Origin: Ruditapes philippinarum
Lineage: Eukaryota
NCBI RefSeq assembly: GCF_026571515.1
Contig: NW_026855183.1
Span: forward strand, 372,001 to 436,000
Direction: 5' to 3'
DNA: 64,000 bases
Under the pieces are notes generated by a model. That model searched no databases. It worked only from the letters and a program-made list of their open reading frames with translations, and had not been told where the DNA came from. Both the position numbers and the translations under genes were made by a program. Positions 1 through 64,000 of the stretch are shown here, one piece after another (positions within the stretch are counted from its first letter, which is position 1; each line of letters begins with the position of its first letter).

Positions 1-110
1 TGTTGAGGGAGTGAAAAGTTATACTCGTACCTTTGTGACATTTACCATTTTAGTTTTTGTTTTACGCTTATCATATAAGATAACAATAAAGCAATCGAAT
101 TAATAAATAC

Positions 111-930
111 CTTCACAACAATATCCTTTCACACCTGCTGCACATTGACATTTGCCATTCCTGTAAACTCCATGGTTCAAACAAAATTGGCTGCATGCAT
201 TTGTTTCATTTTCATCACCATTCTTTCTCTGTATATAACCGGCATTATCATAATAAAAATTTTGTACACAAATTCTGGATCTGGATCTTACTCCACCACC
301 GCAAGTATGGTCGCATGAGCTCCAAGGACCCCATGTGGTCCAGTATGCATGATTATACCCATGATAATTAGACGGTATACCAGTATATGTGTCCACACAT
401 TGTTTTGCAGTTATAACAGCTAAAATGTTTGAAAGCCATGTTTTAATCTACAACATTTTTTTTAAATATAAATTATTTATTGCATGTTCCATTTTAATTT
501 CATTGTGTTTGTAAGTACTATTCCCAAATTATGTCTTTATGCAAATAAAAACAGTCGCTGTTTTTTGGAACATAGACAGTTTCTGTATCTTATTGAATAA
601 TAACGATAGAAAAAGTAAGTTCTGAATTTGTATGAAAGAAACTATTTAGTATTTATTATGCACATTTATCAATATGCAAAATTCAAGAACGCCTAAAATG
701 ACTCAAGAGCCATGAGAACAAAAAAAGCAACACTATTCTTCATGAGAGACTTTTGCAAGTTTAAAAGAAAAATATCAATACAAATTATAGCATTTCTTTT
801 GTTATAATTATTTTAGTTGTTTAACCTAGTATATCATATGCAATCTTTACATTTAATTTATATAGAAATTATCAAAATACTTACTTGTAAATATACCAAT
901 ATAAAATAAATAAACTAAAATGCAATTCAT
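111..930 (-). CDS. Secreted TSP1 + EGF-like domain protein, 5' part (continues beyond left edge)
   Basis: Exon 1 930-885 (MNCILVYLFYIGIFT, GTAAGT donor, phase 1) splices in frame to exon 2 419-111 (TVITAKQCVDTY...WTTWGPWSSCDHTCGGGVRSRSRIC = TSP1; CSQFCLNHGVYRNGKCQCAAGVKGYCCE = EGF-like). Exon 2 ends at a GT donor. Confidence 0.85.
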
Positions 931-2268
931 GTCTTGTAGTTTAACGTAATACAAGGACTATGAATAAATTACACATTGAAATACCTTTACCAACTGTTTT
1001 ATGAAAGTTTTCGGATCTAAGTAGCGGAGAAGATTTTTTTTTCTTATCAGTAAATGGTCTGGGTATTTCTTTATCATTGTTGCATACATTTGTTTCACAC
1101 AGGGACAGTTTGTTATTTTTTAAAACGTTTTAAAAATCATGATCAATCTTAAAGTGGAGTTTTGCACAAACATGAACAGTATAATAATATTAGAAACTTC
1201 TGTGTGACTTCGTTACGTTCACATCTTAATTACAATACGAATTCGCTTTAAAGGTCCCATTGATTGGTAATTTACCACAGCGATATTTCCATTTATATTC
1301 GTAAGAAAAAACCACCAAACCTTATTCAGCGGAAATTACCGACTGCTGTCGTGTTTATTGGAGCATTAATCACCGCTAATCATTGGCCAGTATTTCACGC
1401 GTTTTACGATTCAACGCACCTCGGCGATTTAAGGAAAAAGTCGTACATAAACTTGTACATAAAAAGACATCTATTTTTAATACCTATCATGTCAACAACG
1501 CAGCATTCTGCATTATATGTGATATCAAATTTGGGAATATCCATTTATAAATGTGTTCATACACTGGTTATATTACAATAATTTATATATTTAAATGAAC
1601 ATTTTTTTTCTATTATCAAAGTGGAATACAAACTTAAGATATCAAAACACAAACCATTGCTGTTTCAATCAATATATCGTATACTTTCATTTTATATACG
1701 TTTTAATTGCTAATCGTTATTATGTATCATTATAATATCATGGCATGCAATCAATATGGTTGATATCTTTGCCCTGTATATATATGAGATAAGCATGCAC
1801 ATACTATTATGTGGAGTGAACGTGCTGTAAAGCTTTTCCGCACGATCGAATAACATTGGTCAGCTTCATAATGTTTTCTCTAATTTAACAGTCGGAACAT
1901 ATTTAAGAGTGTTATTCTTAAAATAAAAGTTCACCTAAAATGTTTTTTTTCCAGACTTCACAACAGCAGGTGTTACTTCACTAATATAAATGACTACCAG
2001 AACAGTTGTGAACTACTTTTATAAAATTTATTCCGCCTTTCTTACTCAAAGTTGTAGATGATGCTTTGCCATAACCATAATTCATGTCAAGGGCCGTGTG
2101 GCAGCTGTTGTTTACCCCTTACTTCATTTCAGTATTTTCTATATTTTCCTGGTCTTTAGGGATCATTGATTCTAGCGCTTTAAGTGTTGAAAATTTAATG
2201 GTGCTGATGCGGGTTCAATGTTGAACGTTTTTATCATCCCTTATGCACATACTCCATCAAAACGATAA

Positions 2269-2495
2269 CCGCCTCCGTGGTCAAGGGGCAAGAGTCGATG
2301 ACTTCTAGTCCAGTTACCTCTCTGGCATGGGTTCGATCCCCGGGAGATGCTTTGGTAGTTTAACACGGAGGAAGGTAATCTAGTACTTGTGTAACTCTTC
2401 AGGAACGATGGTTAGGAAACTACCCGCCTATATGACTTAAATACTGTTGGGAAAAGGCATAAAATGAAACAAACAAATAAACAAAACAATCAAAC
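2269..2495 (+). mobile_element. tRNA-derived SINE (degenerate)
   Basis: A-box-like TGGTCAAGGGG at ~2278, B-box GGTTCGATCCC at ~2330, a 3' motif ccgcctatatgacttaaatactgttg and an (AAAC)n-type tail at 2467-2495. Confidence 0.65.
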
Positions 2496-4624
2496 CGAGC
2501 CTTTAATTTTCATGTAATTTTGTTGTAATTAATGCTTCCGTGGGATCACTTTTTCCAGATTTTCATTAAAAAGATACTAATACAGAATAGCGGCAGTATG
2601 ACATGCATTGACAAGATGAAACCAGTTGCTATAAGGATATGTACCTCGATCTAGTTAGTACTAGCTTTCATTGACAACAGTACAATTTGATCAATATAAT
2701 AAAAGATAACTAAGCGTAACGTTATGTTTTGGTGACCTTCACAGAAATCTAGCCTTGAGTATCAGGTCTGTCCATCATTAAAAGTAAAAAATATTTCAGA
2801 CGAACAAATTGATCTATTTTTGTAATATCACAAACAGACGATACAATGTTAGTTTGAAATTTGAAATTTAATTGGGTGATGATTTACATAATAATTTCAT
2901 AGTTTATCACAGTTGATATACATGTATAGTGTGTTGATATAATTGCCAATACATGTAAACATTTTAATGATAAGAATGACAATTCAAAAGTTGTTGTTGT
3001 GATTGTCATAGAATGAATTTAATTGCCCGAATTTGAATTAGTAATCCCATTTTATACCTTTAAAAGATCTTTCTAGCCACTTTTTCACGCTGTGACATGT
3101 GCTTAAACTTTTCAGCACAGTCAAGCTATTTACAAAACTTTTTAAAGTCAAAATTATGACAAGAATGTCAAAAATAGTGTAATATATCGTTAATTCATCA
3201 TACTTATAGATTTAAAATAAATAAGAGTCGTTATTTTTTAGTTGGAATCATAGCCCTTAAATGTCCACCATTATCCTTCTGTACAAATATATATATATAT
3301 ACCATTGCGATAATCAATAACAAAAATGAACGTGAATACAAATATTCAACTCGTATCATTACGGTTTGTCTCTGTATGACATAAAGTTGCCCATTTCGCA
3401 ACATGTATGCATTCATTGTCCATGTTGACTGCACTTGCTTGTACCTTAGATCATGAAGTGTTTCTATTTTAGGATTAGGGTTATCAAGTGTTGCTATGTC
3501 AAATTGTCGTTTCATGATAATAAATTGTTAGTATTATCTTGTCTGATGTTAGTCTAATGACAGTTCATATCTTTACATGAGGTTTCCTTGAAGTGTTTAT
3601 ATCATTCTTTTTAGCTCTAATATTAAATGTTCAAAACATTTTAACATTAAACTTTAAACCTTATATATCTGTGAAGTGAAGAATAAATTAACAAAACGTA
3701 AAAGTATGAGTCAATTTCTAAAATTCTACGACGATGTCAACTGCTTTCTTTTGTGGCATCACTTCTAATAACAAGTAAAAAATTGCTGGGAAATGCAGCA
3801 ATATGATTGTCACGGCGAAAAAAAAAAACCCAACCCCCCACCCCCCCCCCAAAAAAAAAAAACAAAAAAAAACCCATTTAAAATTTAAAATTTGGATAAG
3901 GTATCTCCAAATACATTTTTTTTTGTTTGGGCCCAATTTTTAACTTTTTCCGGGAAGGGGTTTTAAAATATCAAAATCTTAACTTTTTTAAAGAGCCAGG
4001 GTTTTTTTTATGTAGAAGGGGGCAGAAAAAATTTATCATTTTTTGGTGTTAACGGGGCATACCTCTCGAGTGAGTTTTTACCCCACCTAGGGAAAAGGTT
4101 TCCCATTTTTTTGATTTTTCAAAGGCCTTTGTAGTTATCCCTTCTGGAAAAAATTTTTAAAAGGTTGAAAAAAAACAAAGGGCAAAAACTGAAAAAAAAT
4201 TTGCACGGTGGGTTTAAAATTTTCTTTGGGGGCGGGGCACCCCTCCTCAATGAAAATCTATACACCAAAATAAGTTTAAAGGGTTGATACCTCTAACACC
4301 TTTTTGAGATTATTAATTATTATATACACATTTTCTATAGCACTCTTTTCATAAATAATTAAAAATGTTCAAGAGTGCCTTTATTTACAATAAAATCCGA
4401 TTAAAACAATAATCGATATATATTTTAATATCACCCTCCGGATGCCGGGGGATTTTGCAGACTCCGTAAATATGGTATTGGGGGGCACGGCCGTTGATAT
4501 ATTTTGACGTGACGTCATTTAGCGTTAATCAAACATATGTGTAAAGACGCGCTAAATGTTGGCGTTATACTAAAATATGGCGGCGTCAATGAAAAATGAC
4601 TCTTATTTACTTTATATGTGATAA

Positions 4625-4778
4625 ATAGAATATTAAAATTCGTGTAAGTTCATTTCTGAATTTATTGCACTCGTTATAAATATAATATTATGCTCGCCAG
4701 AGGCTCGCATAATATAATTTTATTCAACTCGTGCAATAAATTCAGTATTGAACTTACACTCATTCAATATCCTCTATA
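4625..4778. repeat. Long imperfect palindrome within a ~0.6 kb insertion that interrupts the satellite (probable non-autonomous DNA element)
   Basis: gtgtaagttcatttctgaatttattgcactcgtt...tattatgc (from 4642) pairs with gcataata...aactcgtgcaataaattcagtattgaacttacac (to 4759). Confidence 0.7.
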
Positions 4779-4904
4779 AGACATAATGAACAACATTAAT
4801 TTAGTAAACCTATTAAACAATAATGATAATCTAAAACCAGTAAAGGATGGTAAGAAATACAGACAACATTTAGTTTAAAATCAAGGCACAATTAATAATA
4901 ATTG

Positions 4905-6362
4905 AGATAAGCTCCGGACAAAAAAGTATGAAAAATAACAAATGGGCAATAAACTAACAAAATATAAAGGGTATTTATTCTTGCGCACAAACATTCCTCC
5001 CCAATAAGATCTATCCACCTATAAAGTTTTCATGTTTGATATTTCAAAGACTTTTTCAGAGATATGCTCCACTCAGGTGAAACATTTAGTATGGAAAATA
5101 ACAAAGGGCAATAACTCAAAAATTATGAAGGGTAGAGTTATCACTCTTTTGCACTGCATACCTCCTGAGAAAGATCTATCCACCTATGAAAGTTTCATGT
5201 TGAAATCTCAAATGCTTTTTTGTTAGTTATACCCTGGACAAAAATAAAGTATGAAAAATAACAAAGTGCAATAATAACTGAAAAAAACAATGCACGGTAT
5301 GTTATCATTCTAGTGTGCTGCAATGCTCCCCAATAAGATCTATCCACCTATGAAGTTTCAAGTTGTTACCTCTAACATTTTTTAGATAAGCTCCGGACAA
5401 AAAGTTTGAAAAATAACAAATGGCAATAACTCAAACATTATAAAGGATAGAGTTATCATTCTTGCGCACAACATTCCTCCTCAAAAAAGATCTATCCACC
5501 TATGAAGTTTCATGTTGACATTTCAAAGACTTTTTCAGAGATATGCTCCACTTAGGTGAAAAAATTAGTATGAAAAATAACAAAGGGCAATAACTAAAAA
5601 TTATGAAGGGTAGAGTTATCACTCATTTTTTGCACTGGGCATATCTCCTGAGTGAGATCTGTCCACCTTTGAAGGTTCATGTAGATATCTCAAAGGCTTT
5701 TGTAGTTATATCCTGGACAAAATTAAGTATGAAAAATAACAAAGGGCAATAACTGAAAAATAATGCACGGTTAGTTATCATTCTAGTGTGGCTGCACTTC
5801 TCATCAAAAAGAGCTATCCACCTATGAAGTTTCAAGTTGTTACCTCTCCCACTTTTTTAGATATTCTCCGGGACAAAAAGTAAGAAAATAACAAAATGTC
5901 AATAACTCAAAAAATTATAAAGGTTATGAGTTATCATTCTTTCGCACAACATTCATCCTCAAAAAAGATCTATCTACCTATGAAAATTACATTGACATCT
6001 CAAAGTTTTTTTAGTTAATTTATGCTTGCTCCACTCAGGTGAAAAATTAAGTATGAAAAATAACAAAGAGCAATAACTCAAAACTTAGAAATGGTACAGT
6101 TATCACTCTTGCATTGCACACCTCCTGAGTGAGATCTATCCACATGAAGTTTCATGTTGATATCTCAAAGGCTTTTTGAGTTATGCTGTGGACAAAAATT
6201 GAGTTTGAAGAATAACAAAGGGCAACAATGAAAAAAATATGCAGCGTAGGGTTATCATTCTTGTGCACTGCACTTTTCCTAAATTTATCCACAAATGAAG
6301 TTTCAAGTTGATACCTCCACCTCTGAAGTTTCAAATTGATACTTTTTGAGATATGCTCCGGG
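4905..6362 (+). repeat. Satellite array, nine ~155-165 bp monomers in a three-monomer higher-order repeat
   Basis: Recurrent core agtatgaaaaataacaaagggcaataact...agatctatccacctatgaagtttca; monomer starts at ~4912, 5066, 5231, 5391, 5545, 5711, 5865, 6029 and 6186. Confidence 0.9.
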
Positions 6363-7204
6363 CAAAAATGTAGAGTGACGGACGGAAGGACAGACGGACG
6401 GATGGAGACTAATTCTATATCCGTCTTTTCGGCGGGGGGTAATAAACATTTTCTTGCTCATATCTAAAGGAAACTCAGAATTTTGCTCTCAATAACGTGA
6501 CATGAATTCTGAATGAAGTTTGATGTTGTGGTAAAAACTGATTTAAGGACCAAATTAAGTTTTATTTTACAACCTGGTATGGTGAATGTTAATTGGTGAA
6601 ACGCATATAGAAAAACCAAGTCTCATTTTAGAGAATTGCGCAAGAAAAATGAAATTATTAAACAAGAGGGCCATGATGGGCCTGAGTCGCTCACTCCAGA
6701 AACAACTGCTTTTCAGTGTTTTTCTCAAAAGAACTTGCTGAAAGGCAAGTCCAGCTCTTTCGGCAGTTCAGCTCGATCAACTTTTTTAACTTGCCCTTTA
6801 GTAATATACTTTCACACAACACTGATTGTTTTAGCTTTTTTTTCTTCATAATAAACAATAGGACCACTAAGATGGCCCTAGATGACTCATCTAACCCATC
6901 AATTTTCATTATTCACTAATAAAAATTGTAATATTTTGCCCTAATATTTTGGAAAGGATTTGTTAAAATATGTATGTTGCAAGTGTGTTCCTATGAGACT
7001 ATGTAGAATAAATGCAGAACAACTGACCACTAGAGCAGGATTAATTTTGATTGGACAATTTTTTTAAAAACTTTTTTTTGAATGAAAACACAAAATGTCA
7101 CATGCAAAACATGTAAGGTGTAGATGTTTGAAGTTCACACAGTTTGGGACAAATTTTTTTTTATACATTCTGTATGGTAACATAAACTGTAGCTCAAAAA
7201 AAGA

Positions 7205-7660
7205 CAATAGGTCAAAAACATTGTAAAAAATATGAAAAGTAGGCCAGTTAATATCAAAATTCAATTCAGCATCAGAAATTACACCCCTAGTCCAAATTTC
7301 AAGTCTGTATGTCAAGAACACAAGAATGAAAAGTCAAATTATATCAAAAATATCAAAAGTAGGTCAGTTGATATCAAAATTCATTCGGCATCAGAATTTA
7401 CAAACCTGGTCAACATTTTAAAATGTGAATGTCATAATACAAGACAGTAGGTAAAATGATGTCAGTAATACCTAAAGTAGGTCAGCTGGTATCAAAATTG
7501 TAATTCAACATCAAAATTACACAAATTACACCCCATAGTCCAAATTTTCAAGTCTGTACATAAAAGACAAAAAAAGTAGGTAAAGCGATATCAAACATAT
7601 CAAAAGTAAGCCCAGTTCATATCAAAATTCAATTCAGGAACAGAAATTAAACCCCTTGTC
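7205..7660 (+). repeat. Tandem repeat, about four copies of ~120 bp
   Basis: Recurrent aaagtaggtcagttgatatcaaaattcaattcagcatcagaaattacaccc at ~7237, 7356, 7474 and 7603. Confidence 0.75.
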
Positions 7661-8264
7661 CCTTGTTAATTCTACAAAAAAAATGAAAAAATTACAAATT
7701 TTTTACAAAATTCAATAAGAGAATTGAGCAGATAAACTCATCTTTGATAGTAAAGTACAGGAGAAACAAATTTTTATGTTTCTTTAGGCCTATTGTTTTC
7801 TGGTTAATGACCTACAACTGACCTTACAATGATGCAATAGTCCGAATTCCAGAGCTGAAATATATTTACACATCATAAACAGGTCATGACCCAAGCCAAT
7901 GAAATTTATGAAATTCTTGCTGAAAATGTCTTATTTGGATAAAAGAATGAATATACTATGTACAGGGGAAACTGCATATGCTATTACAGGCAATGTAAAG
8001 ATGGTCTTTTCTATAAAAAAAAAAGAAAAAAAAGTTTTTGTAATGACACTATCATTATATTTATACTGTGACCACGAATAGTGTTAAGAGTTTAAAACAT
8101 AACATATCTACTTTGTGTGAAGTCAAAACACGTATATTGCATATTTATATTTATAAGAAGACTGTGTATCCATTGTCAATATTTTTTTTTATATTAAAAT
8201 TAGAGCTTAGAATATCTTTAAACTTTAATTTAAAGAAATGCTAGTGCATTTAAGCTTTAGCTTT

Positions 8265-9530
8265 AACAGGACCAATCAAATTAATATGAGCAAACTTGAT
8301 TTAAGACTACCTAAGAATGCTACTGACAAAGTTTAATGATCACCTATCAATTAGCTCTGCAGATGAAGATGTCTAAAGGGGTTTTTCTATTTTTAGCCCT
8401 AGAGACCCCTAAAAGAGGCCAATCAAATTAAGATGAGTAAACTTGATAAAAGACTACCAAAGAAGGCTACAGACAAAGTTTGGTGATCATTCATCTATTA
8501 GTTCTGTAGAAGCAGATGTTTAAAGGTATTTCTATTTTTAGCTTTAAAGCGGCCCCTACAAGGGGCCAATCAAATTAATATGAGCAAACTTGATAAAATG
8601 CTACTTAAGAATGCTACAGACAAAGTTTTGGTGATCATCCATCAATTAGTTCTGTAGAAAAAGCATTTAAAAGTATTTCTATTTAAGCTATAGCGGCCCT
8701 TAAAAGGGACCAATCAAAATAATATAGCCAAAACTTGATAAAAGACTACCCAAGCAATGCTACAGACAAAGTTTGGTAATCATCCATCCATTAGTTCTGT
8801 AGAAAAAGATGTCTAAAGGTTTTTCTATTTTTAGCCCTAGAGACCCCTAAAAGTGGCCAATCAAATAAATACGAGCAAACTTAATAAAAGACTACCCAAG
8901 AAGGGTACTGACAAAGTTTTGTGATCATCCATCTATTAGTTCTGTAGAAGAAGACATTTAAAGGTATTTATATTTTTAGCTATAGCGGCCCCTACAAGGG
9001 TCCAATCAAATTAATATGAGCAAACTTGATAAAAGACTACCCAAGAATGCTACAGACAAAGTTTGGTAATCATCCATCAATTGGTTCTGTAGAAGAAAAT
9101 GTCTAAAGGTTTTCTATTTTAAGCCCTAGTGACCCCTAAAAGGGGCCAATCAAGTTAATATGAGCAAACTTGATGAAATACTACCTAAGGATGCTACAGA
9201 CAAAGTTTGGTGATCATCCATCAACTAGTTCTGTAGAAGAAGACGTTTAAAGGTATTTCTATTTTTAGCTATAGCAGCCCCTACAAGGGGCCAATCAAAT
9301 TAATATGAGCAAACTTGATAAAAGACTACCCAAGAATGCTACAGACAAAGTTTGGTGATCATCCATCAATTGGTTCTGTAGAAGAAGATGTCTAAAGGTT
9401 TTCTATTTTTAGCTCTGCTAAAGGGGCCAATTGAAATGACATGAGCAAATTTAGGTGTGACTATCACAAGGATGCTACATACCAAATTTTAGTTAAATCT
9501 GCCCAGCAGTTTCAGAGAAGAAGATGATTG
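8265..9530 (+). repeat. Satellite array, about nine monomers of ~146 bp
   Basis: ccaatcaaattaatatgagcaaacttgataaaagactacccaagaatgctacagacaaagtttggtgatcatccatc... recurs at ~8272, 8419, 8566, 8710, 8857, 9002, 9146, 9291 and 9427. Confidence 0.92.
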
Positions 9531-11228
9531 TTGACGCATGACGACGGACGCCGGACGCCGGAGTATCCCCCTTTGTTACTAATAGCTCACCCTGAGCCTT
9601 CGGCTCTGGTGAGCTAAAAAAAGAAGACAATTTAAGTTCTTAATTGCAAAATATAGAAACTTAGGAATGTAATGTTCAAAGACATTTTACACGTGAAAAG
9701 ATTCACTCCGAGAGAGACATAGATCCGACATGAGAACACATTAGTCGAAATATGTCGTCCCTTCGTGTTTTCGCATTTTGAGGCGAAGACGCGAAAATAT
9801 TTGGATGGCGTTAATCAGCCACCATACATAATCCATTCAAGGCAAATTTCTCAAGCATGTCGAAAGGATGTCCGGAAATGTGTTAATAATAAAACGCTGA
9901 TATTTCGTGTGTTGATAAAAATACTGTTTAGATTCTATATGGTTTTGAAAAAAAAAACTGTTTCTATGTTACTTTTTCACGGAAATGGGCTGTACAATGA
10001 TTGCGTAAAAACAATAAAATGTCGGCTGTAGAAATCGAAAGGCATTTTGTCACGTGACTTTTGCCCATGCTACCGAAAACTACCCATCACAATATCACGG
10101 CGTTGAGACGCCGTGAAATAACTTTGCGTTATTTTAAAACATTTGGAATTTTTTATTGAAAATTAGTTCATTCAGTTTTTTCTTCTTCAAATATTATGAA
10201 TTATGAATGACTACCAGAACAGTCGTGAACTACCGTGCATGTATTGACTTTTATAAAATCTATTCTTACTCAAAGTTGTAGATAATGCTTTGCCAATAAC
10301 TATACTTCTTTTACATTTTTGTATATCAGTGACTATATTTATTGGCCGTTTGTTATTACAATATCTCCTAAAGATGTGAAGTAAAAACTGTCTAAATGAG
10401 CCCATTTCTAAACCCTCGGCAAGCATCATTGATGATAACATTTATATTTGTGACAAATTATATATAACATTTATATTTGTGACAATTGATCTCATAAAAA
10501 TAATTTTGTTTTCGTTACATGAAAATGTCAAAGAAGGAGTATTAGCACAGTGAATTACAGTGCATTACATGTACACGTAATGACAAACGTTTCAGAGTTC
10601 TTAAATATTAAAAAATAAAGCTGCATTTTCTATAATCATATATATTTTTAATTCTGTTTAATATCAGTGATACAGCTATATTATATATTTACTGGCCGCA
10701 TGTTATTGCATTCTCGTACATTGAAGTTGATAGATTTGCTATAAATTTGTTTACAAGGTAATTTTTGCAATGCTATATTTATAAAAACTTGGTAAAGCAA
10801 ATGCGTGTGGTGTCTAGACATTTCAAACAGGAGATGAAAAGAAACCTATTTTGATTGCTGATAACCCTTGCGATGTACCCGGTGGAAAAAGGGATGTTTT
10901 GAAGAAAAAAAAAATATTTCGTCAATGATGACGATTTTAATTAACAGCTTTTTGCATAGATAACATATAAAGGTTAATATTTCAAACTTCTTTTAACTGC
11001 TATGTAAGAAGTAAGTCTAGGAAAGTTTGCTAGACAACAATTTTGAAGTAATTCCAAAAATGTTTTTAAACATGGTCTCATTGCTGCTGAAAACTTTTAA
11101 TCTAAGAGCATTTTCCATATAACTGATTTATTTTATAAAAAGAAATACTCTAAAAGAACAATTAAATATAGCAGCGTTTGATTGAAGAAATAATTTAATA
11201 AAAATGATGATTTGTTTTCTTTATTCAG

Positions 11229-13446
11229 GACATTTGTGTTAACTTTACAGCGCAGCATCCGGTACATTTTACCTGCAGATCTGACCGGACTAAAACGTTC
11301 AGTCAGCAAGGTCAGCGTAAATATGAAGGTAATACTAGTTAAAAGCGGACTAGATCATTGTTAATTTAGAAGCAGTGTCATTTTAACAATCCAGATAAAC
11401 AAAAAAAGCAAAGAGTTTAATTAGCTGCTATTTTATAAATTCTCATGTCTTTCTATATTTCTATATATATATTACTGTATTTAGTTTTTCTACAGTTACT
11501 ATAAATTATATTAAGTAAACGCATGGTCTTATAATAACAGTACACGTATTTAGAAAGGTTTTGAATAGTTATTCACACATGCAGGACCTCCCGCTAACTA
11601 CAACACCGACCCTTATCTCCAAATTAACAAAGCAAAATGACATAACAATTTTAGTTGCAAGATAAAGTCATCAAACATGCAGGCTTTTATCCACATTTTT
11701 ATTTCAATGATAATTTTGAAAGGTATGATTTTCATATAGTTTAAAAACACATCTGAAATAAAGTCTACTCCTTCATTATGATTCTGATTTAACTATTGAT
11801 AGCAATATATTTTTGCATTTTATGAGAGTCTATATTTAAAACAAACATTATTGTTTTAATGTCAGCTTGCGATGCACAACAACGCAACTTTAAGTTGGCC
11901 AGTACAACGATAACAGCCGAGAAACTACAAGAAAAGGTCAATGACTACAGCCAGTGCTACGTTGATGTTGTCGTCCATAATTCATCGTCCTTTCAATTTG
12001 GACTGTTAAATGCTACAGTTATTGCGTTAACAAATGATTCTGGTAAAGTTTATTACGCCGACGGGCTAACGGATATTAACGGTCATGTTTGTCTTCCGGT
12101 TCTCTGTCATAAAGCAATACGCATTTTTGTAGAGAAAAATTCTGTTCGAATTTCTGCACTTAATAAAACGATGCAACAGAGAAATATTCCAAGAGGATTT
12201 AGTGTAAAATTTGAAACAAATAATGAAGTGATTTTATGCATATGCATGGGGAACAGTAGCCGGTAGGTCCGGTCCCGTTTACAGTACAAAAGAGAAAGGA
12301 AAATGCAACGCAGCTCTAACAAGCGATTATCATTTTGTATTTATTTTCTTACATTGCTATTCCCGACAGACTATTGTCGACACTTTCCCCACCTACTAAC
12401 CCAGATGATCCTTCTGATCCGAAGTTTGAAAATGCTTGGAGATATGGTATGACGGGCAACAGACGATCATGCTTTTTAAAAATTAAAATAAAGGTTGGTT
12501 AAAAAAATCAATTCTGTTTTACAATAAATTTCAAACTACATGTATATGCATTATTTTTTTTTTTTTTGCACATTTACTTCAACTAAAATATTTTGCAATT
12601 TATGTTTATAATTTTGTAATTTAAAGGGTTTCCGTCCGAAAAATGTTTGTTTCCGTTTAAAAATTTCTGACCTAAAATTATAAAAAATGATTACAATATC
12701 GTATTTTATTGCTTTTTCAGACCTCTAAACGCAAGTCAAAAAAAGTGATACAAAAACTGGAAATGCAAAGGGAAAAGGGTGTATGGGCTTATTTGAAACG
12801 GGGGCCAAAAATACCTTAATGCAGTGTTTACACGGATAAGGCAGCTTTTAATTTCAGATCCCCGGTTTGGGCTTTGGATGGTGTCGAAATAAAGGAATAT
12901 ACAGGTGGGAATCCAGGATGCTGCATATGTTCTTTCCTAATTTTGTTGTAGATCTATTTGAGAAGAATTATGTAAAGTATACAGAGTTTTATTACCTTGC
13001 AATGTACTTTATATATTAATCATTTAACTATTTAGTTAGAATAATGTAGTACATAAATCAACGGAGGCCAGACACACCATTTGCTTTAAACAGCGATCTC
13101 CATGTTATTTCAATAAATTCAAACATCTTAAAGAATGTGTTACGGTATTATACTTATCAATTGATAGGAATAACTTATCGCTAATGCTTTCAGCAACATT
13201 AGATCAGGAAATATATTCAACGTTGAACGCACAGAATTAAACACGTTCTTTGCAAAGACCAGCACGGACAACTACGGCTCCGAAAAGGGAATCTACATTA
13301 ACCAAGATCCACGTGTTGCACGTGCAAAATGCTTCACTGGTCGTGAATTTCTAGGCTCTGAGTATGCAATGAATGTAAATGTAGGGTATGCATTTGAATA
13401 TGATTGTCTACAGGACCAAGCATGTTCATGTGTTATTGGTAAATAA
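11229..13446 (+). pseudogene. CILP C-terminal-chain-like gene, copy 1 (frameshifted; third exon garbled)
   Basis: Exons 11229-11328 (DICVNFTAQHPVHFTCRSDRTKTFSQQGQRKYE, phase 0/1), 11866-12493, ~12721-12928 (garbled) and 13194-13446. Nearly identical to 21280-22891 but with a 5-nt deletion at ~12230 and a 4-nt insertion at ~12340. Confidence 0.7.
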
Positions 13447-14149
13447 AGATAAAAAGGAAAAAACTCGTTAATTAAATATTTTTTGTCTTAATATTTACTT
13501 CATCATAATAGAAAAAAATGAAAGAGTTCGCTGTAAGTGTTAATTGAAAATAGTTCAAACCATACGAATTGAAATAACATAAACAATTTATATGGAGCAA
13601 CTTGAGTGCGTGTTCCATAAAAACTTACATTCAAAGTTTGAAATCTAGACTCGATTTTCTGAAGCTGCTACAGAATGTAAAGTTGTAAAAACTAACTCAT
13701 TATTTCAAGGGAATTTAACAGCATCATTATGAATATTGGCTATGGTCACGTAACATATTTTGTTGACAACGAGTCTAACGTCTTGGTTTCAGAGTATATA
13801 TGTATGGGAATATCCGTTGTAACTATAAAAGGAAAACAATGAAGCATGTGTGCAAAAATAAATCATTGAATTTGAATAAACGTATCTCACTTTAAACCAC
13901 ACGTTTTTCAAAAGAAAAATCTTTTTAATGCATTAATTTCATGCGGTACACATATTGAATGAAATCAAAGAAATAAAAGAAAATAAAACAACACATCAGC
14001 ATTATTCATATAATATATATCTGATTATTACGTAGATGATAAGAGAAAAAATAAAAGTTTTGTTAAAACTATTTTTGGTTTATTTTTAATTTTCCCTGCC
14101 CTTATATTTTTTTTAAAATTCAGATTGTTTTGTGAATGTTTCCCACATT

Positions 14150-17100
14150 TTATGTTGCAGTAAAATTTCAACAGCTGTGTTTTTGTGTGGGATCATTAAC
14201 CCTTTACATTTGGACCACACAAATCCACTTACAAAATTTGTTAAAATTTTTGGGGGACTGTCCCTTATGAAAATCCATATCGGGACCCCATAATTTTCCC
14301 AGCCTTTGCAATAAATGTGAAGCCAATGTCTCCTTTTGTTGCATCTGTGATATGCGTTATGTTTATCAACGGATTCGTCTTACTGAAAAATAAATGTACG
14401 AATGTATTGTAAAATAATTTCTTTGTTATCAGACTTATTTTGTGGCCCTTTATATCGTTTCAAATTCTACAAAAATGTAAATCGTCACAGTAAAAGGGGC
14501 AATAACTTTTGATAATCATTAAGAAAATATCCAGTCATAAAGTAAAAAGGAATCACAACACATAGCTAAATGTGTAAATGTGCTTGCAAAAGATTAAGCC
14601 CGGTTTGCTAAACTTTTTGACGGAGAAAACAAAGAAATATCATACTTTACCTTTTAATATATAGCTGATTCAGTTATTAAGTAATTATAAGATAATTCTC
14701 AATTTCTGTCATATAGATAAAATATAGATAGAAAGACATCTTGTCATTCAGATTTTAACTGAGGAACGAGAAGTTAGTCTTAAGAAATTTGGTTTTAACA
14801 TGTTTATACCTCAATCAACAGTCAGAATTGTTGATAGGTCCTTAGTTTAAAGAAAAACTTTGACTACCCGTTTTCTTTATGTTTCTCTATTATTGTAAAA
14901 CCATGACTTCATGAATCCTAAGATTTTACATTGGTACGTAAATGAAACAAATAACAGAAAACATATAGCATCATATTTTCACTGTCTATGATAATGTTGT
15001 ACACTGATCTCTGATATTAAAACCATCGCAATAATGATAAGAAAAAAAATATTATAAGGCATTTTTTATGCTTCAGATTTCTTAGACTGACCTGATTTTA
15101 CATCGCAAATTTCTATTTGAAGTTACCATACGAACTTCTATTGCTGTATCCAGGTCAAATATTTCTTTATTGCCGTCTTTGATGTATCCCGGGCATCGAA
15201 ATTCGATACAAGCTCCCCTTAAGGTCAGATCCGTCTTTCTAGGATCAGGAGTTGGCCCTGTAGACGTATGAAAAAAATTTTCATCCCCTTTTGGGACGTT
15301 TTTTTTAAATGATTTTTTTTGAAAAAAAATCTTTATTCAAATGTATCCCCTTTATCTGAAAATAAACAATACTTTTTTTTATATTCATTTTTAAAAAATG
15401 GTTTTTTCATTATTTTTAAATTTTCCATATATATCGGTAACGGAAAAGTATCTCTAGAAAGAATTTTTAAGAGTTTTAAAAAAAGTCTAAGCAAATAAAT
15501 CTTTACGTGTGAGATATCAAATATAACCGTTAAATGTGTGTTTCCGAATATGTATACACCTTACAAATTAAGATAAATGTGTTTTTGTTATGTATTTATA
15601 ACACTAGAATATTTTCAATACTGGTATTATTATAAGATAAATGAAATGCAACTTACATCAACTCGTACTTTCATGAAACAAGACCTGAATGCTGATTTCT
15701 CAGGTGAAACAGGATACCAAGACATTTTCTTATCATAAACCCCTTCACCGGCAACATAATTATGCCCTGGGGCTTTTGTGAATGGTGCAAACTTAAATTG
15801 GAACGTCTGATCATTTATGCCTACTCTGTTACATCTTCCTCCACTGACCTTTTGATACATCGGACCTTCACACACTGTACCAGGTGTGTACATACTGCAA
15901 TCTATCGATCTCCCTAAATCTCTTGACTCAAAAAGTTATTTCATTGTCCAATTTGTTTCTCTTATATATAACGGTGGGTATGGGTAGGTGGTGATTGGCG
16001 GCATAAAATCTTTCTTTACCGTTTGCTGACCAACATGAATATTACTAATTGATCACAAAACACTTGAAGGCAAGTGTGCCCATTTTTCAAATATGTCGCT
16101 GTATTCGCACCAATATATGAGGAGTTGTCTAACTCTTTGACATATGCTTTAATTTCAATGTCCCCACCAGTATATGCTTCTTTAAGTCTCATATCTGTAT
16201 AAACTGATATGCTTGCGTAACATATTCCCGCTTTTGGTGTCCTTCGTACGACATTCTCATACATTTTGACACTGTGGTCGCAATTAGTATACCGTCCTGT
16301 CCAAACGCGTTCATAATGACATCGTTGAACTTACAGATCTGGAATCGCTTGGCGGATGGAAGGAAAGCTTCAATGCTTACAGCTTCAAGAAGCTTCCTTC
16401 TGGTATTAGATTGTCTGTTTATATTTCATCTTGGCTGTTTCTACCCAAACGCCTTTATTGTTGTCATAATCCCATAATGATAAATCGGGATCTCCATTTT
16501 CATCATGTTCAATATTAAATTGTATTTAAAAAAATACAACATTAACAGCAGCAAAGGTTATTATTAAATTCATTCGGGGTATGTTATTAAACATGTTTTG
16601 TATAATTATAAAATGTTTATATATTTAAATGCACTTAGGACGTTTTTTTTTTCTTAAAAAAACAGCTGTTGTTTGCAACAGAAATATACTTACAAAACAG
16701 TTTAACAATATATTATGAATTCCATCTTAAATTATATATATATTAGCATTGTCTGAAGCTATCGAAAATATAAAAAACACTACCTGTTTTACTAAGATTC
16801 GCCATTGTATTCGCAGATGACTCCAGTGCATTGAAATCAGCAATTGGTAATATCCTTGAAGAAGCATTAGTTATTTTGATGAAATTTCCTATCGCAGAGT
16901 CTCCAGCCATGTTAAGAATAAAACATCTTATTCGTTTTGTTTTTAGCAAAGTGCTAATTCTTAAGGCTTCTAGTTCGCTGATTGGCGAGTGAGTCAGAAT
17001 TATTAGTGCTTTCGGTATGCATTTCCTGTCACCAGCTGAATCTGAAAAGCCATTCTTGATTGAAAATTCGATAGCAGTAGAAACATCAATATTCCCTATG

Positions 17101-17486
17101 CTGTACCACATGTATGTTATTGTTTGATTCATCAGCTGGATGTCGTTAAAGGCGTCTAAATTGAACTTGCTGTTGGCAGTGGAGCCGAATGTAAAGAGGC
17201 TTATCAGTGTGTATTTGGTAAAAATCTGCTCTACGAATTCTAAGGCAAATTTCGTCTCATTGTCAAAGTTCTGAGAGCGATAGCTATCGGATGAATCCAT
17301 AAGCAAAGCAACATCCATTATCGGCCGGCCTGTAATTAAACCCATATATAGCTAAACAATACAGTTTTATCTTCATGGTAACTCATACAAAATTCGTCAA
17401 AACATTTAGAACTTACCATTTTCCGAATATACCGAACAAAAAATTGTCAAATACATTAAACATACAAGCGATGTTTTTCCACCCAT
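14150..17486 (-). pseudogene. VWA-CILP-like gene, copy 1 (internally deleted, frameshifted)
   Basis: Intact signal exon 17486-17417 (MGGKTSLVCLMYLTIFCSVYSEN) and intact VWA exon 17329-16784. Homology to copy 2 then resumes abruptly mid-exon at ~16522 (copy-2 position ~26263); the TSP1, Ig and mid-region exons are absent. Indels occur in the remaining exons. Confidence 0.8.
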
Positions 17487-17524
17487 TTTGAATGGATGTA
17501 TCGTTAGCGTTAGGCTCACCTTTT

Positions 17525-17533
17525 CTATTTATA
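17525..17533 (-). promoter_or_regulatory. Putative TATA box of CILP-like copy 1
   Basis: cctccTATAAATAG on the minus strand ~40 nt upstream of the ATG; the same context is conserved in copy 2. Confidence 0.5.
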
Positions 17534-20500
17534 GGAGGCACAGTTGCAAAGGAGGAATTTCATTTCCCTGTCGAGCTGTGTGAGTTTTATATAAAGTCAA
17601 GTTAGCTTTTTGAAGTGATACAACAAGTCAAGATGTCGAACATATTGATAACCGCATTGTGTGTGTGTGTGTGTGATTTACCTCACATGGACAGACACTG
17701 AGATAAACAATTATATCGAAAAAAAAATCAACATAATCATGAAAGTAATATTCAATTCCTTTTTAAGAAATACAAAAATGAAATGGTAAAACAAGTTCAA
17801 TAACAATTTTCAGTATCAATATTTTCATTGACATTATATTTTACAGCTGAAATTATTTGATTTTATTCTGCTTTCTTCAAATTCATTAAGTGAGTCTCGT
17901 GGAACAAAAAAACAATTTTTTTTTTATTTTCGAAAAAGCATTTAATACCAGTAACAACTAAATAAATACATAACATCGAACAAAAAACATGTTGATAAAT
18001 ACAGAAATAGAGGGCAAACATTTGTCTTGGGTATATATTTTCGTATTAGATGGCATCAAATTTTGTATTAAATGGCAACATAAGTTTTGTGCAAGCATTG
18101 ATCTGTATTATTTTTTTTTTTCCATTGTTCGTCTCCAATGAAAACTAGAGGAAAGACAGATAACATGACATCGCATATTCTTAAATTAACCACCGTTATC
18201 TGCAGCGCAAGTAACAATTTCGTGCCCTACTAGAGCAAATAAAAATGCAGGTTGTTTTAGGTGCATGCACTTAAATGTATTATTACAAAACTAGGGGCAT
18301 TTTAAATAGACCTATTTTTTTTATCAAGATCCTTGAACTCCTGAAATTTAATCTCAATTGGACGTTTGCTTGGAAAGCTTGTAACTTCAGTTGTAAACAA
18401 ATGAAGTTTATTGAAATAACATTAACTTGATTGATGTAAAAAAGCATATAACAATTCAGTAAACTACATGCTATTTCGCAAATTTGTTGCCATGGCAAAC
18501 TCGACGAAACTAAAACTTATTGCTATAAGGAAATGGCTCTTTATCTAGATTTTAAAAAAAGTGAAAACCAGTACAATTTTATAAACGCAAAAAACCCACA
18601 TAAAGTCATTCCTTTGGTGAAATTTAGCTTTTAATATCAGGTCTGCCTATTATCCCATTTATGTTATCGCAATAAAACAAACAGACTATTTCATTAGATC
18701 TGAAATTTACGTTGAAGATATTGGATATTTGACAGTTTTTTACAAACACATGCATGTAGAATGTAGAAAATAATGTCATATATAACGCTATAGATCGTGT
18801 ACAAATGATACTTGATGTAAACTTGAAGAATATAACTCTTTTACGTTAGAATCATACATCATGATTGTCAGTTCTTCGGTTAAATCAATTCATACATATT
18901 TATATTGCTATAATTCATACAGTTATCAATTAGAAATCATATTTATGTGCCACTGTATGACACTAATTCCTCCATTTTGCGGCATGTATGCATTCATTGT
19001 CCTTGTTGGCTGCACTTGCTTGTACCTTAGATCATGAAGTGTTTCTATTTTAGGATTAGGGTTATCAAGCTGTCGTCATTTCATGATAATATATGTTAAA
19101 TAGACCTACTATCTTGTCTGATGTTAGCCTAGTGACAATTCAAATATCTACAGGAGGTTTTCTTGAAGGGTTCATATCTTTCTGTTTAGGTCTAATATTA
19201 AACGTTCAAAGCAATGTTTAATAACATTGAACCTTAAAGAAAATATATCCCATTAACAATTTAGATTGAGCTTAGATGTGAAGAACAAAATTACCAAAAA
19301 TATATTAATGAGCCCATTTATTTCTAAAATTGTAAGCCGATTTTATAAAACGATAAAATCATTCTATATTTGTGACACCAGTTTCAATAAAATTTCTGCG
19401 ATATGAAAGAAATTATTTTTCAGTAGAGATTAAATTTGTTTTATTAAATAATATGATTGAAACAATGTCACACGATTTTGAAAAAGTGTGTATGTAATAC
19501 CTTATTCATTTTGTTAGAAGTCGATAACGCTTTATACTTTTCTTAAATATCAGTGATACAGCTATTTTCTGATTAACTCGCTACATGTCATGACATAGAA
19601 GCTCAAACGTTAACTTAATACTTTTGAAATGAACTTCTTTCTGTAAAATACAGTCATTTATGGAATGTTACATCGATAAAGATAATTATCAAGGTGTCTA
19701 GACATTATATTTTGCAACAAGATGATTAAATCTAAAGAGCTAACCATTCTGGTTACAGAGAAGATTTGCAAAACTTTAAACCATTGATTTATTTTCGTCC
19801 TTAAGAGATATTTGTTTTAGCATAACATCTCTTTCAAATGTAACAACACGACGGAACCATTAACGTAGGTGGACACTACATGTATAAAATTTGTGTCTGC
19901 TGATAGAAACGGAATTAATTACAAACACACATATGCACACATCATATGTAGCTAAGTGTGTTAACTTAAGTGCTAATTAACACAACATGATATTAATTTA
20001 TATTAATAACAGCTCCTACCATGGTCCAAAATACGAATCATTCCATAAAAGACGACACCGCTCACCGGCGTCGAGAATGATATGGTTAAGTAATAAATAA
20101 CAAAAGGTTATCATAGATGCTTTGTTTTGATGCCTTCGTGCCATTTCATTAAAAAAGTGTAAGAGTTATTTTCCTAAAAAAAGCCGTTACCTTTGCCGCC
20201 CACGAATAGACTCAAATCGAGTCAGCAAAAAAAGTTAATTGTCTGCTTTTGAGCATTCTTAAAGATTAACATTATTTTACAATAATTATACAATACCAAA
20301 GAAGGAAATATTTGAAACACGTAAAGACAAAAAAGATGAAATAAAGAAAAACCGAGATTTGAAATAAAGTATCGTTTATCGTACTCACAACAACACTTTG
20401 TCCGGAATGCTGATGGATTTCTTACCATCATCTAGTAAGTGGTCTTTAACAAGGTCTTTTATCTATGTCGTCCACAAATGTTTTGCCATAGAAGGTGATA

Positions 20501-21279
20501 TAGAAAAAAGAAGTCAGTTGCTGACACAATAATTAACAATGAAAGTCTCTTCATTTGTGTTCTTTTTTATGAAAACTTTAAAATTGTGCTTAAGTGTACG
20601 TCACATTTAGTGATTCAATATATACATAGCAATTACATCCATCTGGTCATTAAAAAGCAGAAATAACTCTTACTTTGTTAGTCTTATGCAGATGTTGATG
20701 ACAAATATAGTCAATTTTGTTACATTTTTAATTCGTTTTATTGACACTGTTATAAGGGATGTTAAAACTATCGATACTATTTATTTGAAATTAGCATTTT
20801 TAAGATTTGTTTATCTCTTCGTAAATTGTCATTTTAATAAGATTAGTTTTAGTCGCTGCTGCTTTGTAATTATCACTATACATAATTTAGTTCTATTAAG
20901 TAAAAACTTTTGTTCCTAATAACTTAGATATTCAAAACATAAGTTTACATGTTTATAAAATTTGGAATATTTATTCACACATGCAGGACCTCCCGCTAAC
21001 TACAACACTGACCCTTATCTCCAAATTAACGAAGCAAAATGGCATAACAAATTTAGTTGCAAGATAAATTCATCAAACATGCAAGCTATTATCCACATTT
21101 TAATGTATATGATAATTTTGAAAGGTATGATTTTATATAGTTTAAAAATACATCTGCATTCATTGCATTTGAAAGAAAGTCCAATGTTTCATATTAATTC
21201 TAATTGACTATTGATAGCATAATATTTTAACATTATTATGACTGTGTATTTAAAACTAACTGTATTGTTTTAATGTCAG

Positions 21280-22891
21280 GTTGCGATGCACAACAACGCA
21301 ACTTTACGTTTGCCAGTACAACGATAACAGCCGAGAAACTACAAGAAAAGGTCAATGACTACAGCCAGTGCTACGTTGATGTTGTCGTCCATAATTCATC
21401 GTCCTTTCAATTTGGACTGTTAAATGCTACAGTTATAGCGTTAACAAATGATTCTGGTAAAGTTTACTACGCCGACGGGCTAACGGATATTAACGGTCAT
21501 GTTTGTCTTCCTGTTCTCTGTCATAAAGCAATTCGTATTTTTGTAGAGAAAAATTCTGTTCGAATTTCTGCACTTAATAAAACGATGCAACAGATAAATA
21601 TTCCAAGAGGATTTAGTGTAAAATTTGAAACAAATAATGAAGTGATATTATTTTATGCATATGCATGGGGAACAGTAGCCGGTAGGTCCGGTCCCGTTTA
21701 CAGTACAAAAGAAAAAGGAAAATGCAACGCAGCTCTAACAAGCGATTATCATCTTGTGTTTTCTTACATTGCTATTCCCGACAGACTATTGTCGACACTT
21801 CCTCCACCTACTAACCCAGATGATCCTAATGATCCGAAGTTTGGAAATGCTTGGAGATATGGTATGACGGGCTCCAGACGATCATGCTTTTTTAAAATTA
21901 AAATAAAGGTTGGTTCAAAATATCAATTCTGGTTTACAATTAATGTCAAACTCTTGCATTTATCTTTTGTTTTTGCACATTAACTTCAAACTAAATTTTT
22001 TTGCAATGTAGGATTATAATCATTTGTACATTTAAATGGCTTATCCGTCCGAATAATGTTTTGTTTCCGGTTATAACAATTTTTTGACCTATACGATTAT
22101 GAAAATGATTACTAATATCGTATTTCATTGCATTTCAGACCCTCTCAACGCAAGTCAAAATAAGTGCATACAGCAAACTGGATAATGCAAGTGGAACGGT
22201 GTATGGCTTATTTGAAACTGGGCCAAAATACGACGTTAATGCTGCTGATTACACGGATAAGGCAGCTTGTGTAGAGTTCAGATGCCCGGCTATTGGTACA
22301 TTGTATGGTGTCGAAATGTCTACCTATATCGAAGGAAATATCGAGGTACCAGGACATTCCAACGGATGCTGCATAAGGTCCTTTTCTAATTTTGTTGTAG
22401 ATCTATTTGAGAAGAATTATGTAAAGTATACAGAGTTTTATTACTTTGCAATGTACTTTATATATTTATCATTTAACTATTTAGTTAGATTAATGAAGTA
22501 CAAAAATCAGCGGAGGCCGGGCACTCCATTTGCTTTAAACAGCGTTCTCCATTTTATTTCAATAAATTCAAACATCTTAAAGAATGTGTTACGGTATTAT
22601 ACTTATGGATATGAATAACTTATCGCTATTGCTTTCAGCAACATTCGATCAGGAAATATCTTCAACGTTGAACGCACAAAATTCAACACGGTATTAGCAA
22701 TGACCAGCACGGACAACTACGGCTCCGAAAAGGGAATCTACATTAACCAAGATCCGCGTGTTGCACGTGCAAAATGCTTCACTGGTCGTGAATTTCTAGG
22801 CTCTGAGTATGCAATGAATGTTAATGTAGGATATGCATTTGAATATGATTGTCAACAGGACCAACAATGTTCTTTTGTTCTTGGTAAATAA
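21280..22891 (+). CDS. Protein homologous to the CILP C-terminal chain only, copy 2 (5' exon(s) not identified)
   Basis: Open exons 21280-21908 (phase 1/0), 22139-22377 (phase 0/2; an alternative phase-2 donor exists at ~22426) and 22639-22891, with AATAAA overlapping the stop. Motifs shared with the neighbouring CILP C-terminus: NGHVCLPVLC/NGHTCLQVFC, GPVY/GPMY, RSCFFKIKI/RSCFMKVRV, AACVEFRCP/GACIEFRCP, NYGSEKGIY/NYGSRYGIF, FEYDC/VEFDC. Confidence 0.75.
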
Positions 22892-23130
22892 AGATAAAAA
22901 AGGAAGAAAACACGTAAATTGAATATTCTTTTAAACTATTTTATCGTTATGACTTTTCTAAGAGTTTTACTAAATCAGGAACCGAACATTGAGTGATGTA
23001 TACACATGTTCTAACCAGTTCAGCTGCATAACAATTAATCTGATGTTATCCGATTACGCATATCCTGAAAGCTTCCAACATGTGTGATTATTATCATTTT
23101 TCATAAGATTGAACATATGTGCACTATATG

Positions 23131-23215
23131 CAAGTAAGTAAGTAAGTGAGTGAGTGAGTGAGTGAGTGAGTGAGTGAGTGAATGCGTGTGTGAGTGAGTG
23201 AGTGAGTGAGTGAGT
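23131..23215 (+). repeat. (AAGT)/(GAGT)n microsatellite
   Basis: Directly visible tetranucleotide run; lies in sequence absent from the copy-1 intergenic region. Confidence 0.95.
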
Positions 23216-23816
23216 AAAGACTTTATTTATCGAGGCAACACATTTGGTTTCTCAATCTTCTACGTTGGCCTCTAAACATATAACAATGTGTTCTATTTGA
23301 ATCCGAGTGGTTTACCTTAAACAATGTTTTAACATTTTACCGCTTCGGAATGTAAGGTTGTAAAAGATAACTCATTATTTCAAGGGATGTAATAACATCA
23401 TTATGAATATTGGCTACGATCGCGTATCATGTTTTGTTGACAATGAGACTTACGTCATTTGTTCTCAACTACGGTTTCACATTATATACGTATGTGAGTA
23501 TGCATAGTAAATATCAAAAGAAATCAAAGAAGCATTTGTGCATAAATCACTCATTGAATTTGAAAACACGCATCTCTCTTTGAACCAAACGTTTTTTTTC
23601 AAAACAAATCTTTTTAAAGCACATATATTGAATGAAATCCAAGAAATAAAATAACACATCAGCATTATTCATATAATATATATCTGATTATTACGTAGAT
23701 GATAAGAGAAAAAACATAATAAGCATATTGTTAAAACTAGTTTTGGTTTTATATAATTTCCTGTCCTGTTATATTTGTTTCAAATGTCAGATTGACTTGT
23801 GAATGTTTCCCACATC

Positions 23817-26800
23817 TTATGTGCAGTCAAATTCAACAGCTGTGCTTTGTGTCGGATCCATTAAGCCCTTTACATTTGGACCACGATCAAATCCACTATC
23901 ACAGAATTGTTCAACTTGTTTTGGGGTACTGTCGCTAATGAAAATACCATATCTGGATCCATAATTTATCCCTGCCTTTGCAATAAATGTGAAGCCAATG
24001 TCTCCTTTTGTTGCATCTGTGATAGGCGTTATGTTTATCAACGAATTCGTCTTACTGAAATATTAAATGTACGAATGTGTGGTAAAAGTGATAATATATT
24101 TTTTATATATTTGATATCTGATTTATCTGGTAGCCATTGAAATCGTTTCAAATTCTACAAAAATGTCAATCGTCACGGAAAAAGTGGTAATAAACATTAG
24201 ATAAATATGAGAGAATTCTTCAATCATTAAAGGAATCACAACACATACGTAGATGTGTAAATATGATTGCAAAAGACTTAACCCGGTTTGATAAACGCTT
24301 TGACGTAGAAAAGTACAAATGAAACAAAATATCATTCACTTATTAATATATAGCTGATTACGTTATTAAGTAATTATAAGATAATTATCATTTTCTGTCA
24401 TATAGATAACGTAAAAATAAAAGTCATCTTGTCATTCAGATTTTAACTGAGGAACGAGAAGTTAGTCTTAACAAATTTGGTTTTAACAATTAATATCTCA
24501 ATCAACAGTCAGAATTGTTAGTAGGTCCGCCCAGGAAAAGCAATGATTTGACTCATATTACGTCAAACACCACCAGTACACATGTTTATAAAATAGTCTA
24601 AAGGAAAGCGTTGACTACCCGACTTCTTTATGTTTCTCAATTATTGTAAAACCTTGACTTCATGAATCCTAAGATTTTACATTGGTACATAAATGAAACA
24701 AATAACAGAAAACACATAACATCATAGTATCACTGTCTATGATACTGTTGTACACTGGTCTCTGATATTAAAACCATCGCAATAATGATATGAAAAAAAT
24801 ATTATAAGGCATTTTGTATGCTTCAGATTTTTTAGACTGACCTGATTTTACATCGCAAGTTTCGATTTGAAGTTACCATACGAACTTCTATTGCTGTATC
24901 CAGGTCAAATATTTCTTTATTGCCGTCTTTGATGTATCCCGGGCATCGGAATTCGATACAAGCTCCCCTTACAGTCAGATCCGTTTTTCTAGGATCAGGA
25001 GTTGGCCCTGTAGAGTATGATCCAAATTCATCCCCGTTGACGTCTTTTAAATGACTCTTTGCAAAAAATCGTATATCAAATGTATCAACTATCTGAAAAT
25101 AAAACAATACAATTTTTGTTCATTTCATATTCATTCTTTAAATAGTTTGTCATTAAACAATCCCATATGTATTGGTGACGAACAAATATCTCTAGAAATA
25201 ATGGAATGAGTTTTAAGAAGACTCTAAGCTAAAAAAAAAGCTTAACGCATAAGATATCGAATATGACCATTCAATGCGTGTATCCGAATATGTATACACC
25301 TACAAAAGTTGAGATAAACATGATATTGTAATGTATTTATAACACTTGAATATTTCCATACTGGTATTATGAACTTGCATTATTATTAGGTAAATGAAAT
25401 GCTACTTACATCAACTCGTACTTTCATGAAACAAGACCTAAATGTTGATTTCGCAGGTGAAACAGGGTACCAAGAAAGTTTCTTATCATATACGCCTTCA
25501 CCGGCAACATAATTATGCTCTGGGGCTTTTGTGAATGGTGCAAACTTAAATTGGAACGTCTGATCATTTATGCCTACTCTGTTACATCTTCCTCCACTGA
25601 CCTTTTGATACATCGGACCTTCACACACTGTACCAGGTGGGTACATACTGCAATCTATTGATCTCCCTAAATCTCTTGACTCAAAAAGTATTTCATTGTC
25701 ATTTGTGTCTCTTATATATCCCGGGTATGGTAGGTGGTGATTGGCGGCATAAAATCTTTCTTTACCATTTCTTACAACATGTATATATACCAATTTATCG
25801 CAAAACACTTGAAGGCAAGTGTGCCCATTTCTCAAATATGTCGCTTTATTTGCACCAATATATGAGGAGTTGTCTAACTCTTTGACATATGCTTTAATTT
25901 CAATGTCCCCACCAGTATATGCTTCTTTAAGGTTCATATCTGTATAAACTGATATGCTTGCGTAACATATTCCCGCTTTTGGTGTCCTTCGTACGACATT
26001 CTCATATATTTTGACACTGTGGTCGCAATTAGTATACCGTCCTGTCCAAACGCGTTCATAATGAACATCGTTGAACTTCAGATCTGGAATCCTTGGCGGA
26101 TGGAAGAAAGCTTCAATGCTTACAGCTTCAAGAAGCTTCCTTCTGGTATTAGATTGTTGTTTATATTTCATCTTGGCTGTTTCTACCCAAACGCCTTTAT
26201 TGTTGTCATAATCCCATAATGATAAATCAGGATCTCCATTTTCATCATGTTCAATATTAAATTGACTTGCATCAAGTGTAAATTTCAAAGGTTTATTGAC
26301 TTTGAGTTCTTTTCCTTTGTCATCTTCAATACTCAACTGAAACATTCCATAAGTCTTTAAAGGAACTTTATCCCCTCCAGGCGATTCGCTTTCAAAGTCT
26401 CCATTTGCAGATTCAATATCATCCCTATTCCTCGGATCCATAAAATGCAGTATCGTTTTGGCAGTACCATTAAAAGGCTGTCCATCTGGCGTGACGATAG
26501 CATTTGTAGGAATCGACAGTTGTCCTGCTGGGGGCATCCCAGATGGACCTGTCCCTAAATGTATTTCAGTGCCGTTTTCAGTGTGGAACGGTATTGGTTG
26601 TGGACGTAGTGGAATAACTATTGTGGAAAATGTTTCCCCTCCTTCTTTAACCTGGATTATTTTTGTGGTGTCCATGAATTTTTTAAATACTTTGTCATGA
26701 AAAGTAGCTACAACACGCTTTATTCCTTTAGGTACATCGAATTTAAAAAATCCTGCAGCATTTGTTGTTGCTGCAATTTTACCATTAACAAGAACTTGTC

Positions 26801-29800
26801 CAATTCTAAAAGGAATATCTGTACCATTCTGCCTACCAAAAGCTCTTCCTGTTACAGTCGTTTTAAACACGCATGGTTTGCACTCACAAGACTTTATTCT
26901 AGTAGTTTTGTAACTAAATCCATCGCATGTAATATCAAGGACATCTACGTCTTTAGCGTTACAACAGTGATGTGGCCAGTAATCACTGCAAGATCCATTA
27001 TCATGCAAAGACGATTTCATGCATAATGCTTTGCCACAGTCTCCAACGTTAATTGTGTTGTTTCTGCTAGTGTTACTTGTAAGGTAACATCCATGTGGAA
27101 GCTCCTGTAACTTTGAATGTGGGGCTCCACAAGTATCTTCCTTAAAATCTACAGAGGTTATTGTTTGTTAAATATAAAGTTTTAAAATAAACATAGTATA
27201 TATAGAATCTGTGATCACATTTCTGACTTATTAAACAAACAAAAAAATATAATGTATGCACAGAATCAAATACATATTCAAAGAAAATGTATTTGATATG
27301 AGTTTAAATAAGAGATGAAAGTTTATGAATATCAAATAGTTTTATCATAGAAATAAAACCTTTCTTTATCCTAGCATGCACCCAAAGGTCTCTTTTTCTT
27401 ACAGAAATACCCTTCAAGCTAAATCAATTTGTTTAAAACATTTAAATGCAAATTTGAATTTTTCTTTTGTTGTTTGTTGATATTTTGTACACACTATTTT
27501 ACTATTTCAAACGGACTACTTGAAATAAACAGAGATTACAATTACTTTATAACATAAACAACAAATTTGGAATAATATACAAAACGTTATAGGTTACCAT
27601 GAACTTCAACTTGAACATCCTCCGATAAAGTCACTCCTGCTTCTGTCTCGGTATAGCAATGATAGGATCCACTGTCAGACTTTTGTACAGATGAAAATTT
27701 TAGGGTTCCATTTGTACCTAAATTTTCCAGTTCTATTCCATTTTTGAACCTTATGAAGATACCATGATATCATAAATGATGATGAATTGTTATTCAACTT
27801 AATAAAATATGTATAAAATTATGGGCATATCATTTTATAAACCATTTATATGAACTACTATTGATTGAATTTCATTTCATTACGAAAATACTTAAATTTG
27901 TAAAGTCAATTATCACTTATAGCGATGGCTTACATATATGATTGAATGCATGCATGTAATCATTATGAAATAAATGAATTGTAAAGTACCATTTGAAAGC
28001 AGATGGGACAGGCTTCCCATCAGCTGCACAGCAAAGACTTAAACTCTGTCCAACCATCCGAACTTTATCATGCGGCTGAACCGTGATAACTGGAGGTACT
28101 GCAATTATAAGGGCGTAAAGACAATGTCATACAAGTATTAAAGTGTGAAAATGAGAAATAATAATGGTAAAATAAATATATGAAATATACACTACATTTT
28201 AATACAATTTTGTATGATACAAGATTTTGTAGAAAAGATAAATAAAGTAATCTGAACATCTTTAATATTCACACTTCTATTTAATGAAATAATATTTAGT
28301 TTTACATTGAAATGTACCAAGTAAGATGCTTACTGTATTTCTCAAGCGTCGCATTTATCAGTGTCCAATGCGTAGCATTCAGTTCCTTTGGTGCAAAATG
28401 TTTACTTTCACATGTTGGAGCTTGTATGTAAATATTTTCGTTTAAAATGCATATGCCTGTCTTGCTGAAAATTCCAAACCTGTCTGTTTTTGCGATTGGT
28501 TTATACTTGCTCGACTCTAGAAATATCTCTGCCCCTTCGACGGCATGTTTCGTAGTATCCATTATTTGTCCAAACAGCGTTACACTTGAGCACTCACATG
28601 CATCACATGATTTAGAAATATGTGCACCGGCTGGGCAAGCCTTGTTGCAATCTAAAAAAAGAAACAGACTTAACGTAATTTATTATTATGACATGTTTAG
28701 TCTTATAGGCACAGAGTATTTGTATAGCACAACAATATTGTTGATTCATGGATGAAATCATATGTTAACAAATGCAATGTTTAATGTTGTTCTTATATAA
28801 CTACACTATAGTGAATCAATATGGCTTTGTCCGGAGCAATTCTTGAAGTACTTTTGCACTTCAAGTAACACAATGTCATACGAGAAAATAACGCTTACGT
28901 TTTATTTTATTGTTAAGCAACTCATTGTTTTAGATCTTTTTGTGTGGTACGAAAACCTAAATTTAAGTACAAAACATCATTCAAGTGCATAATCTGAGAC
29001 ATCCATTTACTGAATATGCAAATTTATACATAATATGTCCAAACCAAACCTGGACATTTCCATTCTGCACAGGGTCTCGTCTGAATTCGTACTCCAGGGC
29101 AGCTCTTTCCCCCATTCCTTGGCTGTGGCCGGTCACATTGTCTTGTTCGCCTTTGCGTTCCATTCTGACAAGTTTTTGTACAGGTTCCCCAATTTACCCA
29201 ATCAGACCATGCGCCATTGACAGGTTCTTGTAAGTAAAAGATAGTCATGAACTTATTCTCTCAATTGCGGTTAGGAGACAAGGAGTCACTTTTCAAAAAT
29301 AAGTTTGTATTATGTAAAGTTATTATTCTTAATATATCTCTAGCTCTTAATATACGTTAGCAAAATGTGTTGATCCAATTTTTGTAGATTATCAAACACT
29401 TACCTGTACAGTTTGGCATGATACAAACTGACTCTTCCGTAAATTGTCCTTCACAATCTTTATCTGTATCTTCCAATTTTATGCAGTGTCTTGAACGGAA
29501 TTTCAAGCCAATATCGCATGTAACACTGCATGTTGTCCAATTTCCCCAACCGGAAAACCTTCCACACCCAGTACTCGGGAGATCTTGAATGGAAGATATT
29601 GAGTATAAAATAATACAAATAACAACATTAAAGAACGTTTGATACTCAAGGGTATCTGAGATATCTTGGAGTAAAATTAAACAAAATCCAATAGAAAACA
29701 TTTAAAAAAAAAACTAAATTTGTTCTAAGTATGTTCTTATACATATTTTGCATAGGTGATCAAACTATTAAACTTGTAGATGATGTTTACAATTAGTTAT

Positions 29801-30712
29801 ACAATTATACTAGACTGTCATTATAGTCAGCTATATTTACATGACCCCCTATATTACGCATTTTAGAATGCACGCACAAACGGCGCGTATTTTTATCCGT
29901 TAATGCACGATGTCTTCTCTGTTGATGTAAACTTGTGTGTACAGTTTCTATACATATCAGCATTATTATTAAATGAATCAAACAAATTACAATTAGACAG
30001 TACCTGTTTTAACAAGACTCGTTATTGTGGTCGCAGATGACTCCAATGCTGTGAAATCAGTAATTGGTATTGTTCTTGTTGAGGCATCGGTGATTGTGAT
30101 AAAATTTGCATTCGCTGAGTCTCCAGCCATGTTAAGAATAAAACATCGTATTCGTTCTGTTTTTAGCACAGTGCTAATTCTTAAGGCTTCTTGTTCGCCG
30201 ATAGGCGAGTGAGTCAGAATTACTAATGCTTTTGGGACGCATTCCCGGCCGCCAGCAGAATTTGAAAAGCCATTCTTGATTGTGTATTCGACAGCAGTAG
30301 AAACATCGCCATCCCCTGTGCTGTACCACATGTACGTTATTGCTTGCTTCATAAGTTGAATGTCATTATAGGCGTTTAATGTGAATTGACTGTAAGCACT
30401 GGAGCCGAATGTGTAAAGACTGATCTGTGCGTATTTGTTAAAAGTCTGCCTTACGAATTCTAAAGCAAACTTCTTCTCATTGTCAAAGTTTTGAGACCGA
30501 TGGCTATCAGATGAATCCATGAGCAAAACAACATCCATTTTCGGTTGGTCTAGAATTGAGAAAAAACACATTATGGCAAACAATAAATTTTCAACTTTAT
30601 CATAATACATTCAAAAGTCGTAAAAAAAACTTTAGTACTTACCATTCTGCAAATATACCAATCCAAAAAGAGTCAAACAAAGGCAAAATGCAAGAGATCC
30701 TTTGACACCCAT
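23817..30712 (-). CDS. CILP: Cartilage intermediate layer protein (CILP)-like secreted matrix protein with an N-terminal VWA domain, ~1259 aa
   Basis: Ten phase-consistent GT-AG exons: 30712-30643 (signal peptide), 30549-30004 (VWA, DSSDS), 29583-29404 (TSP1), 29226-29050 (TSP1), 28651-28334 (Cys-rich + beta-sandwich), 28098-27990 and 27749-27598 (Ig: SLCCAADGKPVP..W..DSGSYHC), 27148-25410 (CILP core: FMDPR, PLKTYGMF, LWDYD..GVW), 25092-24842 (ACIEFRC) and 24054-23817. Total 3780 nt with no internal stop. The symbol denotes family, not proven orthology. Confidence 0.9.
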
Positions 30713-30752
30713 ATTGAGTGGATGTTTGATTCGCGATTTAGTGACGTGCTTT

Positions 30753-30762
30753 CTTATATATA
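30753..30762 (-). promoter_or_regulatory. Putative TATA box of CILP-like copy 2
   Basis: cctccTATATATAAG on the minus strand ~40 nt upstream of the ATG, positionally conserved with copy 1. Confidence 0.5.
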
Positions 30763-33700
30763 GGAGGAGCTTTTACAAAAGAGGAAGTTTTTACCCTGTT
30801 CGGGCTGTTGATAAATTTTATATAAATCTGTGAAGTGACACAAAATGTCAAGATATTTTTTGTGTTTTTCCCAGTATGTGTACTCCAGAAACTCATGAGA
30901 TCAGCAATCTTTGAGAAAAAAGTATAGGCTCTATTCATGGAAAGATTATTCATTCAGTTTTGAGAAAATAAAAACATGGTTAAAAGAGTTCAATGACAAT
31001 TTTGTTTTATTGTCAGTGTTTTTTTTTTTTGACATTCATTGACATTGTGTGTTTGATGTTTTATTTGAAACTATTGGAAGAAAAAAATCAACTGTTATTC
31101 TAAACTATATACATGTATTTTCGTTTCTTGTCTTTTTAAATTGTTGGTGTACTTCATATCTTTGTATATTGTCTAAATATTTATGTTAATTTTCGATTTA
31201 GACAAAATAATCTGTTTTTAAAATTCCTAATCCATAAAGCTACGTCTATGTAAAGTCTAAAGAAACAAAACCGAAATTAGGTCTAACGGTAAAAAAAAAA
31301 CTTTTATGAAAACTGCAGTAAACGCCAAGATGAACATAGTTACATTATATCAAGCAAAACAAATATTTTGTTAAATATTACATGTATCTGAAACCATAAT
31401 ATTATTAAGACGATCATTCTTTATATTTGGTATCTGTTTCAGTGGCATGAACACGCTCTTACACAATTGTTCAGTGAACGCATTGATCTCTATTTGATTT
31501 TTTGTATTTCAGTATTTTTCATTTACAATGATATTTAGAGGTCATTAAAACACTTGAAAAGATTGATAACATGTCACGTGAACGTGCATATTTTTAAATT
31601 AGACATTTTTATCTGCAAGGTCCCAGCGCAAGGTTAATCGTTTCATACCCCACAAGAACAGTTAAAATGCACGTTATCCTAGGTGCATGCGCTCTGATTT
31701 AAGCTACAAAAAATAAAAACAATTTATTGTAAGTCCGGGAATTTAAAATGAAAAGAGGTTTTCGTGATAGGGTTTTTTTTTGGTTTTGTGTTTTGCATGG
31801 TCTGCTAAAGGTCAAGCCCTTTGATTAACAAGACTTAAGCTTTTGCTTTAGAAACAACAATGGAAACCTTACAAGATCCTATAATATACAGAATAACGGA
31901 CTAACAAGGTAGATAATCAGTGTCATTCTAGCAACACTAGAGCTATTCAAGTACTCCAGAGTTACTGTTCTTGATTATTCACAGCATTTTGAAATATTTT
32001 CGTCCGCTCTCTTATGGTGGCGTCTGTATACATAAACTATCGATTATAATTATGGAGAATCTTTAGAACTAGAAAACCTGATCAGGTGGTGTTGTTAAAG
32101 GTTACATGTATACAGATTCACATACTTTTGTTGCACTGATAAACCCTAGATTTTTTGTCGTAAACTATTTTGTGGTAATACATGAAATTGGTTTTAAAAA
32201 ATAGTTTCAATTCGCTTGTTGATTAATAACAATTTAATTTCTTTGTGTCTGAAAATTCAAGTCAGGGTTACGACAGTATATGAGTGCATGCAAGCATAAA
32301 ATAATGTTTAACAGTAACTGTCATTGTTCTAAACAACTTGGGAACATGATATTCATGTTCCATTTACACATTAATCTAATGTCAATTGCCTCTCAGCAGT
32401 AATTCAGAATATATAAGGGTGTATATAGCAAGTTACATGTGGAGAAATTGGTAACGACGCCAGGAAAGTTTGTTACGTGGATCGACCGCTGCTGAGATAT
32501 GACCAGCCTTGTGTACAAAATCAGAAAAGCAAACAATTAAATTAATACATTTCATTTCGTAATTGGTTAAAACTTTACTCTGAACGAAACGATAATCTCC
32601 CGCATTCACTATTTAAATAGAACAAAAATGATATTTGTTTAGTATATCATAACAACCAGCAGCCAATGATTTAGATATAAATTAATTTTTATTGCATAAA
32701 CTTTCTTTTACATGCAATTTTCAGGTACGCCATGTACAAATGCTATAGCAACAAGTGAAACAAAAATGTATTACTCATATAGATATGAAAAGGGAAGTTT
32801 GAATTATTGACATTTGAATTGTTTGGTCCAATGCTACTTTTTCTGAAATGTTTAAATAAACTGCGATTATCAGTATTTACATGTACCTTGAAAACGAAGT
32901 GAATGTAGATTATATTCACATGTACCATACTTCAACTTTGATTATGCATATCGAAGTTTATCCTCAACAATGTTTGCTTATGTCATTTGCTCAAAAGTAC
33001 CTGACAATCCTATTAATTGAATCAGTTATAAACGAATGAGATCAATAGTTCGTCTTCCCTATACCAGAATTAATTTCTTTTTGTCCGATTGAACACACAA
33101 ACAGACAGAGAAATGAAACTGACCTAACATTATAATTCCATTTATTCGTGATCACAAATGAAATAAAACTAAAACAGTAAACAATGTATCACATCAACTT
33201 TTCTAGAATATCAACTTGAAGATATCTTAACTTTGGTTTTAGATGTTGTATGAATGTTGTGTTCCTGTTTCAAAACGCTTATTAGGTGGTACTCAGGCTC
33301 ATTGCTGCATTAATAACTGAGGTTAAAGGGGGAAGTAAAGAGGAAAAAGTCGTCGTAGAAACTTGAAATGGTTAGTGTTTTTTCATTCCAAAACGAACAA
33401 AATAATGTCTAAATATAAAAAAGATATATCGTTGTTAAAGAAAATACATGGACAATAATCTTGAATTTTTGTGCAATTATTGTTAAGATGTTGTAACAGG
33501 TATATTTGAATAAACACGCAAGTAATAGAATAGTGACAATAATGCCAGTGCGCCAACGCAACGTGGCCTCTAAGTTGAATGTATAATTTTTGAACCGCCA
33601 GTCATATTATTCGCCTGGTAGTCTTATATCCACCAACTGAAAACTGTCTTCATTATTAATTTACTTAGACAGTCTGTCGCGAAACTCATGGTGCGGCAAA

Positions 33701-34618
33701 TAAAATAACGCTGTGACGTCAAAACGAGACATGTTTTATCTAGTTGGAAGTTATCGTTGTCGTAATCTCAAGGTTAAACACCATCGACAAATACAAATCT
33801 ATTAAGCATGATACTAGTATCTATGCGGCATGGTCCTTAGGGCATCATGTTTTAGATAATGGCAATCATTCAAAGATGTACTTAAGTCATCCCAGAATTT
33901 TTCTAAACTCATTCTCGGACAAATATGTCTCTATGCTGTTTGGTGCCGATGACAAAGGAAATATGGGGTTGCCTCTGGACAGTGCCTCAATCCACACTAC
34001 CAAAACACACTTACCACCTCAAAAGTAGAAAAATTAACTTTGATTGAACAAGACGCAGCTCTAAGGGACTGTTTTCTTTACGGTATTTGAAATTTACTAG
34101 TGGGGAGGATATCTTTATCAAATTTTTATTTACAAAACATCAGTCGTTCAAAGGTTCTTAAATGATCTCATTCCGTAATTGTTCATAATTATATAAACCA
34201 TGTTTGCAATTAAATTATTTACCACAGATCTAGTTAAAACTCAGTTTAAAGGATTTGATAAATATTTTGATAACTTCATGAACAAATAAACGATCTTTTA
34301 ATATAAGCATACTGTTCCACAAATTAATTTTGCACAGTAATGTTTTAGCTTTTTTTCTATTCGCTTAATAAATAATGTATTTCACATGAAATTTGATACA
34401 GCATTAAAACATATGTATTCAGTTTTAAATCAGAAATACAATTTGAATTAATAAAATTTTATCCAATTTTTGAAGAAAAAAGATCGCAGTCATATTATAA
34501 TTGATGTCTGCATATGTTTCGAACATTTTCTAGAAAATGATTTTTTCAATGTGTTCATAGTTCTTCTTTCGATAAAGTCCTTATTCCGACAATCAGGTAC
34601 TTATTGAAAAATTCAGTC

Positions 34619-37600
34619 TTATAAATGGTAATCTTTAGAAGTGGAATAGAATCTTATTTGCAGACTAGTTTCCCTTCTCTTTTTGTTACGGACGTTTCGT
34701 CTGGAATTATAAAAATATAAAATATAGAAATTTTGAACATATGAATTTGAAAATGTTGCTTAAAAAATGTGTGTTTATTTATTTCACATAGAAATAGCTA
34801 ACCATCAGTCATAATAAATTGAGTTACTAAAATAGAAATGTTAGTTTAAAGAGAAATTTTACGTTACACAAATTATTACAAGAAATTGTTAAAAGAAAGA
34901 TAAGAAAGATTTTTTACCTTCTCCGAAGACAGGCAATGACCACAACAAAAATGAAAATGGCCAGTATAACTGATACAACGGACACCGTTACAGTCAATAT
35001 AAGCGCGGCATCGCTACTTGTAGATTTACTAGTTGTTTGACCTGTCGAGACAGTAGTGACTGCGATTGTTCGAGATTGTAATTCATTAGACATTTCTTGC
35101 GTGCTTTCGTCAATCGTAGAGATCAAATGACCATCTTCCTTTGCAGTAGACTTTGGTAGTATTATTGGAGTTGAAGGAGGCAGTACTGTTGAAACAGGTG
35201 AACTGAATGATTTAGACGGTGCAGACGAACTCGATATTGTTGTTGTACTTTTTGACGTCACTTGTTTTCTAGTGGTAAATAAACCAGAAGAGTGAGTTTG
35301 AAATGACGAACTCGATATTGATGTTGTTGCATTTGTACTTTTTGATGCCACATGTTCTTTTGTAGTAAATAAAACAGAAGAGGATTCAGTGGATGTTTCG
35401 CTTCTTTGAAACTCTGTTTCTAAACCATTGACAGTCATATCTGAAATTAGACAGAGATAATGAAATAGTTAAACAGAAGTTAAAATACAAATAAACGGTA
35501 TCTTAAGGTAACATAACAAATACATAAATGATATCGAATTATAATAATACAATACAGAGACTTTCAACCATATGAAATGAATATATGCTCAGTGCATTCA
35601 AGCACCATCCAAGCACATTTAAAGCACGTTCATATACATGTATTTGTTAAAGCAAAATTATCTCTTTGGCATGATTGTCAAACAATTTATCTCTTTTTCT
35701 TTTTTATTATTTTCCTTTTCATCCAACTCCTTGGCATACTCACTTCGGCTAGTTCTTATTGATTGCTACGTCTTCAGTCAATATTATATATTCATATTAT
35801 TTAATATTTATATTTCGGTCTCTTCAAAATAATCAATTGGTATATAACTCGACATACTTGATATATAAACTAATGACCGTGTCTTCCGTTCTAATCCTTT
35901 CCTTTGAATATATGATTTGAATTATATTATATTGATATGAACAAAGTAAAGGATGACATACTAAATGTAGGTTCTGTGAAATCATTTGTTTAAGATTAAG
36001 ATATGTTTTCTAAATCAGATGTGTAGTTGCAAAAATAGCCAAGTACTTAAAATAGATTCTTAATACCTAAAAACGATTTGTTGATAAATATACAATTTAA
36101 CAAAACAGGAGTTTGATAACAGACTAGCATCTCTTATCTTAACGGTTTCGTGTAAATCTGTTCGATAACTTAAGTATAAGAATATTTGTTTGTAAATGTA
36201 ATTACTTTTTGATTTAGCCATGCATGTTTTATTTTCAAAGTGTCGACATGGGTATAAAATGTTTAACAATGCAATAATTTTTTATATGTACTCACTGAAG
36301 CAATATTTAGCATCACATCGTGGTAGCCGTCTTAGTTCAAAAACATAGAAATGTTTACAATTCTTTACGTTAATGTGACTACGTATTGCACAGCATCCTT
36401 CACTGGTACTGCCACAAGCAATTACATCTTTGATCCCATCGTTCTGTCCAGGTAGTTGATCTTTGATAAGAAAGGTGTAGGTGAATAGTCTTACATCTGA
36501 TTATTAATTAAATTTTAACAAAAACACGGACAAATGTTTACTTAAAAAAAATCAGTATTTACTACTACTTGTTTTGAAACAAATAAAACTTAGGTTCACG
36601 AAACACAGACTGCTCATATTTTAAACAAATAATTAATTTCATTGAAATGATTATTCTTAATATGACAAATTAAATGCGTAGCAGTTTTACAAATACAAAT
36701 ACAAGACATTTATATAGCGCAAAATTGTATTAAATATTCGATTGCGCTGTACAGTATTAAGACTATATACCAAGACACTCCCAAACCCAGTCTCGATGGC
36801 ACAGCCTATCTACAACTCTAGTTGAAAAACAGTCCGAACAAGTATGTTTTAAGTTTGGCCTTAAACTGGTTTTCATTGGTAATGTCTTTCAAATAGTCTG
36901 GCAATGAATTCCACCATTTAGGTCCCACAATAGCCAAAGATCTATCAGCAAGATTTGAATTTGTTGATGGTATATCAAACTGAGTGTGGCTAGATGATGA
37001 GGATCTCAGTCTTTTCCTGTACTGACTTTGGCATTTAGTGAACAATTTACGAAGATACAATGGAGCGGTGCCATTTGCAACACGAAACACATTCACAATA
37101 ACTTTGTACATGATTCTTGCTCGAATTGGAAGCCAGTGGAGTGATTTAAGGATTTCAGCACTGGATTGATAGTAAGTAGCTCCAGTGACAATTCTAGCAG
37201 CATGATTCTGCACACGTTGTAATTTATCAAGTTTATAGGCTGGAATATCCGCGAATAATCCATTGCAAAAGTCTAAATGTGAATGAATCAAACCATGAAC
37301 AAGGATTTCTACAGATTTCTGAGTGATATGTTTTCTGATTGCTTACAAATTTCTTAACTGCATGTGTGCAATCTGACACTTCTTTTGAATATGGATGTCA
37401 AAACTTAAAGTGCTGGTCATCTGTACTCCAAGGTCTCTCACATTGTCAACACAGTTGACTTCGATCCCACCAACATTGACACTGGAAATGTTCAATTTCT
37501 TCAGCTAGCTGATGTCTTGTACCATAAATTATGATTTCTGTTTTGCTCTTGTTCATTTTTAACTTAAACCTGGTCATCCATGAAACAATATCATTAAGAC

Positions 37601-39373
37601 AGTCAGTGACTTTTTGGCGAACGATTTCTTCGCTGTGATGGTCACCAGCTCTAAATTTGAATGCCACTTTATGATCGTCTGCATATCAATACAATTTCGC
37701 CGGATATTTCTGGACTATTTTGTTACGGGCAGCTATATAGAGAGTAAATATCACCGGTCCAGCACAAGAACCCTGGGGAACCCCGAACCTCAGTGGTTCA
37801 GTATCCGATGAGGACAGTTCAATTACAACTTTCATATCTCTGTTGGTTAAATAAGATTCGATCAACTTTAATGGAATACCGTGTATGGCAAAGTCTTTCT
37901 GTAGGATTTCAAGTAAAATTGGTATATCGATAGTATCGAAGGCGGCGCTTAAATCAATCATTACAACTATTGTCTCATGGCGGCTATCAGCTGTTTCTAG
38001 CAGATCACGGTACATTTACATCATAGCAGACTTAACACTGTGAAAATTACGGTATTCACTTTGGTTAGATGATAACAAATTGTTGGACTCAATGTGGCTT
38101 GAAATTTGTTTCATTGCAGCTTTTTCAAGAATTTTCGACAAGAATGACAGGTTTGACACAGGCCGATAGTTTTTCAATTCTAAGGGAAGGCCTTTCTTTT
38201 TCAACACAGGCTTTATAACAGCGCTCTTCCACGTCACTGGAAAAACACCAGAAGACACCGAACGATTCACGATTTATGTCACAACAGGTGCATGCAAATG
38301 AAGATTTTCTTTCAGCTTTTGTGTTGTCATAACGTCCAAATCACATGTTGTTGACTTTGATTCACTCACAAGTTTGATGATGTCTTTTTCATTTAGTGGT
38401 ATAATTTTGTTCTTGATATTTTCACTTGATGGTACATCAGATGCCATAATACTATCAATCACTGAAGATGATGTTTCTGTATTTATGATATCCAGATCAT
38501 CACGAAGTCTAAGGATTTTGTCACTAAAGTAGCGCAAAAAATCGTTTGCAAGTGCCGTCTCACCGGTGTGAGGTGGAAGAGTTGGTTATCCTTGAACGCC
38601 CAAGCGTTTTGTTTGAGAAAAGAAGACAAATGAAGGCAAAATATGCCATTGTGTTATGAGAGTCAAAATTCTAGACAAAAATACATTTAATAGAATATAT
38701 TTTATTGATAAAATAATTAATTTATTTATTAAGCTAATACCGTTTATCCATATATTTGTAGTTCCACCACAGGAAGATGAGTCTGGACACTCCAATGCCA
38801 CAACATTGCCTATTAAAGTCCCATTTATTCTGTACCAAGAAGGTATAAAACTTTCTGGGAACGGTTTGCATGCCCTACTGCCACCTATGTCATCTCGATT
38901 CATGTCGATCAATGTGTCATCGACTGTTTGGTAATCAATGCATGGATTCACTTCACTTTTGGCATATCCTATTGGAGCAATAAATTAATCCATTAATATG
39001 ATTGCATATTGACCAATTAATAATAATCAATTACAAGCAATGTATTACAGGAAAATATTTTTAGTTCATGATATCACATTATATATCCTTTTTACCTGCC
39101 GAGTATATCAAATTAAATGTATAATCATTCCTATACTAAATTACCATAAATACCCTTGTCACCAAATAAAATATAAACTATAACACCAAAGGCATTTAAG
39201 AAGACAATGTTTTTGTGTTTTTCCTATTAACAAACACTTGTTTTCGTACCGAGATTCAGCAGAAATTTTTTAAAGAGTTTATTACATGTAGATTAATTTT
39301 ATTTATCAAATGATATGTTTAACTTTTCTAACTAACCATACAAATATGCTAATATCCAAATGAAGTGCAACAT
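34619..39373 (-). CDS. Type-I membrane protein: UMOD/GP2/OIT3-like cysteine (D8C/D10C) domain + Ser/Thr mucin stalk + TM (paralogue A, ~344 aa)
   Basis: Exons 39373-39337 (MLHFIWILAYLY), 38968-38741 (NPCIDY..WYR..C..CGGTTNIWIN), 36460-36296 (LP..DG..C..CC..VKNC..FYVFELRRLPRC..YC), 35440-34918 (S/T stalk + ALILTVTVSVVSVILAIFIFVVVIACL) and 34700-34619 (basic tail). Intron phases are 1,1,1,2. The last exon is less certain. Confidence 0.85.
36686..38585 (-). mobile_element. 5'-truncated, inactive LINE (L2/CR1 group) in intron 2 of paralogue A
   Basis: RT motifs in stop-broken ORFs: KNYRPVSNLSFLSKILEK, DLSAAFDTID, GVPQGS..GP, *YADD (~37685), C-terminal LHWLPIRARI..K and F..GP.WWNSLP. The 3' end is gcgctatataaat followed by a (TTTGTA)n tail. 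Confidence 0.92.
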
Positions 39374-42300
39374 TGTGGATATTTACGATGAAAGTTTCTT
39401 TATTCTTTCGATAAACAACCTTTTCAATTATCAGAAGTTACTACTATCAAATATTATTTGTGCCAATATTGGATTGATAATATTTACAAAGAGTAAAGGT
39501 GATTTGACGTATATTTCAAATAATTTCGAATAACAGTTAAGATGTTGGTTTGTTAAATAGTTAGTCCATATGAAGTATACACCGGCTTTTAAACGACAAA
39601 AACAATATTTTAAAACCAGGTTAGGAAATATATGATATTTGATATTACAGTCAGTTCGTAGTCGCATTTTTAGAGATAATTTTGTTTAAAAGGCTTATAT
39701 AAATTTCTGATAATTCCTTTTAGTTTTCAAAGTTTGAGATAGAAATATAAAACATATATTTTAAAAAACTGTGGAAACGTACTGACAACAATTCGTATTT
39801 ATATGTTATAAAATCAAATATATAGAATAAATTTGACTACCTTTAACTTTATCATATAGTGCGACTGTTAATGAAAGCGTATATATAAATATCTAGACGA
39901 CTCGTTTACTTCACTGAATAATTGCCAAAAAGGCACACAATTTTATAGATAGCCTTATGTCAATCAAGGATGCTTTTTTTGCTTTTCTTAAATTGTTTCT
40001 CAAACCTTTGATAAAGAAATACAACGTTAACGAAAAAATTAAATTTTCTATAAACATGTCACCATTTCAATAACAACTACTGTTAAAATTGGACGTCAAA
40101 AATATAAAAAGTATCAGTTGTATCAAAACTGTTTTATTTGAACGTTTGGTTTATTTGTCCGACCATTACGCTTGAACTTGACTATAAAATATCAAATTTC
40201 ATTTAACCTAAGAATTGAAATGAAGATTCAAAACCTTTTTGTTGAACCTTTCTATATGTTCATTAACATTCAATGACTGGTTTGTGTATATTCGAATATG
40301 AAAAGTTTGATAAAATATTGGGCACCCGACTGTTCTTTACTATTATATGGATAAAAATGAAAATAATTAAATAACAAATTTAACACAGGTTTTAGAACTT
40401 GAACAAATTAATGTACAATTGATAGAGTCACTTTGAGCCCAGACACCCGAAGATTTCCTTTAAAAACATTTTTATTTCATGTTTTATTTACATGCTGAGG
40501 GAATTTTTGTTATCAAACTAGCTACGATAACATTTATTCATATGCGTATTTATTTTAAAGAATGATTTGGTCTTGCAACTTTTGAGACATTTGTCAATCT
40601 CAACACCCAAAATGTTGTATGTCTACACATTTCTTTTTTCCAAATTTCTAATTTCGCCAATCTAATATCATAATAGCCATCTTACATGCCATGTAAATCT
40701 TTTAAAAATTGAAGTTTTAAAGTCATCATTTTTGTTTTATTTATTTTTTGTGTTGTTGTTGTTGTTGTTGTTTTCATACACCCATTGATAATGGTAAGCA
40801 GAATGTTGCAATTACTTAGCTAATGTTAACCATTCCTCAACCATCATGATTTTTTTATGTAATCTTGTTTTGTTTAATTAATATTATATGAAAAACTATT
40901 TGCGGCTCAATTCATTTTATCTCGAACTATTCATTTATGTTTCAAACGAAAACATTTACTTCAGAGAAATGTTTAACTACGCATGTTTTAGTTTGACTCA
41001 GGAACATTATCCATTGAGCCATTGACGTGCATCATGATTGTAGTGTAAATATATCTAATGCCTTAACCTGCTCGGAACTTGCGGTATACGATGTTTTTTT
41101 TTAAGAATTAGAACAGGAAATAAACCAGTATGTCCGTGTAGATTGCGACGATTGTCCTTACCTTTTTATTATTTTATATTTTTTATTATTATCTTTTATT
41201 CATTTATTTTATTGTATTATTATTTTTTTGGCGATGTGACAATTAAAAGGTTTCAATTTTTCTGGATTTAAGCCATCTCATTCCAGTGCTGTCAAATAAA
41301 GTTTAGAAGAAAAAAAACATGTTTTGCTACTTTTTTCTGTAAGTTTCACATAGTCACATGATACAACATTATAACAGGATGTTCTTAAATTAAATGACAG
41401 TTTATGTTGAAAAGAATATGTATAAATTGTTCCACAGAATAGGAAATAGAATTTAATGTAAAAAGAATGACATACCACTAAAAGTCTTATCAAGGAATTA
41501 AATATTAAATACGAGTACAACCATTTCTATAATTATCATTTTCTCATGGTTTCATGCAGTGAAAGTATCATTGAAGTTCCATTATGCCTAAGAAATGCTA
41601 TCATTTTTCGTTTTCAAAAACTCTTTTATTTTTTAGCATCTTATTACTGTTTCCAAAAAATACTCATTTACAATATACATAAACTATTTTTGCTGATTTT
41701 GTTATGTTGGCAATTGCTATTATTATAGTGAATTCGTATTGTGTAATGAAGTCAAAATACTAATTTGTTTACATTTTTGCTACTTTTACTACACATTGCT
41801 GCATATTCAGTACTATTTCTTCAGCTGTTGAAAATCTAACATGCTCTTAATCCATTATCAAAAAACAATTATCAAAACATCATTTAACACAAGTTTGACA
41901 TTTCTCAAGATTAAAAACAATATTTATGAGGCATAATGGCCTCTTAAAGAATTATACAACAACAAGGGAAGTAACTTCTAACGTCATGTTAAAGGAATAA
42001 CCATCAATTATGTTAAAGGGAGACATCTTAATTTAATATTGTTTTAATACATTGAGTTAAATCATTAAGTATATTTTTGTCTATTTAGAGATACTTATTC
42101 AACCTTGTCAATTATGACAAATGCTGTGAACGGACCGTTCTGTTACTTTACTTTTACTCTAACGATTAATTAAATTATCACGCTACATTTTTGACATTAT
42201 CAAAATCCCACACGGGATATTTTAACTTGATACATGTATGTATGCACTTATTACATAATATCGAAAATGCGCATTCATTAAAGACATTTTGTTAGTTTGA

Positions 42301-43699
42301 ACGTGTCATGCAAAACGTTTCATAATAAGAACAAAAAGACAAAAAGAATCATGGCCATGAGACAAATGAAAAAAAAATGTCATTCACGCGAAGTAAGTTT
42401 AGACGAATTAAAAAAAATGCAATGATTTTGTACGAGATAACGTCATTGGAATGTAATTGCCAACAGCGTGTATGATAGGAAGTATCCGTTTATGGATTTG
42501 AAATAAAAAAACATGATTAGTGCGTATCTAACGGCTGCTTAAATGGTTTATCTAAGATTTCAAGAATTCTAATAGTTTCGGTTTATGTCATGTGTAAACT
42601 TAATACTCGAATTTATCTACTTTTTATGACGCACCTTTACGTAAATGTAAGCTACTCGGTCAAATGCAGATTTGTTTTCAAATAGGATAGGTAGGAATAC
42701 AGAAAACAAAAATAAAGCAATTAACATGGCTCCTTAGTCAGTTTTAGTAGTTCGTCTGTATAAGAGTTTAATAAACACTTTAGTGGCTTTTATGGTGGAA
42801 CCATATATAAAATAAAACTATGCTTAGATATATACTGTTCATTTGTTGACCTAGTTTATTAGTATCTATATGTTCTGGATAAGCCGAGTATGTCTGTTAC
42901 TGACAAGGAAAGAACTATGTATTAAAAGTTGCTTTTAAAGGGCTTATCAACTTAAATAGACAGCTCTAAACGGGCCACAATTGTGTCTAAATATCAACTA
43001 CTGGTACGTATTGAAATACCATTCTCTTACAGAAGACTGTCTTGATTTGAGCTGGTTACCTATTTTACATTTCTAAAAACATATAATCAAACATGTCAAA
43101 GATATCATAAAAATATATGCCTTGAAAAAGTTTAATGTAGACTAGGACAAATATGAAACGTTATGAATTTTATCGCGCTTTTCTATGGATTGAACCTAAT
43201 AAAAAACCTGGATTCTGAGCATGAAAGAGAACAATGTTCTTAAGTATTTGAAACAAGTTTACATCAATTTGACCGTGTCTTGTAGTCTTTACAAGGTTGA
43301 AAGTATTTAAGAGTTTGACCATTTAAGACCATTGATCAATTTTGTACAACCATTGTTTCATTGAAACAAAACCTTTGGCAATCTTAAACATCAATTTTAA
43401 CTTTAAACTTTGGAGAAGTGCTACCCATGTTTTCTTCAGATTTGACACGATGACCAAAGTTTTGAAACAACATAAATTCATAAATAAGGAGGGTTAATGA
43501 GGTTGTCCTTTCATGCCTTAATGATTTGTTGAGCAAGTATAACCTATGATCTAAGTTGGCAGACAAACATTCTTATTAATCTTTCCCTATGGACTTTAAG
43601 CATTCATGACTTATATCTATATCTAACATTTTTGTTATTATATTTGTTTGGTAAACCAAAACAATCAAAGTCATATGGCGCCGAAACAGGAAAGAATAT

Positions 43700-45015
43700 C
43701 AATCTCGGGTTATAGGAATGGCCTCCGTCTGTCAGTCTGTCCGCACTCACAGGACAGTAATTATGTGGCTAGAGGGACAATAGGTAACTGTTCTTTCTCT
43801 TTGATGTCATTCATTCCGTAATGCGTTTATGTGGCTATTTTCTTTTGTGTGGCTAAAAAAACAATAGAGAGAACAATAGAGTAACCACATAATTACTGTC
43901 TTGTGAGGACGTCCGTCCATCTGTAACTTGAGTAACTTGACACAAGTGATCACCATAATGAGACAATGTGCAGAGCGCAATTATTGGGTTGCTAACCCCA
44001 AGGTCAAGGTCACACTTAAATATCAAATGTCTTCATTTCATAATAAAAAGTCTACATTTCGTGTCCGCTCCAAAACTTTTAAACCGCTAAAAAAATGAAA
44101 TTACTTGGCACAAGTGATCACCATAATGAGACGATATTCAGAGCGCAATAATTGGGTTGCTACCCCAAGGTCAAGGTCACACTTTAAGGTCAAATGTTAA
44201 AAAGTCTTCATTTCATAATAAAAAGTTTACATTTTGTGTCCGCTCCATAACTTTTAACCGCTGAATTTTTTTTTGAAATAACTTGGCACAACTGATCACA
44301 ATTATGAGACGACGTGCAGAGTAATTTGGTTGTCACCCCAAGGTTAAGGTCACACTTAAAGGTCAAATGTATAAAAGTCTACATTGCATGTCCTTACTAT
44401 AACTTTTAAACCGCTGATTTTTTTTAAATTTTTAAATAGCTTGGCACAAGTGATCACCATTATGAGACAGAGCGCAATAATTGAATTGCTACCCCCAAAG
44501 TCAAGGTCACACTTACAGGTCAAATGTTAGAAAGTCTACATTTCGTGTCTGTCCATAACATTTAAACCGCTGCAATTTTTTTTTTAAAGATAACTGGACA
44601 GAAATAATCACCATTATGACACCATTGGCAGAGCACAATAATCAAGTCAAAACCCTGAAGGTCAGGGTCACACTCAAAGGTCTTATGTAAAAATATCTTT
44701 TTTAATGTCCGCTCTTTAACTTCTTGACAATTCAAAGGTTTTAAAATGACTTGGCAAAAATGATCCCGACCATGACACAATCTGCAGAGCTCAATATCCA
44801 GGTTGGTATTCCGAAGGTCAAGGTTATATGTTCTCCATAACTTATTGACTTTATAGAAGATTTTAAATAACTTGGCGCAAATAACCACCATCGAGAGATT
44901 ATGTGCTTATGGTATGCATGATACAACATCAAGGTCATGGTTGGTAAAAGGTCAAGAGTACACATGCATGTTCACTGTGGAATGGGATTTAGCTATCCTT
45001 CAGACTGCCTTGTTT
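43700..45015 (-). mobile_element. Non-autonomous Helentron/HINE-like element with a ~155-178 bp tandem array
   Basis: (CCGT/CTGT) microsatellite at ~43725 and ~43910; monomers aacttggcacaagtgatcaccataatgagac...caaggtcaaggtcacac at ~43934, 44102, 44280, 44438, 44592, 44748 and 44869; ends cttgttt (AAACAAG on the minus strand). Absent from duplicate unit 2. Confidence 0.75.
43746..43907. mobile_element. 162-bp MITE nested in the HINE microsatellite
   Basis: 26-bp TIRs: ctcacaggacagtaattatgtggcta / taaccacataattactgtcttgtgag (2 mismatches). Confidence 0.75.
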
Positions 45016-45759
45016 GACTTACCTTAGATGTTACAAATTAAAGCAACATAACGGGTCTAAACAACCTACCTGTTGCAGCTAAGAGATGCATAGACTCAAG
45101 TGATTCGAACTGAACTCATTTACTCGCCCCTTACGATCACGTAGGGATACACTAAGGAAAACCCTAAGCCATAAGGGCGGGTGTTAATTTACTAAGACAA
45201 ATATTCATAGAAAGTTGTCAACAATGTGATCTTTAGAGAGGTCACATGATATTTATTTTATTTGACATTGTGAACTCGAGAAACATTCTAACCATTTTTT
45301 GAACAAGAACGTGTTACCTCTTTGAGTGTTCACTGGCTTCGCCTGAGATGTGCTCGAAATAACAGCAATTTATATCTTTTGACCCCATAAAGTCGAGACA
45401 ATACTGTTATGTGGTTGTATCATGACCTGGATGAGACCGACCGCCCCGATCATTTTCTGTAGTAAGAGCAAACACGAGAAAAAAAGAATTAAAATCTTAA
45501 ACACTTACTTGAATATGCTCTAGACAAAACTATTTCTAAATTGAAGGCTTAATTCCCAGGACCCTTTTATCTATGCCCAATTTTTTTTCTGTAAAATATT
45601 TCTCAATTTCCAACATGTGAAATGTTATTGTCAAGTGATTTGTGTCAATGGTATCTGGCAGCGGAGAAGCAGAGTCTAATATGATTTTGAAAACGGATGA
45701 TTCATTGCGGAATGTCACAATTTATTTTGCTAGTTGTAAGTAAAATATAAGTACATAAT

Positions 45760-46160
45760 GAACACTCACTTACACCAGTTTTACACTTGAGGGCCCATTC
45801 CAAATGTTTTACTTTGTTGCAAATCATTTTTGCATCGGACAAAACGCATCGGCGTGAGAGCGGTTGCATTGCATTGTAATAAAACATCTGAATTTTTCGA
45901 TCTTTCAACTATGAAACAAGTTCATTTAAAGAAATTAAAATACAATTTATCTTTCAAAGTTTTTTCTTTATTTTTCATTTGAGATGATGTCGACATAGTC
46001 CTGACTCCAAACGGTTCTGGTGCTTTTAATCCCTTTTCATCTATGTTAAAAATCAGATTATGGGCTACATTGTTGATCCTTTGACTATTTTGAAGATTTC
46101 ACAATGTTTAATCGGGATATTGCTAATTAATTTTCAAATTATTTTGATAAACCATTATGA
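45760..46160 (-). mobile_element. Possible decayed pogo/Tigger-type DDE transposase remnant
   Basis: The minus strand reads ...HNLIFNIDEKG (~46060-46030), resembling the first-Asp motif of DDE_1 transposases. It is surrounded by stops and rests on a single motif. Confidence 0.25.
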
Positions 46161-47556
46161 GCGCGTCAGTACTGTCTATATATAAATAATACACGTTGTG
46201 TCACATTCCTGGCTCAGCTTTCCCTATGTTACGTCCCAATCGTATCGTCCTGTCAACGTATAAAACGAGAAATTGTATGGAAGTTATTATATTTCCGTTT
46301 GGTAACGTTTCCCATTTAATGTCAATATTCACAACTGAACAGATCTAAACGGACATTTATAAAGGTTATTCGCCCCTTCTGAATATATACTGTTCCTTCG
46401 CAGCCATTTTATGCGTGCGTAAAACCTCGCTTGTGTTTAAAGTAACAGTTATACATAAACGAACTGTGCATTGTTATCATAACGCAATTTGAAAACAAAA
46501 TAAGCGCGTGATACCTATGATATCACACTATGTGCTATTTCCAATAAAGCATGTTTCTGGTATTTAACAGCTGAAGAGTACCAAAGATTATTCACCATAT
46601 AAATAATAAAATTTGGCCGAAAAGTTTTCATGAGATATGTTCTGTGTGAATATGTACTGACAAATTATAAGTCATTACATGTAAAAAATATGATGCAATT
46701 AAAATAACATATACATGTAACAGTCGTTATTTTGTAATCCTAATTTCACTTTACAATATCAAATTCAATTTCACTGATGTAAATTAGTTATTCAGATAAA
46801 ATAAGGTAGTCACATGTAGATTGATAGGTTGGTCTAATGGAACAGCAATGGAATAGAATGAACGGATTAAGTGTAATCAAGTATAACATCAAAAGAATTA
46901 TTCGTTATATTTTTATGTTAAATACAAATGTATATCAATCAATTTAGATAAAAACTAGTTTTAGTTCTCAAATCAACAGTTAATCTATAGAATAAAAAGT
47001 AGAAAATATTTACATTTCTACTATCTAAACTTTTTATTTTTTACAATGGAAAGAGTCACTTATAAAGTTTATTTAATTGTAAAAAATATGTTTTTTTATA
47101 CGCAAACCTGTAATCTGTATTATGATTATTCAAGTAATGTATCACTGATTTCTGTGTAATAAATAATTCATAAACAGTATAATAATAAATTTTATATTTT
47201 TACTATTGTTGTCATTATTATCATTATTATTATTATTATCATTATTATTATCAAATTTTAAGTATGATAATGCCAATTATAATTTCTACGTTAATATTGC
47301 CAAAAACAACGAACCGAAGGGAAATTTTACCATGTTATTGTTCGTTATCAATATTACACAATATTTTGATGGAATGGGTCTTACAGATAGGTAGATTTTG
47401 TGAAACTTATCTTTAGTATGCGGATGACTCGGGCATTTTCCAAACAAGGAAGATTGATTTATTTCACCGCTCTTAAAATAGTTTCAGTACATTTTTCTCA
47501 CTAAAATATTTACTAAATAATAATTGCAAACGTTACACTGTATTTGACGCCTGGAC

Positions 47557-50009
47557 ATGGAATGTTTTTGGATTGTTTTAGTCATATTCTTTTACGGTAT
47601 GTACACCCTATTTATGTATCATTTAGATAACAATTTCTATACTCTGTATTCTCCATTAATGGAATTATTATGAAACATGTTTTTCTTTCTTACAGCAAAT
47701 ATATAATGTAAAAATGACAAAAACATACAAGACATTTTACACAGCACAACGTATGATATTTTAAAACTGTTTTCTTCATAAAGCGATATTTAATATATCC
47801 ATAAAACAGGAATCATAAATATTTCGTCATTAATTTGTATTTCGAAAATTGTATTTGAATAGAAATTATGGCAGTGGGGTTTCATTGTTAAAACGAACGG
47901 AAAACTTATGAATGAATTTAATTTTTTGGTATATATTAATGAATAAAATAGCAATATCATTTGTTATCAATCAGTTCCATAGTAAATTTTAAGTAATAAA
48001 TTATAACAACTTACTATAAAATACTTTCCATACTCAATCTTTGTATATTTATTAATCTTATCTTTTTGATTTATTATTTTTATTTCATTTTATTTTCTAC
48101 TTGTTTTCTCTTTTTTCTACTTCTTATTTTGATGATTTTAAGTATTTTTAAAAAATGAATTTAAATGAAGTGGAAGAAAAATCATCAGTGGAAAGCAATT
48201 TAACCAAATCTTTTTTTTTCTATTTTCTTTTCAGATAAGGTCAAGGCAGAGACTGATCCATGCTCAACATATCAAAATGTATCGGACACAGATCTCCAGA
48301 ATGATTTTGCTAATAAAATGTGTTTTCCAAACTCTCCTGTACCAACCTGGTACAGGTTCACAAGTAACGCGGCTGGTACGATGCATACAGATTGTAAATC
48401 TGCATCAACTTGTGGAGGGTCCGGCCAGGTTTGGATAGATGGTAATATACCATGTTAATTTATGTCATTTTCAAAGGCACAATTATCCACATGAAAGAAT
48501 ATGCTATTTCCTCTGTGAAATAATGTTTTATAACTTTCGATTATTTTTGTTATGAAAATAAAGTTGTGATGAATTTGTAAGAATTTGTTGTACACGTAAC
48601 AAAGCTAAAACAAGTGGCATTGTGTCTTCGTCACTATAATTTTTCTCAAAACAAAATATTTCTGCCCAATAAAGCCATATTCTGAAAACTGCCAGAACGC
48701 AAAATAGAAACTATATCATTTTCGAAACTAAATATGATATATATAGTTATATACTTTTAAAGATCAACAAAAGTGAGATAAGGTTTCAGATACGAGAATT
48801 ATTTTCCAACCTTTCTAATCTTTAAGTTTATTTGACATATTTTCCATCCAACTTGAATATATTCCATTTTATAATTACAGGCACTCTTCCAACATACAAT
48901 GATGGGACGACTCACGTAGCAATCTGCATAAAAATGGGTTCTTGTTGTAATCAGAGAAATATGATAGCAGTTAGAAACTGTAATATACTTTCTTTGTTTT
49001 TGAACTGAGAAGGTTGGCTAGTTGTGACATACGATATTGCTTCAGTACGTCTTTTATTACCTTAGCGACAATTCATTGTCATAATTATAACTTTGATCGA
49101 TGCAAAAAAGAATATGAAAATGAATAAGAGTAAGAAACATCTATCGTTTATATCTTAACTATTTTAATTTATTGCACAAAATACCAGCCTATTGATAGAA
49201 TCAAGTTAAACCCAAGTTTTAGAATTGAATTTCACAAGTTTACATGGGTGATGATGTGATGAATCATGCACTTCTATTGTAACATTACTTTTGTGATAAT
49301 AATTTTCTAGTTAAAAACGATGTTCCTCTTGTAACCATTTTAATAACAACTAGTACATTATCTTCAACAGAATCTACATCAACAAGTTATACAACTGCAA
49401 TGAAATCTACAATTTCCCCAGCCTTTGCCCCATCAACAAGTAACAAAACCACCAGAAAACCAACAACTTCAATTTCAACCAAAATGTTTACAGTTTCCAC
49501 ACCCGTTACCATATCTAAACCCACTTCATCACTGGACAACATCAACATTTATAACATCGCTAACCACCACTTTCTACTAAAGCTTCAATATCTTCTAGGC
49601 TATTGAGTAGTATACGACCTACAACCATTCCCTCTATGACAATCAACATACAAGTAACAACGCTTGTAATTGCTATATGTGCAAGTATTGGAACCCTAAA
49701 TTTAGTTACAGTCATTTTTATAGTTTTATTTAGAGTATACAGGTAATCCTGCAATTACCCTTTTTTATAATAAAAAACTTTATTTTAACAAGCAACATTA
49801 TGCCTTTGACCATTTACCAAGTATAAAACTAATCAAAATTTATTTTCATCAGTTTCTTTTGTTTGAATCACGTGTAAATGATGGCAGTTAAATTGATTTA
49901 TCCTGCACTGGAGTTTTTAAGAGATATATTTTATTCGTTGTATCTTCTTTGATTTGTTAATGCTTTTTCTAGATCAAAACTTCAGCAGATTCGACCTGAT
50001 GATCATTAG
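47557..50009 (+). pseudogene. D8C/D10C-mucin-TM paralogue B (frameshifted in this assembly)
   Basis: Exons 47557-47596, 48235-48441 (DPCSTYQNVS..WYRF..CGGSGQVWID), 48881-49044 (2-nt insertion at ~48985 relative to paralogue C gives an early TGA), 49311-49742 (frame breaks at ~49535-49565 before the TM) and 49973-50009. Confidence 0.75.
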
Positions 50010-51405
50010 TCTCTACCAGAATGTCATGACATGGCAAGAAATGTAAAATTTGATGCAGGGCATTTACAGTCAAGAACTCACATTTCAGCATAATGAGATC
50101 GAAAAAAGAACCGATACGATGTAGGCAATAAATATTATTCTTATATCTTACAATTACCAAAATGTTTGTGTAAATTGTGAAAAGGAGAGTAGTATTCTGA
50201 CTTACAAATTTGTAATACATTGTAAGAACATTTAGGTGTAAAAAGATACTTATCGACAGAGAACAAAATGACCATATCAATATAACAGAAAAGAATTGTG
50301 TTATTAAAAGAATTGTGTTTAACAGAGTATTGTTATGAATATTCCATTAGAAACACTTTATCATAACTCATCTTTTCAACAATTAATGACACTGTGAGTT
50401 TGTGAAATGTTCTTCATTCATCTGGTAGGATTTGACAGCATTTATCTATTGTTATAAACTATTGTCTTTGTCTTATGTCTCAAATTGTATTTTTGTTTAC
50501 ATTTTACTACTTTTACATCACATTACTGTACGTCTACACTACTTCTTCAGTTGTTTGAAAATATAACATGCTCTTAATGCTCTTAAATTATTAAAACGTT
50601 ATTAAACAAGGATTAAAAACAATATGGATTTTTCCAGGCATATTGTGCCTTTAAAAGAATTATACAACAAGAAGGAAAGTAACTTCTAATGTCATGTTAA
50701 AGGAGGAACCATCAATTTTGTTTTAAAGGGAGAAAATCTTATTCAATTTCGCTTTAAGACATTGAGTTAATTGATTTAAGTTTATTTTTGTCTATTTAGA
50801 GATGTATTCAACCTTATCATTTATGACAAATGCTGTGAACGAACAATTCTGCTACCTTAATATAACACTAACGATTTATTTAATTGATTATCATGTTATA
50901 CCTTTGACATTATCAAAATCCCACACGGAATTACTTAAACTTTATATCTATAATTTATATCTATAATGTATTAACAAATTACATAATATCGAAGAAGCGC
51001 ATTCATTTTAAGGCATTTTATTACTTTGAACTTCAAACCGTTTTATAAAAAGAACAAAAGAACCATGGCCATGAGACAAAAGTAAAAAAATTTCATTCAC
51101 ACGAAGTAAATTTAGACGAATTTAAAAGAAATGCAATAATATTGAACAAGATAACACCATTGGAATGTAATTGTTGACAGCATGTATGATAAGAAGTATC
51201 CGTTTATGGATTTAAAATAAAAAACACAATGATTTGTGCGTATCTAAAAACATGCCTAAATAGTTTTGATCTAAGATTTCAAGAATTCTAATAGTTTTCG
51301 GTTTATGTCATGTGTATACTAAATACTTGAATTTATCTCACTCTTTATAATGCACGTTATAACGCACTTTCCGTAACTGTAAGCCATTCGGTCAAGTGCA
51401 GATTT

Positions 51406-51531
51406 GCTTTCAAAAGGATAGCCGGAATAGCTTTCAAATAGGATAGGCCGGAATAGCTTTCAAATAGGATAGGCCGGAATAGCTTTCAAATAGGATAGCC
51501 GAATAGCTTTCAAATAGGATAGGCCGGAATA
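51406..51531 (+). repeat. Minisatellite, five copies of ~26 bp (gctttcaaataggataggccggaata)
   Basis: Directly visible; the homologous site in unit 1 (~42674-42700) has a single copy. Confidence 0.9.
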
Positions 51532-53079
51532 CAGAAAAAGAAAAATAAAGCAATGGACATGACTCCTTAGTCAGTTTAAGCAGTTCGTCTTGTCTAAGAT
51601 TTTAATAAACACTTAATGGCTTTTATGGTAGAACGATAGGTTAACAAACTATCATTTGATGCTGTCCGTTCAGTTTCCTAGTTTGATAAGTATCTAAATT
51701 TTCGGAAAATGACGGGCATGTCTGTTACTAACATGGAAAAATATATTTATTAAAAGTTGCGTTATAAGGGCTCATCAACTTAAATAGAGAGAACTTTGAA
51801 CGTGCCACAATTGAGTCTAATTATCTATTCTTACTAAAATATTCATTCTCTATAGACGAATTTCTTAATTTGAGCTGGTTCCTATATTAGATCCCTAATA
51901 ACCAACAGTCAAACATGTCCATGATAACATCAAAATCGAAAATTTTTAATGTAGATCAAAACATAAAGGAAACATTTAGAACTTTAACACTCTTTTCTAT
52001 GGATGGAACCTACTCGTAAAACCTTGTTTTTCTTAATATGAAAGAAAACAACAATCTTAAATTCATGTATTTGAATACGGTTTACATCAATTTGACGTGT
52101 GACCTACTTTTTGTCTCAAGAAAATCTACTTTTGAACTTTAGCTCAATTTCATCAAGAAAGACACTTTGAGAAAGTTTCGTTGAGAATTGTTAAAATATG
52201 TTTAATCTTAATATTTTCGAATTTTGACCCTAGACCATGACACTTAAAAATACTGTAAGCGATCAATATTTATACATGTATATGAATTACTCTTATAATT
52301 TATATTAAAGGTTATGTCTTTAGCTTTATCTTATTCTCTACTTTGATCTACTTCTATCATTGATCAATTTTGTCCAACCATTGTTTCATTGAAACTAAAC
52401 CTTTGGCAATCTTTAACATCAAATTTTATCTATAAACAACTTTGGAGGAGTGTTATCTATGTTCTCTTCAGATTTGATACGAAATATGACAAGCTTTAAA
52501 AACAACAACAAATCTTAAACATACGTGTAGTATCAAGAGGATTAACAAGGTTGTCCTTTAGTATCACAATGTGACTTATTTCTTTCGCAAACGTGACACG
52601 TGCTCTAAGTTGTCAAATATATTATTACGAAAAATATGCTTCACTCTAAAGCGTTAACAAGCTTTTCCTATGGACTATATTCTCGACAAAACTGTCTCTA
52701 AAATGTTAACAAGCTTTTCTTATGGAATATTATCTCGATAAAAATGCAGAACCCCAATATCAATGCCCACATCTTCGTATCTTTAAAATAGTTTTCAATA
52801 TCTATACTGTGTAATGATATTGCTTATTGATTTGTGTCAGTGTTATATTTACGGGAACAGTTAAACATGAGTCAACTTTGCTTTTTTTTGCATAATGTAC
52901 ATTTATTAAAAAATAATCGTGCGATACCATAAATATCGCACTATGTGTTATAAACAATAAAACATGTTAGTATTAGTGTTAGTATCTAACAACTGAAAAG
53001 CATCAAAGACAACTCCTGAAAACATGCGACAAAACAGGAATGTACATTGGCCGAAGATTGTCACAAGGTATTCCGTGTG

Positions 53080-54497
53080 ACCTCCTTTTAGACCATCTAT
53101 GACCCCAGGGCTAAAACAAATCAAAATATTCTCCTCTAGAGGGTTTAAACCCCAAAGTGGGAAAACGGGGGCCCTTTTTGGTTATTGAAAAACAAAACGG
53201 GGCAACAATTTTAAAATTTTGTCGCCCTAAAACTTTTCAAAATTTTAAAATTTTAAATTTTAAAAAAAGAAAAATAAGTAAATAAATCAAGAATAAAATT
53301 TATTTACTATGGGAAATTTAAAAGGGAAAGGGTTTTTGCACAAACTGTTTCTCACGAAACCTAGGATGTAATTAAAATTTCGATGATATGTAATTTTTTT
53401 TCCGGGGAAAAAAACCGTTTTTTTTTGGGTAGATTTTTTTTAAATTTTTAAATTTAAAAGCCCTTTTTTAGGGACAATATTAAACATGAAAAAAATCCCA
53501 CTTCAAAAATCAAAATCCCGGTAAAGCCCCCCCTGGAAAATAAGTGAGAGTAATACTTGAAATTCGCAAAACATTTATAATTGGTTTTTCATTCACTTTA
53601 AGCACGACTCACAGGACGATATCTTTTTTGCAAGGATGATAAGAGTCTAAAAAAAACCTGTGAGATCCTATCTGAGTCTGTTATAGTTTTACAGAAAATA
53701 TGCATATACATGTATGCTACAGAAGAAAAAAGAAGAAAAACATAATTATTTAGTGACTTTTGATAATGTATATAGTACAAACAAATATAAAACAAATACA
53801 AAACAAACACATCGCCGGGCCCCATTGACCTATAAGTCACTGTTTTTAATAAACATAGACAATATATATAAGCTACTCTTTACTACAGAGATTCAGTTTC
53901 GCTCCTTTTCATATAGACAATCTAAAATTTGTCTGGAGTGCAATATTGTATTATTTCATTAGCTAGCTTGATAGCATTCTTACAAAATAAGATTTTGATT
54001 CGAACAGACAGCGTAATGGAGGAAATCTGTGTATTTCAATGGCCTTAACAACTCGGTGAGGAAAGCACAAAAATATGTCATTTAATAGTTATAATAAAAA
54101 TGTAAATATCAACATGATTTAACTTTATTTTATATAGAAAAATGTTATTTTATTTCAGAAATTCAGTAGGCCAATGCCCATAAGAACATACATGTACAGA
54201 TAGATATATAAACAATAAACAGCAAATCACGGGTCACAAAACAAGAATTGATATCTGCGTTGAAATAAATCAAGTAAAGGATTATTTCATTTGAATATGT
54301 TTGCATTGCGAAATTCTCCAGTTGCTATTCATTGTTCGCGACAATTCATTTTTGATAATCAAATGCCCTCATACAAATCGGAATGATCGGCTATTATGAC
54401 CGACGAAAAGGCCCGAGAATTTGCTGTCGCCCTTTCACAAAATCTGATTTCATTCCATAAGGGCGTCGCGCTTCGGCGCGGACGCAAAACAAACACA
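53080..54497 (+). mobile_element. Unit-2-specific insertion ending in a GC-rich hairpin (probable Helitron/Helentron-type element or composite)
   Basis: Interrupts homology to ~46630-46640; ends gcgtcgcgcTTCGgcgcggacgc followed by aaaacaaac; the 5' part is garbled. Confidence 0.45.
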
Positions 54498-55062
54498 ATG
54501 TTCTGTGTAAATATTTACTGTCATATATCATTACATGTAAATAAATGATGTAATATAAATAACTATATATAACAACCGTTATTTATGTAATTTCAATTTC
54601 ACATTAAATCAATTGTTAATTCAATTTCACTGATGTTAATTCAAATGAAATAAGGTAATGTTTGAAGATATGATAGGTTGGCCTAATGGAACGGATTGTG
54701 CAATAGAAAAAACAAATTTAGTGCAAATAAAATATAAAATCATAATAATTATATAATAATAATAGAATATGGTGTGACATAGCTTTTATTTCCCCTAAAA
54801 TTTAAGTTATCATTTACCGATGAATAATGTTATAAACTTACAGAATACGAAATAGCAAATATTTACATATTACTTTCTTAACGTTTCTTTTTGTTTTTGC
54901 ACTAATATACAACAAAGTGTTACTTAATTGTAAAAAGGTTTTATTTTTTCTCTAATTTATCTGAAAACCAGTAATCTGAATTATATTAACACAAAATAAT
55001 GTATCTAGTAAAAAACTGATTTCTGTGTAATATATAATTCATGAATAATATAACATAATATA

Positions 55063-55865
55063 TTAAGGTATTACCATCCTAATGCATTACCTCCGCTTTG
55101 AAGAGTATTCAAATAGGCTATAACTACTGTTAACTACATTGAAAATGAGGGCCGTGGGTTCAATCCCCAGAAGGGTCAACTTTTTTCTTCTTTTTCTTTT
55201 CTGTAAACATTATTTATGTATCTCTTATGTCCCATTTGGAAAGATAAAAGTGTTTAATTTTGATTTTTTAATTTATATAGGTATTTATTGGCTAAATTAT
55301 GCTAAATCTAGTAATAAATATGGTACCTGATATTTTCAAAGTGTAATAAAATCAAAACTAGACGGTAAAAGTATTTCATATTTTACAAGATCAACCAATA
55401 TACTTCTTTAAAAATTTAGGGAAACTTTGAAAACAGGCACTAATTTGGGTAAATTTAAAGGATTTTTTAAATTAGGCTCCCTAAGTAGGAAAATGGTCAG
55501 ACACGTGGTAAAATTGGGTGGGGTAGGGTTACATTTTTATACAGATTTCATAAATTTTATAAGTAGAAACCATAATTTTGCTTATGTGGATTGTAAGTTG
55601 AATGGCACTATTTGTTACTTACCAAAAGTAATGGGAAAACATTTTTCATTAGAATGTAATTGCAGGTTATTTAAAGGTTCTTCATTTCTAAAAAAGGGCC
55701 CTCATAACATCCTAGCTCGAGTTCAGAAAAGTGGCCATAACTTGATTTCCGTACGGTAAACTTTGTTTAAATTTTGCATACAGGTGTACTTAAAGGTATA
55801 TATCTGACCTATGATGTCAATATTTTAGTTCCTTATAGTGCCCATTAGGGTAGTAATATCTTTAA
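55063..55865. mobile_element. Non-autonomous DNA transposon with TTAA flanks (Kolobok/piggyBac-type target)
   Basis: ttaa-ggtattaccatcctaatg ... cattagggtagtaatatct-ttaa form imperfect TIRs; absent from the homologous site in unit 1 (~47180). Confidence 0.75.
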
Positions 55866-56217
55866 AAAAAAATATAATATAATATGGCAATCATAATATA
55901 ATATCACTATAACCTGTATACTTATATTACATTATATAATAATAATGATAATAATAATAAACAAGAAATACGAATGGGAGATAAATTTTAACCAGTATGT
56001 GTCCGTTATCAATATAACACAGTATTTTGATGGAATGGGCTTAACAGATAGACAGATTTTTAAACTTATCTGTAGTAGGCGGAAGACGCGGACTTTTTCG
56101 GAACAAGGAAGGCTGATTTATTTCATAGCTCTTAAAATAGTTTCAGTATTTTTTTTTCTTACTAAAATATTTACTGAATAATAATTGCAAACGTTACACC
56201 GTATTTGACGCCTGGAC

Positions 56218-58520
56218 ATGGAATGTTTGTGGATTGTTATAGTCATATTCTTTTACGGTATGTACACAATATTTATATATCATTTAGATAACAATTTCTA
56301 TAATCTGCTTTTTTATTAATGAAATTAATGTGAAACATTTTCTCCTTTCTTTAAGCAAATATATATGATGTAAGAATGACAAAAACATAAAAGACATTTT
56401 TACATACTATTTTTTAGCACAACGTACGATATTTTAAAACTGTTTTCTTCATAAATCTATATTTAATGCATCCATAAAACAGGAATCATAAATATTTCGT
56501 CATTTATTTGTATTTCGAAAATTGTATTTGAATAGAAATTATGGAAGTGGTGTTTCATTGTCAAAACGAACGGAACACTTATAAATGAATCTATTTTTTA
56601 TTATATATTAATGAGTAAAATAGCAATATTATTTGTGATCAATCAGTTCCATAGTTTAAGTCTTTCCATTTTTCTTTTCAGATAAGGTTAAGGGAGAGAC
56701 TGGTCCATTGCCAACCCAAAAAAAAGAAACGGGCCCCAGATCTCCCCAAAAAGATTTTTCTAATTTAGTGGTGTTTTTCCCAAAATCCCCCGTACCCACC
56801 GGTACAGATTTACAAGTAAAAGCAGCTGGGAATTTCATACTGATTGTAAAACACATTTAACTGTGGAGGGGGCGGCCCAGGTTTGGATTTGATGTAAAAA
56901 AGCCTATTACTTTTTGAAATTTTGGGAAAAACAATTATCCCCCCATGGAAAAAAATATGCTATTTTCCCTTTGTGCCAAAAGGGTCATAAAGTTTTGATG
57001 ACTTTAGATTTTTTTGGGCATGTAAAATAAATTAAATGATTTAATTTTAAAAGAATTTTTTTTATACCGTAGCAAAGCTAAAACAAGTGGCATTGTCTTT
57101 TCTTCACTCTAATTTTGTCAAAACAATATTTCTGCCCGATAAATCCATTGTCTGAAACCATAGAAACTATATCAATTTTGGAATTAAATATTTTATATAG
57201 TTATAGTTCTTTAAAGAACAACAAAAGTGAGATAAGGGGAGAAAATGTATTACAGATACGACAAAAATACTTTCTGGTTGGCAAATATCTTCAAACCTGT
57301 CTGAACTTAAACTGTATTTTGACCTATATTTCCATCCAACATGAATTTATTCCATTTTATGATTACAGACACTCTTCCAACATACAATGATGGGACGACT
57401 CACGTATTTATCTGCATAAAACTGGGTTCTTGTTGTTCACAGAGAAATGCGATAGCAGTTAGAAACTGTAATAGTTTCTTTGTTTTTGAACTGAGAAGAT
57501 TGCCTAATTGCGATATACGATATTGCTTCAGTACGTCTTTTATTACCTAAGCGACACTTTATTGTCATAATTTTAACTTTGATCGATGCAAAAAAAAAAA
57601 AGAATAAAAATGAATAAAAAAAGAAACCTGTATCGTTTATAACTGAACTAATTTTTATTGAACAAAATATCTGTTTGTAGAATCAAGTATAAGCAAAGTG
57701 TGTACAATTGAGGTTCATAAGTTTACATGATGTGGTGAATCATAAAATTTTATTGTTACATTATTTTTGTGATAATATATTCTAGATAAAAACGATACTC
57801 CTCTTGTAACCGTTGCAACAACAACAACAAGTACAACATCTACAACAGAATCTACATCAACAAGTTATACAACGACAATGAAATCAACAACTCCCTCAAC
57901 CTTTTTCACATCAACAAGTTACAAAACTACCAGACAGTCAACAACTTTCCCATCTTTTTCCACATCAGCAAGTTACAAAATCACCAGAAAACCAACAACT
58001 TCGATTTCAACCACAGTGTCTACAGCTTTCACATCCCGAATGATATCTTATATCACAAGAACGAGAGACTTAGACAAAAAACCATCTACCAGTACGTCTA
58101 CTCGTTTCAAAAAGAAAACAAAGAACGCAGATGAAACAACGCTTGTAATTGCTACATGTGGAAGCATTGGAGCCCTACTTTTAGTTATAGTCATTTTTAT
58201 AGTTTTATTTAGAGTGCTAGTATACAGGTAATCTAACAATAAACCTTATGTTGTTTTATAATAAAAACTTTATCTTAATAAGCAGCATTATGCCAATGAC
58301 TATTTACCAAGTATATGACTAATCAAATTTATTTTATCAGTTGATTTTGCTTGAATCACATGTAAACGAAGGCAGTTAAATTGATTTATCCTGCACTGGA
58401 ATCTGTAGAAAATGTAATATTATATTTTATTCGTTTGTATCTTCTTTAATTTGTTAATGCTATCTTAATTTGTTTTTTTCTAGACCAAACCTTCAGCAGA
58501 TTCGACCTGATGATCATTAG
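56218..58520 (+). CDS. D8C/D10C-mucin-TM paralogue C (exon 2 garbled, probably a sequencing error)
   Basis: Exons 56218-56257, ~56682-56893 (homopolymer-corrupted copy of 48235-48441), 57369-57530 (open), 57786-58227 (open stalk + TM LVIATCGSIGALLLVIVIFIVLF) and 58484-58520. Confidence 0.7.
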
Positions 58521-58655
58521 TCTCTACCAGAATGTCATGACATGGAAAGAAATGTAAAATTTGATGCAGGGCATTTACAGTCAAGAACTCACATTTCAGC
58601 ATAATAAGATCGAAAAGAACCGAACCTTAAACGTATACGATGCCGGCAATAAATC

Positions 58656-58763
58656 AGCCGCGTCACGACAAAACCAACATAATGGGTTTGCGCGGATGCG
58701 CAGGCTGGTCTGGATCCATGTTGGTCGCAAACCCATTATGTTGGTTTTGTCATGACGCGGCTC
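58656..58763. mobile_element. ~108-bp MITE in the 3' region of paralogue C
   Basis: ~37-bp TIRs: agccgcgtcacgacaaaaccaacataatgggtttgcg / cgcaaacccattatgttggttttgtcatgacgcggct; absent from paralogue B (~50118). Confidence 0.85.
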
Positions 58764-60539
58764 AAATATCATTATGGTTTGAAGAAGCTTTGATTTTAAA
58801 ATTAACAAAATGTTTATGTAAATTGTGAAGTAGAGAGTACTATTCTAAAAAAATGTTCAAGGACAAATGATCACATCATTATAACAAAAAGAATTGTGTT
58901 GTTAAAAGAATTGTGTTGAACGAATATGGTTATGATGATCTCGAGGAATATGCCATTAGACACACCCTTTAATCTTAATTTATCTTTTCAATAATTAATG
59001 ACATAGTGATTTTGTGCTCTCCATTCATCTGTTAGGAATTGACACATTTTATCCATAGTTATAACTATTGTCTTTGTCTTATGTCTCAAAAGGTATTTTT
59101 CTGGGACAAAACTGCCAGTAGTTTGTTTGTTATTCTAAGTTTTCTACATGTATTTCTGTCAAATAGCGTTTCCATTTTTTCTATTTATCATTTCTTTTTA
59201 GAAACATTCAGTTATTTTTGTTCAGTTTAAATAATTGATTGAATGAAAAAATATATATATAAAATATATATGAAACATTGACTTTGTGGGGAGGGATGTT
59301 GTTAATGTTGTTATAACTTGTAGTCCGACTAATTTGCACTATATGTTTGTAAAAATATGATTTTGTATTATTCATGGCACCTTCCAATTATATATATAAT
59401 TATATATTAATAAATTGCAATAGATTCAAACTGTAAATCTACGCAAATTTTGACCATTTAGCGTGCGTTCTTTGGTTTAATTTAAACGATGTTTATGTGA
59501 AAAATACATTTATAGAGATTAGATTTTGTAAAATAAAAAGGAGGAAAGCTTAAATTTACGCAATTATCTTTAACTTTAACTCTGATTTAAATACTTCTTT
59601 GAAATGTTGTTTTGATAGCATTGTATCGATATATCTTATGTTTTATTACCCGTCTAATTAAATGCACATTCGTCTAGTCAAGTGCATCTCATTCGTCTTT
59701 GAACTTAAAATCGCTTGCTAGAGGTTAATCTGTGTACATTTATGACTTTGCAATAAAACTTTTACTTGATATTATCTGAAAGTAAACGTGCATTTGTCAT
59801 TTACAGTTAAAGGGGTTTATTTACGTATGCTATTACGCATGTAGAAACAGTCTCAATAATTACTCTATTTTATATTAAGTAGCATTAATGAATGTTTTCT
59901 TATCAAAATATATGATGCAATATATCTTTTTTTTCTTGACATTGACGTTATAAATGATTGAGCTGTCTAGACGTTAGCACCAAGTTCTGAAGCCTACACC
60001 ATAAATAAATACTTATATTTTTTACATTTCATACATTTTAATGAGTACTGATTTAATTCTAAAGAAAGGCGATCCATTGGCTCACTATAATGACTATGTA
60101 AAATCAATGTATGAAAGATAAAAATGTAGATAACAATAACCGAAACCAGTTATAAATAGCTACACCTTAAACACTTAATTTATCAGAAATGTCAAAGATA
60201 GATACTTGGAACCATGATTGTGCAAATCTATGTTCCCCTTTTGTTTAAACTCAAATAACCAATCCTCGGGATTGGTAATGTCATAGCAGCAATAAACAAA
60301 CAAATTTAATATTTTTCATCCTGGTTTCTCTGATAACAGCATTTAGGATAATGAATGTGGATTAAATATAGTGCACGGTGCATGGTGCAAACTGATAACG
60401 CATGTTTGTCATTGTATTTCTTCAAATCAATTGATATTGGTTTGAACGCTTGAACATGTTAGCTACGACATTTTATGTTATCTATTAAAACATTACATGT
60501 TTGAAATAAAGTGAATGTGAATAAAGTAAAAAGGAAGTT

Positions 60540-62482
60540 ATGTTTTTAAGACAAATAGTATTTATTGTTTTAACTATTAATATCTGCCGTGCAAATTATA
60601 GTAATAAATGGCTGATAAAGGGGGATTTAACCTATGAAGAAATACACAGGACAGCTGAAAGGTTTGGTTTTCAAGTTCTTAAGAAGGTAATATCATTTAA
60701 AGTATTCATAGTGACAGCTTTGAGTTTTCGTTCCATTAAAATATTGGCATTTTATAAGTCGGCGAAAAAAACTGACTTGACTTTTATTATAAATATGATA
60801 CAATGTTTAAGTTAGTAAACGTCATTTAATTCACATTTAAAGGCATACTAGTAGTAGGAATTGGAAATGAAAACATATAAGATGGTGAGCACCGGAAGTA
60901 AGTAGTACTTAATGTGAAATAATTTGTCCCTTAACGTAATCTAAGTAGTATTTTGACTTTCATACACAATTTTAATTCCTAATCACTTAATGGATTAAAA
61001 TAAAAACGGAAAAACTTAAAATGGCTCAGCGAAAATGGAAGTATTAACATTTTTGAAGTTTCAAAGGACCTTAAACCAATTTTAATGAGCATACATTACA
61101 TGATCACGTACCGAACTGGAGCAAGGGCCTTTTAGTTATATGAGCTTCTATGTTCAAAATACAAGGTTAAAAATGTTTGAAAAATGTTTACAGCCACAAT
61201 TGTGTACATGTTTTACAGTTTGAGTTTTAAATATGAGTAACAGAGCAGTATTTATATATATATTTATTTTTGTACTATTTCAGCTTAGAACAGAACATTA
61301 TGTTTTAACAAGAGATGACGTTTCCAAATATTCAAGGCATAGGTCTGATTTTCATACAAAACTACTTAAAGAACATGGCAAGGTATGACTAACGATAGAT
61401 ACTATACATGTTTTTGATATTTTGCATATTAAATGACATTTCCTCTTCCTTGTCACATTCTTACTTAAAATAATATCATAAGTAAAAGAAAATATACTCA
61501 TTTCATGAAATTGCAACAACAAAATATAAGTGTTTGTCCTTGATAAAAACAATTTTTTACATCATTAATGGTTGGGTTTTACTTTAAGCTTAGTTATTGA
61601 AGCTCAATTGTGAAGACAGATTTGCGAGGCTAATATGAACCCCTTTCTAGAGCCAAAGCGTACCATTTATTTATTAAGTTACTTTTTATTTATTTATTTA
61701 TCTTTTTTTGTTTTGTTTTTTCTTTTGTTTAATGTTTGGTTTAAATTGTGGTTATTTGGTTAAATTTTAGATATCGTTTGTTAAACAAGAACAATGGACG
61801 AAGGTAAATCGTAGAGCAATTAATCTGCCACCACAGGATGAGAAATGGAAACAAATGTGGTACATAGTGAGTTGTTTAGAATTATATTGAAACTAGAAAT
61901 GAAATCGTGTCATCAAAATTATCAAAACATTTGTTATCTAAGATTTATTTATAAAGCTTTACAAAATATGTTGATAACCTTCTATCGCCGTTCATAGTTT
62001 GTTACATTTATTATTGAACAACAACTAGTCGAAGATTTTGTTAAACCAACATATTAAATCATTGTCATCTAATATCAAACTATTATATAATAATTATTAT
62101 TTCATTAGCGTAGCAAATAATGTAAACTATCATAAATTGATCCATTAGACAGCCAAAATCTTGTTCATGATGATTAATTTTACTTTTATTTGTAAAAAAG
62201 ACATTGGCCTATATTTTATTGTTGTTGATTTGTTTTAGATAGTTTCTTTAGTAAACACTGTTTTTGACCATTTACCTTCTAAATGTTAAATGAATATCTT
62301 GTCTGTTCATCTATCTAAAAAACTGGAACTAACAGAGCAATTTTGTTTACCAGAACGAAATGACAAACGTCAGCCTCGGGATTTTACAAGCCTGGAAGTC
62401 AAACTACACAGGAAAAGGTGTGGCCATCTCCATAGTAGACGACGGCGTTGACTATAAGCATATAGATCTCATAAATCGCTAT
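60540..62482 (+). CDS. Furin/PCSK-like (kexin-type, peptidase S8B) proprotein convertase, first four coding exons (continues beyond window)
   Basis: Phase-0 exons 60540-60686 (signal peptide + YSNKW..AERFGF prodomain), 61284-61382, 61771-61866 (VKQEQWTKVNRR..D..W..MWYI) and 62354-62482 (AWKSNYTGKGVAISIVDDGVDYKHIDLINRY, containing the catalytic Asp). Confidence 0.9.
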
Positions 62483-63170
62483 GTAAGCCCTCTTAGAGAT
62501 ATTCCATCCGAAGATATATATTGAGTGAACATATGACATTTAAAATAACTTTAAAAGTTGCCATCATTTTGTTCACTTTTATAATGCACTTTGCATGAAC
62601 AAGAAATACCTCACGTGGACTAAATTTATCTGTACCTTATTTATTAAAAAAAGATTATAATAATATCACTTTAATAAACACCCAACAGATATTTATAACA
62701 AAGTTTATATTAATATCATTTTAATATCGTCGACATATACCCGTATCAGAATTTTTAAGGTTCGCTTAAGAGATTGGATTTTTGAAGAAAAAAGGTATTT
62801 TAATACCGACTGCCAAGGTTTACATGGTTACACAGTTCCCAATAAATAAAATGCAAAGAGAATAATGCCTTCTTTCCATGCTCTTAAATGAAGGTAATGA
62901 TGTGAACCGTAAAATACAATTTTATTTGTAAAAGTGAGCGCAATTTATATTTTGAAATTTTATGAAGGTATGTAATTTTTTAAAAGAAATGGATTTCAAA
63001 AATTTGCTGTAAAAGTATATCATTTGTCGCATTTACATTGGAGTATATGCATCTGTTAGCTCCAACAGGTGAGATTGTTTTGAACTCTGGTGATGCTTTG
63101 AAGTTTTGACACCCGAGGTTAGCCAAAATTCGGCTCCTTATAACCTAAACATACTGTTATGGTGCGTTGA

Positions 63171-64000
63171 ACGAGGATTGATCAAAAAGTTCTTGGCCCG
63201 ATGTACTTCCGGTAGTAACAGAACCCAACTAATAGTCTTGTTTTTCAATATAATCGCCCTCTTCACCAATGCTCTTTGCCCACCTGTGTTCCAACTTGTT
63301 TAACTCTTCAAAATAGAACTCTCTATTTTGGTCCTCAAAGAACTCATTGACCGCCTCCTTGACAGCTTCATTCATTCAAGTGCAGAGAATATGTGGGGAG
63401 GGGAAGAATTTCAAAGCCGCAGTCAGTTGCAGCAGCCATCGTAACTTGGGATGTGTGAGCTGGCGCATTGTCGTGCAGAAGCAGAACGCCTTGATTCAGT
63501 TTGCCCCGCTTTTACGCGCGATTTCTTCACACAGACTTCTCAATTCGTCTGCATAGTAGGTACCGTTTAAGGTATGACCTTGCTCAAGACAGTCGAAATG
63601 ACTATCCCCTGACTATCCAGAAAATGAAAGCATTATCTTCCCTGATGATTGCACCCTCTTGAACTTCTTTAGAGTGGATGAGCCAGAGTGCTTCCACTGC
63701 ATGCTCTGTTTTTTGGATTCTAGATCGAAGTGATGGACCCATGTTTCATCCTGAGTTACGATCCGGTAGATAAAATCAGGTTCATCCTCGTAGCGAGACA
63801 AATAATTTCTTGAAATGTCAAGCCTGGTCCGTTTCTTATCCTCAGTCATTTGTCTGGGGACCCATCTAGCGGAAACCATTGACGTGCCATAGAAATCAGT
63901 CAGAATTGCCTGAACTAGACCAAAGCTTATTCTACTACCTTTGCAAAGCTTCGCAGATCTCGCCTTCTAGACATGACCTGATCGCGCACAGCTTCGGCAG
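63171..64000 (-). mobile_element. Decayed mariner (Tc1/mariner) transposon in a convertase intron
   Basis: ARWVPRQ, IVTQDETWVHHFD and SMQWKH motifs; LLHDNAPAHTS (~63485-63455) in a shifted frame; truncated YSPDLAP region; TIR-like acgaggattgatcaaaaagttc at 63171. Confidence 0.9.

What the first reader, a model, noticed from the sequence alone, without database searches (positions are those of the whole stretch)
21280..30712. Full-length CILP-like gene paired tail-to-tail with a gene encoding only the CILP C-terminal chain
Seen: the plus-strand gene is a strongly diverged homologue of only the last ~450 aa of the convergent CILP-like gene. It shares the Cys motifs and two intron positions (phase 0 after RSCFxKxx, phase 2 in C-x-I-S). 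In copy 1, its most 5' recognisable exon (11229, DICVNF...GQRKYEACD) aligns loosely with SIEAFF...TGRYTNCD, immediately downstream of the CILP basic processing site RRKLL. Known: vertebrate CILP1/2 are proproteins cut into N- and C-chains. Inference: this could be a gene-encoded free C-chain (a split or decoy partner) that is co-located and co-duplicated with its parent. Its three exons stay open despite deep divergence, which suggests selection. Caveat: no signal-peptide exon was found.
Basis: partly seen in the sequence, partly recalled or inferred. Interest (0 to 1): 0.78.

Follow-up and report, generated by a model that had tools for sequence, protein, structure and literature searches.

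The report
Clam gene for CILP's C-terminal half
In the Manila clam, a small expressed gene encodes a secreted protein made only of the last two domains of the matrix protein CILP, and it sits tail-to-tail with a full-length CILP-like gene; such short genes are old in bivalves, so this is a modest new variant of a known family.

Summary
The core observation holds. On the minus strand, window 30610-23817 carries a nine-exon CILP-like gene A: VWA, two TSP1 domains, Ig, CILP core and C-terminal region. On the plus strand, 21079-22891 carries a four-exon gene B of 388 codons.

- **Homology:** B is homologous, exon by exon (28/39/31% identity), only to the last ~370 residues of A. It shares two intron positions and phases with A.
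- **Expression:** RNA contigs confirm two B introns and show A-runs just past the stop codon.
- **Missing first exon:** it lies at 21079-21124 and encodes a signal peptide. It matches the RefSeq model of the other haplotype (Ruditapes philippinarum LOC132738825, 388 aa, CILP_C above Pfam threshold).
not supported.
- **Origin:** B is not a recent copy of its neighbour (AU p 3.6e-6). Short forms of 337-414 aa occur in clams, scallop and oyster and form one clade (90/85).
- **Linkage:** all 3 short loci found in this genome lie 1-11 kb from a long form.
- **Copy 1:** the in-window pair at 11.5-17.6 kb is a decayed duplicate absent from the other haplotype.
- **Selection:** dN/dS for B is 0.27.
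- **Processing site:** RRKLL is not a furin consensus.

The decoy or partner role is untested. This is a new variant of a known family, of moderate interest.

The parts
21079..21124 (+). Gene B exon 1: start codon and signal peptide (15 codons plus 1 base, phase 1 donor G|GTATGA)
   Evidence: Sequence read and splice sites. It matches the N-terminus of RefSeq protein P0001 from the allelic contig. The junction to exon 2 was not seen in reads here.
21280..21908 (+). Gene B exon 2: N-glycosylation motif near the mature end and a transthyretin-like beta-sandwich (CILP_8th-like)
   Evidence: Acceptor and donor. RNA contigs cover 21350-21908, with a joint 21906>22137 in X1. 28% identity to A's big exon. 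Weak CILP_8th hit. Fold match Z 7.4.
22139..22377 (+). Gene B exon 3: first part of CILP_C
   Evidence: RNA joints at both ends: the first in X1, the second in X1 and X8. 39% identity to A exon 25092-24842.
22639..22891 (+). Gene B exon 4: end of CILP_C and stop codon. A-run loose ends in X8 contigs at 22901 and 22910.
   Evidence: 31% identity to A's last exon.
29993..30610 (-). Gene A exon 1: start, hydrophobic N-terminus and VWA domain
   Evidence: ORF. VWA 5.9e-23. Aligns to Mya P0028 residues 9-201.
29405..29590 (-). Gene A exon 2: first TSP1 repeat (limits from the tblastn block)
29051..29227 (-). Gene A exon 3: second TSP1 repeat (limits from the tblastn block)
28335..28652 (-). Gene A exon 4: Cys-rich stretch plus beta-rich module. 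No Pfam hit.
27593..28117 (-). Gene A exons 5 and 6 (28117-27986 and 27748-27593): Ig domain split by an intron
   Evidence: Weak Ig_3. Blocks against Mya P0028 residues 423-517.
25410..27137 (-). Gene A exon 7: CILP core, basic motif RRKLL, and the part homologous to B exon 2
   Evidence: PF23591 5e-13. 56% identity to Mya P0028 over 579 columns. Donor at 25410. Motif alignment.
24842..25092 (-). Gene A exon 8: homologue of B exon 3, ending with a phase 2 donor
23817..24054 (-). Gene A exon 9: last exon and stop codon, 926 bases from B's stop
11677..13446 (+). Copy 1 of gene B, broken: frame changes in the exon-2 counterpart and a decayed exon-3 counterpart
   Evidence: The ORF stops early at 12266. 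tblastn shows a frame change. There is a 5-base loss and a 4-base gain.
14150..17376 (-). Copy 1 of gene A, broken: it lacks the counterpart of 26264-29997 (TSP1, Ig, CILP core) and changes frame within the big exon
   Evidence: The whole copy-1 block is absent from the other haplotype contig C2542.

Best explanation
**What it is.** Gene B is a working member of an old bivalve family of short secreted proteins. Each consists of a signal peptide followed only by the two C-terminal beta-sandwich modules of CILP: a transthyretin-like 'CILP_8th'-type module and the CILP_C module.

**Origin.** The family most likely arose once, by partial duplication of a long CILP-like gene. It has since stayed next to long-form genes, and whole pairs have been duplicated.

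**This locus.** In the window the pair is inverted to a tail-to-tail arrangement. A second, decayed copy of the pair is a structural variant of this haplotype only.

**Shown here**
- B's gene model, splicing and expression.
- Homology limited to the C-terminal part of A.
- Age and single clade of the short forms.
- Linkage with long forms.
- Purifying selection.

**Inferred.** The product is secreted, N-glycosylated and disulfide-bonded. It acts in the extracellular matrix as a free CILP C-module, doing from its own gene what vertebrates obtain by furin cleavage of CILP. It is a binding or structural protein, not an enzyme.
For: **Gene model**
- The four exons all have GT..AG sites and sum to 388 codons.
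- Translated, they are 83-95% identical to the 388-aa RefSeq protein P0001 in the tblastn blocks. P0001 sits on a 36,851-base contig, the length of own-genome contig C2542.

**Expression**
- 19 of 24 listed runs hold part of the stretch; 6 of them are on record as RNA, from 11 studies.
- Both downstream introns appear as joints, with A-run loose ends just past the stop.

**Domains and fold**
- CILP_C scores 36.1 bits against a cut-off of 27 on P0001, P0002 and P0003.
- The model has pLDDT 88.2 and is all-beta. Domain 1 resembles transthyretin, carboxypeptidase-D and CnaB sandwiches at Z 7.1-7.4.

**Signal peptides**
- All 11 short forms examined have a hydrophobic N-terminus.
- The C1278 paralogue has its start codon and signal peptide in the same exon as the domain.

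**Age**
- Short forms occur in Mercenaria, Mactra, Mizuhopecten and Ostrea.
- The 12 short rows fall on one side of a branch at 90/85.
- A clade of window A plus window B is rejected, p 3.6e-6.

**Linkage**
- Window: 0.9 kb, convergent.
- C1278: about 4 kb, tandem.
- C10109: about 11 kb, tandem.
- The trees of long and short partners agree for the window and C1278 pairs, 100/99 each.

**Selection**
- dN/dS is 0.27 for B and 0.11 for A's last three exons.
Against: - The exon 1-exon 2 junction and the transcript's 5' end were not seen in the reads laid here. Contigs begin at 21350 and 21403. Exon 1 therefore rests on the RefSeq model of the other haplotype and on splice signals.
- The signal peptide is short (15-16 residues) and was judged by hydropathy only.
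- The short clade has moderate support (90/85), and long branches are present in the tree.
The Mizuhopecten and Mercenaria short and long representatives sit on contigs of different lengths. The Mactra pair shares a 41 Mb contig but is not shown to be adjacent.
- Nothing here shows what the protein binds.
- The CILP_C part has no clear structural relative (best Z 5.5).
Confidence: 0.8

Rival explanations
1. B is the 3' part of an ordinary long CILP paralogue whose upstream exons (TSP1, Ig, CILP core) were missed.
For: The 5' end of the transcript was not captured. Stranded raw reads of X21 lie at low depth (0.37-0.39) upstream of exon 2, at 20852-21245, in the same orientation as the exon reads.
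Against: - tblastn with A's exons finds no TSP1, Ig or CILP-core match on the plus strand anywhere upstream of B.
- The next gene upstream is copy 1 of A, on the other strand.
- The RefSeq model of the allele and 10 further short forms start with a hydrophobic leader directly before the domain.
- The low X21 depth fits exon 1 or its 5' UTR.
Confidence: 0.04
2. B is a 5'-deleted relic of a duplicated long gene. It is transcribed but has no function.
For: Copy 1 in the same window shows that such relics arise here: both of its genes are broken. B evolves faster than A, with dN/dS 0.27 against 0.11.
Against: - The frame is intact over 388 codons and splicing is correct.
- Eight cysteines are invariant across the ten short forms aligned.
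- Orthologues or paralogues of the same length occur in five bivalve genera.
- dN/dS is well under 1.
Confidence: 0.06
3. The short gene is a regulated partner or decoy of the neighbouring long form. Most bivalve long forms would no longer be cut, and the free C-module would be supplied from the linked gene, with linkage kept by shared regulation.
For: - 10 of 17 long forms aligned carry x-R-K/R-L-L where 5 others carry R-x-K/R-R. Of the 8 bivalve-named among those 10, all have the L-L form, and only Saccostrea among bivalves has the furin-type site.
- All 3 short loci are next to long forms, and the pair trees agree.
Against: - Cleavage of the clam long form was not tested, and other convertases may cut after R-R-K.
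- Linkage may be plain inheritance of a tandem duplicate.
- Adjacency in other species is unknown.
Confidence: 0.15

Closest known systems
C-terminal chain of vertebrate CILP-1 / CILP-2, released at a furin consensus site
   Same: B matches the Pfam model of that region, CILP_C PF23599, above threshold, with a weak CILP_8th match. Like the free vertebrate chain, it would exist without the TSP1/Ig N-terminal half. A review states that CILP2 is cut at a furin consensus site into free N- and C-terminal parts, and that the C-terminal part has no nucleotide pyrophosphatase activity (PMC12839030, passages read). The all-beta models agree with a non-enzyme.
   Different: B is made from its own gene with its own signal peptide, not by cleavage. 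In the alignment its mature end lies after the position of the basic site (about 35 residues by eye). No vertebrate protein was among the 53 HMMER hits, so the relation to vertebrate CILP rests on the Pfam model and on the long bivalve forms.
RefSeq 'uncharacterized protein LOC132738825' of Ruditapes philippinarum (P0001), and its like in Mercenaria, Mizuhopecten, Ostrea and Mactra
   Same: P0001 is the same gene on the other haplotype contig. It is 95% identical over exon 2, has the same length (388 aa) and the same exon 1. The others are 337-414 aa proteins with a leader plus the same two modules.
   Different: These are database entries without names or study. The window's allele differs at about 24 nonsynonymous sites and lies beside an extra, decayed copy of the pair.
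Bivalve 'cartilage intermediate layer protein 1-like' long forms (Mya P0028, R. philippinarum P0018, Mizuhopecten P0041)
   Same: Gene A is one of these, 41-58% identical to Mya P0028 across the nine exon blocks. B shares their C-terminal modules, cysteines and two intron positions.
   Different: B lacks the VWA, TSP1, Ig and CILP core. The long forms of these bivalves carry an N-terminal VWA domain that the CILP2 review does not list for vertebrate CILP.

Membership tests
CILP family, C-terminal region (Pfam CILP_C PF23599) | Match to the CILP_C model above its gathering score | tested here: met
   P0001 (the allele of B) scores 36.1 bits against 27. P0002 scores 36.4 and P0003 39.2. Single window exons alone stay below threshold. 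A joined window model was not searched, by rule.
CILP family, C-terminal region (Pfam CILP_8th PF23730) | Match to the CILP_8th model above its gathering score | tested here: inconclusive
   Scores are 16-21 bits against a cut-off of 27, covering only profile positions 137-166. Homology of this part to the long forms is shown by BLASTP (E 4e-8) and HMMER.
Full-length CILP (as in vertebrate CILP-1/2) | N-terminal half with TSP1 repeat, Ig domain and CILP core domain | tested here: not met
   This holds for gene B: none of these domains is in P0001 or on the plus strand upstream of B. Gene A has all of them, plus VWA.
Full-length CILP (as in vertebrate CILP-1/2) | Furin consensus R-x-K/R-R between the N- and C-terminal halves | tested here: not met
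   Gene A has T-R-R-K-L-L at the aligned position. 10 of 17 long forms share the L-L form, 5 have R-x-K/R-R, and 2 have neither.
Full-length CILP (as in vertebrate CILP-1/2) | Proteolytic release of a free C-terminal chain | not testable with these tools
   This needs protein work on clam tissue.
Nucleotide pyrophosphatase (the old label for the CILP C-terminal half) | An NPP-type catalytic fold | tested here: not met
   Both modules are beta sandwiches. The top 50 of 48,161 chains in each search were mostly non-catalytic sandwich modules, with best Z 7.4 and 5.5. The review passages say no such activity exists.

The most novel reading that the evidence does not exclude
In bivalves the two-chain CILP system may have been resolved into two linked genes. 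Long forms whose furin site decayed to R-R-K-L-L would stay uncut. A neighbouring short gene would supply the free C-module. The pair would be kept together, and duplicated together, because they work or are regulated as a unit. That would give a natural genetic separation of the unexplained CILP C-terminal half from the TGF-beta/IGF-binding N-terminal half.
Probability: 0.15. Interest if true: 0.65.

Novelty: new variant of a known kind. Interest (0 to 1): 0.42.

Why it matters
The function of the C-terminal half of CILP is still unclear in vertebrates, where it exists only as a cleavage product of a larger protein. A conserved, separately encoded and expressed version offers a simple handle. 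It can be expressed, localised or knocked down without touching the N-terminal half, and its persistent linkage to long forms can be tested for shared regulation or binding. For genome annotation, the work gives a family assignment to a set of 'uncharacterized' bivalve proteins. It also flags a haplotype-specific decayed duplicate that could be mistaken for extra genes.

Tried and rejected
**Ideas rejected**
In the other haplotype it has indels and a GT>GC donor, it has no counterpart before the copy-2 gene, and it is not in the RefSeq model.
- A recent origin of B from its neighbour A was rejected by the tree and the AU test. The tested group was named after the tree was seen.
- In-window co-duplication as a sign of selection was rejected. 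Copy 1 is broken and is absent from contig C2542.
- An origin of the short forms on the bivalve side of the tree could not be rejected (p 0.20), so the age beyond Bivalvia stays open.

**Searches that gave little**
- The profile search for more short forms found only 7 proteins and no new taxa.
- The Atlas search scored 0.85 or less, so it is a lead only.
- Foldseek against the PDB gave TM-scores of 0.21 or less.
- Earlier-findings look-ups were blank.
- Paper searches for CILP in molluscs found nothing relevant in the held library. One search was too loose to be informative.
- Supplementary proteomics tables, which might list these proteins, are closed.

**Errors of mine**
- One search was wasted by a wrong year filter.
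- held one row in a wrong reading frame. It was corrected, and only searches are used.
- The gap settings over-split the divergent exons. Only the two indels in the B exon-2 counterpart, the shortened exon-3 counterpart and the large deletion are used from it.

Full report
**Organism and locus.** The window is contig C3670:372001-436000 of a 1.41 Gb assembly. The best database match of gene B is a RefSeq protein of Ruditapes philippinarum, P0001. It sits on a contig of 36,851 bases, the length of own-genome contig C2542. I therefore take the genome to be the Manila clam. C2542 is colinear with the window over most of its length at 80-98% identity and is read here as the other haplotype.

**Gene A (minus strand).**
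- ORFs and Pfam give VWA (5.9e-23), two TSP_1 repeats (about 8e-10 each), a weak Ig_3, the CILP core domain PF23591 (5e-13) and weak CILP_C traces.
- tblastn with the 1252-aa 'CILP1-like' protein of Mya arenaria (P0028) covers its residues 9-1252. It does so in nine blocks between window 30586 and 23820, at 41-58% identity.
- The last two introns were read from the sequence. The big exon ends at 25410 with a phase 0 donor GAT|GTAAGT. The next exon runs 25092-24842 and ends in phase 2. The last exon is 24054-23817.
- A is thus a full-length CILP-like gene with an added N-terminal VWA domain.

**Gene B (plus strand).**
- RNA contigs of two runs from different studies lie on it at 95-100% identity. 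The joint 21906>22137 is seen in X1, and the joint 22375>22637 in X1 and X8. Both are GT..AG with the cut two bases further right.
- A-run loose ends lie at 22901 and 22910, just past the stop.
- Of 24 runs listed, 19 hold part of the stretch. Six of these are on record as RNA, and the holders come from 11 studies.
- The contigs begin at 21350 and 21403, so the reads laid here do not show the 5' end.
- The open frame reaches back only to 21231, and an acceptor lies at 21279.
- 155 bases upstream, 21079-21124 reads ATG plus 14 mostly hydrophobic codons and one more base before G|GTATGA.
- P0001 begins with the same leader, with two substitutions, joined to the same next residues.
- The four exons sum to 1,167 bases, that is 388 codons plus the stop, which is P0001's length.
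- I take this as the gene model. Exon 1 rests on the RefSeq model of the other haplotype, on the splice signals and on phase, not on reads seen here.

**Homology between A and B.**
- Exon by exon, BLASTP gives 28% identity over 156 columns (E 4e-8), 39% over 46 (E 3e-12) and 31% over 48 (E 5e-4).
- Both introns inside the shared region are at the same place and phase in the two genes.
- The shared span is A's last ~370 residues, not 450.
- On P0001, Pfam gives CILP_C at 36.1 bits (cut-off 27) over residues 212-377. It gives a sub-threshold CILP_8th match at residues 149-178.

- The stretch 11229-11327 lies outside the duplicated block, which starts at 11523-11549.
- In C2542 its counterpart has two one-base gaps and a GC in place of the donor GT.
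- It has no counterpart in 17700-21079, upstream of the expressed copy (best local score 18 over 42 bases).
- It is not in P0001. I reject it, and with it the alignment that placed B's start right after the basic motif.
- In the 22-row alignment, B's mature end falls between the motif and the first conserved cysteine. I put it at roughly 35 residues past the motif by eye; no call measured this.

**The basic motif.** An alignment of 17 long forms puts A's T-R-R-K-L-L in the column block where 5 sequences have R-x-K/R-R: Saccostrea, Ptychodera and three unnamed ones. Ten have x-R-K/R-L-L: four Ruditapes loci, Mercenaria, Mactra, Mya, Mizuhopecten and two unnamed. Two have neither: Owenia and one unnamed. 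The site is therefore positionally the CILP processing site, but in most bivalve long forms it is not a furin consensus. Whether it is cut is unknown. For vertebrates I rely on passages of a CILP2 review. They describe cleavage at a furin consensus site into free N- and C-terminal parts, and a C-terminal part without pyrophosphatase activity (PMC12839030).

**The two copies in the window.**
- blastn shows 11549-17634 as a copy of 20952-30854, lacking the counterpart of 26264-29997.
- In copy 1, B's exon-2 counterpart changes frame: its ORF stops at 12266, with a 5-base loss and a 4-base gain. The exon-3 counterpart is shortened and holds an in-register stop.
- A's copy has lost the TSP1, Ig and CILP core and changes frame in the big exon.
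- Assembly indels could mimic small frameshifts, but not the 3.7 kb deletion.
- C2542 passes from the B gene straight into the sequence that lies upstream of copy 1 in the window. Copy 1 is therefore a haplotype-specific, decayed tandem duplicate. It is no evidence that selection keeps the pair together.

**The family.**
- A full HMMER scan of 1.84 billion representatives with P0001 found only 53 proteins at E <= 0.001.
- Among those looked up, short proteins of 337-414 aa come from Mizuhopecten, Mactra and Ostrea, and Mercenaria adds one more.
- Long 'CILP1-like' proteins come from Ruditapes, Mya, Mercenaria, Mactra (there named Hemicentin-1), Mizuhopecten and Saccostrea. They also come from the annelid Owenia and the hemichordate Ptychodera.
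- All 11 short forms examined start with a hydrophobic leader. Eight cysteines are invariant among the ten aligned.
- In a maximum-likelihood tree of 25 rows, the 12 short rows lie on one side of a branch (90/85) and the 13 long rows on the other. Window B sits in a starred venerid clade. Window A groups with Mya and the C1278 long form (100/99).
- Holding window A and window B together costs 181 log-likelihood units (AU p 3.6e-6).
- Holding the four non-bivalve or unnamed long rows together is not rejected (p 0.20). The short family may therefore have arisen on the bivalve stem or earlier.
- Long branches are present, and the root is not inferred.

**Linkage.**
- Six-frame searches of the whole genome found three short loci: the window with its allele C2542, C1278 and C10109. 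They found four long loci with the homologous C-part: the window with its allele, C1278 and two on C10109. They also found more distant CILP-core genes. These counts are lower bounds.
- Each short locus lies beside a long one. In the window the distance is 926 bases, stop to stop, convergent. On C1278 it is about 4 kb downstream on the same strand. On C10109 it is about 11 kb downstream on the same strand.
- The C1278 short gene has its start codon and signal peptide in the same exon as the domain. It is closest to the Mercenaria 400-aa protein.
- The window and C1278 pairs are nearest relatives in both the long and the short parts of the tree. This fits duplication of the pair as a unit.

**Selection.** Against the C2542 allele, B has 23 synonymous and 24 nonsynonymous differences over 386 codons: dS 0.098, dN 0.027, ratio 0.27. 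A's last three exons give 0.11. This is one pairwise comparison between haplotypes. It is enough to argue against free decay, but not to measure constraint finely.

**Structure.**
- AlphaFold2 with a 22-row alignment gives pLDDT 88.2 and pTM 0.80.
- Residues ~40-184 align to transthyretin-like, carboxypeptidase-D regulatory and CnaB-type sandwiches at Z 7.1-7.4. That level is described as common, so it indicates a fold class only.
- The CILP_C part folded alone (pLDDT 88.5) has no match above Z 5.5.
- Neither part resembles an enzyme fold.

**Verdict.** The missing first exon exists and encodes a signal peptide. The gene is expressed and constrained. It is, however, a member of an old bivalve family, not an offshoot of its neighbour. 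The in-window 'co-duplication' is a decaying structural variant. The proposed link to the processing site does not hold in detail. The partner or decoy idea remains open. Its most interesting form is that most bivalve long forms lost the furin site while a linked gene supplies the free module, and I give that about 0.15. No paper in the held library treats CILP in molluscs or a C-only CILP gene. The proteins are already in RefSeq as uncharacterized entries.

Noticed in passing
window 11523-20957: A tandem block of about 9.4 kb holding the decayed pair is present in this haplotype but absent from the colinear contig C2542. The two haplotypes differ by about 5-20% in aligned DNA. This is a large presence/absence variant.
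   Followed up: partly
window 100-396 (-): An open frame with a TSP1 repeat followed by an EGF-like Cys pattern. It has a weak tblastn match to A's first TSP1 exon and probably belongs to another matrix gene that runs off the window's start.
   Followed up: no
window 34914-35438 (-) and 57878-58231 (+): Two open frames, each encoding a Ser/Thr-rich, mucin-like stretch followed by a hydrophobic, membrane-anchor-like segment.
   Followed up: no
window 36818-38537 (-) and 63613-63879 (-): A row of adjacent open frames that look like fragments of a non-LTR retrotransposon reverse transcriptase, and an open frame that looks like a mariner-type transposase fragment. These labels are from recall and were not tested.
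   Followed up: no
G000:C10109 (L012-L014, L019-L021, L024): One 91 kb contig carries two long CILP-like genes (33996-22748 minus strand, 59430-69848 plus strand) and one short gene (80772-85052 plus strand). The database model of that short gene, P0015, stops at 302 aa and may lack its last exon.
   Followed up: partly
own genome, contigs C10283, C5787, C1661, C7739, C11732, C5247, C13227: At least ten further matches to the CILP-core part only (23-31% identity, open frames mostly of about 660-760 aa), with no match to the C-terminal part. They may be a wider set of CILP-core genes with other C-termini.
   Followed up: no
protein P0050 (Mya arenaria, 304 aa): Another architecture: a leader, an EGF-like Cys-rich part, then a CILP_C-like part only (one search match to P0001 residues 175-376; sequence). 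The C-module seems to have been reused more than once.
   Followed up: no
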